A stretch of DNA of 63,788 nt, filler included, from Trichosphaerium sp. ATCC 40318 (Eukaryota > Protista > Tubulinea): NCBI GenBank assembly GCA_038496445.1. It is 4 parts of 4 records of this genome, joined end to end, with 100 filler letters (N's around TTAATTAATTAA, not from the genome) between each part and the next. Parts side by side here need not be neighbours in the genome. Positions count along the whole stretch, not along the records: positions 23,064 to 46,759 come from JALMLS010000302.1; 3 more parts are not named here. One strand, given 5' to 3'. This document shows, in pieces, positions 1 to 63,788 of the stretch. Below the pieces are notes generated by a model. That model saw only the letters and a program-made list of their open reading frames with translations, had not been told where the DNA came from and did no database searches. Every line of letters begins with the position of its first letter. The stretch's first letter is position 1. Position numbers and translations under genes: made by a program.

Positions 1-375
1 TTAAAGTTTTTACTTATTCTCGTTCCTTCGCACGTGTTTGTTTTAATTATTTCTTATTTCTATTAGTACAACATGAGAATAAATTAACTTAGTAGTAATT
101 ACAAGCGAGTAAAGTGTCATTAATGGTTTCATAAAGTTACTTAGTAGATTACTGCCAACATCTTTGGAAAAAAAAATACATTTGTGTTGGCAACAGATTT
201 TGATTTTATTTAGTCTATATTTACACCAATGAACTCCAATTACCTTGTACAAGAACCCAAATTGTTTCAGGTGTAAAATGTAGGGATTGAACTTGCTTGG
301 CTGAATACGACAGGGCAGTAGTGCCTATGTCGAGACGTTACATTATGTTACTACCAACTGTTACAACAGTAGTTG

Positions 376-2057
376 TTACTCCCAATCTTTTAAACCAAAT
401 AGTTTAAGTCCAAAATCATCAAGACCAAGTCTATCAACATATGGTCTATATTCAGGAATCTCATCAAGTGTTCTTTTTGCTGTGCGCCTTTCACGAATAT
501 AGCATTCATCTTTTGCAGGAATCATCTTTACAAATTGAATCAATCTCATTTTATTCGAAGTGTTTCCATAGTTAGCGTGTGCTTGTCCTGAATTCCAAAT
601 AACCATCTCTCCTGCACGTAAAGGCACCTATACAAAACGGTAAACACAAAACGGTAAACACAAAGCCAACAAAGAGGAAGCACTGTTAAAAGTACAACAA
701 AATTTCAGAAGGACAATATCTTACTCTTTGCGTGTACTGTTGTATTGGGTCTGATGGCGGTACACGTGTTAATATATTCTTATTGTGTGGTTTAATATGT
801 GTATTTCGCCTGAAAAATCTTGGTTAAGCAAAAACACGTGGTAAAAAAAACTTACCACTTGTTCAAAAACCTTGTTGATCCGGGAACAGTTAGAAATCCA
901 CCAACTTCTTCAGGGCAATCGTCTATCATTTGCAAGTTAATACTTGAATATTCAATTATTAGTTTTCAATGTATGTGCGTACCTAAAGCGATAAGAGCTT
1001 GGTATCTTGCGGTCAAGCCATCTGTAACTTCTTCCATGTACCTTAAAAAAACCGTTATAAATTGGTTCAGAGAATTACTTGGCTATTTCTTACTGCCATG
1101 GATTCAAGTCCCAATGAAGTTGAAGATTAAATTTCCAGGCGGGTCTCTCTTTTTTAGTTTCTGATCCAACAAAATCAAGGTTCTTTGTTCCTCTCATAAC
1201 ACCCCAATAGTCTATAGTTGTCCATAACTTTTTTGTTCCATGAATCTCACAAAAAGTCCGATAAATTGTTTTATTTATTCTATTCTCAAATGCTACCTTA
1301 TGTAATGCAGGTCGTCTGAATAAATACTTACTACCCGAAGGCCAGTTCTTTGTTTCCCATGTACAAGGTTTTGAGCGATCAAGCTTGACTTCCTGATGAG
1401 AACAAGCATCTTCATTGGCTTCTTCAAAAAGTGCTTTTTGAGATTTAACACACTCTTCTTTGTTTAATACTCTTATAACAACAAACCCATACTGCGCTAG
1501 AACAGGCAAGTACTTTTCTGGTTCTGTTGGTTCAAAAGAAAGCATGTAATCGCCTTTGCGAGGGTACTTTGAAAACATCTTCGAGTGATCAGTGTTTTGC
1601 CATATTTCTTGGTATGTTCGTTCTTGATTCTGTTTTTTCGATTGCTGGACATTAAGATTTCCGAAAATAGCCTCACGTGAGTATACAAACTGTTTTTCAT
1701 GCTTTTTACGTATAACACGAGCGTCGTTGCTATGTTTGCGTTGTTGTTTTGACGTTTGAGCTTTTTTCCGTTGTTCTAAGTTGAATTTACATAAAAGTAT
1801 GTCACATTCAAGGTCGTCTTCGTGCTTGAGCGAAATAAGTAGTTTATAGCGATATAAAGCCAAAAAATGTTATACTTACCTCCCAAGTAGCGTGTTCAAC
1901 GTCCCAACCTTCCCACTTTACTAAATACTCTATAGCGCCCTTAAAGGCGTATAAATAGTCAACAAAAAACTATTCTCACTCGTACGGATTTCAACGTTCT
2001 TTTATTTAGTACGCGTTCTGGTATCCAATCGTCAATATCATTTACTGTATTGTCCAT
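376..2057 (-). CDS. Chromodomain + PhyH-like Fe(II)/2OG dioxygenase (multi-exon), copy 1
   Basis: Spliced exons give WIPERVLNKR..IEYLVKWEGWDVEHATWE (chromodomain), then YGFVVI, LHWDLNPW (HxD), GGFLTVPGS and LRAGEMVIWNSGQAHAN..R (PhyH-like). Confidence 0.8.
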
Positions 2058-2752
2058 ACAATTATTGTTTGTTTGGAGGGAAAATAAAGTTAATAATTCA
2101 ATGAAACAAACTTTTTTTTTTCTTTACAGTTTCCTTTTTAAGAGCGTTTTAAAAAACATCTTTCGACTCAGATTAGTCTACACAATTTCCATCCTCTGAA
2201 ACTAGGTATGTTCTTCTAACTGAGTATGAGTCTACTAGTACAGTAGCAACATAGAACAAGGATGTAAAGTACTTCACGTGGCGCAAAGAAAATGGCCGTG
2301 CTTGCTACATTTTGATTGGCACAAGAATCCGACTAGCTTCACTGTCACGATTAGTAGTATCTTTTACATAACACTTGCACATGTTGTCAGCACTCCCCAG
2401 CAGAAACAAATAGAAGAAACCGCCTCTTGCTAGTCTGATTTAATTTTCGAAGTAGTTTTTTCGAACTTTTTCGTTTCGAACTTTCCCAGTTGTATTTTTA
2501 GGCGTCACTGATAGTATCCAACTACAATTCTTTCGCACAGAAAACAAAGGTCTGTTGTAAGTCCTGTAGAAGATGCTGACCACCAGACCCCAATCAAATT
2601 CATACCAGAGATCCTTAAATGAAAAGAAATCAAATGAAGCACAAGATAATAAGCACTTACAACTACAAGAAGATACACCGTAAAATTTAGATGCTCCAAA
2701 TTGAGAAGAATTTCGTCAATTTTCGAGAAACAGTTGGAATACTATTAAGAAA

Positions 2753-3960
2753 ATGTCGTACTCGCAACACCAACTCTTCTTGGTGGCATTTGTAAGCCTA
2801 TTATGCCTTTCAAAGGTATACGCAGATTGTAGCTCGATAGTAGCCCAAGACGGCTCACAATATGATCTATCTGCGCTTATTGGTAAGCTAGTAACCGGAT
2901 ACGGTACTGTAAAGTGTGACGGTTGCGGTGGAGGAGTAAGTGAACAAAAAAGCGAACATTCCACTTACTACTATTGTAGAAAGATAAATACCAATACCGC
3001 GTATCTATATGCAAAGAATCGAACGTTCTTTGCCAAAATGTGCGTCTTTTGGACACATCTTGCTTTCAATCTGTTTGCTGACCACACCATAGCAATACTT
3101 CGCTGGCTGTCAAGCGTGGGGGCAATATAATGCTCAAGGAGCAATGGTACAGTGACATTTCCAAGGAGGTGTTCCGAAATTTCTCGATATGGAATCGAAC
3201 TCTGTTGGATTGTTCTTTCTTCTTCGCTTACTTCATCTAATTGTTTGTTCAGTACTCGATTGGTACAATAGATACAGAACAAGCAATTGGTCTTGATAAC
3301 AATGGAGGTGTTAAACTGAGCTACTCTGGTGGTTATCTACACCGAACTTTTGAACGTAAGCGCATAGAAGATAGTCAATTTTGTATCTAACATGATTTGT
3401 GTGCTAGTGACAATATCTTGCGGAACAGATGGTATTCAGTTTTGGCTTGACACATTTTTTGGCTTCATGCTGATAGTTTTCTTTTAGCATGGACCAATTT
3501 CCAAGTCTTTGATAATGAAGGGCTTCACTATAGAATGACAGCCTCATCTATCCACGCTTGTAAGACCAATAGCGGCGGCAGCCCCACAAGTGGAGGTGGT
3601 GGCGGTGGCGGCAAAGGAGATGATAACAAAAAAAAAAAGGATTAAGTATTGGTTCCATTATGCTTATTGTACTCTTGCTTGGTGTCATTGCATACGTAGC
3701 TGGTACAGTTACTTTCAATATTGTTAGGAAAAATGGAGAGAAAATTCCTCACAAAGTGCGTATCTTGCTCAGTTGTCCAAAAATAAACAAGTGGTATTTA
3801 CTTTTACCAAATAGGACTTCTGGTTCAGCATTCCTGGGCTTTGCAAAGATGGTGCAATGTTTCTAGTCGGACTAGGTATGTTTTTCCGCATTAGCAAGTA
3901 CGAGAATTCGTTCTCACTATTTGTTTAGTCACAAAGAGAGATGAATACTCTGAAGTATAA
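2753..3960 (+). CDS. Type I membrane protein, MRH-domain (CD-M6PR/ATG27-like), multi-exon, copy 1
   Basis: Signal peptide, DGSQYDLSAL, Cys pattern, Gly linker, TM GLSIGSIMLIVLLLGVIAYV, IPH..FW..IPGLCKDG tail ending EYSEV. Confidence 0.7.
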
Positions 3961-4199
3961 TGTTACTTTCTTATAAATTTATCCATTATTTCACTCACCG
4001 TAATAAAACTGTTCTTTAAACTTGCAGCATAAGTAATACATAGCAAAAGGAATCTCGTATATGAACGCCACAGGACTCCATTTATTCAGCATTGCTTAAT
4101 AGTTGGTAGTTCGTTGTTTACCAACACTTGAAAAATGAGATTAAAGGTAAGCAAATCCGCGTAAAGTACAACATTTCGAATAAACAAAAACAAGCTTAG

Positions 4200-7100
4200 A
4201 TTGGACAACGTTGTCAATATAAGGGAGACGCGCTTGGGAGGAAAGACGCTCAGTCTTTGGTGGCTCTAGCGTAGCCACACGAGCGGATTTATTCTACCCA
4301 CGTCAATCCTCTAGCCATGGTTGAGGTTGACCATCCTCCCCAGCGCGATCTGTATGATCAAGGCCATGTTTAAGCCATTGAAACATTAATTTTGGTGCTA
4401 TTAATCTGTCTTCTTTGTTTTTTACAATGTATATTTGATATGCATCTGAGCTCCAATCGCCAATATATTTTATCCATTCATTAGGAACTCCTGCTGCAGC
4501 TGCATGTGTTGCTCCGCCACGCCTGTATGAGTGTCCAGCATATTCTTTAGTATTATTTACCATCTTTGAAACCATTAGTTTGGTCCATTTTACAAATTTA
4601 GAGTATGTTATTTGTGACCACCTTCCGTTGTTCTTGTGTCTAAACAGGGATTTTCCTTGTATGGGTTTGACCTGTTTAATTAGTCTGTTTATCGCTGTTG
4701 TAGGGCATAAAGGGTGACCTTCCATATCCAGAAACGGTATTACGTGTTTTCTCTCACGGAATCGAATTGTTTTTGTTTGTCTAAGTGTAAACCACCAAGT
4801 ATCACCGTCAAACTCTATGTTGGACCTTGATACGTGTCTATCGACACTAAATTCTGCTACTTTACGAGGAACCAAGTTACCTATCCTTAGCATTCCCCAA
4901 AATGCCATTAATGCTGCTGTCCAATAAACCAGATCCTTGTTTTGTCGCAAATCCACTTTTTTTCTTATGTTCAATAACATCACTGCTGTCATAGGTCGTT
5001 TTCTGTCTACTCTATCTCCTACCTTCCTTCTAAGGCCTCTTAACATATCATGATATAATACACAATTTTCTCTTGGGTCAGCATAACCTAATCTTTTCGA
5101 AAGCCATGCCCAATGTGAGAAGTATACGCGGATAGTGTCAGGCTTTACCCCTCTTCCTCTGCTGATTCTTTTGCCCACAATGCTACTACCAGTTGCATGT
5201 GTTGAGAGCTCAAAGGCATCCATTGACTTTGTGGAATATTGAGCTTGAGCAGTGCAATAACTACTGCTTTTATCGCTGACATTCTATTATTGCTTGTACT
5301 TCTGGGATAGGCCTCTCGCAGGATTCTAATACGTTTGTTTTGTACTTCTGTTAAGAATTCTAAATAAATTTATTTAATAAAACGTCCTGTTACATTAAAA
5401 AAGCCTAATTGATTTGCTTTGGTATAAAATTGTTGTGTTTGCAGTCTACTTAAAGCGTCAGCAAGGGTATTTTCTTTTGAGGGAATCCAAGTTGCAGTAA
5501 GCCGGAATCCGAATGCTGCCGACCATTTATGCAGATCGTATATCATCTTCATAGCTCTGGAATTGCGCATTACCAGTCTGTTGACTGATGCAACTACTCC
5601 TGTATTATCCACTAATAAATTGTTGATAAGTTTATTGGCAAATAAGTGTTTCCATTCTTTTATTGCCATCACACCGCATACATCTCCTTAACATTGATAT
5701 GCCATTTTTTTTCTTCTTTTGTAAAGACATGGATAAGCCATGAACCATTTAAAAACGCGCCTGCTGCTATGTTTGAAGCGTCTGTTTGAAACAAACCTTT
5801 TGATAATGGTAACGGACATAGTAAAATTGCCTTACCATTCCATAGGTCCATCATATCATGCCACCACTTTAAGTCTTTTTGCATTGCTGTTGTCTTGTGT
5901 ACCCACTGTTCATTATTGCTATAGTGCCTTAAGCCGTCATATATCCTTCTTAGGTATGTATGTCCCCCATATACAACCTGAGCCGCAAAGTTTAATGTAC
6001 CAGTAAGTTGTTGCCACTTCCTTAACTTCGCTGACTTCTGCTGAAGAAACCAAACCACCAATTTTTTAATTTTTGTCCTTTTACGCTCTGTTAAAGTAAT
6101 CGTACGCTTGGCTGTGTTGATCTCATAGCCCAGAAAGGTGAGGCACTGTGTTGGACCTTGACACTTATCTTTAGACATTTCAAAACCTAAATTTTCTAGT
6201 ATTTTCATTAGCGTTTTCATTGCAACTTTAACTTCTTCTTTAGATCTTCCAATAATCAACCAATCGTCGAAGTAAACAACATGAAAGCTAAAGCCTATTG
6301 ACCGCAAGTACCTAGAGATCATGGCCATCAATCTAATAAATACTTCTGGCGCTCTATTCCATCCAAAGGGAAGCCTACCATCCTTATATAATATTCCTTT
6401 CCATTCAAACGCTATCAAATCATGATGTTTAGGGTTTACTGGTACCATTCGATATGCTGAAAACATATCCTCTTTACCTAACCATAAGACACTATTACTG
6501 TTGTTTCTAATAAAGGTTAAAGCTTCTTTTAGAGCTGTTAATGTAAAACTTTGTGGTGTTTCAGATAGATCATTAACTGAAGTCCCAATAGGAAGATTTA
6601 AACAAACCACTTTACGTATCTTATTTCGGAATTGTCCTTTGTCATCATATTTTGGGATTGCTGCTATTTTGTTACATTTTCGTACCTTGTTAGCCTTGTA
6701 AATCCAGCCTCTAGACAACTCTAAGTTTATATCTTTGCTTACTAGAGTGCTCCATTGATTGCAAGTTTTAGAATTTTCTACTCTTGTTTCTTTAATCACT
6801 GTACCTACTGGAACTAAAGAGATACCTATTGTAATCCACCCCGACAACCACACCCAATCCTTATCTTTACTCATTAATGAGGACCATAATTTAACTTTTT
6901 TAGACATTAACGCTGCTGAGAAAGAGAACGAAAGTTTATTGAGTACAGGCAACGTTAATTTTGATTGTCACCTTCTTTGATTAGGACAGGTATTATGCCA
7001 ATGCCCTTTTATACCACAACTGAAGCACACATGCTTTAGGTAACATCCATTTGGGCGTCTGGAGAAGCGACAGTTATCACTACTCAATGAATTCGCTTGA

Positions 7101-8710
7101 ATACAGGCCAGGTGATCATTGGTGATGTTCCAAGGGTTGTTTCTGCTACCAACTTGAGCATCGATCACTTCTTGCTTGGTGAGTGGAGGGCGTCTAGGTT
7201 GCTGTTGCCGTCTTGGCCTTGGTGGACCTCTAGGTTGATTGTTGGGTTGTTGAACCGGCCCTAGGTACATGTTAAAGTACAACTGAGGAACCAAGTATGG
7301 AGAATCAGATCGTTCCCAGAATTTTCTTACTGCACGATCAAAAATGAGTACCTGCTGCTGCGTATACATTGACAATAGGGCTAGCACTTGGTTGTGGTAT
7401 CTTTGATAGTGCTCTAACATAGTCTTCGAAATAAGACTGTTGGTCATATCTACGTTTGCTTGGCGGAGGATCAAACGAAGACGCATAATCAGATCTGCGT
7501 CGCTGGTTATCGGAATGGCTTTGGAGGGCCTGTGTGAAAGCACTGGTGAGCTATCAAAGACATTAAAAGACTGTACAAACTCTGGAAAATAAACTGGGTT
7601 TTTTATACCAAAACGCGTAATTCCACAAATCAAAGGAGAGTTGGTGAAAGTTTTTCGAAGTGCTGCTGCCTCTTCGGCACTTACCGCAGTGAAATCTGAG
7701 GGCATAATACCCTGAACCAATGGTGTAGGCGTTGTTTTTGCCATCAGTCCATTGTACGGCGCTGTAACATTGTCAAAAGAAAAAGTATCTGTTTTTGGAG
7801 TACCTTGTTGGTTTTGGTACTGATAAGGGTTAGGTAGCCCTGTTCCTGTCGCTGTACCCTGGTCTGGTACCGACTGAATGCCTTGTGTAGGGCGTGGCGG
7901 TGTAGCCGTAACCTCCGTGGTCGCAGAGTTCTGCAAGCCTACACGAGAGGCATAAGAAAGACAAATTTCTCTTGCTTTTTCCAAAATTTGTAATCTTTTT
8001 TGGTTTTTGTCCACGTGCCTTCCGGTTCCTTTGAGGCTTGTTGTTGTTTAAGCTCGTCATTCAGAGCTTGATTTTCTTTCTGAACCACGTCCAGTTGCCG
8101 TTTGAGTACTTCTGTTTGTCGCTGGTAGTCCTCTGTCGCTTGAATTAGGTTCTGTACCAGTTGGAGCTGCTCTGGACTAGAAAGATCCAGATCCTCGCGA
8201 ATTGTAAGGTCTTCGGAGGAAACTCGGCTATTTTAATCCAGTCCGGATACTTTTTCAACTCTACATCTGTAGCGACCTGTTCGTAAATCTCAGTATAGTA
8301 TCTCTGGATTGCGCCATAATCTTATCCCACAACTGTGTCCCTTTAATTTTCTTGTCGGGATCAAGGTTAACGCCAGGAAATTAACAAAATCCCGCTTGGT
8401 TGCCTTCTCTTTTGTTTTTGAAAACTCACGGAATTGTGGAGCTGCATCCACAACAATTTTATACAGTATGGGCCTACGCCTAAATACTTACCAGTATCAC
8501 CAATGTTTTGATTGCTACTCGCCATTGTTGTTGTTGTTGCCTATTGTGTCCTTCGATATTGACAGTCTTGTTCAGTCAACCAAACGCTTGAAATGTTCCA
8601 CATCTTCATTCATTAATTGTCTTGTGGCTACTGCTGAATTCCCAGTAGTATTAGATAATGCAATTATAGGATACCTTTTATTAAATTATGTACTCCGCCA
8701 GAAAGGAGAC
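4200..8710 (-). mobile_element. DIRS-like YR retrotransposon, copy 1 (several 1-nt indels)
   Basis: Mirror of 11450-15960; YR 4303-~5283, RT/RH 5370-6952, gag 6968-~8525, each broken by frameshifts relative to copy 2. Ends approximate. Confidence 0.9.
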
Positions 8711-9458
8711 ATGTTGGAGTAATTGTAACGTACTTTCAAGGTAGTTGATGTCTTAAACATTTACATGTCAATGTCTGAACTCAGACTTACCAATTTTGGT
8801 AAGCAAGTAGTACGAGGTACAACAATGCGTCATGTTTAAATACTACGCAGTAAGCGAAACATTTGAGAGTATTGGAATGTATACTATCGCTGACGTAAGC
8901 AACGTAAGATGTCTCTACAAGAAAGCCGCCAGTGTTGTTAAAAAAAATTGTTCGGTTTTATTTTTCTCTAGCAATATTGCTTTGTTTTATCCCTTCTGGT
9001 AGAAATAAGTGTACCAATATTATCCGAGTATAATCGTCAATAGTTGTAACTTGATATACACTGGCACGAATGTTGTGTGAAAACCAGATGAACAAAAGTG
9101 CCTATTTTGGATGGTTCTAAAAAAACGTGTTAAATTACCTACCATTGAAGCAAGTTTGTTACCTTTCTTTAATGCGGAACATTCGCTATCAGCATCTAGT
9201 GTTACAGTGTTTGTGTCATGAAGCAGTTTAAAGGGAATGCAGCAACCAAACAACAGTTTTGTTTGATAAAACGCGAACAGTTGAAATCAAGAAAAGAAAA
9301 CATGTTCAACTTCGATGTGCGTATGCTCGTCAAAAAACCCTTTACAATTACCATCGTTGCGCTAGTAATAGGTCGGATAATACAATCTAGCGGTCTGTAT
9401 TGACTTAGCTCACACGTCAATTTTATTCGCTATTCCAAAACAAAAAGCTCTTCGCGGT

Positions 9459-11184
9459 ATGCGAGGTAGACACTTGTCCATAAACGTAAAGTTTGCAGTG
9501 ATTACGCTAGTGTTTTACTTCGGACTAACAGAATCGGCTTGCCTTCAACCCAATGGTGGTTTAGAACACTGGTATACCTTCGATAATGGTATAGGAGCGA
9601 ACAATTTTAGAGGCAGTTACGGTAAACTAAACACTACAACAAAGATTTCCAGTATTGAGGTTAGTACCTTCTTTCTTTATATCAAAAGATTACATATTGA
9701 CTTGTTTTTCCGCTGTAAAACAGAGAGGGGTTGTAGGAAATAGTCTTTGGCTATCAAATGGGACGTTCGAGATTAATGTTCAAGATCCTGTACCACACAT
9801 TCTAGGTAACCTAAGCAAAAGAAACGTGACCGTGCTCCAAAAAAAAAAAATGGAGTCACGTTTTTATTTTATTTTTGTTGTTTTCTTCGTCCTTTTTTTT
9901 TCCGATCCCCGATTCGGTAACACTTTCAAAGGTGATTTCGTAGTTGAGATGTGGACAAAAGTAGACGTTTTAAGACAACCGGAGCACGTTTTATTCTCTC
10001 AGTATGATGAATCGCCTGTACCTATTGGCTATATTGTTGGGTTGAACGACGACGGTACAATGAATATTCATTTGTCAAATTGTAAGTACAAATTACTTAA
10101 AGGGGTTAACTTTACTCCGCATTTTCCCCTAACTTTACATTAGCTGCATCATATACAGCTGTATCAAATGTATCCATAGCCGATAATAAATGGCACCATA
10201 TAGCGCTAGTAATGTATAGGTACGCTTTTCAAGAAAAAAAGATCTGTTCGTTGACATTTTACAAAAAAAGTGATGGAAGAATACCAAATCTCAGTGTTGA
10301 TGGTATAGAAAACAGTCTCATTGGCGCACAGCGAATAAATTGTTGTACACCGTTCCCTCAATCACCTTTTCGACTTGAAGATGGAAGATACGATGAGGTT
10401 TGTAATCACGTGAAAGAGAAAAAAATTAAGGTTATTTTAGGTATCTCTTTACAGAAATGCTCTCACAAACGTTGATGTGTTGCAGCTCTACGAAGCAGGT
10501 AATATAATTTATAAAAAATCACGTGATATTTTTCCTTGATTTAACATTGTAAAGGAAGCGATGGAAAGTGTAGCACTTCTGGTATACCAAACATAGGGAC
10601 AAAAGAATACTTAGAAAGTAAAGGCGCTGAATGTGTCCCACCAGCAAATTGCAGCTTTAACTCATCAACTACGCCTGTTGTCATTGATGATGTTGTTTTA
10701 GACGCCAGAAACTATACTATAATTGTTCAAGGTAACTAAGATCCTTATATTGATCAAAGCTCACGATTAACATTAGGAAACTTGACGTTTTTGCGATCAA
10801 TTGTAGTTGTTAACGAGCATACGCACATCGAAGTTGAACAGTGTCCTCTTTTTCTTGATTCAACTGTTCGCGTTTTATCAAACAAAACTGTTGTTTGGTT
10901 TGCTGCATTCCCTTTAAACTGCTTCATGGACACAAACACTGTAACACTAGATGCTGATAGCGAATGTTCCGCATTAAAGAAAGGTAACAAACTTGCTTCA
11001 ATTGGTAGGTAATTTAACACGTTTTTTTAGAACCATCCAAAATAGGCACTTTTGTTCATCTGGGTTTTCACACAACATGTCGTGCCAGTGTATTATCAAG
11101 TTACAAACTATTGACGATTATACTCGGGATAATATTGGTACACTTATTTCTACCAGAGGGATGAAAACAAAGCAATATTGCTAG
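9459..11184 (+). CDS. Secreted LamG/concanavalin-like domain protein (multi-exon)
   Basis: Signal peptide, LEHWYTFD, FVVEMWTK, ADNKWHHIALV, DE-V-SLYRNALT motifs across short introns; 3' end uncertain. Confidence 0.6.
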
Positions 11185-11629
11185 AGAAAAATAAAACCGA
11201 ACAATTTTTTTTACAACACTGGCGGCTTTCTTGTAGAGACTATCTTACGTTGCTTACGTCAGCGATAGTATACATTCCAATACTCTCAAATGTGTCGCTT
11301 ACTGCGTAGTATTTAAACATGACGCATTGTTGTACCTCGTACTACTTGCTTACCAAAATTGGTAATTCTGAGTTCAGACATTGACATGTAAATGTTTAAG
11401 ACATCAACTACCTTGAAAGTACGTTACAAATTACTCCAACATGTCTCCTTTCTGGCGGAGTACATAATTTAATAAAAGGTATCCTATAATTGCATTATCT
11501 AATACTATCTGGGAATTCAGCAGTAGCCACAAGACAATTAATGAATGAAGATGTGGAACATTTCAAGCGTTTGGTTGGACTGAACAAGACTGTCAATATC
11601 GAAGGACACAATAGGCAACAACAACAACA

Positions 11630-13192
11630 ATGGCGAGTAGCAATCAAAACATTGGTGATACTGGTAAGTATTTAGGCGTAGGCCCATACTGGTATAAAAT
11701 TGTTGTGGATGCAGCTCCACAATTCCGTGAGTTTTCAAAAACAAAAGAGAAGGCAACCAAGCGGGATTTTGTTAATTTCCTGGCGGTTAACCTTGATCCC
11801 GACAAGAAAATTAAAGGGACACAGTTGTGGGATAAGATTATGGCGCAATCCAGAGATACTATACTGGAGATTTACGAACAGGTCGCTACAGATGTAGAGT
11901 TGAAAAAGTATCCGGACTGGATTAAAATAGCCGGAGTTTCCTCCGAAGACCTTACAATTCGCGAGGATCTGGATCTTTCTAGTCCAGAGCAGCTCCAACT
12001 GGTACAGAACCTAATTCAAGCGACAGAGGACTACCAGCGACAAACAGAAGTACTCAAACGGCAACTGGACGTGGTTCAGAAAGAAAATCAAGCTCTGAAT
12101 GACGAGCTTAAACAACAACAAGCCTCAAAGGAACCGGAAGGCACGTGGACAAAAACCAAAAAAGATTTACAAATTTTGGAAAAAGCAAGAGAAATTTGTC
12201 TTTCTTATGCCTCTCGTGTAGGCTTGCAGAACTCTGCGACCACGGAGGTTACGGCTACACCGCCACGCCCTACACAAGGCATTCAGTCGGTACCAGACCA
12301 GGGTACAGCGACAGGAACAGGGCTACCTAACCCTTATCAGTACCAAAACCAACAAGGTACTCCAAAAACAGATACTTTTTCTTTTGACAATGTTACAGCG
12401 CCGTACAATGGACTGATGGCAAAAACAACGCCTACACCATTGGTTCAGGGTATTATGCCCTCAGATTTCACTGCGGTAAGTGCCGAAGAGGCAGCAGCAC
12501 TTCGAAAAACTTTCACCAACTCTCCTTTGATTTGTGGAATTACGCGTTTTGGTATAAAAAACCCAGTTTATTTTCCAGAGTTTGTACAGTCTTTTAATGT
12601 CTTTGATAGCTCACCAGTGCTTTCACACAGGCCCTCCAAAGCCATTCCGATAACCAGCGACGCAGATCTGATTATGCGTCTTCGTTTGATCCTCCGCCAA
12701 GCAAACGTAGATATGACCAACAGTCTTATTTCGAAGACTATGTTAGAGCACTATCAAAGATACCACAACCAAGTGCTAGCCCTATTGTCAATGTATACGC
12801 AGCAGCAGGTACTCATTTTTGATCGTGCAGTAAGAAAATTCTGGGAACGATCTGATTCTCCATACTTGGTTCCTCAGTTGTACTTTAACATGTACCTAGG
12901 GCCGGTTCAACAACCCAACAATCAACCTAGAGGTCCACCAAGGCCAAGACGGCAACAGCAACCTAGACGCCCTCCACTCACCAAGCAAGAAGTGATCGAT
13001 GCTCAAGTTGGTAGCAGAAACAACCCTTGGAACATCACCAATGATCACCTGGCCTGTATTCAAGCGAATTCATTGAGTAGTGATAACTGTCGCTTCTCCA
13101 GACGCCCAAATGGATGTTACCTAAAGCATGTGTGCTTCAGTTGTGGTATAAAAGGGCATTGGCATAATACCTGTCCTAATCAAAGAAGGTGA
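11630..13192 (+). CDS. gag: Gag-like protein with coiled coil and C-terminal CCCH/CCHC zinc fingers
   Basis: 520 aa ending C..C..C..HVCFSCGIKGHWHNTC, directly upstream of RT. Confidence 0.85.
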   Translation: MASSNQNIGDTGKYLGVGPYWYKIVVDAAPQFREFSKTKEKATKRDFVNFLAVNLDPDKKIKGTQLWDKIMAQSRDTILEIYEQVATDVELKKYPDWIKIAGVSSEDLTIREDLDLSSPEQLQLVQNLIQATEDYQRQTEVLKRQLDVVQKENQALNDELKQQQASKEPEGTWTKTKKDLQILEKAREICLSYASRVGLQNSATTEVTATPPRPTQGIQSVPDQGTATGTGLPNPYQYQNQQGTPKTDTFSFDNVTAPYNGLMAKTTPTPLVQGIMPSDFTAVSAEEAAALRKTFTNSPLICGITRFGIKNPVYFPEFVQSFNVFDSSPVLSHRPSKAIPITSDADLIMRLRLILRQANVDMTNSLISKTMLEHYQRYHNQVLALLSMYTQQQVLIFDRAVRKFWERSDSPYLVPQLYFNMYLGPVQQPNNQPRGPPRPRRQQQPRRPPLTKQEVIDAQVGSRNNPWNITNDHLACIQANSLSSDNCRFSRRPNGCYLKHVCFSCGIKGHWHNTCPNQRR

Positions 13193-13207
13193 CAATCAAA
13201 ATTAACG

Positions 13208-14791
13208 TTGCCTGTACTCAATAAACTTTCGTTCTCTTTCTCAGCAGCGTTAATGTCTAAAAAAGTTAAATTATGGTCCTCATTAATGAGTAAAGATAAG
13301 GATTGGGTGTGGTTGTCGGGGTGGATTACAATAGGTATCTCTTTAGTTCCAGTAGGTACAGTGATTAAAGAAACAAGAGTAGAAAATTCTAAAACTTGCA
13401 ATCAATGGAGCACTCTAGTAAGCAAAGATATAAACTTAGAGTTGTCTAGAGGCTGGATTTACAAGGCTAACAAGGTACGAAAATGTAACAAAATAGCAGC
13501 AATCCCAAAATATGATGACAAAGGACAATTCCGAAATAAGATACGTAAAGTGGTTTGTTTAAATCTTCCTATTGGGACTTCAGTTAATGATCTATCTGAA
13601 ACACCACAAAGTTTTACATTAACAGCTCTAAAAGAAGCTTTAACCTTTATTAGAAACAACAGTAATAGTGTCTTATGGTTAGGTAAAGAGGATATGTTTT
13701 CAGCATATCGAATGGTACCAGTAAACCCTAAACATCATGATTTGATAGCGTTTGAATGGAAAGGAATATTATATAAGGATGGTAGGCTTCCCTTTGGATG
13801 GAATAGAGCGCCAGAAGTATTTATTAGATTGATGGCCATGATCTCTAGGTACTTGCGGTCAATAGGCTTTAGCTTTCATGTTGTTTACTTCGACGATTGG
13901 TTGATTATTGGAAGATCTAAAGAAGAAGTTAAAGTTGCAATGAAAACGCTAATGAAAATACTAGAAAATTTAGGTTTTGAAATGTCTAAAGATAAGTGTC
14001 AAGGTCCAACACAGTGCCTCACCTTTCTGGGCTATGAGATCAACACAGCCAAGCGTACGATTACTTTAACAGAGCGTAAAAGGACAAAAATTAAAAAATT
14101 GGTGGTTTGGTTTCTTCAGCAGAAGTCAGCGAAGTTAAGGAAGTGGCAACAACTTACTGGTACATTAAACTTTGCGGCTCAGGTTGTATATGGGGGACAT
14201 ACATACCTAAGAAGGATATATGACGGCTTAAGGCACTATAGCAATAATGAACAGTGGGTACACAAGACAACAGCAATGCAAAAAGACTTAAAGTGGTGGC
14301 ATGATATGATGGACCTATGGAATGGTAAGGCAATTTTACTATGTCCGTTACCATTATCAAAAGGTTTGTTTCAAACAGACGCTTCAAACATAGCAGCAGG
14401 CGCGTTTTTAAATGGTTCATGGCTTATCCATGTCTTTACAAAAGAAGAAAAAAAATGGCATATCAATGTTAAGGAGATGTATGCGGTGTGGATGGCAATA
14501 AAAGAATGGAAACACTTATTTGCCAATAAACTTATCAACAATTTATTAGTGGATAATACAGGAGTAGTTGCATCAGTCAACAGACTGGTAATGCGCAATT
14601 CCAGAGCTATGAAGATGATATACGATCTGCATAAATGGTCGGCAGCATTCGGATTCCGGCTTACTGCAACTTGGATTCCCTCAAAAGAAAATACCCTTGC
14701 TGACGCTTTAAGTAGACTGCAAACACAACAATTTTATACCAAAGCAAATCAATTAGGCTTTTTTAATGTAACAGGACGTTTTATTAAATAA
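13208..14791 (+). CDS. pol: Reverse transcriptase / RNase H (DIRS-type)
   Basis: KEDMFSAYRMVPV, LPFGW, VYFDD, FLGYEI; RNase H TDAS, HINVKEMYAV, VDNT, WIPSKENTLADALSR. Confidence 0.95.
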   Translation: MPVLNKLSFSFSAALMSKKVKLWSSLMSKDKDWVWLSGWITIGISLVPVGTVIKETRVENSKTCNQWSTLVSKDINLELSRGWIYKANKVRKCNKIAAIPKYDDKGQFRNKIRKVVCLNLPIGTSVNDLSETPQSFTLTALKEALTFIRNNSNSVLWLGKEDMFSAYRMVPVNPKHHDLIAFEWKGILYKDGRLPFGWNRAPEVFIRLMAMISRYLRSIGFSFHVVYFDDWLIIGRSKEEVKVAMKTLMKILENLGFEMSKDKCQGPTQCLTFLGYEINTAKRTITLTERKRTKIKKLVVWFLQQKSAKLRKWQQLTGTLNFAAQVVYGGHTYLRRIYDGLRHYSNNEQWVHKTTAMQKDLKWWHDMMDLWNGKAILLCPLPLSKGLFQTDASNIAAGAFLNGSWLIHVFTKEEKKWHINVKEMYAVWMAIKEWKHLFANKLINNLLVDNTGVVASVNRLVMRNSRAMKMIYDLHKWSAAFGFRLTATWIPSKENTLADALSRLQTQQFYTKANQLGFFNVTGRFIK

Positions 14792-14878
14792 ATTTATTTA
14801 GAATTCTTAACAGAAGTACAAAACAAACGTATTAGAATCCTGCGAGAGGCCTATCCCAGAAGTACAAGCAATAATAGA

Positions 14879-15859
14879 ATGTCAGCGATAAAAGCAGTAG
14901 TTATTGCACTGCTCAAGCTCAATATTCCACAAAGTCAATGGATGCCTTTGAGCTCTCAACACATGCAACTGGTAGTAGCATTGTGGGCAAAAGAATCAGC
15001 AGAGGAAGAGGGGTTAAAGCCTGACACTATCCGCGTATACTTCTCACATTGGGCATGGCTTTCGAAAAGATTAGGTTATGCTGACCCAAGAGAAAATTGT
15101 GTATTATATCATGATATGTTAAGAGGCCTTAGAAGGAAGGTAGGAGATAGAGTAGACAGAAAACGACCTATGACAGCAGTGATGTTATTGAACATAAGAA
15201 AAAAAGTGGATTTGCGACAAAACAAGGATCTGGTTTATTGGACAGCAGCATTAATGGCATTTTGGGGAATGCTAAGGATAGGTAACTTGGTTCCTCGTAA
15301 AGTAGCAGAATTTAGTGTCGATAGACACGTATCAAGGTCCAACATAGAGTTTGACGGTGATACTTGGTGGTTTACACTTAGACAAACAAAAACAATTCGA
15401 TTCCGTGAGAGAAAACACGTAATACCGTTTCTGGATATGGAAGGTCACCCTTTATGCCCTACAACAGCGATAAACAGACTAATTAAACAGGTCAAACCCA
15501 TACAAGGAAAATCCCTGTTTAGACACAAGAACAACGGAAGGTGGTCACAAATAACATACTCTAAATTTGTAAAATGGACCAAACTAATGGTTTCAAAGAT
15601 GGTAAATAATACTAAAGAATATGCTGGACACTCATACAGGCGTGGCGGAGCAACACATGCAGCTGCAGCAGGAGTTCCTAATGAATGGATAAAATATATT
15701 GGCGATTGGAGCTCAGATGCATATCAAATATACATTGTAAAAAACAAAGAAGACAGATTAATAGCACCAAAATTAATGTTTCAATGGCTTAAACATGGCC
15801 TTGATCATACAGATCGCGCTGGGGAGGATGGTCAACCTCAACCATGGCTAGAGGATTGA
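14879..15859 (+). CDS. Tyrosine recombinase of the DIRS-like element
   Basis: FWGMLRIGNL (R), QTKT (K), GHSYRRGGAT (HxxR), GDWSSDAYQIY (W...Y). Confidence 0.95.
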   Translation: MSAIKAVVIALLKLNIPQSQWMPLSSQHMQLVVALWAKESAEEEGLKPDTIRVYFSHWAWLSKRLGYADPRENCVLYHDMLRGLRRKVGDRVDRKRPMTAVMLLNIRKKVDLRQNKDLVYWTAALMAFWGMLRIGNLVPRKVAEFSVDRHVSRSNIEFDGDTWWFTLRQTKTIRFRERKHVIPFLDMEGHPLCPTTAINRLIKQVKPIQGKSLFRHKNNGRWSQITYSKFVKWTKLMVSKMVNNTKEYAGHSYRRGGATHAAAAGVPNEWIKYIGDWSSDAYQIYIVKNKEDRLIAPKLMFQWLKHGLDHTDRAGEDGQPQPWLED

Positions 15860-16201
15860 CGTGGGTAGAATAAATCCGCTCGTGTGGCTACGCTAGAGCC
15901 ACCAAAGACTGAGCGTCTTTCCTCCCAAGCGCGTCTCCCTTATATTGACAACGTTGTCCAATCTAAGCTTGTTTTTGTTTATTCGAAATGTTGTACTTTA
16001 CGCGGATTTGCTTACCTTTAATCTCATTTTTCAAGTGTTGGTAAACAACGAACTACCAACTATTAAGCAATGCTGAATAAATGGAGTCCTGTGGCGTTCA
16101 TATACGAGATTCCTTTTGCTATGTATTACTTATGCTGCAAGTTTAAAGAACAGTTTTATTACGGTGAGTGAAATAATGGATAAATTTATAAGAAAGTAAC
16201 A

Positions 16202-17409
16202 TTATACTTCAGAGTATTCATCTCTCTTTGTGACTAAACAAATAGTGAGAACGAATTCTCGTACTTGCTAATGCGGAAAAACATACCTAGTCCGACTAGA
16301 AACATTGCACCATCTTTGCAAAGCCCAGGAATGCTGAACCAGAAGTCCTATTTGGTAAAAGTAAATACCACTTGTTTATTTTTGGACAACTGAGCAAGAT
16401 ACGCACTTTGTGAGGAATTTTCTCTCCATTTTTCCTAACAATATTGAAAGTAACTGTACCAGCTACGTATGCAATGACACCAAGCAAGAGTACAATAAGC
16501 ATAATGGAACCAATACTTAATCCTTTTTTTTTTTTGTTATCATCTCCTTTGCCGCCACCGCCACCACCTCCACTTGTGGGGCTGCCGCCGCTATTGGTCT
16601 TACAAGCGTGGATAGATGAGGCTGTCATTCTATAGTGAAGCCCTTCATTATCAAAGACTTGGAAATTGGTCCATGCTAAAAGAAAACTATCAGCATGAAG
16701 CCAAAAAATGTGTCAAGCCAAAACTGAATACCATCTGTTCCGCAAGATATTGTCACTAGCACACAAATCATGTTAGATACAAAATTGACTATCTTCTATG
16801 CGCTTACGTTCAAAAGTTCGTGTAGATAACCACCAGAGTAGCTCAGTTTAACACCTCCATTGTTATCAAGACCAATTGCTTGTTCTGTATCTATTGTACC
16901 AATCGAGTACTGAACAAACAATTAGATGAAGTAAGCGAAGAAGAAAGAACAATCCAACAGAGTTCGATTCCATATCGAGAAATTTCGGAACACCTCCTTG
17001 GAAATGTCACTGTACCATTGCTCCTTGAGCATTATATTGCCCCCACGCTTGACAGCCAGCGAAGTATTGCTATGGTGTGGTCAGCAAACAGATTGAAAGC
17101 AAGATGTGTCCAAAAGACGCACATTTTGGCAAAGAACGTTCGATTCTTTGCATATAGATACGCGGTATTGGTATTTATCTTTCTACAATAGTAGTAAGTG
17201 GAATGTTCGCTTTTTTGTTCACTTACTCCTCCACCGCAACCGTCACACTTTACAGTACCGTATCCGGTTACTAGCTTACCAATAAGCGCAGATAGATCAT
17301 ATTGTGAGCCGTCTTGGGCTACTATCGAGCTACAATCTGCGTATACCTTTGAAAGGCATAATAGGCTTACAAATGCCACCAAGAAGAGTTGGTGTTGCGA
17401 GTACGACAT
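16202..17409 (-). CDS. MRH-domain (CD-M6PR/ATG27-like) membrane protein, copy 2
   Basis: Mirror of 2753-3960. Confidence 0.7.
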
Positions 17410-18104
17410 TTTCTTAATAGTATTCCAACTGTTTCTCGAAAATTGACGAAATTCTTCTCAATTTGGAGCATCTAAATTTTACGGTGTATCTTCTTGTAGT
17501 TGTAAGTGCTTATTATCTTGTGCTTCATTTGATTTCTTTTCATTTAAGGATCTCTGGTATGAATTTGATTGGGGTCTGGTGGTCAGCATCTTCTACAGGA
17601 CTTACAACAGACCTTTGTTTTCTGTGCGAAAGAATTGTAGTTGGATACTATCAGTGACGCCTAAAAATACAACTGGGAAAGTTCGAAACGAAAAAGTTCG
17701 AAAAAACTACTTCGAAAATTAAATCAGACTAGCAAGAGGCGGTTTCTTCTATTTGTTTCTGCTGGGGAGTGCTGACAACATGTGCAAGTGTTATGTAAAA
17801 GATACTACTAATCGTGACAGTGAAGCTAGTCGGATTCTTGTGCCAATCAAAATGTAGCAAGCACGGCCATTTTCTTTGCGCCACGTGAAGTACTTTACAT
17901 CCTTGTTCTATGTTGCTACTGTACTAGTAGACTCATACTCAGTTAGAAGAACATACCTAGTTTCAGAGGATGGAAATTGTGTAGACTAATCTGAGTCGAA
18001 AGATGTTTTTTAAAACGCTCTTAAAAAGGAAACTGTAAAGAAAAAAAAAAGTTTGTTTCATTGAATTATTAACTTTATTTTCCCTCCAAACAAACAATAA
18101 TTGT

Positions 18105-19785
18105 ATGGACAATACAGTAAATGATATTGACGATTGGATACCAGAACGCGTACTAAATAAAAGAACGTTGAAATCCGTACGAGTGAGAATAGTTTTTTGT
18201 TGACTATTTATACGCCTTTAAGGGCGCTATAGAGTATTTAGTAAAGTGGGAAGGTTGGGACGTTGAACACGCTACTTGGGAGGTAAGTATAACATTTTTT
18301 GGCTTTATATCGCTATAAACTACTTATTTCGCTCAAGCACGAAGACGACCTTGAATGTGACATACTTTTATGTAAATTCAACTTAGAACAACGGAAAAAA
18401 GCTCAAACGTCAAAACAACAACGCAAACATAGCAACGACGCTCGTGTTATACGTAAAAAGCATGAAAAACAGTTTGTATACTCACGTGAGGCTATTTTCG
18501 GAAATCTTAATGTCCAGCAATCGAAAAAACAGAATCAAGAACGAACATACCAAGAAATATGGCAAAACATTGATCACTCGAAGATGTTTTCAAAGTACCC
18601 TCGCAAAGGCGATTACATGCTTTCTTTTGAACCAACAGAACCAGAAAAGTACTTGCCTGTTCTAGCACAGTATGGGTTTGTAGTTATAAGAGTATTAAAC
18701 AAAGAAGAGTGTGTTAAATCTCAAAAAGCACTTTTTGAAGAAGCCAATGAAGATGCTTGTTCTCATCAGGAAGTCAAGCTTGATCGCTCAAAACCTTGTA
18801 CATGGGAAACAAAGAACTGGCCTTCGGGTAGTAAGTATTTATTCAGACGACCTGCATTACATAAGGTAGCATTTGAGAATAGAATAAAAAAACAATTTAT
18901 CGGACTTTTTGTGAGATTCATGGAACAAAAAAGTTATGGACTACTATAGACTATTGGGGTGTTATGAGAGGAACAAAGAACCTTGATTTTGTTGGATCAG
19001 AAACTAAAAAAGAGAGACCCGCCTGGAAATTTAATCTTCAACTTCATTGGGACTTGAATCCATGGCAGTAAGAAATAGCCAAGTAATTCTCTGAACCAAT
19101 TTAAAACGGTCTTTTTAAGGTACATGGAAGAAGTTACAGATGGCTTGACCGCAAGATACCAAGCTCTTATCGCTTTAGGTACGCACATACATTGAAAACT
19201 AATAATTGAATATTCAAGTATTAACTTGCAAATGATAGACGATTGCCCTGAAGAAGTTGGTGGATTTCTAACTGTTCCCGGATCAACAAGGTTTTTGAAC
19301 AAGTGGTAAGTTTTTTTTACCACGTGTTTTTGCTTAACCAAGATTTTTCAGGCGAAATACACATATTAAACCACACAATAAGAATATATTAACACGTGTA
19401 CCGCCATCAGACCCAATACAACAGTACACGCAAAGAGTAAGATATTGTCCTTCTGAAATTTTGTTGTACTTTTAACAGTGCTTCCTCTTTGTTGGCTTTG
19501 TGTTTACCGTTTTGTGTTTACCGTTTTGTATAGGTGCCTTTACGTGCAGGAGAGATGGTTATTTGGAATTCAGGACAAGCACACGCTAACTATGGAAACA
19601 CTTCGAATAAAATGAGATTGATTCAATTTGTAAAGATGATTCCTGCAAAAGATGAATGCTATATTCGTGAAAGGCGCACAGCAAAAAGAACACTTGATGA
19701 GATTCCTGAATATAGACCATATGTTGATAGACTTGGTCTTGATGATTTTGGACTTAAACTATTTGGTTTAAAAGATTGGGAGTAA
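18105..19785 (+). CDS. Chromodomain + PhyH-like dioxygenase, copy 2
   Basis: Mirror of 376-2057; 1-nt loss near 18890 in an A-run. Confidence 0.78.
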
Positions 19786-20067
19786 CAACTACTGTTGTAA
19801 CAGTTGGTAGTAACATAATGTAACGTCTCGACATAGGCACTACTGCCCTGTCGTATTCAGCCAAGCAAGTTCAATCCCTACATTTTACACCTGAAACAAT
19901 TTGGGTTCTTGTACAAGGTAATTGGAGTTCATTGGTGTAAATATAGACTAAATAAAATCAAAATCTGTTGCCAACACAAATGTATTTTTTTTCCAAAGAT
20001 GTTGGCAGTAATCTACTAAGTAACTTTATGAAACCATTAATGACACTTTACTCGCTTGTAATTACTA

Positions 20068-22963
20068 CTAAGTTAATTTATTCTCATGTTGTACTAATAG
20101 AAATAAGAAATAATTAAAACAAACACGTGCGAAGGAACGAGAATAAGTAAAAACTTTAACGTACACTGTTTCGGTGGCATGAAGCAAGTGCCGTTCTTGG
20201 TCAACTTCTTCACCAGCTACATATTCACTATTGTTATATGGCACCCATGACCAAATGGCGAATGATACGCCTACAGCCACAGTAACAAAAAGTATCATCA
20301 AACTAGTAAAACTCCATGCAGGGAATCCAAGAATTATACTGTCAAGTTCACCAGGTGTTCTGAAAAACGACAATGATAGTATAAACAGGAGGAACCATAG
20401 TAACCAATACATGTTATACTGTGCAGGATCCTTATCATCCTCTAAAACCCAAATAATTAGCCAAACAAAACAAGACATCCAGTAAACAAAGGTATTACTT
20501 TGTTTGGCTTTTTTTTTCTACATACCAAACATAGTGTCAACATCAATACTTAACGTAAGAGGACCTTTAGGGCTTTTAAGCAATCTATCGTTTATAATTT
20601 GAACTGCTAGCAGCACAATTATATTCGCAGTAAATCCATATACACCGGGATCAATACCAACTACAATCAAGAAATCAAACTAAGTTATTGTAAACTTCTA
20701 TTACTTACGTAAATTATCACCACCAGTAGCGATTATCATAATAACAGTGATTACAATACCTACTATACAACCGCAGAATAAACTTATCCAACGTATCCAA
20801 CCCAAGTACAACCCCTACATAAAAGAATAAATAAGCACTGAAGGAAAAAAAACTGAAGTTGACTATAATTGTTTAACACGAAATCAGGCTGATCTGATGC
20901 TTCTTCAGTTGTTTTTCAGTATAGGTTACTCGTTTTTACGTACAAGTATAAAGCTTGGAGTTGCTTGGATGAGTATGTTACCAACAAAGAGCAACATGAC
21001 ATATAAGTTAAATTCAATGAAAACTCCAATGATAATTCCGACAACAACCAATAAAACAGTCACAAATTTTGAAGCAATGAGAAGATGAGATTCCTTAGAC
21101 GACGGCCATAATGGTTTAATAATATCTATAATTATTATAGAAGTTGCAGACATTAAAAGAGAATCAGTAGTGCTCATTCTACTCGAGTGTTAATGTTCCA
21201 TTCACAAAAACATAAATAAAATTGATAAATCTTTTTACGTACATTGCTGCTACTGAGCTTGCCAATAATAACGCTAAAGATAATAAGAAATATACTCCAA
21301 TAATTAGCAAGTACATGCGACAAAGTTAGAGAAACCTCCTTTAAGCAAAAAGTCCCTAGAGGTGAAGAGATAAGTTACAGAAATAACGATTTGTGTTACT
21401 GAATTGATATGTAAGCTCACCCAATGACAATTGAAAGAATCTGGTCAGATTCATCATCACTCAAATCAGGATGACTGACACGGCCCAGGATACCAATAGT
21501 TATACTGAACAAATAGTCAAAAACCTTCGTACAACCGAATAAAGTCGAAGTCAATCCGACAATCATGAAAACCGAAATAAACTGTAAAGTTTCTTTACCA
21601 CAATTAATTGTTGAAATATTTTGTTCAAATTAAAAGAAAGCACGTGCCTGGGTAAGTAAGCAAATCCTTGTACAAACACAAGCATCCAAATTCCAAGTTT
21701 AAGTTTCTTCTCGCTTTGTACTGCAAATATTCTTTGAAGCATATGAGGGTAGATCATTGAACTAAGCAAACATTAAACAATAACTATGTAGGTATTACTG
21801 GTACCTAACGTTTAAGATAATGAAAGAGTACCAAGCAAGTTTAGCTGTAGGTCCAGGGACAGCAAGAATATGCTCTGGTAATAGCTTTGCTTGCTTAATT
21901 AAACCTTGAACATGTAAATGAACCAAATAATGGCTTAATAACTTTTTTCTCACCTCCTTCTTGAACAACCCCAATCACAATAACGGATATAAACGCAAAC
22001 ATTATCATGCTACCCTAGGATACTTATGAGCTTCTATCAAAGTTATCATAAAGTGCTATAAAAGTCACTTAAGTGACAGTACTTGAACAATATCAGTCCA
22101 TGCAACAGAACGCATTCCACCCTTAACCAAAACTTAGTATTAAGAATTAAAACAACAAGAGCACCAGCATCTCGTATATCAGCATAACTACACCAAAGCC
22201 GATAGCTCCCCAAATGCCATCCACAGTGTTATTACTTAGTCCCTTTCAACCGTTGAGATTTGGATACTTCATAGAAGAGTACAGAGTCATTACGAACCTC
22301 CGTGGATTGACCTATCGCTTTAAACTGTCCAATGATGTAGCATATATTAGGTACAAGTAAACACAGAGCTATAAGCGTTCTCAGCAACCGTGAACCGAAT
22401 CTACAGTAATGAGGAGAAGAGTCTTGTTGACTGCAAGTACCTATCACGTATAAACTCAGCCGGTGAAATGTACTTCCTTGCCTACCACCACAATCAAATT
22501 CACGCCCAAAACAAAGCCACGACATACTTTTGCTATACGATACAGCCTAGGAGCAATAGCTAAAAGCGGACCAGCTGTCCATAGAACTGATCTAAAGCAA
22601 AAAGAAATATGTTATCAAGTAATAATTATCGACTATCGGAATTTTCTTGTTGTTTTTTTTAAAGTACCCAGCCATCCAAACTAATGCTAGATAAACCTCT
22701 TCTATAAGCGTCTCCAGGTACACCGACAATAGTAAAACCAGAGTAAAATCTTTTTGAAACAAAAAAATCACGTGTTTAGATGTAGCGGCTGTACCACGTG
22801 ATAAAAATTGCTTACGAGGCGAATGCCGTGCAAAAAAATACAAAAAAGCTCATTCGTCCTCCAACGATGTAATGTTCACCTCAAGGGTACTCTTAGTAAG
22901 CGTAGAGACAGTTGGAATAAATTTATAGCGACATTTACCTAGAGAGTTGTTTCGCTTCATAAA
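20068..22963 (-). CDS. Sodium:solute symporter (SSF) family transporter, many introns, 5' end in gap
   Basis: GGMRSVAWTDIVQ, YPHMLQRIFAVQSEK, MSTTDSLLMSATSII motifs; many TM segments. Confidence 0.8.
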
Positions 22964-23184
22964 NNNNNNNNNNNNNNNNNNNNNNNNNNNNNNNNNNNNN
23001 NNNNNNNTTAATTAATTAANNNNNNNNNNNNNNNNNNNNNNNNNNNNNNNNNNNNNNNNNNNNTCCTCAAATGCTTTGCTATGGCGGCCTATCGTGACAT
23101 GCGTATACATGTGCGACGAGGTTCAACGAAAAACTTTCAAAGAAAAATTAGGGATTTAAAAAAACCCTTTAAAATCAAAAAAAA

Positions 23185-23229
23185 CCCTTCCATTAGGCTT
23201 TATTTAATTAATAAAGCCTAATGGAAGGG
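23185..23229. other. 20-bp perfect-stem hairpin (intron 1 of paralog)
   Basis: cccttccattaggctttatt-taatt-aataaagcctaatggaaggg. Confidence 0.9.
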
Positions 23230-23255
23230 GTTAAAAAAAAAAAGGAGGAAGTTGG

Positions 23256-23341
23256 TACCTTTTTCTGCTTGGGTATTCTCCTAGCATTTATAGGCTTTTC
23301 AGAGCCCTAGATGTAGGAGAGTCTTCTTTGTTGTTGCTCAT
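23256..23341 (-). CDS. First exon of a probable paralog of the 30206-36064 gene (rest lost in gap; apparent 1-nt frameshift)
   Basis: Same context as 35956-36090: tttgac..GGATGAGC start, basic exon end, AG|GTAC donor, followed by the same intronic hairpin. Confidence 0.45.
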
Positions 23342-23506
23342 CCTGTGTTTTGATAAAGTCAAACTAAGACAATATCACGTGACGGCGATTGAATCACACA
23401 TGCATATGTATGTCAATACCAGGAACACCTACGTTCTTTGAAATTGATTAATAATTATAAAAAAAAAAAAAAGTGTACATACATTGTTATTTATAAAATA
23501 ATAAAT

Positions 23507-23670
23507 AAACATGCACTTTAGTTTTATTATGTCAATTTCATTGAATCTCTTCAAAGTTTTTATATTCAAACATACACTTTAGTTTTATCAAGGCTATTTC
23601 ACTGAATCTGCTTAAAGTCTTTGTAATTCAAACAAACACTTAAGTTTCATGCACAATTTCAAACATGCAA
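23507..23670. repeat. Degenerate ~61-bp tandem repeat (~2.5 copies)
   Basis: aaacat.cactttagtttt...tgaatct..t.aaagt.tt..attc recurs at ~23507, 23568 and 23630. Confidence 0.65.
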
Positions 23671-23868
23671 TTGACATTGTTGATGACAATTGTGTATGTA
23701 GACAATAGTAAGAAAATAATGAGAAAAATGCAAAATTATGACAAGGACTAATCTTTATGACCCTTGTAACATACGAAAATTTCTACATGCAATAGCATGT
23801 GGCAAAATTAGCTCGGAATGTTACTAACAAGCAAATGTAAGGTTTGAAAAAAAAAATAGTAGCAGACT

Positions 23869-23990
23869 CCTAAACCCTAACCCTAAACCCTAACCCTAAA
23901 CTCTATTGTTCAGTGAAAATCCTAGTATCAGTGAATTAGGGTTTTGTACACTAGGGCTTAGGTGTTTAAACCCTAGTGTTCGCTGATTCT
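23869..23990. repeat. Interstitial telomere-like (CCCTAA/CCCTAAA) repeats with CCCTAG-TGTTC motifs
   Basis: cctaaaccctaaccctaaaccctaaccctaaa, then tagggttt, ctagggcttagg, aaaccctagtgttc. Confidence 0.75.
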
Positions 23991-26609
23991 CATTCGGTGA
24001 ACCAACTACCAAAAAAGGCAAGTCTTGCTCATTAAGCGAAAATATACACTAAATATTAAAAAACTTAGTACTTCTACAAAAACACCTCATAACTATACAC
24101 CAAGGCAATATAAATGGTACATACTTTATACACAATAAACCAAGGCATATTTACATAATATACATCAAGCGCTATGTATATGATGATATACATGGTGAGT
24201 AATCAAGGCAACCCTAATGGATAAAACTATAAAATGGCAAAAAATATTTATTTGCTATCACTACTAAATGCCATGATCATTTAGGACTAAATCATTGTTA
24301 TTTCTATGTAGCTACAATATAATACTTTATAAAAATATATTGTATGATAACATAGATGATATTAAAACTGTTATTTACATCATTTTTTAGTACAAATAGC
24401 ATTTTTGCATGTTGACATTGAGAAAAAACCTTTATTTTAGCACTAAGATGATATATTCTTTTATAAAAAGTATGTTATATATCTAATAATCAAATATAAA
24501 AACAATTATGTATGTAATTTTAACATAAGTGGCCTTGATAGGCATATATACCACAAAAAAAAATAAAAAAGCTATAATTCTCAATAAAACATCTGTGTCG
24601 CTGCATTAAAAACATCTATTGAATTCATGTTTCACAAGTCATCAACTACCATGCTTGAGATCATGTATGTGCAATAGATTGCAAATATATGATATAAGTC
24701 CAACAAAATAGATGAATTGCATAAACACACACCAAAAATAATTATTGGCACTATAAAAAGCTCTATGCCAATATAATTTTGCACCCATGATAACATTTCC
24801 AAATGGATAAAAAATAACCATATAACAAAGATATATGGCATCAAGAGGTACCATGGAGGCAAAGCTGTTTTTGGCAAAAATGGCATTTTTTTGGTTTTTT
24901 TACCATAAAGTATGATTGTAGGTAGCTTCATCAAGATCATCTATGTATATATAGTAAATTATAAGATGATGCCATGATGTTTGTTAATAAAAAATGAAGA
25001 ATCGCACACCATAGATAATATATGGGGGGCCTGGTGCATCAACGAACAATATCATCATTTTTGGCCAAAAAGGGCACAAACTCAAAATGCTTCTAAGCCT
25101 TCAAATCCAACCATCATTTTTGTTTTTATATAGGCTTATATAAAGTATATTAAGATGGCATAACAATTAAAGTAAATATTCATAGGGGGTATGGTGGACG
25201 ACCACTAAAAAATGAAAAAATGGAGGAAATTTCTACATTTTCCTGATTTTGGATCGCATATATGCCACCCCACCAAATAAACTGTATACCTCTTATTATT
25301 ACTATGCCAAGTACTATATATCCTCAGTCGCCATTGATCCATCATGTAGTTGGCTGTGACCATTTTCGAAAACATATGCTATAAAAGGTAAAACATATAA
25401 ATTAATTAATAACTATTCATGATGGACATGTATGACAAAATAGATGAATGCATTGGATTCCTTGAGCAAAATAGCATACATGTATATGCATAAGTCAACT
25501 ATAGATGATCATGTAACTGCGGCCTCCAAGCAAAGATGTATCCAATTTTTTGCTAAAAAAATCCCATTGGAAAAATCAAAAAAAATCCAAAAATCAAAGA
25601 ACGGCTCACCAAATCGACGTATACTGCTATAAAATCCTACAAACCACCAGCAATCGGGTAATTTATGCCAATGTATAAGGTACAAAAAACGAAATTGGCT
25701 TAAGCGATATGATAAGGTATGCGGTAATGCATGGTTCAAATTAAATCCCTAACCCTAACCCAATATCGTTTGTTGCATCATAATCTATGACTAAAATTAC
25801 ATACAAGTACATATTTAAGGTTGACATAGGCATTATTATAATCAAGGCCCCCATACAAACTTCTATCAAATGAAAATCAGCTGGATTTTGGCTGCCAAAA
25901 GCAAAAAAAAGACCCCAAAAATGGCTATCTCAGCATGTATGCCACCGACACAAATCTAGTTGCTTCTACCAACATTGCAACAGTGTTTTACATAAGAAAA
26001 AGTATTCTATTTTTTCAAAAGGTATTCTCAAGAGTCAGAATCTGCTAAAACATTTGGCACCTCTGTAGTAGTATCCCTAACCCTAAAAAATTATCTTAGT
26101 TACAAATAAAAGATTATCTTATATCTCATATTCATGAATAGATATAAAAATAAATAATATCTCATTATGTTGCCATGTATGTATAAATATGAATTTAAAT
26201 TACATTTTAGCTACACATGATATACTAAAAACTTTGTGTATATGAGAAATGTGCATACATATTTTTTACCAAAAAAAAAAAACAATTACAAACTCAAAAT
26301 TGCTTGCATCTATATAACTCATCACTATAGATACCTACACATCAATTATTGCTTGCACCATGTTTATATGGCCTAATAACATATATGTACATACATAAAG
26401 TAATTAAAAATACATTTGTAAATGCAGCCTCCAAATGCAACTGCATGGTAAAAATATTTCAAAATTTGCCAAAAAAAAAAGTTCGTGTGTCGCTCACGGG
26501 CCATGTAGTATACGAATATCATTTTTGATGCTGCACATCATAATAATACATGCCTGTGCCTAGCGGCACAGCCATGAAAGTAGCAAAATCTAATAAAATC
26601 GAAAAAGTA

Positions 26610-26882
26610 GAGGTTTAGGTAACCTTAACCCTAAAACCCTAACACTCGAGGTTTAGGGTTCTCGCAAAAAACCCTAGTGTTCAATGAATATGTTCCATTA
26701 TCTGAACATTAGGGTTAGGGCTTAGGGCTTTGTGTACGCCTGTTATTCTATGAAAACATTCTATTCATTGAACATTAGGGTTAGGTTTTAAAACCCTAGC
26801 ATTCAATGAAAATGCTACATTCTTTGAAAAATGCACTAAAAACCCTAGCTCACTTATATTGTATACCTAGGGTTTAGGGTTT
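26610..26882. repeat. Second telomere-like cluster, both orientations, with repeated CCCTAG(T/C)(G/A)TTCAATGAA
   Basis: ttaaccctaaaaccctaa, ggtttagggtt, aaccctagtgttcaatgaa, ttcattgaacattagggg, aaccctagcattcaatgaa, ctagggtttagggttt. Confidence 0.75.
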
Positions 26883-27153
26883 GCGAAATAAACACACACA
26901 TAAAACATGTGTTTGACTATATTATCATTCTAACACACTATTGCTATGTACAATATATAACGCGAAATTCACAAAAAACACCAAAATGATATTTTGTTGC
27001 ACATTTTATGCTTTACAATCTTCTTTATAAAGATTTTTTGAAAATCATCTCAGTTTTCTATCTTGGATTTTACAAATATTCCACCAATCATATTGGACCT
27101 CATATTATTGCACTATTTTTTTGTATTTTGTATTTTGTAACCGAAATTTTCTC

Positions 27154-29806
27154 ATGGAACCACATCTCCATGCCAATTCCATCTTTGGCTTTTATAAGCC
27201 TAATGCTGCTGTATCTGACTCTAATCATGATTCTCATGATTCTATCTCTGATTCTCCTGATTCTCTCTCTCATTCTCTTGAACCTGAATCTGATTCTGAT
27301 TCTGATTCTTTGCCAACAGCTTCTCCTTCATCTTCTCCATTTCCAACCAACAACCGGCCCTCTCCAACCCCTTCAACCAACCATGACCCTTCCTCTCCTA
27401 TTCCAACCCAGGCAACTCCTAATTCTTCTTCTATAGTGTTTTGTCCTTCTACTACTTCTGAAATAGTACAACCTGCTTTCTTTGAAACCAATGATTATCT
27501 GCCATTTGCTGCAAAGTATGACATGAAAAAAGGCAGAATTGGAAGGGCCAACTATGAAAAAGAAGCTCTCTTTGATACTTGGCCTTCTGTACTTGATTTT
27601 AGACAAAGTGTTATGAATATAAGAGGAGAGGTATATGGTGAAGAGCATTTGATGCAAATACAGCACAATCAAATCAAGAAAAACAACACTTATGGCAATA
27701 TTGATCAAGACATTGGCAGAGTAAGACAGTTTTTCTATTTTTGCAAATGTGCTGCCATGGAAGCAGGACAACAAGTGTCTGAAGCTCACTTTCACTCTAA
27801 AAGGTGCCTCTCTCTCTTTTTTCCTTTTTGTATTAAAGTTCGAGCGATTTTTTAACACGGTTTTTAAGTGTTCGTATTCCGACACGCCCCGCGCCTGTTC
27901 TTTTACCTTTTACATTAAAATCATCTCCTCTAGCTTTTTTGTATTGAAACTCAAACTATTTTAAAAGACATCTTTCCAAGTGTTCACTTTTACCACACCG
28001 AGCTCGCGGTCCCGTTTCGCACACGCCCTGCGCCTGTTCGCTAACCTTTCGCTTAGTTTCTTGGAGCACTATGTCCAATTGTTGGTTGTTTTGAAATATT
28101 GTAAAACATCCATCACCAAGAGCTTTGAGTCCTTGCAAAGATGCTACACCAGAATCCACTTGCATTTTGATTGCAAGTATCAAGATATAATGGATGATTT
28201 TGACAATGACAGTGAAGAAGCTACCAAGTGCAGAACCCACAAGAGAAAGCTGCTTGATGTTATAGATACTTGCACCAGAATCACCAAAAGAAGAAGGTTG
28301 CTATCCTTAACTGTGCCTAGAAAAGTGACTTCAAGCATCACAAGAGTCAACCAAGGCAAAAGCATGATTCCTACAGAGTTTCAAACCTTCATTCTCTTTC
28401 TTTTCAGACAGTTGATAAAATATGCTGATTTAATTGAAAGAACCAAGCTCAAAGCCACTCACTACATTGACAGAGTTATTCTACACAGCAATCAAATCAA
28501 AGATGCAGCATTTGAATACCAGAGATATCTCATCACTCTTTGTGTTATGCTTTCTGGTGGACAGAGAAGACAAGTTGTTGCCAATATAAAAGTGGCTGAT
28601 TTAAAATTCAGACCAGGTGATCAATCTCTTGAATTTGCTCTCAGTGTTGAAAAGAAGCAAAGGAGAAACAACTCCATGGCTCTCTCTGTACGTTCGACGC
28701 TTTTTTTCTTCGCACACGCGTTACGCGTGTTCGGTTTTGTACCGCGAGCTCGCGGTCGTCTTCGAACACGTTAAAACTCTGTTCGTTTTTTTTTGTATTT
28801 TCCGCTCGTCCTGACTTGCTTTTTGTCTGTAGATGGATAACAAGCTGTACACTTATGTTGCTTTGTGGTACAACAACTATAGAAAGCTGTTGGTTGATGT
28901 GAATGCCACCCATCCTGTTCTTCAATTTTGGGTAAACAAAATAGGCACTCCAATGGGCAACAATTCAATCAGTAAGATGGTCAAACATGTTGGAAAGAAA
29001 TTCAATCCTTTTGTCACCAACCTCTCTTGCTCCACTGTAAGGCACATCACTTTGACCAAACTCTTTGCTGGAGAGTATGCTAGCCATTGCCCTGCTGTCA
29101 ACTTTCAAAGCTTGGGTATGGAGATAACCAGACTTCTCAACACTTCCTTGAAGACTGCCAACAAATACTACAATGACTTTGACTCTCAAATACAAGATGA
29201 GTATGGGTTTTTTGGTTTTTTTTTTTTCTTTTTTAGAAACTCACCCTTTTTTTTTTTTTGTAGAGCCACATTAACAATGATCAATAAAGAAGCTTTGGGA
29301 CCTATTGCTGATGCCATAGAAATTCCTGAACACTTGGAAGAGCTCATTGACAAAACCAAACTTCCAGCCATAGTGAGAGACACACTGTCCAGGCCTGTTC
29401 GAGTAGATCCGGACCTACGAAATGCTGTGTCTGAAAAAGATGTCTCTTTTTATGAACCTGAAGGAGCCAAAACTGTGCTTTACCATCAAAGTACTTACTT
29501 TTACCACTACTGATACAATAGATAGATTGCTTTTTATTTTTTACTGAGTTTTTTTTTTTTTTTGTAGATGCACATAAGTTATCCAAAATAATGGCTGTCT
29601 TTAAAAATACACAAGGAGAATTGACATGCAAGGTACAGTTAGCAGACAAATCCATTACTGTTTGGCCTTTTGAAAAGGTGGCCAAACACAACATGGCTGA
29701 TTTGCAACAAGCCATGTTGAAGGAGCTTCAAGAGAGAGATGACAACTATGAGCTTGTCAAAGCAGAGCTAAAAAAAGCCAAAAACCAGGAATTAGAGGAA
29801 GATTAA
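27154..29806 (+). CDS. Intron-containing tyrosine recombinase (~6 exons) with S/D/P-rich N-terminus and possible chromo-shadow-like C-terminus
   Basis: LSGGQRRQVVANIKVADL (box I R), VEKKQR (K), LSCSTVRH (xxxR-H), LLNTSLKTANKYY (box II Y). Introns at 27804-27933, ~28014-28056, 28688-28832, ~29201-29263 and ~29491-29567; exon 2 phase uncertain. Confidence 0.75.
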
Positions 29807-32800
29807 ACTAACACTAACTTGCACCCAACCTTGCACTCAACCCCCCACCCACCTTCCAAACCTTACCTTCTAACCTACACCAACCTTTACCCTAAAATCT
29901 CATTATATTGCACTTGAAATTTTATATATATCTATAACCACACATAAAATAAATAAATAAATAAATATATATAATACACATTCAAACAACAAGTCTTTTT
30001 TTTATTGTACAAAGAGGCTGAATAATAGCTCTCTTTTTTTTTTTTTTTTTTCAATTAAAAAACACATGTACAATGTGTCTTTATTTCGAAAAAAACTTGC
30101 TCTGAAAAAAAAAAAAAAAAAACCTACAAGTTGTTTTTTTTTAAACTACATTAAATTAAACTACATTAAAACTATATTTATTAAGGTAAAGTTACACAAT
30201 GTGTTTTACTCAAAGATTTCTTCACTGAGTTGTTCTTCTCCTTCGCCATCCTCGTCTTCGTTTTCAACAGGCTTTTTACCTGTCTTGTTTTTCTTGTTGG
30301 CCCTTTCTGCTTTGCCAATGCTGTTTCTCTTTCTTTTTTTTGCACCAGAAGATCTAGTTGGTATTTTACCTGGAGTTTTCAACACTCTTTTGCCTCTTCT
30401 TTGTTTTCTTGGTGGTAAATCAGCTTTTTCTACCAGTTGTTCAGTTATGATTTCTTCTTCTTCTTCTTCATCTTCATCATCACTTTCTTCTTCTTTACCT
30501 TTCTTATTATCTTCCTCCTCCTCTTCTTTGCTCTCTTCATCATCTTCACTCAACTGGGTCAAATCTATTTTACCAGCTACAAAAAAAAACTCCAAGTAAG
30601 TCATGTGAAGTTCGCATAAAAAATGCTATATTTCGAACAGGAAAAATACGTGTCGGCGACCGACCGCGAGCTCGCGGTCACGTTCGAACACATAAAATGT
30701 GTGTTAAAAAATCGGCGAAGGGAAAAAATTAATATAAAACTTGCCTTTGATCAAGGTGTCACCAGACTTTGATTCAGGATCAATAACCAAGGTGAGGTGC
30801 AATCTTCCATCCACTTTTTTAATCAAAGTAGGCATAGACAACAATTGGAGCATCTCTTCAGTCTTTGCCTTGTAAAATTTTTGCAACAACCCCTTTCTCA
30901 AAGCCAAACTTCTTCTCCTCTTGGTTCTTGGAGTTAGAGGTTGGGTGGATTGAGAGCCATATTGAGAGGAAGAGGCAGCAGGCTTCTCAGAAGAAGATTC
31001 ACCATTGTTGGATGGTGCAAGTGCTAAGTAAGAACAACATGAGTACTGAGTTATGTCAAAAACAAAAAAAACAAAACTTCGAGCTATTTTTCAACAGATA
31101 AAACACATGTCGGCAACCGACCGCGAGCTCGCGGTCTAATACGAACACAGAAAATATGTGTTCACATTTAACGTACCTCGTTTTAGTCTCTGACTGCTTC
31201 TGGTGGTCATCTTTGTTGGTCCTGACCTTTTATTTACATCACGTTTTGATGTAGAAGGCTGTGGTTTATCAGAATCTAAATAACATCAACTGGTACATTG
31301 GTTTATGAAGAAAAAAAAAAAAAAAAAAAGAGAAAGGAAAAAAAAAAAAACCAACACATCGCGATCGTGTTCGTACCGAGTACGATCGGTCTGTGAGTTA
31401 CTACACTTTCAAACCAAGGCTCACTTGATTTTTTGAACAACCCATGTGCTCTGCTGCTTCTTCTTGGTCTTTTTTGCAGCTGGATTTCTTCTGAAACCTC
31501 ATCCTCAACCTCATCCTCAACCTCATCCTCATCTTCATCTTCTTTTTCTTCAAAATCTTCTTCTTCATTTGATGTAGGAGGAGTTGTTTTAACCATAGGC
31601 TTCTTTTTCTTGCCTTTGCCTTTACCTCTTTTTTTTTTATGCCTGTTTATGGCACTGCCTTCACTTGCCCTTGCATTGGCAGTGTTCTTGGCCCTTGTAT
31701 CTCTAAAAGGCAAATAGGCATTCTCCAACATGGCTTCTAACTGAGGAGCTACAAAGGACATTAGTTTAAAAGTAAACTAGGGGAGAAAAAAAAAAAAAAG
31801 AAAAGAGTACGACCGCTACGTTCGACGAACAGGCAATTCGCGTGTAGTGCCGAGCACAACATTGGATGTGTAGTGTAAAAAAAAAAATGGCACTTACTTG
31901 CTTCTTCCACCTCAGGCAAATCCAAGCACTGCATAGACAACAGAGCAGTGTGAGAGAAGGAGAGCACCTTTGCTGCTTGCTTGTACTTCATTTCTTCTAT
32001 AACCATCTTGGGCAATTTTTGGCCATCTTCTGTGGTGCTGGTCCAAAGCAAGTGCAGGTCGTACATCAAAAGCTGGCGAAATATACACGGACGTAGGCTG
32101 TTCGCGAAATTCACGTGCTCTTCCTCGGTGCTCGTGTCCCACGAGAGCTCGTACCAACCAAGCTCGTTCAGCTGTTTCAAGGCCTCGAGTTAAAGTTAGA
32201 TGAGGCTGGAGGGAGAAGAAAGAAAAAAAAAAAACAACAAAAAAAAAAAACTGACCAATTGGTTTTTTTTTTTTTTGTACCTGTGTGATATATTGGCTGC
32301 AGTTCTTGTACCTCTGCAAATAATAGGATTGATTGGTCTCATGATATACCCTGCAAGTCAGTGCCTTGACAAACTAAATGTACAAGTTAGGCACAAACCC
32401 TTTTTTCAAAAAAAAATATAAAAGGTACTTGACTTACTGCTATTCTGGCATGGAGAGGTAACTCTGCCCATGCAGCATGAGCCAATATTCTAGTCCTGTA
32501 GCCCACTGGATGTTTGGTGTGCTATGATGAGAGTGTGAGTGAACGACCGAAACTTTGTACGACACACAAAATGCGTGTTCGAATCCGACCGCGAGCTCGC
32601 GGTCCGTACTTCGACACGTGAAATGCGTGTTCGAATAAAGACGAAAGCCTACGTACCACATTTTCAGCAGATGCAACCAATTCTGCTATCAGAGCACTGT
32701 CCAATGGCTCAAAAAACATGCCAGCCTTAACAAACTGCTTGCTTTCTTCCCAATTGGTCACATATGGAAAGTATAGATTCATCTTAACCAAAAACTAAAC

Positions 32801-33853
32801 AAAACAATCAATTATAACATACAAATAAAAAAAAAATACAAACTAAAAATCGTCGGTTTTACAACAGAGTATTTTAGTGTTCGTACACGACCGCGAGCTC
32901 GCGGTACGATTTACGACACGCGAAACCTCTGTTTAAAAATACTTGCGAAAAAAAAAAAAAAAAAAAAGATTAAAAAAAAGATTAAAAAAAAAAAACAACC
33001 CTCACCTCTTTCCATTCAGCACGACTGAGCTGAGGTTTGACTTTGCTGGCTCCCCATATTGCAAAATTCACCTTACTTATATCTCCTGCCTCCGCTTGGT
33101 AATCGAAGACCTGGCCCGCGTCGTCGCACCACATCTTGAACAGGTGGCGGTAGCGATCCACCTTGGAGTCTGGAGTGGTCAGACTTTGCAGAAAGTTGAT
33201 CTTGGTGCAGTAGATCGCTATCGCCTGCATCTTGGCGAAAGGATTTATCCACTCCACATTCTTGATTGCAAATTTGCAGGTTGTAGCTGCATTTTGTCTA
33301 AGGCAAACAAGTAAGAAACAATTGAACAATAAGGTAAGGAAAAGCAAAAAACCAGAAAAACAAGAAAAACAAAAAAAAAGGTTCGTCGTTCGAGTTTTTT
33401 TACAACAGGAAAATCTCGTGTTCGAAAGTGACCGCGAGCTCGCGGTCGGTCGACCAACACGTAAAATATGTGTTCGAAAATGTTCGCGAACGTACGCCAA
33501 CTCTGTCAAAAGACAGTGTGCTCCATCTCCAACTCCAAAGCCAACAATAGGGTCTGTATTGTACTCATCACACCAAACAATAGGCATAGGGCAAAGCACA
33601 AACCTTTTGGTAAAGGTTTCATAAATAGGCATCTTCTGTATAATGTTTCTGGGGTTGACTCCTCTGACATTCAAAAAACAAGCTATATGTGACATGTCCA
33701 AGGGGCCTTTGTAAAATGAGGGCTTCTTCACTCTCAGATACTTCTTGTTGATAGAGTTGGCAGCAATCCCTCTTAGCAAGGCCTTTTTTATTGATGGCTT
33801 TATGATGCAGCCATTCAATTTATTGGTGCCTGTCTTCATGTAGCTATATAAAA

Positions 33854-33897
<44 letters not shown>

Positions 33898-35496
33898 GAC
33901 GACGTTCGTTTTCGAACACGTTGAACGCGTGTTAAAAATATCGCGAAAATTGTTACTTACTCCACAAAGAGATGGAAATCTGAATCATTGCCAAAGCTCA
34001 AGGAATCTCTAAAATGGACCAAAAGAAGGGCAATGTAGTACCAAGAATCTGTGACATGAAGTCCCATGGCTGTGTAGAATATGCCAGTCCAGAGTAGCAC
34101 CTGCCAATACAACTGTCTCCACTTGCAGCTTATAATCCATCCATTCCTCTCCTTCTCCTCTACCTTCGATTCCTCATCTCCGTGTTCTCTCGACATGGGT
34201 TCGTGCTCCTTGTAATCTCTGGTGTAGTTGCCTTCGAAGTGCATCGGCTTCCACCACTTTTCTTCATCCGAGGAGTAGATTTTTTTGACATTTTCAATAA
34301 ACTTCTGCAGTTGGTCTACTCCTTCAACAAATGGAAATCTCTCCTAAAGAAACAAATTAATTTAAAAAAAAAACAAAAAAAAAAAAACCTAAAAGCCGAC
34401 GATTTTACAACAGGATATTTAAGTGTTCGTACACGACCGCGAGCTCGCGGTCGCACGTTCGACACATGAAAACTGTGTTATGAATACTTTAGGAAAAAAA
34501 ATCAAAAAAATAATCAAAAAAAAAAAAAATCAGAAAAAAAAAAAAAACAAAAAAAAAAAAAAAAAAAAAAACGAAATAAAACGAACACGGCCCGCGCGTG
34601 TATGTATCGGAAAACGTACCTTGAATGCTGCCTTCAGCTTGTTGTTAGGAGTTATTTGGGACTCCAGCACATTATCAAAGCTGGCAACAAAAAACCCATT
34701 TAGGCATCTCTTCATCCTCTTGATGGGCATGGTTTTAGCATAAACCAACTGGTTGGCTATGATAACACCTCTACATAGATAAATTAGTTGAAATGAATTA
34801 AAAATAAAAAAAAAAAACAAAAAATAAAAAAAAAATATAAATGGCGGCTACGTTTACGAACATGCGCCGCGCGTGTTGCGTCGAACACGAAATTTAATGG
34901 GTAAAAAAAAAAAAAATGGACAAAACAAAAAAAAAACCAAAAAAACAACCAACTTACTCAAAACCAAAGATAACATCTCTGTGTTCTCCAATAAGGGTAC
35001 CCACAATTTTTGTTTCAGTATTGTGGTTTCCATGACTGCTCACAATCATCCAACCAGGGCTTGTTGGAGCTAAAAAGAGTATTAGAAGATGGCACATCAA
35101 ATAAAAATACAAACACGTTTTTTTCGTGTGGAAAATATGACCTCGAGCTTGCGGTCGGAAACGAACACATTAAATATGTGTTACGTATACAACGACAAGC
35201 TTGCAGTCAGTTTTAAAGCAAGACTTTTAAAAAAAAAAAACGGTTTTTAAAAAAAGTACACACTTTTTATGTGTACGAAAACCGACCGCGAGCTCGAGGT
35301 CAGGTACGAACACAATAAACATGTGTAGTATACCATAAAGCAAGCTTGCAGTCAGTTATAAAGCAAGACTTTTAAAAAAAAAAACGGTTTTTTAAAAAGT
35401 ACACACTTTTTATGTGTATGAAAACCGACCGCAAGCTCGCGGTCATGTACGAACACGTAAAAGGCGTGTTTAAAATCGTACAGCGAGCTCGCGGTC
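27997..35496. repeat. Dispersed intronic palindrome GACCGCGAGCTCGCGGTC with flanking ACAC-N9-GTGT boxes
   Basis: Cores at 27997 (partial), 28741, 30662, 31119, 32587, 32889, 33430, 34434, 35139, 35284, 35427 and 35481 (partial). Confidence 0.95.
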
Positions 35497-36064
35497 TGTA
35501 AAAAAAGCAAAACAACAAAAAAATATCTAAAAAAAGTACACAATTAAATTGTGTACCAAAACCAACTGCCAACTAGCGCGACATGCGAACACGCGATATA
35601 CGTGTTCCAATACCGCGACGAGCTCGCTGTTCTAAATTGAAGCAAAATAAAACAGTGTGAACCAAAACCAAACGAAAAAACAACGCACACGCGTTCTGCG
35701 TGTTACGAAACGCCGTTTGAGTTTGGTTCCACCATGAGAAAAAAACCGCATGGTAACGGAAAAACCGTACACATGAAAACCGTGTACAAAAACCGTCGGT
35801 TTTTTTCGAAAAATTTACTTGAAAAATTAACAAATTTAAGGTTTTAAAAAAACCATCTAAAAGCAAAAAAACCCCCTTTATTAGTCTTTAAAAATTAAAA
35901 TAAGACTAATAAAGGGAGTTTTAAAAAAAAAAGAGTAAAAAAAAGAGGTTAGTACCTAGTTTTTTCTTCCTCTTGAGCCTGAGCTTACCATCAGCTTCTT
36001 TGGAGGGCTCATCCTCATCAGAAAACTCAATGTTTATTAGAGAGAGGTCTTCATCTGAGCTCAT
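30206..36064 (-). CDS. ~14-exon, ~1000-aa protein with central ParB/Srx-like domain and acidic/basic low-complexity C-terminus
   Basis: Manual splicing gives consistent phases from MSSDEDL (36064) to EEIFE* (30206), if one GC donor and one GAG acceptor are allowed. Contains NVRGVNPRNI..PMPIVW..GFGVGDGAHCLLTELA..INFLQSLTTPDSKVDRY. Confidence 0.65.
35196..35480. repeat. ~144-bp direct tandem duplication containing the palindrome module
   Basis: caagcttgcagtcagtt.taaagcaagactttt..cggtttt..gtacacactttttatgtgta.gaaaaccgaccgc repeated at 35196 and 35341. Confidence 0.9.
35874..35916. other. 15-bp-stem hairpin in intron 1, homologous to 23185-23229
   Basis: ccctttattagtctt...aagactaataaaggg. Confidence 0.85.
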
Positions 36065-36815
36065 CCTTGATTTATGAAAAGTCAAAAAAGTAAAATGAGG
36101 CTTTTTTTCCCCCAATAATCGCGTTGAGAAATAGACAGGAAAGTTTCGTGTTTCGAAATGTGAATCGGAAATTTCGCCTGTTTAAAAAAAGTAAGAAAAA
36201 AATGAGAATTTGATAGTTTGCAAGATTGTTGATGAGGTTCTGGGTTTGTAAAAAACCCTATCTTGCTGTAACCCTACAGGGAGATTGTATGTGCAAAAAA
36301 CATAAAAAAAAGCCAAAAAAATCGAAAAAATTTTACAACAGGGTAGAGTAGTGTACAAAAAAATACGGCTGGTACATACTCCTAAACTCTAACCCACCCT
36401 AAATAGGTGTGAAGGATTTGAATATAAGGTTTAAGAGAAATCTGAGGGTGTGCAATTGAGAAAAAAAAAACTGCTAAAAACAGCAAATCATACTGGTCAA
36501 AGTTCATATTCAAAGCCAATTTTTTACACAAAGCTGTGTATATACATGGGTATTGTATGGTAAAAATATAAAGCAAATCAGAGGGTGTGCAATTTTGTAA
36601 ATGTTATTCTGGAAGGACACTCTTAAGCCTTCAATATGGTTTTATTACTTTCTTCTTTTTTTTTGGTTGGTTTCTTTCTATCCCCTTAATACTAGGCTAT
36701 CTGTTATCTTATTTAGTTTTGACTTATTATTTTGATTACTTGTTTACAACTCTGTTGCATATATGTCAAAAAATGTACTTGTAGTACACTGTTATGATAG
36801 TTGGTAAAGTAACTA

Positions 36816-38786
36816 CAGGTCTGAAAATTATCATGGTATTATACTGTATTTTATGGTATAATCACCTTTTATGGTACAAACTCAGTATAATCCATAATTA
36901 TACCATATAATTATACCATAAAATATGGTATAATACCATGTTTTTTGGACAAATGGTATAACAGCCATTATACCATGTTTATACCATATTTCAATTTATA
37001 GAATATAATTATACCATAAAACATGGTACTATACCATGGTATTATACCACATTTTACAGTACATTATACCATGCATTATATCATATAATTATACCATAAA
37101 ACATGGTACTATACCATGGTATTATATTGCATTTTAAAGTATATTATACCATGCATTATACCATATAATTATACCATAAAACACAGTATTATACCATGGT
37201 ATTATACTGTATTTTAAAGTATAGTATATCGTGCATTATACCATATAATTATACCATAAAATATGGTATTATACTGTGGTATTATATTGTATAAGTATAA
37301 GTTAGTCAAAGCTCACTTGGTCTACACTTGATTTAATAGCCTTTGGACCTACGCAAACACCATACCACACAATGCTTTGACAGTAGCCGTTATTGAACAT
37401 AATTGGCATATAAATGTGTGAAAAACAGTTTTAAGAGAGAAATCTGGTAATGCGCCCCAATTACGGGCGTTTTAGGGATAAATTGGCCAATTTTCTCCGA
37501 TTGACAGTATTTGAGGAAGAAACCACTCCACATACCCCATGTTAGAACGCTACAGTGGTAGACACACCAAAAACGCGTTTAGTGCTCGAAAAATGCCCAT
37601 TCGCAAAAAACCTCCAATTGGAGGTTTTTTTCCCCGGCTCTCATTTTTTTCTCCCCTCCATAGGCATTTTTACACTCAATCAATGCCATACAGCCTCATT
37701 TACCAAATCAGGAGCAAAATTATTTAATTTTTTTTGACATTTTTGATATACGCTCCAATGCATGTTAAAACGCGTGAATAGTGCTATAAGGCCAAGTTGT
37801 TTCAGAGTCTACCCATTTTTTGAGTTTTTTGGTTTTTTTTGGATTTTTTTGGATTTTTTGAATTTTTCCCTACTAAACGCCCGCATTTGCCAGAACAGAT
37901 AGCATTTAGGCTTCACACCCATGCGTTGACCTTACGAGTGATATTGTAAACCAATTGGCTAAGTCAGAGCACAAAACTAAGTCTTGTCCAGTTTATTGCC
38001 CACACAACACAAGGTATGCTAAAAGTAGTTGTTTTGAAGCCGTTTGCCATAGGTTTTAACCAAGCTAGATAGATGATAAAAAAAAAACCAAGATGTGTTA
38101 GCTAACAGGTACGATTCCGCTAGAACTTGTTTCCGATGAAGTTGGCAGTTGTTTTCATTTCTTTGTTTTAGTCTTGGTTTGGCTCCACCGCACAGGTCAT
38201 TTGTTACTCCCAGTGCCACCACCACAACAAAACAGCAATTTTTGTACAACTATTTATTTTGTGCATCAAGCCTTCACTAATTCTTCTTCTAGTTTTCATG
38301 CTATGTCCATTCGATGCACTTACAGCAAGTACAATATTTTTTTTGAAGGTTATTTGATGTGTCAACTACCACAAAAGAGGATATGGACAAAACCAAAGGT
38401 CACGGATGTAAACAAAAAAATGTATTAATAAATGCAGTTTTATTATTAGAACAGTTTTTACACGGTATAATACACCTGGTTTTGTGGTATAATCTACCAA
38501 GTTTTAAGATATAATATACCAGACTTTGTGGTATTATACTGTGTTTTATACCATGTTTTATGGTAGAATTATACCATATATTGCATTTTTTCAGGTGAAA
38601 AAATATGGTATAAATTCGCACTTTCTACTGCATATTTATGGTATAATTTGGCTGTTTTATGGTATAAATCCTTTGATTTATGGTATATTATACTGGAATT
38701 TGTGGTATAAAATTGTAATCAATGGTATAATTATACCACAAATCCATGGTATCTACCATAAAAACAGCTTGAAAATTTTAGACCTG
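36816..38786. mobile_element. Non-autonomous TIR element with TA flanks and TATACCAT subterminal arrays
   Basis: ta|CAGGTCTGAAAATT ... AATTTTAGACCTG|ta; TATACCAT/ATGGTATA arrays at both ends. Confidence 0.6.
37004..37290. repeat. 80-bp tandem repeat (~3.5 copies)
   Basis: ataccataaa recurs at 37011, 37091, 37171 and 37251 with near-identical units. Confidence 0.9.
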
Positions 38787-38971
38787 TATTAGGATATCTC
38801 ACATGGTTTTTTTTGCAGCTTGTGTTATTGCTATTACTATTCAAAAGCAGCGTTGAGTGCTTTGAGGTTAAAGGTTTCAATTAACAACAACCGCATGTAA
38901 AAAACTGTTTACATTGTTAAGTACATCCTCATTTAGTTTTTAAGGTATTAGGTGGCTATTACATTACAGTT

Positions 38972-41882
38972 TTAAACCATTTTGTATGAGTAAATTCTAC
39001 GGACAAACATTGAGGTGCCCATGTAACCAATTGCTCCACACATGATACCCATACCAAGGCAGAACATAAAGAGATAACCAAAATAAAAACAGGTCTGCAT
39101 TAGACCTGACATTCTCGTCTTCATCATGAAATAGTAGATGCCATACAAAAACACATAACCAGCTGTAGATGTAGCACCCAAAAATGATACCCAATGCCAC
39201 CTATTACAAAGAGTAAATAACCACTCTAACTAAAGACTAACAAAAAAAATCAAGTTGACAAAAGGGGCCAAAGCGTACCTGTAGTCCTCTGAATTTAACA
39301 AGAAGTACACAGATACAATATCAACACATACAGTGACAATAATGAGGATAAAAAATACGAGGAACAAGAAACCTAAAGCCAAAAATAAGTTACATTAACA
39401 TTGGCTTTCCGTGGATATGATAACATCAACTTAAAAGAAAAAAAACCGCCAAACGCACCAAAGACGTAATAGTATTTGTATTGCCAAAACGCTGTGAACA
39501 CAAAGTACATCTCAATAAAGATGGAGCCAAATGGAAGAATACCAGACAGCAAGATGTGTGCCAAAGGCTCTTGGTACCTGTGCAACGTGGTCAGGAAGTA
39601 CACGCTTCACAAACAAACAAAAAAATATTTTCGTACCATTGCTTTTCAGGGATTGGTCTTGGGACTGGACTTACTCTACAAGGGTGGCGTGCTTTACCAG
39701 CAAAGTTACGGCCTACAAGAGTACCAACACCTGTGAGAGGGACGGAGAAGAAAATCCAAATCGCAAAGACAAGGAACATAGTAGTGATTGGGATAGATGC
39801 CAGACTACTGTATGACATAGCGATAATATCAAGAAGGAATGCAACACCAAAGCATGTGCAAGGAAAGAGGATGGCGGTCAATATCATTGTTTGAATCCAT
39901 TGCTTTCCAGCTACAAAGAAAAAGGTGATAAGTTTTTGGAACAAAAAAAAATTTGAGTATTTTGTTCGCCAAAAAAAAAAAAATAGAACGCACCAGCGTG
40001 TTGATGATAGTGGCTTCCGCTAACATATCCTGAAATGAATGACGTGACAGCATAGCAACCAATAAAAGCGCTGACCATACTTCCACGTGCATAGACGAAA
40101 TGACTATAGGACTTTAACATTACAATAAAATAAGAGAACAAACAAAAAAACAAAATGCTTGAAAAGCGCACCTGTGGTAGAAACCAATTGATAGCGAGAT
40201 GATGAACAAAATAAGCGCTGCTATTTGAATACCAGTACCATACAGTGCGGAGAACAATCCAATTTGTGGTGGAGCACGGAATACATCACCCATGACTTGT
40301 TTCCAACCACACTCACCATCAACGCCCATATCCAAGCCTCCATCCTACAATTACAGATTAGATATTTATTTTATATAATTTGTCAAAAACAGAACAATAA
40401 CAAATGACACGCACATCTTCTTCATCCTTTGCAATGGATGCGAAATCCTTGCGGAGAGTGCGCATGAGAATCATTGATACAAGACCCACAAGGAACACTA
40501 CCATCATGAATGAGTTGAAGATAGAAAACCAATGGATCTACCAGCAATGTAAGTAAACAAGACAATAAAATATAAAACATTTTCAAATAAAGGTTTATCA
40601 CTATAACGAATAACGTACTTGATGCTCAAAGAAAGAGTTGTCCAAATATCTGTTGAATCTGGTCTCATACGGTTGATCAGTTTCTAACCAGTGAACAGAA
40701 TAAGAAAATGTAAGCGCTGCGCCTTCGGCCACAGGCTTCAGGGTTTCAGGTGTCAACTTCGCTTCAATAATCTAACGGTTTTTAGTACAACAATTTCCCC
40801 TTTTTCTGGTGCGGTGGCTGATTATTTTTTTTTTTTCAACACAACAAATGAAACTTCATATTAGTTGATTCCTATGCGCATACCTTGTCACCGTTGTACG
40901 TTATGGTGAATCGCTGGTGAGTGAATATGTATGGGTATTCATCTACTTTTCCAACCATTCCCCAGACTGGGAGGTCATCTATCGTTAAAAGGGTTAAAAA
41001 AGTGATATGAAAGGGAGAAAAAAAGAAAAAACAAAAAGCTTAAAACAAATATCTAGGCTGTCAACCAACGCCACTACGTACCCAAGAAAAATTCATACCA
41101 ATATTGCTCTTTGATGGCCTTGTTGAATTTCTTCGCCTCTTTTTTTGTTAGAGTCTTTTCGCAGAGCGTTTTCGTCTCAATGTCTTCTTTAAATTTTATT
41201 TCATAACCACTTTTTCTTAGTTCGTAGCCGAGAATCGCTTCTCCCAATCCTTCAAATCGTTCTTCTTTGTTTTCTGTGATAAGAAACGTAAGCGCATGAG
41301 TAATGCATGAAAGAAGATTAATCAAAAACAAACGCCACGCAATGTTTTTTGGTTTGTTTTTTTTTGACGCAAGTGACTGCCACACGGAATGAAAGAATTG
41401 AGGTCGTGTACGCACCCTCAAACTTGCAAAACGGCAATTTTTTGTGGTACAGGTAGGTTTCTTGTGGGTTAAAATAAGGACCGACTTTATTTATCCATAG
41501 AGTTATAGGAGCACTGTCTTTGTACTAAAATCGCGTCAGTTATACAGTCAGGCACTTTTTAAACGAAAAATCACGGGTTGAGAAGAAAAAAACAAATTGT
41601 TGGGTCTGACAACGTCAGCAAAATGTATGGCCTCAGAATGTCGCGTATTGAGCTCAGTGCATAAGCGAAGAACACTACGAACATCGTGACCAGTGTGTGG
41701 CAGATATAAACGCCCTACTGTTTATTTTTCAAAAAAACGAGCACGCTGCGATCCCCCATTTGAATCTCACCGAAGCGTACGTGCCCGATTAAAAATTTTT
41801 GTTTTGATCCTTCTAAAGGGCATACCTCGGCACAAAAACACACGGCTACGAGCACTGCCAAAGCTACGAGTGCTACCCTCAT
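38972..41882 (-). CDS. TM9SF: Transmembrane 9 superfamily protein (nonaspanin, TM9SF3-like)
   Basis: Signal peptide, [63 protein letters not shown]. Confidence 0.92.
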
Positions 41883-42211
41883 TGTTGTTAGCGTTCTTAC
41901 AGTTACGTGGTGTATTGGATTTTGCCAGTAAAAAACCAAACGACGTTTTTTTACTTCGTTTGAAGTGCAAGTAGCTGACGAGTTGTTCTACTGGCATCTT
42001 AAACGTAGCTGAGCTGGAGATTGAGACATAGTGTTTTGGAAACTAAACCATAATCCAGCCAAGACAGGAGCTCACTGGATTAATGCTTAGACTCCCTTCC
42101 CACCATGTATAGAAGAAGGATGCCACTGAATGAAGAACTGTGGGACACTGGCTGCATGGTTGGCACATACGCTGACAAGAGAAGCTTTATGTACGCCAAC
42201 TTACCATGATT

Positions 42212-43494
42212 CTGTTATTATACATTTTATTTTCTTTTATACAATTACATAAGTTGCAGCACACAACTTGGGCATCAAACGTTGACTGTCATCTCATTTA
42301 CCTTTCCTTTGGTAGGTGCAAAGCATTGTCTTGCAGTTGCATGAAGCCACCTTGAAAATGGTAGTGAACACAACAAAACAACAGAACTGTTCTTGTACCT
42401 CTGAGACGCAAACACTTGTTGTTTTCCAAATAAACGCATATCCCACTCTATATTGTCATAAACTAATTGCAGTACACCTGGGTAATAACGCGACAACCCA
42501 TTAGCGCCCATTATTTTTAAATGGGTTTGTGAGATACTGTACCAATCATCCATTGTTTTGATGCCTAAAGAGGACTCTGCACATCGAACAAATCTAGCAA
42601 TGTTGTGTTGTTGTTGCCAATAGTAGTTTGGAGCTCCTTTCACAAAGTGTCAGCGTTTTCTTTTTTGATAAACAACACTACGCACTTGCTACAGAATGTT
42701 GCCTAAATTTGGCCTCTATCCACGGGTGTTCTGGCCTCATGGCCGACAACAAGTAAGATAATTTGTTTTGAAAAACCCTAAATAATAATTTTTTAGCTGT
42801 CATAAAAACAATGCAGTGTACGCTAGAACGCCAGCTCCTCCAGAACGTTGTAATTGTGCGACAGTGATGGTGTACCACTGTTGATGCACATGTAAGCCCT
42901 CTTCTTCTTCAAACTTGGCGGTACATAATCAGTGGCGTAGGATTAAAATATACAAAACATGTGACGTACCTTTGCTAGGAATGATTGCCTGTTTTTCTCG
43001 ATCCTCCAAAATCCTTGTGGCATAGTCTCTAACGAAACAATTACGATCAAACTGCACAAAACACTGCATAACTGAATCTAGTTACAACCCAGTCATGATC
43101 CGGATACACTGATTGTACGAGTTTGTGGACTGAGTCGTTGTGTTGCCTTTGAAGTTGTAAACCATCAAAAAAAAAAACAACAATGTGTCAAAATGTGCAT
43201 GTCTGTACGACGTCGTACCACGCAATATTTCGGCCACCAGTGCGCACTGCAGCGCTGGTGATACGATACCAATCGTCCAGATGGCGTATGTTGTACTTTC
43301 GCTCTACCTGGGGCGAAAGTCGGTTAATATTTACCCAAATCCAGCGTTGTAGCAATCAATACGTTTTTAAGAGTTTCAAGGCGCTCTGCAGATAACCACT
43401 GTGTGTACCGTGCTTTAGGCTCTCTAAATACGCGGCGATGATGTATAAGTACTTGACACTGGCTGGAAAGTACAGTGTGGCATAGTAGCTTCAT
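42212..43494 (-). CDS. Hypothetical multi-exon protein with 'DDWY.I' / 'P..YW' repeats
   Basis: Repeated HLDDWYRIT, DDWYSIS, MPQGFW, APNYYW motifs; ends approximate. Confidence 0.5.
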
Positions 43495-43685
43495 TACGAA
43501 TGAAGCTAGGACGGATTTGCGTAACAGTCGTTGCCAAGTGTTAGAAAAGAGTTGGTTTGGGCGTAAAATTAAAGTACGACAAACTTCTAAATAGATTGAC
43601 CGAGTTCTCTGTTCATTTTTGGCATCCACACTTTCACTACATTTGGCCAACACTCCTGTTAAAAAAAACCAGTGCACAGTGCCTT

Positions 43686-46600
43686 ATGGAACCACAGCAG
43701 CTAAAAATGCTGCAAGCGAGGCTTATGGAGCAACAGGTGCATACGAAAATTATACAACTTGTGTTTTAACACGGTACAGCTTGAAATTGATACTTTGTAC
43801 AAAGAAAACGCGTCTCTGCGCCAAAAGCTCTCCCATTCCAAAAAGGATGCTCTTAAGGCGACTAAAAAGCTGTACGGGCATTACAGTTTTGTTTACGCAT
43901 TGTTTACGCTTACGCAATCGTGCTAGAAAACGTAGGAGCAAAGTAAAAGAAGAAAAGATTGACGCTAATTCCGTCGCTTTTGAGGATGACGCACAAAGCT
44001 TTGTGGTATCGCTGCAATGCGACTTTAGAGATCATACGAATTTTTTGTCTTGGTTAACGGCTAACCAGCTCAAAAACTTCGACATCGTGTTCAAAACAAA
44101 TCCAGCCGTTCCTTTTTCCACTCAAAACACAATTTTTTTCAAACAGGTACAATTAAAAAAAAACGCAATTTAGCAAAACAGGCAAAAAACAATAAACTGA
44201 TATAAAAATTCAGCACCCAAACATTCAAGGCCAGTTGGTGATTGGCCACGCTTCCAAAGAGAGGTTGTTGGAATTGTTGTTACTGCCTTCCAAAGGTACT
44301 GATCTCAATCTTTAACACAACGTTCTTTTTTTTTCTTAGTTCTCTTGTATTTTCTAATACCATCAAAACATAGCCACAATTCGCAAGATGCTTGATATAG
44401 AAAGGTTTTCTCAGACTATGTATCTTACATATGGCTCTTGGACTACTGCTAAGGAACTTTTCGAGCATATAACGAGCACTTTAGTACTCACTAAAGATGA
44501 TATTGTAAGGTGCAAATACCACGACTCTTCGTATAGTTTTTGATGTACTGATATTCTATTTTTTAGTACTCTAGACATTATAATGAGAGAATTAATAACA
44601 TGGATGCACACTACACGAGGTCTTGATTTCGTAGGTGGTCTCAAGAAGGCGTTCAATTCTTTTGTAAAGAGACTGAAAAAGTGTGATTTCGAAGTTGCAG
44701 CCCAAGAATCAGAGCGTTTAGTCACCTCCTTAAAAGATGTCACCGATCCTTATACACCAGTTTCAGGAGAAAACGCATCTCCTAGAACACCAAGACGCAT
44801 GTAAGTATCTTAGCTATTGCTCACTAACGACTTTTTTTTTTTGTACACTTGTAAAACCTGATGTATTTTAAATAGGCTTGCCAAATCTGCCATGAGCTCT
44901 CTATTAGGACTAGAACCCATGCAAATTGCAGAACAATTAACATTAATGGATCACGAGCTGTACAAGGCAATTCCTGTTTCAGATTTTGTGAATAATGCTT
45001 GGATGAAAGAAAAAGAGTCCAATCTTGTATCCCTAATCAACTCCAGTAACAGAGTACGTAACAGGTTTTCAAAAGATACCGCCAATTTTATTATTACTGC
45101 AATGGATCTAATTCTGGGCATAGTTGTTTCAGTGGTTTAGTACAGAAATAATAATGCTTAAAACTCCAGTTGAGCAAGCGGGTTGTATTAGCAAGATAAT
45201 TGCTGTTGGCGACTACATGCTAAACTTAAGAAATTATACCGGGCTATATGAAGTTGTCACGTGTCTGGAAAATATGGCTGTAGCTAAACTCCAAGAAGCT
45301 TGGAAGGTATGACTTTCAAGGCGTTGTTTTTTTCTTCTTTAGAACCCAATTGTATTTCTAAAATCTGAGCGGATAAATAGTTAGTTACAGAGAAAGATAT
45401 GGAGACACGTGCAATTCTAAAGGATACACTATTGGACCCAACTAAGTTCAGGGAGAGTATGAGTGAAGTAACAAGTCAAAGCACTGCGGCAAGTACAGTA
45501 CCTTGTGTTCCAGTAGGAAGTACGCTATACATAACCCAACGTTGAGTGAACTCGGCTAATCCTAGTCAGCATTTATTTGCAGCGGTGTTTGCAAAATTAA
45601 TGACAATGTAAAAACTATGACGCCTCAAGGTCATATAAATTGGTCCAAGATGAGGCTCCTAGGAAAGAGTATATGGGACTTTAGTCAATATCACGGACAC
45701 TACGACATATTGCCGAACCCATCCGTGCAGAAAAAACTTCAAGAAGCTAGTGTGCGGGTTTCATCCAGTATTTTTTTAAAGCTACTTGCAAACAGAATGA
45801 GTTCTTATTTTATTGTAGGGCATTGAGGAAGACTGCACTCGTTATGCAATTGCCAATTTACGTGCCAATAACATAGATTTTGAAGAAACGCCCGAGAAGA
45901 CTTTAGAGTCTATGTTTAGCTGGCTATTCCAAGCACATAAAGTTGAAACATTTAAAAAGGGTGCTTGTTCTTATATAAAAATCTTTATAATTGACCACTC
46001 GCAACAAAAGGTGACATCGTGTTTAAGCAAGGTGATGATTTGACAAAGTTATATTGGATAAAGGAGGGTACCTTCCACGGGCGTAAGAAAGAGCTTGAAG
46101 GAGTAATATTAGAGCGCGCTGAGATTATGGGTGAAGAAGCTCTTTTTGATGGTGTACGGCCAAATACTTTTTTTTTTCAATTTTTAGTTTGTTACTTACG
46201 TACAAAAGTTTGATGCACAATCAACAGCCTATGCCGCTACGGATGGTGCTTGTTGGTCCATATACGGAGACCAGTTCTTAGTCGCAGTAAAATCTATGCC
46301 AGAGATTTCTGCACCTTTGTTTAAATTCATTGCACGGCGGTTTACTACTTATGCTTCGTACCTAAGTCATGATATAATCTTGGAAGATGACGAAACACTG
46401 GTTGTGACTAATTTAACAAAATCTATGTGTATAGGCGCTACGCCAAAGGAACAGTACCGCTGTATGTCCTCAAAGTTTTGGAGATCACATTTAAAGGTAC
46501 AATATTCACTTTTTTTGTAAAACTAATGTTGACACCACCAAGGACCAATCAGTCATACAAGCATTGGCTTGTTCTATGTCTAGAAGAAGTCACCTGGGTA

Positions 46601-46759
46601 GTGTAGGTGCGTTATTTATCACAGAGAAGTACATGGTATTCATGGGTAGAGCATTTGGTATGAAGACTAGGGTACGTCATAGCTTTTTTTTTTTAACTTA
46701 GTTATCGTATTTGAATCAAACCAACACCCGTTAGGAATACTTCAAAATATCAACAATAA
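43686..46759 (+). CDS. RasGEF with cyclic-nucleotide-binding and GRAM-like domains (3' end in gap)
   Basis: EPMQIAEQLTLMDHELYKAI, LRNYTGL, PCVP, INWSKMR (RasGEF); FKQGDDLTKLYWIKEG..IMGEEAL (cNMP); GALFITEKYMVFMGRAFG (GRAM-like). Start uncertain. Confidence 0.8.
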
Positions 46760-46859
46760 NNNNNNNNNNNNNNNNNNNNNNNNNNNNNNNNNNNNNNNNN
46801 NNNTTAATTAATTAANNNNNNNNNNNNNNNNNNNNNNNNNNNNNNNNNNNNNNNNNNNN

Positions 46860-47501
46860 TCTGCGGTTACCATCTAAAAAACAGAACAGTTAGTAAACAC
46901 CTGTTATTTCTAAAGGCAAACAAGAGAACGCACTTGGCACAATGACAAAACCATAATTGCTTTGGCCGCTATTCCATGCTCTAACAGCGCTTGTAACATC
47001 TACAGTGATCTCTCTACTCCTTCTTGTGTCAGGTAATTCAGCGACTGAAGGACCATCAAAGTCTTCAGTATCAGCTCCAGAAGAAGCACCAAAGTTGTTG
47101 TAGGTGACAGTATTCTCGGCCCAGTTAACAGCTGATCTATAAATATTTCCGCGGTAGTCGCCATCATTTTCGCCAGTGAAGTTAACGTAGCAGAGTCAAT
47201 GGTAGATCCACTTGGGGACTAAGCCACCTTCGTTGGTATAAAATCCTGAACTTAATAACTGAGAATCTACTTCCGTCATCACCCCACGTGAGCGTGTTTA
47301 GAGGTACGCCCATTGTATCAGAGTTTTCGCCTACATGTTTTGATCTCCAATGATAGCTGCTTGAAAGACGGCTAAAAAAACAGTATAAGTTTTACTCTTC
47401 AGGACTACTCTGTGTAAAAAATATCACTTGTACGTACAGCTAGATACAATAGAAATAGCTGAGAGTAAGAATATTGTAAGAAGAGCAGTCGAGTTGCTCA
47501 T
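46860..47501 (-). CDS. Secreted protein with DNRLRE/CBM96-like domain (3' end in gap, possibly frameshifted)
   Basis: Signal peptide MSNSTALLTIFLLSAISIVSS; NWAENTVTYNNF and DVTSAVRAWNSGQSNYGFVI motifs. Confidence 0.5.
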
Positions 47502-49059
47502 CGTGTTTGTTTTTGTTTGTTTGGTTTTTGTATTGTTTTCAGTAGGTTAAGTTACGTGTTTAGAACGCAGAGTTGTTCACACGAATCACACAAACTTGTC
47601 CGCAAGTTTTAACTTGGCGGATAAGGTTTATACTATGTAAATGTACTTAGAAGAGCATTATAGATATCGGCCGATAATAGCGGACCGAAAAACACGACCC
47701 ATCTCGAACATATTGGGGTAAAAAATCTCGAGGTTCACAAACCCTCCTGCCACGGTTTGTAATTAACGCGTGGTACTGTTGCGCACAGAGACTAACCCAG
47801 CATTTTTTAAAAGGAAGTTCTTAATGCCTATAAGTAGCATATTCGTATTGGCGAAACAACTTTATTGCGTAGACTGATGAAGTTAGTACATAGCTACCTT
47901 TGATCAATCTCAAACACGGAACGTTTTTTGGGATGATGGTGCGATAATGAACTACTGTACCAGTGAAGTTTTTATTACGCAAGGCAATGAGGAGCATAGA
48001 GAAGTTTTTGAAACTTTACACAGCTTTGTAACTCTTCCTTGCGAAACTTGATTACTTCAGAAGAAGCTATTTTCAACAAAAAAAGCAAAACTCCAAAAAT
48101 ACAAAGCGCCCCTTTTTCTCGAGGTTCCTCTTTGTATGTGCACGTAAGATCGAGCATCTGAGCTAAAGTAGAAAGGTTTAACAGTGCAAAAGGGTGCAAA
48201 AAACGCGGAGTTTTCACTTAAGTATCACGTTTTGATCACGTGATAACAAAAGATCATCAAAGGGTGTTAATGTTTCAATTGCTTCTACAATCGCTCTTGT
48301 TTATGATTTTCCCAAACTTTTAATGAATGGTCAATCGTTTTTATTGTTTTTTCTGTCAAAAAAATAGGGGTACGACGTAACACACCTCCTCGTTTGGTGT
48401 ACCTGGGCAACGGTAACGATTGGTTAACGGCAGAGATGTTACACGGTGGCGATGGCGAAGTATTGGTGCTTCAAGCTTGTTGCGAAGTTATTGGTTGGGC
48501 GGGTGCCCAGATAATAGCAAGGTCGTTCAGGCTACGTACGATTCCACAAAAAACGAGCAGGAATAACAAAAAACAAACAAAAACCCTTAACAGCAATTCG
48601 CGCCAATGGACTCTCATGGCACTGCTCACCCTACTGCTTATGTTACTATCAACTGTAAACAGCGTTCAAGAAACACACAAAATGATTTCGAAGAATTCAA
48701 GTGCACAAAATATTTGTAAACGTTTAGGTAGGGAAAAGTTGCCCTGCTTAAATATCGTAATAAACTTTCTTTCTTTCTTTTTGTCAAAAAAATACTCTTT
48801 TATTTTGATACAAGCAAGAGTGTTAGGTGTTCTGCGCTGTAAAAAAGCGATTTACGTCCGTCTTAAAGGGTTTTAATCTACAAACGAACACGCTTCGTTT
48901 TATTTAGCTTGGATGGCATTACAAGGCAACGTACCGCGTAAAAATACTATTTCGAAGTGTCTAAGGTGTCGAAATTTCTTTACAAAACGGTCTTTTACGC
49001 CTTCCGTTTGAGCTACAGCTTGATATAATATATTTAGACATAGAAGTACGCCAAAAGTG

Positions 49060-49740
49060 GCCAGAGCTATCCAAGCGCACTGCAACTACAACAAGATTCG
49101 ATGGGGAGCTGAGAAAACACGGAAAATGGCTGCGTGAAAATTGCTTTACACGGCACCTTGTTCAGCAGCAGACTTTTTCACACGGAAAACTCCATGGAGA
49201 GAACAAGCTGTGGTACTCTAGCGGCCAGTTAGAAGAGCTATGTTTTTATGTTGAAGGTAACCTTGATGGAGAGTACACAGCCTATCATGAAAATGGATTA
49301 ATGTGGGAAAGGCTAACTACTTTAATGGTGAACTGGTAGATAGTTGTACATGGCATGATAATGGTAAGTTGAGTTGTACAGCTCGTTATGTCAATGGGGA
49401 ACTAGATGGTGAGTGTAAACATTGGTACCACAATGGTAAACTGCGTAAGTGTAGTCATTATGTTGATGGTAAATTGGGAGGTGAGTACAAGGAGTGGTAT
49501 CCAAGTGGGCAATTAAAAGCGAGCGATTATTACGTAAAAGATCGTAAAGAAGGAAAGAGTTATAATTGGTACGAAAATGGTCAAATGTCGAAGGAGGGCT
49601 TTTATAGCGAAGGTAAGACGATAGGAGAGTACAAGATGTGGTATGACAATGGCCAACAAATGGCACATACTACTAACATTGACAGTAAAACGCAAGTGTG
49701 GAAGAGATGGCAAAGAAACGGGCTGTTGATAAATACTTAG
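49060..49740 (+). CDS. MORN-variant (YwqK-like) repeat protein; upstream exons probably from ~48606
   Basis: Repeats of G.LDGE...WY.NG.L; apparent frameshifts near 49150-49300. Confidence 0.7.
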
Positions 49741-50771
49741 TTGTATGACTTATGCTGTATAATGTAAGTATTAAACAAACCGTATTGTTTCTTTTTTGAT
49801 TCCGCTTTTATTCTAACTTCACTATAATATCACGTGACAACTTTTAAAACCATTTGTTGCGAATTTACTTTGACATCCTAGCTTGCTTAGCATCCATAAG
49901 CGTCGAGTGTATTTCGCCTATCCCAGATTATTGTATCATTGAAAGGTCCGTTTTTTTCCAGCTTCGGTGTAGAATTCTGAAGTTATGAATGTACTCTGCC
50001 GTGCCTTTTCCTTGATGCGCAGCGTATGTGTATAGCTTTAGTTGCGGGTAGGGCTTCGATGATATAAGAATGCCTAAGATTTTAAGTTAAACACAGTAAA
50101 AAGGGTACCAAACCGGTTTTTGACATTTATCATTAAAAAATGTTTGCTTCATTGTTATTTATTTACACAATAGTACACTTGGCGAATAAAACAAAGCCGT
50201 CATTTCTTGTTGAGGTTTTTTGTTTTATACTTTTGTATACTTCGTTGCATTTCGTATTAATGTCTTTTTACATAGTGAACCTCTAGGTGACTTTAACTGC
50301 TTTACAGGTGACTCTGTTTTAAGCTTTTCTTTAAGTTTGGCTAGCGTAAAGGTGACTAGGAAAATGCCAACTTTTGTCAACTTTTTTTTGTCAACTATTT
50401 GTCAATCCGCTATCAATGACTCTGACCATGCTATATTGTTGATTGACTTGACTACAGTTACATTGGATACATGTAAGACAATGGAATAGTATTTGAATTC
50501 TGATTTTGGCTTTGGGTAAAGGTGTGAACATGTGTAATATTTTGTTGACAAAACTTTTTTTCAGCGACAATACCATTTTCAATTGTTTCAGATACTGAAA
50601 ATCACCCCTCAGTGGAATTATATGCCGTTATAAATCAAAATAAAGTGTATGTACGTAATAGAACAAATTAAAAGTCAATAAAATTTATTTAAGTTGGTTG
50701 GCGAGATACTTTTTGAGTACACTTTTTTTAATTGTTATGGTTTTTTTCCTTCGTAGCTGCAGTCATGTTAA

Positions 50772-52693
50772 TTAACCAAAAAACTTCTTACTTACCTTTA
50801 ATGGAGCTTTAAGACGTTGATTATGTTGGAGGCGTTGCTTTTTCTCCATCTTTTTTTTTTTAGCAGCTCTTTTTGCTTGTCTTTGTGCTTTAATTTTCAA
50901 AAGTGGGGTATTTAGTTTCTTCACTTTGACAACGTTAATTTCATATACCATAACAGTATTGGTCACTTACACCTCTTCTCAATTTTCTCAGCTTGATCTT
51001 TTCGCCTCTTTAAAGTGACACTCTTAGGTGTGCCCACAGCTATTCCAATAACTGTGCGTTGACCATCTTTTAAGCTGCAAGTAGCAAACTTTACCAGTGA
51101 AGAAAAAACAACATCACAAGGACGTTTCCTTGTACCCTCATATGAGAGCACCTTTTTAACAGCACTGTTGTTACCTTCACTGATGTTATTGGTACGCGTA
51201 TGCTCCCAAGGGGTATCAGTAACTGTCCATAGCGCCCATGTAGATGGAGGACATCTAGTATAAAAAATGTAAGGTAAAAAAAAAGCAATAATTAATAAAC
51301 AAGTATTGAATAACGTACTTGGTGACTTCATCAGTAACATTCATGTATGTGTTGGCTAGGTACTTAATGTATGCTCTACAGTCATTTGTTTTTTCAAGTG
51401 CTTCCTTCTGAAAGGAATTCCAATAACGATAAAACTTTTTCTCATTTTTTTCATATAGTAAAGTTGTTGACACCAACTTACACCATCTATTCTCCTCTTC
51501 ACGCCCTTCTTTCTTCATACCCAGCTCTGACCGCTTTCTTCTGTGCGCTTCAGCAATATGGTAGATACATTGGGATATTTTTAAAGGGCCCAGTACATTT
51601 ACAGCTGCTGAATAAAATATGAGTCTTCTAAACAAAAAATACAAAAAAGTTTACCTCGTTTCATATTTGTTTCTCCATCAGTCATCAACCGCTGAAAAGG
51701 CACTCCACATACACTTTTTAGATGCATGAATGCATACTCATACTCAGGAAGGTTCTTGGCATGCATGATTGCAAAGCTAATGCAGGTTCCTTTAGTACGC
51801 TTAGCTCCTTCTGCTTTCACCCAAAAAAACAAAGCCTACAAAAAAAAATAAAGAAGAGTTGTGCCTGTGTAGCTCTCACCTGCGCATTAATATCTGCTAT
51901 TCCGTAGGTGCCATCAACAAAGAGTACACTGTTATCAAAATCACGTAAATAAGTGTTTAACTCAGGGTGAACAAATGATATGACATCATTCGTTGCCTGA
52001 ACAATTCGTGAGGACAAAGGATGCATTAACCGAATGTTTGAGTACACCTAGTTTGTGTTAGTGTAAAAACATTTCTAATTAACCAAAAATAATACCTCGT
52101 GGTGCATTTCGTGCCTACGGTGTACCTTACGCGCAAGGTATGCCATGTTGTCCGTGCTAGGTATTTCTGACGAATTCAGCGGATCATGAGCATCATTCTC
52201 CAAAAATGATTTATACTGTACAGAAAATGATAAGGGTAGTGTCTAGAATAATTTGACGTACCACACTAAGCGGAGGTATCCCTCTTTCAATATCTTGTTC
52301 TATACTCCTTTTAACGCTATTATTGAGCTTCAGCTTCGATATGTGCACAGGACAGCACTCTTTTACATGTCCTAAACAAATATATTTACCATTTTGTTTA
52401 AAACAAATAAAAATACCTTCAGTTTCCTTTATGTTTAGTATTGACGTGCCTCTTCCATGTTTTGAGAGTATTTGTAATTTAGCTTTGCACTTACCGCGGT
52501 TTTTACAACGGTAATACCATGTGGTCAAATTGCCTTTTTCAGCATGTCTGATGGGACTGTACTGCCGAGCCCATCTTTTTTGAGGAGAACAATAAAAAAT
52601 AGGAGTATTGCACTCCATCCATGTCAGCAATCCAATATTGCCCATTGTTGGTGTTGCTGGCCGTGTGGGGCATCTTTCTAGTGCTGTTAGCAT
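50772..52693 (-). mobile_element. Mutator-like (MULE) transposase gene with introns
   Basis: YYRCKNRGKCKAKL..H (WRKY/FLYWCH-like), VLFVDGTY, LMTDGE, QCIYHIAEA (CxxH), RTNNISEGNNSAVK. Confidence 0.85.
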
Positions 52694-52839
52694 TGCTAGT
52701 GTTTAATTGTGTGTTCAATCTTATTAAGTCTCACGCAAACTTTCAGAAAACACGGAAATGCATCTAACAAACGCTGTTAGAGCAAGTTTACCCTTTGTGT
52801 AAAAAACTCAGCCTAAAAATACTCAATGGTAGCATAGAT

Positions 52840-54837
52840 ACTGCTACAGCGCTTTTCTACGCATAGAAATGACATACAAGTAACACAGCTTGTGTAGATC
52901 AAACCTACAGTGAAAAAAAAAACCACGTGATTTGTACTTCCATGCCATGACACCAGAATATTATTGGAGGTATCACTACCTATTACAAGCACACATCTTA
53001 CCTGCACTACATAGTAAGAGATAGTTGACAGAATTGACAAATTGACAAAAAAAGTTGGCAAATTACCAATCACGAGCGTAAAATGTTAAGTTCAAAGCGA
53101 AACGAAAAAGAAAATATTTTACCATTTTGTTGAAAGACTTGTACTAGTTTTCTGCAGTTCTTTGCTACTTCTGGGTCAGGACTGTGTTCTCCTTCAAGCA
53201 ACGATATTATAAAATCCATTCTATTATGGTCTGCAATAATATTCTGCATTTCTAAGTACAAGATAGCTTAATACATAAATAATTTTTTTTTAGTGTACCT
53301 CGTTCAGAACACAATAACAACAATGTCTCTACCGCACGTAGCATTGTTGTATTATCAGTAGCACCAAGCCATGTAGGTACTTCCAGCGCTGAGATTTCCA
53401 TCTCTAAATCAGTACCATACATCGCATACTCACGGAGCTTGCTTATTTCTGATAAAAGTTAGTCAAACGTAGGCAGAAACACGTGCGTATTGGCATCCGT
53501 GCACCAATCTCTTGAGGGTACTTTAATTCATTTGAATGTGTCCGCATTATATCAATAAGACTATCATGCTTGTGCTCACCGAAATGAAACTTCAGGGAAC
53601 CTCTACTCTCTGTCATGGGCAAGTTTTGATGAATTATTTCATTTTCATTAACTTTGTAACTTAGTACAATATTACAGGGCACCTTGCCAAGACGAAACAA
53701 AAAACTAAAAAAGTGATTATTGTTAACCATCAATGCTCTTATTTATCATACCTTCCTACTTTTTTCTTGGCCAATATGAGCTGAGCTTGTCGTTGATTAC
53801 AATCAACAACAAAATATCTTACAATTCGTTAATAACGAGATAACGTCATAATCTTAAACAACATAAAGGGGTGGTCACAATACTTACCTGTGTTTAAGTA
53901 ATAGTCCCATCCTGTACTCGAAACGCAAGTAGCTTCTGTAGTGGTTCAAGACAGCGTATAGTTTCGCAAAAACCTCTCCCGTACGGATAGTAAACTTCCC
54001 TTTTCTCAAAAAAATTTTCAAATGGTTTACGCGTGCGCTTCCATCAATATAACCTACAACCAAAAAATCAGACATCCACCGCTCGTTGTAACCCAAAAAA
54101 AAAATAAAAAGTGCAAAAAAAAGAAAACATGTCTTTCACGTGCTTGCGCTTAGGTGCTGGTCTGAAGCACTGAATCGAACCAAGAAGGTACCAAGAGGTT
54201 GTTCTTTTAATATAAGACTTGCATCAGCAGCATTGAGATGTCCAACAAAGCAACGTTCGTCAAAAAGTGCACAAGCCTAATTCACTATTTAATATTTCAT
54301 TTTTGGTTTTTTTTTCTGTTATACGTTTTGCAAATAAGTGTCCAAATCGCCAAACGCTGCAACGAACGTTATAAACTTGGATTTTTCTAGTTGCTTTGTC
54401 CGTCTGTGATCTTCTCTGAAAGTGAGCATGATAAGCGGTTTAAAAATGAGGATCAGCGTTGTACGTACCTACGTAGTACCGTAGCGTGCACTTTTCAAAG
54501 TAAGATAAAGCTTGTCGCTTCTGAAGCGCTGTTATTACATCCTTGACTGAAGCTACGTTACCCTACACGTTGTAAATACGTAACTAGCGCAAAAACTCAA
54601 AAAAGTCGAACAGGCGTACAAGTGAAGCGGCTTGCCACCAATCATCGGCTTCTTCATCTGTAACGAATCGTAACTGCGGCGCAGCGTTATTTCGCAACGT
54701 TCGGTAATCTGTCGCCTTTTTGGAGTTAGTTTTTGATCTAACTGCGCGCGAAATGAACCACCCACCTTGATGACGCGTTTTTTACGCTCGCTTTTACGAG
54801 CTGAGTGCTTTCTGTACGGTCGTGGCGGCGTGTTCAT
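52840..54837 (-). CDS. Protein with two SH2-like domains (multi-exon)
   Basis: CFVGHLNAADASLILKEQPLGTFLVRFSAS..VVGY..VNHLKI; second unit NIVLSYKV..IIHQNL..SLIDIM; 3' end approximate. Confidence 0.7.
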
Positions 54838-55129
54838 CTGTATATCGTATACGTACTGTTGTGCGGTTATAATGCAATAGACAGAAGTTGATTGTATATG
54901 ACAGAAGACTACACTTTTTGATTTCTAACAACTCTGCGTTTAATTATTAATGTAAATTGGTACTAGAAAAATACTGAACATTTTGGGGCAACATAGTCAA
55001 TTAAGGCAAGTATGGTTAAAATAAATACTGAGACACATATAAACTGAGTACGCTACCAGAATACTCATTAATTCGGATTAACGGTTTAAGTTCAGCACAT
55101 AAATTAAAAAACACTTCAATCATCCAAAC

Positions 55130-56064
55130 ATGGCGGAGAAGAGCGATTTCTTTGACCAAATTGCTAATGTTGAGCTCACAGAGCTCTCTAAAGAGGTTAT
55201 TTATCCATCGTTATTGCTATACTTATCTTACAATAAAGGATGGCTCTAATGGCGAAAAGTGCACGCTAGAGAGTTTGTACGGTGAAAAACCAATAGTTTT
55301 AAGGTTGTTTCGAAGGTAATCCTACTTCAAGCACTGTATATGGCGTTAACGTTCACGTAGATCTGGGTGACAGTGGACCAGAGGCGAAGCAGCCGTTTTA
55401 GCACAAATACAACCCAAACTCGAAGAACTTGGTGTAGAACTCATTGGTACGCGTTTCCACATTATGTTTAACAATATGGTGGCATTTTGATGACCCATAG
55501 AAACAATTTAATTCCGAACGATCAATAACAGAAAACTAGGTGTCTTTGGCACTGACCTTGGTGCAGCCGAGTTCGTTCAAACAAACATTTGGCCTGGTCG
55601 AGCATTTCTTGCCAACGACTACGCCTTACACAAGGGTTTGGGCGCTCAAGCTCAAAAAGCCGGTGGACTTGTAGATCTAATGAAAGGTAAGAACAACAAG
55701 TTTAAACAGAGTTTCGCGGAGAAATGCGAAAGTTTTCGAAAGACTTTATCTCGTAATAACTTTTATCTTGATCGCCAAGCTTACCTTTATTCGATAGTAT
55801 GGAAGTATCCTAAACTAGGTAGACTGAATAAAGCTTTAAAAGCTGAGCTTGGTGGAAGTATTCCTAAAGGGAACATGAATGGTTCTGATCCGTACGTATT
55901 GTACCACGTTTTTTGAGATATTCTTATTCGTAGTTTTTCTAGGTGGAACTTTTGTTTTTGGACCTGGTCCAAAAACCAGCTATACTCATTTACAAGGCTT
56001 TTTTATTGATACACCAAAGAATGAAGATATTCTAGAAGCAGCAGAGAAGGCTGTGAAGGGATAA
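55130..56064 (+). CDS. Peroxiredoxin-like 2 / SelU (AhpC-TSA_2) family protein with in-frame TGA, probable selenoprotein
   Basis: Spliced: PIVLRLFRRSG[TGA 55368-55370]QWTRGEAAVLAQIQPKLEELGVELIGV...LGGTFVFGPG...H.Q; matches the RRPGCxxCREEA motif. Confidence 0.85.
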
Positions 56065-56936
56065 TATAAAGATTAGAGACAGAGGAGGACGAGAAAATCC
56101 TCAGTCAGTGCCACAAGTTCAAAAAAAAAATACAAAAAAACCTAAGAGATGCGTTTTGGAACAATGCCTGAGATGTACTCGCCTGGAAATGAATATTATT
56201 CAACGGGTGGGGCGGAGGCTTTTCAAAAGATATGATTGTTCATGTGGGGATCTTGTGCTGATCTTCCATATAGCAAGACACTATCAAGGAGATATTTCGA
56301 TTTCAAAATGCAAAATTTTTTCTATCTTAAAAATTCGAACTTGTGGCAGACGCTTGTGAATAAATACCTGTCTCAGTATCTTCCAAAGTATTGAATGTAT
56401 AATTCTAGATTTGTAAAAAATTACATGCACCCACTTTCTGTTCATTCTATGCAATTCAACCGGAAAAATCACGTTTTTGTTTGTATCGTAATTTTGAGAA
56501 TTTTTCCATGCATGTACGCATTGAATTCAAGAATAGCTCCACTAGTTCTATTGTTTGTTTACCCTGCGACGTGTGTGTAAGGGATTTTTAGAGCCCGTGA
56601 CGTTGTAAAACGAGCAATAGTATTCCGCCACTTTTACAAAGGAAAACGCCGGTTCCGGTGTTTTTTGCATCCGGCGTACTAAACACCACAATGGCATTAT
56701 AGTCATACTGACAAGTTTACCAAATTGTTCTAAACCGGCTTTATTTTTTTGTACTTGTCCGAAAATTTTCGTTGAACATGTGTCGTAACATAGTACGCGG
56801 AGAAAAATAAACGAGGCTTATATTAACCTAACCCTTATATAGCATTGTTAAGGGTACCGTTTAAGAGTGTTTTCGGTCTTTCGGCGGTATTCAAAAGTCA
56901 TTTCTCCATAACTAACACAAGAAGCACCACACCGCA

Positions 56937-58014
56937 ATGAAGAAGTGTGGGTTCGTAAATTATGCTGCCAAGAAGTCTGAGAAAGGCGTTCAATGGTTTT
57001 TCTACCAAGTCGGCAAATTTGATGCAGAGCATCCTATATTGGTTATCGTATTGAGTTTTGCATTGGTTGGAGCGTTGATGATTGGGTTTATTAACTTTGA
57101 ACAAGAGAATCGAGAAGAGAGACTCTGGGTACCTGGTAACAGGTATGCGCGCGTTTATTTTGCTTTTCTAAGACACCATAGCGAAGCAGTTTTAACTTTA
57201 GGCGATTTCCGGAGTAATTTCAACAGAGCGCCAAGATTCGAGGAGTATATAGCGACTGGAACAAATATGATCAATAAAGCCGCCCTTTTAGAGCTTCTGG
57301 AGTTGCATGACAAAATCGTGAATGCGACAATCACAGTACGTAAAAACAACCATAAATTCTACTTCTGTAGTACGTTATACACGTAAGAAACAACTCACAA
57401 TAAAATAGGTGGAAGGCGAACAGTGGAATTTTACTTCTCTTTGCCTGAAAGACTCTTTCGATAATTGTATCCTAAGATCAATACTGGTACGTTTTTTTTC
57501 TTTGTGGGTGGATCAAAAACCGACCTATGATTTTTTTTTATGTCTTCAATGAATTTTTTTAATATGTTTTAGTCCGTCTGGGATTTCGATGAGATCGCTT
57601 TAAATAATGATCCAGATGTCCAACAAAGTGTTGCCAATGCTGTAGTCAATGATACTGACTTAAAGGCATTGATTAGTGGCTACACTGAGGAAAACGGTCG
57701 TGCTAGCGGAAGAGCACTTTTCTTTTCGTACACACTTGAGAACAGGGAGGTTTTTCAGAATGGCGATTTTGTAGATTTACCAGCGACAACCTGGGAAGAA
57801 GATGTTTTCCTTGCGCTTACCTTGAACGTAAACTTTGAAAATTTTGAACTATTTACAAACGCTGAGGCACGTGTTTTTATTTCAATAGCAATCGATTACT
57901 AATTGTTTTTTTGTAGAAATCATTTGGTGATGAGTTTTCTAATGCTCTAAGTGGAGATCTACAACTTTTGGGTATTGGATATTTCTTGATCATATCATAT
58001 GTCCTTCTCATGTT
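56937..58014 (+). CDS. Patched/NPC1-like sterol-sensing membrane protein (3' part in gap)
   Basis: N-terminal TM, ENREERLWVP, Cys-containing luminal loop, RSFGDEFSNALSGDLQLLGIGYFLIISYV. Confidence 0.75.
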
Positions 58015-58805
58015 NNNNNNNNNNNNNNNNNNNNNNNNNNNNNNNNNNNNNNNNNNNNTTAATTAATTAANNNNNNNNNNNNNNNNNNNNNNNNNNNNNN
58101 NNNNNNNNNNNNNNGAACGGATTACTGAAGTTACAAGAGACTCCTTCTCATGATTCAAAACGTGATTAAAGCCAGAAATCAGATCACAATACCAACATAC
58201 AATTTTAAAAAAACCCAGATGGCTGCCATTCTTTGGACAAGCGTCACGAACCATCAACGAACTCAATGGTGTTACGCTGCCTAGCAGTGATCAAATACAG
58301 TTTTTGCGCTCCACAGGAGCAGCCTTTCATTGAGAAGTATTAACCAAATTGTTCCTTGTTTACACATGATTAAAAGGCCTACATTTTGAAATTGAAAAGC
58401 GTTTGTAACTTCTATGGCGGATGTAGTCGTAAACGTGGAACAACGTTAAACACTACCGTAAACACGCCACTGTATGGCAGTCGTACACGACAATTAGTAC
58501 TGGTACCATGTTAAACACGTGGGGTATGACAACACGCTCGCGAAAAGTAAATCATTGATTTCACGTGAACCGAATATTCATGAGACCTGAAATCATTCCT
58601 AACGCTATACAGCGTGGCAGAGCTATCTTACTAATTAAAGTAGACACAGCACTCACAAAGTCGAAAATTCGCATTTTTTTGCTGCATTTTAGTTGTCCCG
58701 TAGTGACATCTGTTTTATATCGGTACTCGATGCTTAGCATTGTTTTTTTTTTGAAAAAAAACTTTTTGTCGTTAGCAACTTAATGCATTTACATAAACAC
58801 CTACA

Positions 58806-60364
58806 ATGACCACAACAACGTACGTAACACTTAAAACAATTGTACATATCCTCTTCAACACAATGACCCTTTTACTGTACATCTCTGCCTTCTTCCTTCT
58901 GTACTATCTGTTGGAGATGTCAGACAATTCAATGTTATAGATCCACTTGACTTTGATAACGTTGAGCAGGGAATAGCTTACGATGCTGTTACTGAGAGAT
59001 ACTTGGTAACATATGAAGTCTCTGGAACAGAGTCTAACAGTATAGCATTTACATTTTCTGCAGCAAGATAAATGGAACTGCTGTGACTGAAGACTTTCCT
59101 CTCTTGCAAGATAGACAACGTAACACCTGATATTATTGGTACTGGATCAGGATCTTATATGTACTACTTCAGAACACAAATATTTGATTCAATAAGTAAG
59201 TGGAATGCTACTTGATGAAAACGGAGTACATAGTCCAGCTCGTATTTTTCCAATAAGTCAATCTTCTGATGAAAGCGAGAACGCAAACCCAAGTGCTGCC
59301 TTCAACAGCGATACAAATAAATATATGGTAGTGTGTGCTTCTAAAGAAGTCGTTGGTAATGATAGGGATTTTGGTATATTTGGAGCATCAGTTGACCCTG
59401 TAACTGGCGATGTACCTCCTCAATTCAGAGTTTCTGTTTTCAATGATATTGAATCGCAAGAATAGCTTACAACACATTCACCAAAAAGTTCTTTGCTGTT
59501 TGGCAAACGAAAGCAGACAATATACAAGGAAGTCATATCATAGAAAGCAGAAGGATAAAGGATTTTGAAGTAAGCGTAGGAGCAGGAACCAGACTCAATG
59601 TGATATCTCACGGAACAAAACAAGAGTTTCTTGTTCTTTGGAAAGGAAGAGGTACAGGTATTGGATTCTAGCATCTCGACAGATACTCCATTTAGTGCAT
59701 TCGTTGTATTCGAAGGCGTATATGTGCTTGCATATGAACAACACAATGGCGAAAGACACTATAAGTTTACAACAGTAAATGAAACGTATGGCTTTATTTT
59801 AATCTTTTTCTTACTCTTTCTTGTAGTACACTTGAAACAATAGATGATGTTAGTATTTTTACTGGAACAAGAATAACAGACGATCTCGTTATCGCTGCTG
59901 ATACATCTAACATTGTTGGATTTATGCCTGTTTCATTCGCTCAAACTGAATCAGCACTCGCTGGCGTATCTATTGATCCATTTATTCCTTCACCGAGCAC
60001 TCAACCTCCGACTACTATTCCGCCAACACCTGAAGCACCTACAACTCAACCTCCCACGACACTACCATCAACAGAGGCTCCTACTCTTGAACCAACAACA
60101 ATAGCAGAAGCTGTAGACGCTCCACCGAGTGGTTTGGCATCATGGGCAATCGCTATTATCGTAGTAGCTGTATTAGTTTTTATTCTTGTTGTTTTAGCAA
60201 TGATTGCTGGTGCTTATTTCCGTTGTGGTGGAGACAAAGGAACTGAGGTTAACGTCAACGTACACCAAGGAATACCTCAAGGAGAACCTCAAGGACCGTC
60301 ACATCAGAGTGTTCCTGTAGGAACACCTCTTGAAGCAATACCACCTCGTCCGTACTACAACTAG
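58806..60364 (+). pseudogene. Degenerate paralog of the 60820-62545 surface protein
   Basis: Collinear with the downstream copy but with several indels and deletions; stalk, TM and tail intact. Confidence 0.6.
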
Positions 60365-60819
60365 AATGTATAATAGAAATAACACAATAAAACTTGTATG
60401 AAACGTCAAACAGGCAACATATCCTTCCTTACCAAGAAAAGGTATCTCGTGGTGCTTCGTGAAAAAATTGTGTGAACTTTAATAAGTACAAAATCACGTG
60501 GGTTTTCGTGAAAACATGGCGTACCCAAAGCAAATGTTAGGTACTGAAGCGAATACTGGCGTTTAAACTTCGAGTGTGGAGCGAGCGTACAACGCCACTT
60601 AACACAATTTGTGAGACGGGAAAACTCAAAACCCGCAGCTTATTATTGCTTTGTAGTTAACTAGCTGTTTTTACAGTATTTTTGAAAGCGAGATATGACG
60701 ATCCAATATTCTCCTTATTCTTCCATTCTCCAAAACAAGTTCACGTGATCCGGATAAATTTAGAGAATAGTTCACAAGCTTCATAAAGTTTGAGAGAACA
60801 ATTAATAATCCCCAACACA

Positions 60820-62545
60820 ATGAACACAACAACGTAAGCCATAGATCTAATAACGTATAATCATTCTAATCTAAAGTTAGTAGTTTAATGACACTTTTAC
60901 TGTACATCTTGTTTCTCTGCCTTCTTCCTTCTGTACTATCTTTCGGAACTGTGAGGCAATTCAACGTGATAGATCCAGTTGGATTCAATGAGGTCAAAGA
61001 AAAAGGTGTAGCTTTCGATGCAGTCACCAACAGATACTTGGTAACATGGAAAATAACTGGACGAGACTCTTCAGGAACATTCAATCTATTCAGAGCGAGA
61101 TTCTACGATCCAAACGGCACTGCTTTGACTGATGTTTTCTTTCTCTCTTTGGGTGCGGACGTACCAATATCTCCAGATATTGTCGGTACTGGTACAGGAT
61201 CGTACTTGTACTACTTCAGATCGCGAGGAAGCCAAACCACAAGAGTAAGAGGAATCCTTCTTGATCAAAACGGGTTAATTATCAAACCAACATTTCCAAT
61301 AAGTCAATCATCAACAAGTAGCCAAAACGCAAAACCAAGTGCCGCCTTCAATAGTGATACAAACAAATACATGGTAATATGGGCCACTCAAGATATCGTA
61401 CTCAGAGAAAAAGAATACGCTATATTCGGAGCATCAGTTGACCCTGTAACTGGTGATGTATCTCCTCAATTCAGAGTATCTATTTTCAATGATATCGAAT
61501 GGCAAGTGCGATCAAGAATAGCTTACAACACATTTACCAAAAGTTTCTTTGCTGTTTGGCAAACGAAAGCAGATAATATACAAGGAAGTCACATCATCGA
61601 CAGTGGAAGGATAAATGACTTTGAAGTAAGTTTCGGAGCAGGAACCAGACCCAATGTGATATCTCATGGAACAAAAGAAGAGTTTCTCGTTCTTTGGAAA
61701 GGAAATCCAATTGCTGCTCGTAAAGTCGACGGAGCTGGTATCGCTGGATCAGAGGTACAGCTATTGGACTCTAGTATCTTGACAGATACTCCATTTGGTA
61801 CATTCTCGGTATTCGAAGGTGTATACGTACTTGCATACGACCAATTAGGAACTGAAAAACAATACAAGTTCGCAAAACTAGATGAAACGTACGACTATCC
61901 TTTCTTTTGGTTTCTTTTTATTCCTTTCTTTTCTCATTCTTTTCTTGTAGTACACTTGAAATAACAGATGACGTTGATCTTTTTACTGGAACAAGAATAA
62001 CAGACGATCTCGTTATCGCTGCTGATACATCTAACATTGTTGGATTTATGCATGTTTCATTCGCTTCAGACGAATCCTTACTTGCTGGTGTCTCTATCTC
62101 ATCATTGCTTCCGCCTCCTACTCTACCTCCTACAACACAACCTCCAACGACAACTCCACCTACAACAAATCCACCAACAACACTACCTCCAACAACAGAG
62201 CCACCTGTAGACCCTCTGGAAACGACACTACCACCAACAGATGCTCCTACTCTTGAACCAACGACAATAGCAGCTGCTGTAGGCGCTCCACCAAGTGGTT
62301 TGGCATCATGGGCAATCGCTCTTATCGTCATTGTAGTACTTGTTGTTATTGCAGGTATTCTGGCAATCATTTTGGGCGCCTACTTTTGTCGCCGTGGTGG
62401 TACAATAGAGAAAGGACATGAAATCAATGTCAGTGTAAATCAACCTAATCCTCAACCCGTACCTCAACCCGTACCTCAAGTATCAACTCATCAAGCTGTT
62501 CCAATGGGATTACCTCTTCATCCACAATACAAGCAAACTGTATAA
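60820..62545 (+). CDS. Type I surface protein: beta-rich repeat ectodomain, Pro/Thr stalk, TM
   Basis: Signal peptide, repeated 'P..AFNS.TNKYMV.W' / 'IAYN..TKSFFAVW' units, (PPTT)n stalk, GLASWAIALIVIVVLVV TM. Confidence 0.75.
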
Positions 62546-62699
62546 AAAAAATTTTCTGTTCAATAAAACTGTTTCTATCTTCCACCTTTATTAAAAGTTT
62601 ATGTCAAAGGTATATAGCTATACGCTGATATATTGTCTGAACTAAGCCACGAATGAACATATCATCAGTTTCGTTTTCTTTGTCAAGAAAAATCTTCAG

Positions 62700-63788
62700 C
62701 TAAAAAGGCAAGAGTGTAAGCACAAAGGTAGTGCGAGTCAAAACACTGAAAAAAATTTTAAAATTCAAAGATTTCACAAAAAGTTTTTTTGCCTTGTGAT
62801 GGCCGATACGTGGTTAAAAGTTGAATGATAATTATGTCAATTACCTTTGGTAATGCTTCCGACCATTCTTCTCGGTCATACTTTAATTCAACATGAGCCA
62901 TCAGTACCAAACCAAAAAGTTGTAAACTAGCTTCCTTTACTCTGAAAATCCATTCAAAATCATGAGGTCTGAACCCTTCACCATCAAAGTAATCTGTATT
63001 ACTATTTAGGTCGTTTTCATAACTTATACTACATACCAGATGAATCATTGTTCATATCAAGTGCAATTTCTTTAATCTTTGACAAGAGAGATTCATCAAG
63101 AGTTTTATCTATTTTAGACATTAACTGTTTTTTCGTCAGAAACTCAGCTTACTGTAACTTGCTGCCACTCTTGAAATTATTAACACCAATGTAAAATATG
63201 ATGTTTTGAACTACTTGGATCATCTAATAAACCAACCAGCTTTGGTAATTGTGGACCAAGCGCCTCACCAACTGAAGAATAAAATTAAAGGAATTAGCGC
63301 AAAACAAACCTCACCTTCTTTTGCTAAAGATAAGTTGGAGAGTACGAAGATGCTGTCATTTTTCATTTCAGTGTGCCTAAATAACAGCTAAATAAGAAGA
63401 AATCCACTGTCAAGAAAACGATGGTTACCTGAGATGGCCATAGTCACAATCAAAGAAACAAGTTCTGCTCTCTAAGAAAAAACTAAGAAAAAAATCACGT
63501 GCTTAAAATTTTCTATAGTCCTAACCTGTAACAACGTACTCTTAGATCAGGTATATGATCACAATAGTTTCCCACACAATGAAGCAAATGACATCTAGGA
63601 GAGCTGAAACCCTCGTCTTCTTCTTCTTTCTCCTTCTTTACATCAATCTTTAATAATTCTTTAAAAATAATTTCTCTTAATTCATCATCATGCAGCCAAT
63701 AAGCATCTGTCTTATCTCCACCACCTAGACCAAATATTTAGTAAGAACATACAAAAAGTGTGAACATGTGACTAAAGGTCAGAGCTCA
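62700..63788 (-). CDS. Partial multi-exon hypothetical protein
   Basis: Coding-like segments separated by GT-AG introns; no family recognised. Confidence 0.35.

Follow-up and report, generated by a model that had tools for sequence, protein, structure and literature searches.

The closest described relatives of the element reported here are the Ngaro retrotransposons, represented by Ngaro types 1-4 of Cafeteria burkhardae and by the fungal Ngaro clades. They share with it the gene order gag, RT/RNase H (RT/RH), tyrosine recombinase (YR), the split direct repeats A1-[ORFs]-B1A2B2, the absence of methyltransferase, protease and DDE integrase, and ORFs that do not overlap, with the YR in the same or a different frame (PMC8547959; PMC3783388; PMC3266345); the last of these features was thus already on record (PMC3266345; PMC3783388). 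DIRS-1 of Dictyostelium and the DIRS1-like elements are members of the same order and have a YR and a related RT/RH. Unlike the present element, they have inverted terminal repeats and an internal complementary region, encode a methyltransferase, and often show ORFs with long overlaps (PMC3266345). Gag-Pol synthesis by stop-codon read-through is a known retroviral strategy; neither it nor an in-frame gag stop was found described for the order DIRS in the literature searched, with the original 2004 Ngaro description outside that scope.

Beyond this order, three kinds of systems offer points of comparison. In the gammaretrovirus MLV, one in-frame stop separates gag from pol and, together with a structure that begins about 8 nt further on, determines the Gag:Gag-Pol ratio (PMC3542737). 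MLV differs from the present element in using UAG-G with a compact pseudoknot, where we find UGA-CAA-UCA (UGA-CUA in relatives) with a simple hairpin at most, and the element has no protease to free Pol. Among RNA viruses, CAR-YYA defines the type I signal (tobamoviruses, UAG-CAR-YYA) and UGA-CUA/CGG the type II signal (alphaviruses and tobraviruses), and CAR-YYA is also active with UGA (PMC3542737). The six bases after the stop match one or other of these signals in a number of the elements considered here; the signals were defined in plant and animal RNA viruses, and in this host they are candidate signals. The third system is cautionary. Tca2 of Candida albicans, which unlike our element is a Ty1/copia LTR element with an integrase, has a stop codon and a predicted pseudoknot, yet no read-through was detected by reporter assay (PMC7175516). 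An in-frame stop is not in itself proof of read-through.

The window analyzed, a stretch of 63,788 nucleotides in which four parts of the Trichosphaerium sp. ATCC 40318 genome (GCA_038496445.1) are joined with filler, contains an element whose gag, RT/RH and YR all start in one frame (coordinate modulo 3 = 2), separated by the TGA at 13190 and the TAA at 14789 (Table 1). This one-frame layout with single stops had been proposed in a first-pass annotation from the sequence alone, and it was borne out: gag ends in AGG-TGA followed by CAA-TCA-AAA and continues in frame into RT, the RT/RH frame closes at its TAA, and 29 open codons lead to the YR ATG. What had to be abandoned was the comparison that came with it, since the overlapping ORFs of DIRS1 are the wrong yardstick for an element that is Ngaro-type (order DIRS) and not DIRS1-type, an assignment made by architecture rather than by RT tree. 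It follows from the split direct repeats A1...B1-A2-B2 and the lack of a methyltransferase. The full repeat layout is present in the copies on contigs C77, C398 and C119; unlike these, the window's own copy ends with B1 and lacks A2-B2, and its gag falls 186 bp (62 codons) short of those of C77 and C398, at about 11930. The ends of the element are direct repeats, and neither inverted terminal repeats nor an internal complementary region was found in it, the sole inverted repeats being the arms of a contig-wide palindrome. Searches with Pfam found in the element no methyltransferase domain of the kind expected of DIRS1-like and PAT-like pol, no protease and no DDE integrase (no rve match), and the only relative with a Dam-type methyltransferase domain (P0015) ranks among the most distant matches. 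The RT/RH frame matches RVT_1 at 1.6e-17, with weak RNase H matches and no other domain in its 532 codons. The Phage_integrase match of the YR (1.3e-5) is under the Pfam cut-off; its HxxR box (HSYRRGGAT) and C-terminal Tyr motif were found. Gag matched no Pfam family, its sole match being sub-threshold and at chance level, and the interval from YR to B1 holds no additional ORF.

Table 1. Features of the element and its mirror image, in coordinates of the window
Feature	Position	Strand	Evidence
Ngaro-type YR retrotransposon copy	11537..15966	+	homology with the C77, C398 and C119 insertions begins at 11535-11538 and stops at 15966
Split direct repeat A1	11535..11652	+	recurs as A2 past B1 in C77, C398 and C119; gag ATG inside
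gag-like ORF, 520 aa	11630..13192	+	CCHC zinc knuckle at 13133-13174, from translation
In-frame TGA, then CAA-TCA	13190..13198	+	fits CAR-YYA type I read-through context
Possible stimulatory hairpin, 12-bp stem (13202-13214 with 13242-13253)	13202..13253	+	folding compared with shuffles
RT/RNase H reading frame, 532 codons	13193..14791	+	YFDD at 13886 and TDAS at 14375, from translation
TAA closing RT/RH, next base A	14789..14791	+	sequence
29 in-frame codons without ATG (..ILREAYPRSTSNNR)	14792..14878	+	conserved YR N-terminal part, F-L-.., KR..ILR.AYP.ST
Tyrosine recombinase ORF from first ATG	14879..15859	+	HSYRRGGAT at 15629; DAYQIY further downstream
Split direct repeat B1	15865..15966	+	recurs as B2 about 210 bp onward in C77, C398 and C119
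Mirror image of the element, left palindrome arm	4196..8618	-	stops kept; 1-nt deletions shift gag, RT/RH and YR

The contig that carries the element (C452) is a palindrome with arms at about 1-9302 and 10842-20159, and is probably a chimera. The two arms differ at 35 sites, 1-nt deletions predominating, and the left arm has several lesions in gag, one in RT/RH (equivalent of 14490) and one in YR (equivalent of 15014). The statement that both copies keep the layout consequently does not survive: the left-arm copy is not intact, and it does not count as an independent insertion either, because it lies in the mirror arm of a palindrome whose flanks are mirrored too. Independent support is provided by three further insertions of the same family (C398, C77 and C119), which have junctions identical to or 1 nt off those in the window; the copies of the family are 99.5-99.7% alike, and the family is young. 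The host genome measures 70 Mb, its SSU rRNA is unusually long at about 2,650 nt, and many contigs have rDNA close to their ends. Exact look-ups with YR and HSP70 gave no match.

The gag stop is conserved well beyond this family. Seven divergent lineages of the genome (gag 27-44%, RT 49-62% identical) all have gag and RT in the same frame with a single TGA 4-8 codons past the zinc knuckle, followed by 100 open codons without a conserved Met. Conservation of frame and TGA across relatives, on which the annotation had proposed to check its read-through reading, is therefore seen in 7/7 genome lineages and in many relatives, and the reading gains further weight from selection past the stop. The bases after the TGA in the genome lineages are CAA-TCA, CAA-TTA (in two, C341 and C396), CTG-CCR (in two), AAT and AAA; they match the type I signal over six bases in three of these lineages, and the type II signal is matched in at least seven relatives. 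Four metagenomic relatives recovered by protein search (RT 29-34% identical) have UGA-CUA in frame, and three more elements on two further metagenomic contigs have a common frame, as read from gene coordinates alone. Among 51 clusters in a metagenome scan, 10 have an upstream ORF of 150 codons or more that is followed by a single in-frame stop; this stop is TGA in 8/10, and the next base is C in 7/8 of the latter (CTC, CTA, CCA, CGT, CGG). Over genome lineages and relatives together, the TGA is mostly followed by CAA-YYA, CTA/CTG/CTC or CGG. In 14 clusters of wider relatives the long upstream ORF is in a different frame, so that the in-frame gag-RT layout is a feature of a subclade and not universal. 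Overall, stop and frame are kept in the seven genome lineages and in at least 14 outside lineages. In three lineage pairs pN/pS is 0.31-0.45 over the 40 codons past the stop versus 0.20-0.33 over the 40 before it, indicating that purifying selection at the protein level continues directly past the gag stop. Conserved stop, conserved frame and downstream coding signature, the comparative marks of read-through, are thus all present at this site.

From this layout, conservation, context and selection we infer that the gag stop itself is very probably leaky, and Gag-Pol is likely made by read-through at the gag UGA. On the full-length RNA, most ribosomes would end at this codon, while a minority would decode it and stay in frame to yield a Gag-RT/RNase H fusion. 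The leaky context UGA-CAA-UCA would favor this, perhaps assisted by the hairpin that begins 9 nt downstream, and the frequency of read-through would set the Gag:Pol ratio, as it does in gammaretroviruses. Because there is no protease, the fusion probably remains uncleaved. Two lineages (TGA-AAT and TGA-AAA) lack a known leaky context, which speaks against this reading. It would also fail if the stops were never bypassed, either because the copies are dead or because an internal promoter or IRES drives pol expression, as argued for Tca2. That precedent (PMC7175516), together with the shortened gag and missing A2-B2 of the window copy, lends such a view some force, but we consider it very unlikely: frame, TGA identity and stop position persist at 27-44% gag identity and across hosts, stops that arose by random inactivation would not keep falling on the same site, and the region past the stop combines the absence of a conserved Met with purifying selection on the codons that immediately follow. 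Introns concealing the stops were also considered and rejected, since neither stop has a conserved GT donor, the post-stop residues are conserved, and the only GT...AG candidates spanning the gag stop measure 56 or 59 nt and would break the frame. Nor is the genetic code reassigned: none of four intronless HSP70 genes is interrupted by an in-frame stop, the ORFs of the element contain no further TGA or TAA, and the host code is standard.

The hairpin past the gag stop is significant when 76 nt are folded (z = -3.39; 0/200 shuffles fold as well) and not significant on 124 nt, and it is not conserved in C341 or C396, the closest CAA-YYA lineages. Stems beginning 6-16 nt downstream of the stop are predicted in 8/11 lineages; a stem common to C38, C26 and C368 shows one compensatory pair only. 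With z-scores mostly weak and covariation negligible, a conserved RNA structure past the gag stop was rejected.

The junction between RT/RH and YR poses a different problem. Read in the YR frame, the 29 codons past the TAA are conserved in every lineage; pN/pS is 0.15-0.30 for three pairs of lineages, while a fourth pair, C341-C357, stands at 0.86. As these codons precede ATG 14879 and contain no ATG, YR translation must begin upstream of it; the residue aligned to this ATG is not Met in most other genome lineages and in L049, the closest outside relative (YR 48% identical). The frame relation of the two genes is variable: YR lies in frame -1 relative to RT/RH in C26, C38 and C30, and among 57 metagenomic loci (not deduplicated) it is in frame -1 in 41, +1 in 12 and in frame in four. 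Single-nucleotide indels are frequent in the assembly, and the frame offsets of C341, C357 and C396 were given no weight, as they sit at T9, T6 and T5 runs. An in-frame second stop before YR is, on the loci compared, a minority layout. Read-through at the second stop, as the annotation had it, accordingly fares less well than at the first: the downstream coding signature is present, but the TAA-ATT context corresponds to no known signal and the frame varies (0, -1, +1). The YR must be reached from upstream translation or by some other noncanonical route, for which UAA read-through is one candidate only.

Were both stops read through, one RNA would give Gag, Gag-RT/RH and a rare Gag-RT/RH-YR polyprotein. 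This accords with the retention of the TAA and the common frame in four insertions of the family, with the conservation of the 29 post-TAA codons as protein despite the want of an ATG, and with L049, where an apparent RT/RH tail, a single TAA and the YR lie in one frame. Moreover, the common frame is interrupted by a single TGA in L052/L053 and L057, and in L055 RT and YR form one continuous ORF, which argues that an RT/RH-YR fusion is viable in the clade. The AAA-UAA-AUU context and the inconstant frame relation count against double read-through, and we regard it as a doubtful, though real, candidate. A UAA followed by A is commonly considered to terminate strongly. We are about as reserved toward separate translation of YR after RT/RH termination, by reinitiation or internal initiation, with ATG 14879 or some near-cognate codon in 14792-14878 as the start. 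Such a mechanism is independent of frame and so fits the variable frames; the RT/RH stop lies at most about 15 codons from the YR N-terminus in every lineage, in the common -1 layout it overlaps a conserved YR Leu codon (YUA or YUG), and an ATG follows it after five codons in C26 and directly in L045. Yet there is no conserved ATG, initiation at 14879 would lose the conserved KR..ILR.AYP segment, and a stop-start overlap of the UAAUG type is absent from most lineages.

A spliced subgenomic mRNA could also supply the YR with a start codon, the gag ATG being lent in phase by a donor 11 codons into gag (G|GTAAGT, 11663|11664) joined to an acceptor-like T-rich tract and TAG at 14801|14802. The phase of the donor was predicted beforehand and a consensus-like donor lies exactly there; the T-rich tract and TAG recur at the first YR codons in 11/12 lineages (not L045), with variable encoded residues on both sides, and the host has many short introns. 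Nevertheless, splicing seems quite unlikely: the intact C26 lineage, C341 and C368 have no equivalent donor, host donors are GTACGT and not GTAAGT, and the deletion in the C119 derivative has no GT-AG at its borders. The acceptor itself is weakened as a candidate, since the "invariant TAG" makes better sense as the codon that closes RT/RH in the commonest (-1) layout, and AG is missing from this position in relatives that end RT with TGA or TAA. Canonical -1 frameshifting in the -1 lineages was likewise rejected, as most show no X_XXY_YYZ heptamer in the right frame within the overlap. Taken across the clade, a YR without its own start codon, whose conserved N-terminus always lies against the RT/RH stop or overlaps it (frame 0, -1 or +1) with no slippery heptamer, may point to a coupling between RT/RH termination and YR translation that tolerates different frames and has not been described before. 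In the window's family this would amount to a second read-through giving a protease-less Gag-RT/RH-YR polyprotein; we hold this broader scheme to be unlikely on present comparisons.

The expression and balance of the proteins of YR retrotransposons are essentially unstudied, and the literature searched held nothing on the subject. A clade-wide UGA in textbook leaky contexts offers a concrete and testable answer for Gag versus Pol. The comparison of lineages also exposes a second problem, testable with the sequences found, namely how a YR that lacks an AUG is translated when it sits on the RT/RH stop in varying frames. In practical terms, pipelines that annotate these elements as three separate ORFs will put the starts of pol and YR in the wrong place. 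More generally, read-through at the gag UGA would extend retrovirus-style read-through to a retroelement order without protease and integrase.

The three ORFs of the element, for gag, the reverse transcriptase/RNase H (RT/RH) and the tyrosine recombinase (YR), share one frame on the plus strand. The ORF list, the sequence, the Pfam matches (RVT_1, 1.6e-17; weak RNase H matches; Phage_integrase, 1.3e-5) and the motifs bear out the coordinates and the description offered by the first-pass annotation.

Features of the retroelement in the window
Feature	Position	Strand	Details and source
gag ORF	11630-13192	+	ends AGG-TGA, then CAA-TCA-AAA; ORF list and sequence
CCHC knuckle	13133-13174	+	read from translation
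RT/RNase H frame	open from 13193, stop TAA 14789-14791	+	ORF list and sequence
YFDD	13886	+	read from translation
TDAS	14375	+	read from translation
In-frame stretch	between TAA and YR ATG 14879	+	29 open codons; ORF list and sequence
Recombinase ORF	ATG 14879, end 15859	+	ORF list and sequence
HSYRRGGAT	15629	+	read from translation

Homology among insertions sets the element bounds at 11537-15966. On contigs C77, C398 and C119 of this genome, independent insertions of the same family carry the 102-nt repeat B1 (15865-15966), then a further copy of the 5' repeat A (11535-11652); a second B follows some 100 nt on, giving the split direct repeat order A1-ORFs-B1-A2-B2. Because of these repeats, the gene order (gag, RT/RH, YR) and the lack of a methyltransferase, protease or DDE integrase in the element, it is of the Ngaro type and not the DIRS1 type under the definitions applied (PMC8547959, PMC3266345), and a new addition to a known superfamily; the contrast drawn earlier with the overlapping ORFs of DIRS1 overstated its oddity. 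The window copy stops after B1 and its gag is 62 codons shorter. Both stop junctions in the three insertions are the same as in the window or differ by one base, and the near-identity of the family (99.5-99.7%) tells only of its youth. At the start of repeat A, a leader (window 11545-11590, ATGAaTGAA ... CATTTCAGGCGTTTGAAC ... GGAC) is shared at the nucleotide level with the C341, C396 and C368 copies at their 5' ends, with conservation far above that of adjacent gag; the leader probably acts in cis, in transcription, priming or recombination. The C119 insertion is a non-autonomous internal-deletion derivative (177070-179194; locus L017 7070-9194): A1 runs straight into the counterpart of window 14267, so that the remainder of gag and the greater part of RT/RH are missing, while YR and B1-A2-B2 are retained; its deletion junction shows no GT-AG.

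The claim that both copies in the window keep this layout is not borne out. The contig is a near-perfect palindrome centred near 10070, in which approximately 1-9302 and 10842-20159 are reverse complements that take in the host flanks, around a unique core (9303-10841). Between the arms there are 35 differences, most of them 1-nt deletions on the left side whose density rises toward the centre; these deletions shift gag, RT/RH and YR of the left copy. Because this pattern is that expected from a fold-back chimeric long read rather than a true inverted duplication, we regard the left copy as probably artefactual, a mirror arm and not an independent copy. A second, separate assembly of 12202-22963 (C566; 99.75% identity) contains more indels, and the genome assembly therefore carries indel noise. 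The genome spans 70.3 Mb in 642 contigs, and many contig ends have rDNA units no more than a few kb away. The SSU rRNA measures about 2,650 nt, compared with 1,831 model positions (C481, C410, C75, C6, C34, C592 and others; L031); no group I intron was called in it, and no 5.8S was matched between SSU and LSU at the gathering threshold.

The gag-pol junction is preserved well beyond the window's family. Six or more other lineages of this kind occur in the genome, 27-44% identical to the window's copy in gag and 49-62% in RT; each has gag and RT in the same frame with one TGA between them, 4-8 codons past the zinc knuckle. The contexts are AGG-TGA-CAA-TCA in the window, ACT-TGA-CAA-TTA (C341), ACC-TGA-CAA-TTA (C396), ACT-TGA-CTG-CCG (C38), ACC-TGA-CTG-CCA (C26), ACC-TGA-AAT-GTA (C368) and AAA-TGA-AAA-CTT (C30). 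The 100 codons past the TGA are open in all of them, with the first Met anywhere from codon 5 to beyond 100, and a conserved pol N-terminus (DKDW.WL ... NS.TC ... WIY) starts about 30 codons past the stop. In three lineage pairs, pN/pS over the 40 codons just past the stop is 0.31, 0.45 and 0.34, and 0.20-0.33 over the 40 codons before it. Beyond this genome, a protein search recovered relatives (RT 29-34% identical) from marine and other metagenomes, with the same arrangement and TGA-CTA in four lineages (L038/L039, L040, L041-L043, L045); two more contigs with three elements have a common gag-pol frame, as taken from gene coordinates alone. A profile scan of metagenome contigs gave 80 loci in 51 clusters, of which 27 were not judgeable in this respect. 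In 10 clusters one in-frame stop follows an upstream ORF of 150 codons or more, and 14 have a long upstream ORF in a different frame. The stops in the 10 are TGA (8 clusters, followed by CTC, CTA, CTC, CCA, CTA, CGT, CGG and ATC), TAG-GGG (1) and TAA (1).

As judged from these comparisons, conservation of the stop, of its identity, position and context, and of the coding signal past it far exceeds chance, and programmed UGA read-through, in line with the first-pass annotation, is the best explanation and would yield a Gag-RT/RH protein. The host code is standard, since none of four intronless HSP70 genes carries an internal stop and no other TGA or TAA occurs inside any element ORF. CAR-YYA is a type I read-through signal active with UGA too, and UGA-CUA/CGG belongs to type II, where a stem-loop about 8 nt downstream is common (PMC3542737). 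In the window, a 12-bp hairpin (13202-13214 with 13242-13253) starts 9 nt past the gag stop, with z = -3.39 on 76 nt; it has no significance in a 124-nt window and is not kept in the nearest lineages, and a stem common to C38, C26 and C368 offers a single compensatory pair. A stimulatory RNA structure past the stop is thus possible, no more. A caveat to the gag-pol reading comes from Tca2: a reporter assay of its in-frame stop, which has a predicted pseudoknot, showed no read-through (PMC7175516).

The second junction is more variable. The 29 codons past the TAA are, by conservation, clearly coding: all lineages of the genome keep F-[LIV]-[DE] ... KR..ILR.AYP.ST in the YR frame, the same segment is kept in L049, the closest outside relative (YR 48% identical), and three lineage pairs give a pN/pS of 0.15-0.30, with 0.86 for C341-C357. 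The position of the window's YR ATG is Arg in C341, C357 and C30, and most lineages lack any ATG upstream of the AYP motif. With this ATG not conserved and the coding signal upstream of it, YR translation would not start at 14879. RT/RH and YR share a frame with a single TAA in the window's family and L049; YR is at -1 in C26 and C38 (large contigs, two agreeing copies) and in C30. One-base offsets at T9, T6 or T5 runs in C341, C357 and C396 are not trusted, because of the indel noise. A tally of 57 metagenomic loci, duplicates included, puts YR at -1 in 41 and at +1 in 12; three have it in frame past one stop, and in a single locus RT/RH and YR are fused with no stop between them. Where the layout is -1, the stop codon of RT/RH (TAG, TGA or TAA) falls across a conserved Leu codon at the N-terminus of YR, as in about 20 divergent lineages among the metagenomic relatives L078-L126. 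In these relatives the -1 frame stays open as far back as the RNase H motif ADxLSR, and no ATG is conserved. The open -1 stretch before the stop is 55 nt or more, mostly 94-106 nt, in 20 of 20 lineages checked, and most -1 overlaps lack a canonical slippery heptamer in the correct frame. At this junction one lineage carries an insert of about 1.1 kb on C368 (27640-28750; L030 ~7640-8750) made of repeated GGTATATACC-like palindromic units, which may be a small nested mobile or satellite element.

Of the read-through proposed at the TAA, the open, coding 29 codons stand, and the existence of in-frame and fused relatives implies that an RT/RH-YR fusion would be viable; against it, the frame varies among relatives and AAA-UAA-AUU matches no known read-through motif, so that such read-through is possible rather than established. 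Splicing of a gag donor in frame to an acceptor at the first YR codons is of low probability. A T-rich tract and TAG at the first YR codons occur in every lineage of the genome, and the window has G|GTAAGT 11 codons into gag in the exact phase for such a splice; however, an equivalent donor is absent from the intact C26 lineage and others, the TAG is more plausibly the stop that ends RT/RH in the common -1 layout, and no AG stands at that place in lineages whose stop is TGA or TAA. The donor is also unlike those of the host, whose introns are short with GTACGT donors; an HSP70-family gene (C33 233300-235650; L044) has introns of about 40-90 nt, nearly all with donor GTACGT as against GTAAGT.

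Gamma- and epsilonretroviruses are known to use read-through of a stop between gag and pol, and the same has been suggested for some LTR retrotransposons. For YR retrotransposons, we found no mention of it in the literature searched, the original Ngaro paper not being among it. The points of interest are the apparently clade-wide UGA-C contexts at the gag stop and a recombinase that would be made without an AUG of its own.

Follow-up and report, generated by a model that had tools for sequence, protein, structure and literature searches.

Two convergent, intron-bearing genes lie next to each other in the window (the whole stretch of 63,788 nucleotides, along which all positions are counted). 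Both are evenly tiled with two palindromic motifs in a fixed geometry, which are confined to this gene pair and its flanks, and the exons of both are depleted in CpG. Our preferred reading, held tentatively and at less than even confidence, is that of a Crypton-like tyrosine-recombinase (YR) transposon that carries a VANC-like array of anti-silencing sites.

The models of the two genes are frame and splice-site checks on genomic DNA alone. With its exons joined by script, the plus-strand gene (gene A) gave 705 codons without internal stop, all four introns being bounded by GT-AG. The minus-strand gene (gene B) has 12 GT-AG introns and one GC-AG intron, and its lone stop is the terminal one at 30206. 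The spliced gene that the first-pass annotation had placed at 27154-29806 is therefore intact in frame, and for the convergent gene at 36064-30206, to which it had given about 14 exons, we count exactly 14, again in an intact frame. Together both genes possess 17 introns and stand alongside ordinary protist genes.

27154-29806, plus strand: gene A, putative tyrosine recombinase, 705 aa, five exons, open frame
27154-27803, 28057-28687, 28833-29200, 29264-29490, 29568-29806, plus strand: exons of gene A
28556-28576, plus strand: YR box I-like motif GGQRRQV, candidate first catalytic Arg, from a YR profile match
29031-29171, plus strand: YR box II-like STVRH and LNTSLKTANKYY (candidate catalytic Tyr), recognized by eye
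30206-36064, minus strand: gene B, orphan 1018-aa protein with acidic/basic low-complexity ends, 14 exons, open frame
36064-35956, 35069-34958, 34770-34620, 34343-33961, 33843-33496, 33297-33006, 32782-32657, minus strand: gene B exons 1-7
32521-32438, 32373-32281, 32183-31898, 31748-31425, 31275-31177, 31023-30745, 30576-30206, minus strand: gene B exons 8-14
33513-33530, minus strand: GDGAHC, the motif behind an earlier ParB call, in which Cys replaces the essential ParB Arg

The earlier designation of gene A as a YR remains plausible by motif resemblance; the box I match as such lacks significance. GGQRRQV is the best local match of gene A to the YR profile, in register (E 0.15), and it ranks top of 458 six-frame stretches compared with this profile, where E is 2.2. 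The profile was built on bacterial YRs, further bacterial members being too similar to deepen it, and was run per exon on a candidate domain that is interrupted by intron 2. Compared by eye with the R-H-R-Y tetrad of YR catalytic domains, gene A presents an R, an S-x-x-R and then a Tyr at normal YR spacing, with Ser at the usual His position of STVRH; box II was not recovered with the bacterial profile. These motifs may resemble those of CryptonV-type and 'MGTS'-type recombinases. On the motifs, gene A is plausibly a tyrosine recombinase, and we infer that it may be active and excise the element as a circle. A match of RVT_1 to exon 2 (E 0.0096) reached 16 bits against a Pfam cut-off of 29.6, i.e. 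far under threshold.

Both proteins are orphans in the collections searched. One exon at a time against Pfam, PHROGs, NCBIfam and PADLOC, the genes yielded no relatives, and no DNA-binding domain was identified in gene B. Viral contigs, phages, plasmids, PDB sequences and exact look-ups provided no relatives, and neither did 1.84 billion representatives for a natural ORF of gene B (32985-33839, phmmer). A word-index search with gene A ORFs found no kin among proteins of 0.55-1.75 times the query length, a range that is blind to full-length kin. Single-sequence AlphaFold models of a piece of each gene had a pLDDT of 33 (gene A) and 30 (gene B), and their Foldseek matches were noise.

The first-pass annotation had described a palindromic module confined to the introns of both genes. 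At up to three mismatches the 18-bp palindrome has 12 matches, all within 27994-35496, while none is expected (100 shuffles). All 12 copies are intronic, two in gene A and the rest across seven gene B introns, and host genes, left intergenic DNA and the neighbouring TIR element contain none, such that the described confinement holds throughout the piece. Matches in viral and metagenome contigs were single chance matches in DNA of 66-71% GC, without dyads. The palindrome turned out to be the centre of a larger dyad-core-dyad module, whose second motif is a 17-bp dyad, ACAS-N9-STGT. The dyad is found in 37 copies against 0.52 expected, also in exons and promoter zones, and is absent from 13 kb that comprise host sequence, the left intergenic DNA and the TIR element. 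A spacer of 9 is seen in 34 exact copies; other spacers from 3 to 15 give at most one copy each except 7, whose six copies we interpret as shifted matches inside ACACAC runs. The motifs are given below without strand.

27855-28037: gene A intron 1, dyads at 27855, 27882 and 28021, decayed core at 27994
28714-28782: dyad-core-dyad module in gene A intron 2, spacing 52
29382-29398: exonic dyad in gene A exon 4, adjoining 3 of the 4 gene A exonic CpGs
30062-30078: dyad between the 3' ends of genes A and B
30267-30283: exonic dyad in gene B exon 14, adjoining the CpG cluster 30244-30259
30637-30704: module in gene B intron 13, spacing 51
31094-31161: module in gene B intron 12, spacing 51
31354-34876: coreless lone dyads in gene B introns 11 (31354), 10 (31829) and 4 (33916), and with one mismatch in intron 2 (34860)
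32085-32101: exonic dyad in gene B exon 10, within the CpG cluster 32060-32165
32562-32630: module in gene B intron 7, spacing 52
32864-32932: module in gene B intron 6, spacing 52
33405-33473: module in gene B intron 5, spacing 52
34410-34478: module in gene B intron 3, spacing 52, with an additional lone dyad at 34585
35113-35785: gene B intron 1 array, modules at 35113, 35258 and 35401 forming a 143-145 bp tandem repeat
35538 and 35589: dyad pair in gene B intron 1, 51 bp apart, without intact core between
35687 and 35769: lone dyads in gene B intron 1

In all 10 modules the dyads are 51-52 bp apart, i.e. about five helical turns, with the core midway between them on the opposite helix face. 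Pairwise identity across modules amounts to 96% for the core and 94% for the dyad half-sites, and drops to 48% for the N9 centres, 36% for the linkers and 34% for the outer flanks. Because the motifs are near-invariant while linkers and flanks diverge, selection appears to act on motif and spacing rather than the modules being products of copying. The dyads are evenly distributed, the largest gap in gene B being 494 bp (P 0.0009). A tandem arrangement, with one module per 143-145 bp unit, is restricted to gene B intron 1, and the remaining modules are non-tandem. The pattern argues for the modules being candidate double-stranded DNA binding sites and against RNA hairpins or MITE copies. The earlier suggestion of intron-borne sites that act at the DNA level thereby gains support from the fixed spacing, the motif conservation and the diverging linkers.

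RNA hairpins that aid the splicing of unusually long introns would be in agreement with the length of the module introns (117-886 nt versus 63-97 nt for motif-free introns) and with the folding of the core as a 7-bp stem. However, between the linkers on the two sides of the core only 13 of 80 positions pair, pairing among the N9 centres does not exceed that of shuffled partners (P 0.65), z-scores for intron folding range from -2.9 to +0.9 and the core variants are not compensatory; dyads also occur outside transcribed introns, and Rfam returned no match. We rejected this explanation on these grounds and consider it barely credible. A small MITE or introner of about 70 bp that jumped into, or created, introns would account for the inverted outer ends and for the likeness of gene B introns 3 and 6 (78% over 213 nt). 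It was also rejected and seems to us very improbable: the copies are not alike end to end and share no termini, identity in linkers and flanks is close to chance whereas the CpG-rich positions of the motifs hardly vary, the opposite of what neutral decay would leave, the introns differ in their ends and lengths, dyads are also found singly and within intact exons, and the introns of the neighbouring host genes have none.

The exons of genes A and B have CpG observed/expected ratios of 0.05 and 0.26, compared to 0.76-0.83 in host regions and 0.56 in the TIR element. TpG/CpA is in excess in these exons (1.34-1.43), and no CHG depletion was found. We infer that the CpG loss was caused by methylation. 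For module introns the ratio is 1.5-6 and for motif-free short introns about 0, an association that is partly circular in that the motifs contain or abut CpG. Exonic CpG survives in few patches; three adjoin exonic dyads, and the patches 33093-33236 and 34167-34269 have no dyad. Of 40 exonic CpGs, 17 lie no further than 60 bp from one of the three exonic dyads against 2.8 expected, in a permutation that treats clustered CpGs as independent. The best period of the CpG clusters, 144-150 bp and thus of nucleosome length, was not significant (P 0.11-0.13).

According to the preferred reading, the two convergent genes would constitute a DNA transposon of the YR kind, a Crypton in the loose sense, in a protist that would methylate CpG within repeats. 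The element would bear its own double-stranded DNA binding sites, either the 17-bp dyad alone or two dyads five helical turns apart with the 18-bp palindrome at their midpoint. A dimeric element-encoded protein would bind these sites, most likely that of gene B; a host protein or the YR itself could serve instead. The bound protein would leave the surrounding DNA unmethylated and open such that the element stays expressible. Sites in introns would entail no coding change, and in long intron-free gaps the dyad would be written into exons. The first-pass annotation had proposed segregation, compaction or protection from silencing as function; the last is favoured because of the CpG evidence, and partition is not supported.

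The precedent for this reading is VANC21, which binds dense short motifs in VANDAL21 introns and other non-coding parts, the motifs having spread via tandem repeats, and strips CG methylation locally (PMC5735166). The likeness extends to a transposon accessory gene, to motifs specific to the element that lie densely in its introns and in intergenic and terminal DNA (PMC5735166, PMC10398659), to motif spread by tandem repeats, here in the gene B intron 1 array only, and to local escape from CG methylation, which the CpG pattern suggests here. VANDALs are described there with a Mutator DDE transposase and asymmetric motifs of 8-9 nt in a single orientation (PMC5735166, PMC10398659), whereas here two motifs, both palindromic, form a module with a constant spacing of 51-52 bp, the enzyme is YR-like and the host a protist. 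The genes share no sequence similarity with those of the VANDAL/VANC system, and Pfam scans of the five gene A exons and of those gene B exons that were scanned gave no match to a Mutator DDE transposase or VANC-family protein.

With Cryptons, as characterized in the sections cited, the element shares a spliced YR-like gene of similar size, the absence of an RT, an optional second gene and no evident long terminal repeats (PMC3212892, PMC13465315). It differs in the Ser at the first catalytic His position and in its second gene, an orphan on the opposite strand and not a C48 peptidase or transposase; an internal phased site array is not among the Crypton features described in those sections (PMC3212892, PMC13465315). 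An exon-wise Pfam search of limited sensitivity found neither GCR1_C nor DUF3504, the domains expected for CryptonA or CryptonF, in gene A. Starships resemble it in that a YR-like gene sits at one end and is directed inward (PMC10104507); here, however, there is no DUF3435 match (Pfam), no cargo and a single companion gene in about 10 kb, and gene and intron style suggest a host unlike a filamentous ascomycete.

Around the gene pair we noted the following features.

23064-23375, minus strand: broken paralog of the gene B 5' end, cut by the piece edge
23850-24002: upstream of the paralog, 23850-23894 resembling 36357-36403 and 23944-24002 resembling 26768-26829
26620-26949: upstream of gene A, TTAGGG/CCCTAA telomere-like word cluster with dyads at 26896 and 26933, putative left end zone
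35868-35922, minus strand: perfect hairpin at the start of gene B intron 1 (z -7.1), kept in the paralog with paired changes
36135-36403: upstream of gene B, dyads at 36135 and 36338 and a weaker one at 36276, putative right end zone
36357-36403: telomere-like motif within this zone

The paralogous exon 1 reported earlier at the left edge is real (local alignment score 90 versus a null of 27 ± 6, maximum 62). The paralog comprises a promoter word, an exon 1 that runs into a stop already at codon 18 counted from the ATG, the donor and a hairpin at 23185-23229; the two upstream resemblances score 41 and 40, values that none of 200 local shuffles reached. Such a diverged, broken copy alongside would point to a repeat family. 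A TIR element with neither motif adjoins the gene pair. Cryptons are marked by terminal direct repeats of 4-6 bp and lack TIRs; long direct or inverted repeats between the candidate end zones were not found here, and neither ends nor a second complete copy nor an empty site was seen in the piece. It is also free of pPolB, capsid, packaging ATPase and RT, the marks of Polintons, PLVs and DIRS, in agreement with the earlier statement on RT, capsid and pPolB, the left side ending at the piece edge; the notion of a self-contained two-gene element is supported as well. The intact frames across 17 introns and the missing ends would also suit a gene pair that has been domesticated, no longer moves and uses the sites for its own regulation. 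We regard this alternative as improbable, given a CpG depletion that differs from host genes, the adjoining broken paralog and TIR element, and the lack of a conserved relative anywhere searched.

The remaining alternatives concern what binds the sites and to which end. In ParB the GxxR motif is needed for NTP binding (PMC12704722). Bacterial ParABS is resembled in the 17-18 bp length of the palindromic sites and in the G-D-G-x-H stretch, which is reminiscent of Box II. The P-motif of gene B, however, reads GAHC, no HTH was detected, the piece holds no linked ParA ATPase ORF, and the sites are dispersed evenly through spliced genes over 9.5 kb without a centromere-like cluster. For the 'ParB-like' label, searches of Pfam, NCBIfam, PHROGs, PDB and plasmids and a ParB profile of 9 sequences gave no match, and we regard it, like ParB/parS partition, as unsupported. 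A looser variant, in which gene B protein on the array hitches an excised circle to chromosomes in the style of Rep1/Rep2-STB, is unlikely though worth keeping in mind. Iterated palindromic sites plus a probable YR recall the layout of the yeast 2-micron plasmid, likewise eukaryotic selfish DNA with a YR (Flp), accessory Rep1/Rep2 and an iterated cis locus, STB, and by eye a loose ParB-like pattern lies near GDGAH. Against it stand the missing GxxR arginine, ParB profile support, ParA and replication gene, and sites that tile transcribed genes rather than one locus; the plasmid is episomal and intronless with a single partition locus, the element here chromosomal, and tethering alone would not explain CpG-free exons. 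Comparably unlikely is a new eukaryotic YR class whose orphan protein, possibly a very remote ParB/Srx-fold protein without nucleotide binding, coats the phased modules, shields them from methylation and also carries the circle through division, with introns retained or gained as site shelves.

Architectural recombination sites, on which the YR and/or gene B protein would wrap the element into a synaptic complex with CpG retention as a side effect of the footprint, have precedents in the accessory sites of cer/psi and the arm sites of lambda att. The strict five-turn phasing, the central site on the opposite face and the dyads in both candidate end zones fit this idea. Yet accessory sites are normally found no more than a few hundred bp from the crossover rather than spread over 9 kb, and the arms of 11-13 bp and the asymmetric spacer of 6-8 bp given for YR core sites (PMC3212892) are absent from both motifs; we hold it to be quite unlikely. 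We think equally little of a host transcription factor or CpG-island-type protein that the element exploits, with neither element protein binding. Gene B has no identified DNA-binding domain, and telomere-like words in both promoter zones suggest the use of host factors, but the neighbouring host genes lack both motifs, and a binder encoded by the element would better suit a phased two-motif module that is restricted to two genes.

To our knowledge, sequence-specific anti-silencing by transposons has been demonstrated mainly in plants (VANC, Spm TnpA, Mu). If the preferred reading of an anti-silencing site array is true, a protist YR element would provide an independent case and make anti-silencing a general strategy. 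Transposon introns would then have a role in their own right, as places where DNA sites do not burden the coding sequence, and exons would be seen to carry such sites where no intron is available. The exact motif, the spacing and a candidate protein make the idea directly testable. Being orphans among billions of sequences, the two proteins would be the first members of a YR lineage and of a DNA-binding family, both new.

The piece at 23064-46759 is AT-rich and eukaryotic but not human, with short introns whose style suggests a protist, perhaps an amoeba, and contains the following features:

27154-29806, plus strand: gene A, putative tyrosine recombinase (YR); 5 exons, 705 codons, no stop interrupting the frame
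36064-30206, minus strand: gene B, orphan gene convergent with gene A; 14 exons, 1018 codons, one GC-AG intron
36816-38786: 1.97 kb element with short terminal inverted repeats (TIRs) and a TA duplication, between the host genes and the gene A/B pair
about 38970-41700, minus strand: TM9SF/EMP70 host gene, an ordinary gene
from about 43600 to 46759, plus strand: host RasGEF gene with a cNMP-binding domain

The open frames of genes A and B agree with the first-pass annotation, which had proposed a YR gene at 27154-29806 and a convergent gene of about 14 exons. In gene B the frame is kept across intron 13 (30577-30744) only with a GC donor (AAG/GCAAGT). The interval at about 42100-43700 (minus) probably contains a further, unassigned gene with introns. 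The TIR element is a separate non-autonomous DNA transposon; its TIRs begin with CAGGTC, subterminal repeats of 80 bp and 21-22 bp are present, the CpG o/e is 0.56 and a Pfam search of it gave no match. A 2.6-kb region at 24000-26600, AT-rich, poor in CpG and devoid of recognisable genes, is bordered by similar 60-bp stretches (23944-24002 and 26768-26829), possibly another decayed repeat.

The CpG-rich palindrome previously noticed in the introns of both genes was recovered in 12 copies (18 bp, up to 3 mismatches; 0 expected), all inside introns of genes A and B. It forms the centre of a larger unit, missed earlier, in which the core is flanked by two dyads, ACAS-N9-STGT. Within 27150-36100 there are 34 dyads with spacer 9 and almost none with a spacer of any other length; within 26850-36420, 37 copies were observed against 0.52 expected, while scans of the host genes, the left intergenic DNA and the TIR element gave zero copies. 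Each of the 10 complete modules has 51 or 52 bp between its dyad starts, and the core lies 25-27 bp from either dyad. This spacing corresponds to five turns of B-DNA and places the core on the face of the helix opposite the dyads. Identity across modules is high for the core (96%) and the dyad half-sites (94%) and low for the N9 centres (48%), the linkers (36%) and the outer flanks (34%). Such fixed geometry with free linkers is the trace expected of selection on a protein-DNA complex.

Two other origins of the modules were considered. If each module formed one RNA stem, linkers and both N9 centres should pair across the core. However, linkers pair at only 13 of 80 positions, N9 centres pair no better than with shuffled partners (P 0.65) and the folding of entire introns is unremarkable, such that RNA structure is a highly improbable explanation. 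Copies of a MITE or introner should decay evenly, CpG fastest; instead the invariant positions are those of the CpG-rich motifs, the intron ends are not alike and dyads are present within intact coding exons, leaving this origin very unlikely. From their sequence pattern, the modules are better read as putative protein-binding DNA sites.

Outside the modules, lone dyads were found in another four introns and within three exons, as well as in the gap that separates the 3' ends and in the DNA preceding each of the two genes; the exonic ones sit where introns provide no dyad. Along gene B the largest gap between site clusters is 494 bp (P 0.0009 versus random placement). Intron 1 of gene B holds a tandem array with a 143-145 bp repeat. 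Core 35139 in this region carries mirror images of single changes found in its tandem neighbours 35284 and 35427, as would follow from inversion of the core or, alternatively, from recurrent change.

The left edge of the piece contains a true paralog of the gene B 5' end, confirming the paralogous exon 1 reported there, which carries an early stop. In both copies a perfect 20-21 bp stem directly follows the first donor (35868-35922 in gene B, 23185-23229 in the paralog; both minus). According to the alignment the stem is common to both despite two double-sided changes and one paired indel, and the folding z-scores are -7.1 and -8.0. In contrast to the modules, this hairpin has the appearance of a genuine secondary structure under conservation. 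The CpG cluster in paralog intron 1 (23084-23127) has ACAT-N8-ATGT in place of the N9 dyad, possibly the diverged motif of a sister family. A 61-bp tandem repeat (2.3 copies, 23507-23647) lies upstream of the paralog.

Also upstream of the paralog, within 150 bp, are one stretch resembling the upstream zone of gene B and one resembling that of gene A. This pair may mark a junction at which two related elements meet head to tail, the arrangement that tandem integration of circles would produce. Telomere-like words adjoin dyads in the promoter zones of both genes. Such words (TTAGGG/TTTAGGG, both orientations; 23869-23905, 25743-25760, 26071-26088, 26620-26880 and 36382-36403) are concentrated upstream of genes A and B.

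No sequence or profile search, run with single exons or ORFs, returned relatives of either protein, and single-sequence folding of a piece of each gave no usable model. Against a small YR profile the best alignment of gene A is GGQRRQV at box I, in register (E 0.15); it is also the top of 458 six-frame stretches (E 2.2). Box II was not recovered by this profile. By eye, the exon after box I contains STVRH and a Tyr motif at normal spacing, with Ser where the first His is usual; active YRs with His substitutions are known (PMC10104507). The gene A product is a likely, though not assured, YR. The ParB-like label given to gene B rests on GDGAH, which is followed by Cys; a ParB profile search of gene B gave no match and ParA is absent. 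In ParB-fold proteins GxxR-to-Ala mutants serve as non-binding controls (PMC12704722). A working ParB clamp is unlikely, while a remote ParB/Srx-like fold may still be present.

Gene A exons contain 4 CpG per 2115 bp (o/e 0.05) and gene B exons 36 per 3060 bp (o/e 0.26), with TpG/CpA in excess in both. The o/e is 1.5-6 in module introns and 0.76-0.83 in host regions; motif-free short introns have about none. CHG depletion was looked for and was absent. CpG loss with spared islands is the usual trace of prolonged CpG methylation of a repeat, and the exonic loss may have this cause. A CpG cluster adjoins each of the three exonic dyads: of the 40 exonic CpGs, 17 are no more than 60 bp away from these dyads versus 2.8 expected, a test that inflates significance, given the clustering of CpGs and the frequent CG at the end of the motif. 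In gene B, two exonic patches (33093-33236 and 34167-34269) have many CpGs and GC3 up to 0.8 without a dyad.

The finding is real, non-random and unusual. Our leading, still tentative reading is a YR transposon resembling Cryptons, with an accessory protein that would bind the phased dyad and core sites and, once bound, would block CpG methylation locally. The rival readings are partly compatible with one another. Tethering of circles, as in the 2-micron plasmid, appears unlikely; a synaptic or compaction architecture, or binding of the sites by a host protein, we hold to be somewhat less likely than that, each to the same degree, and domestication to be less probable again.

The nearest functional parallel to the accessory-protein reading is VANC21. 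This protein binds motifs that tandem repeats have spread and that stand at high density in the introns and remaining non-coding DNA of VANDAL21, and it causes a local loss of CG methylation (PMC5735166). The array in gene B intron 1 adds to this likeness, whereas enzyme, motif type and host all differ. On present evidence the gene A/B element would act like VANC yet be no member of the VANC family. It appears allied to known kinds, YR DNA transposons and motif-array anti-silencing, with putative family membership.
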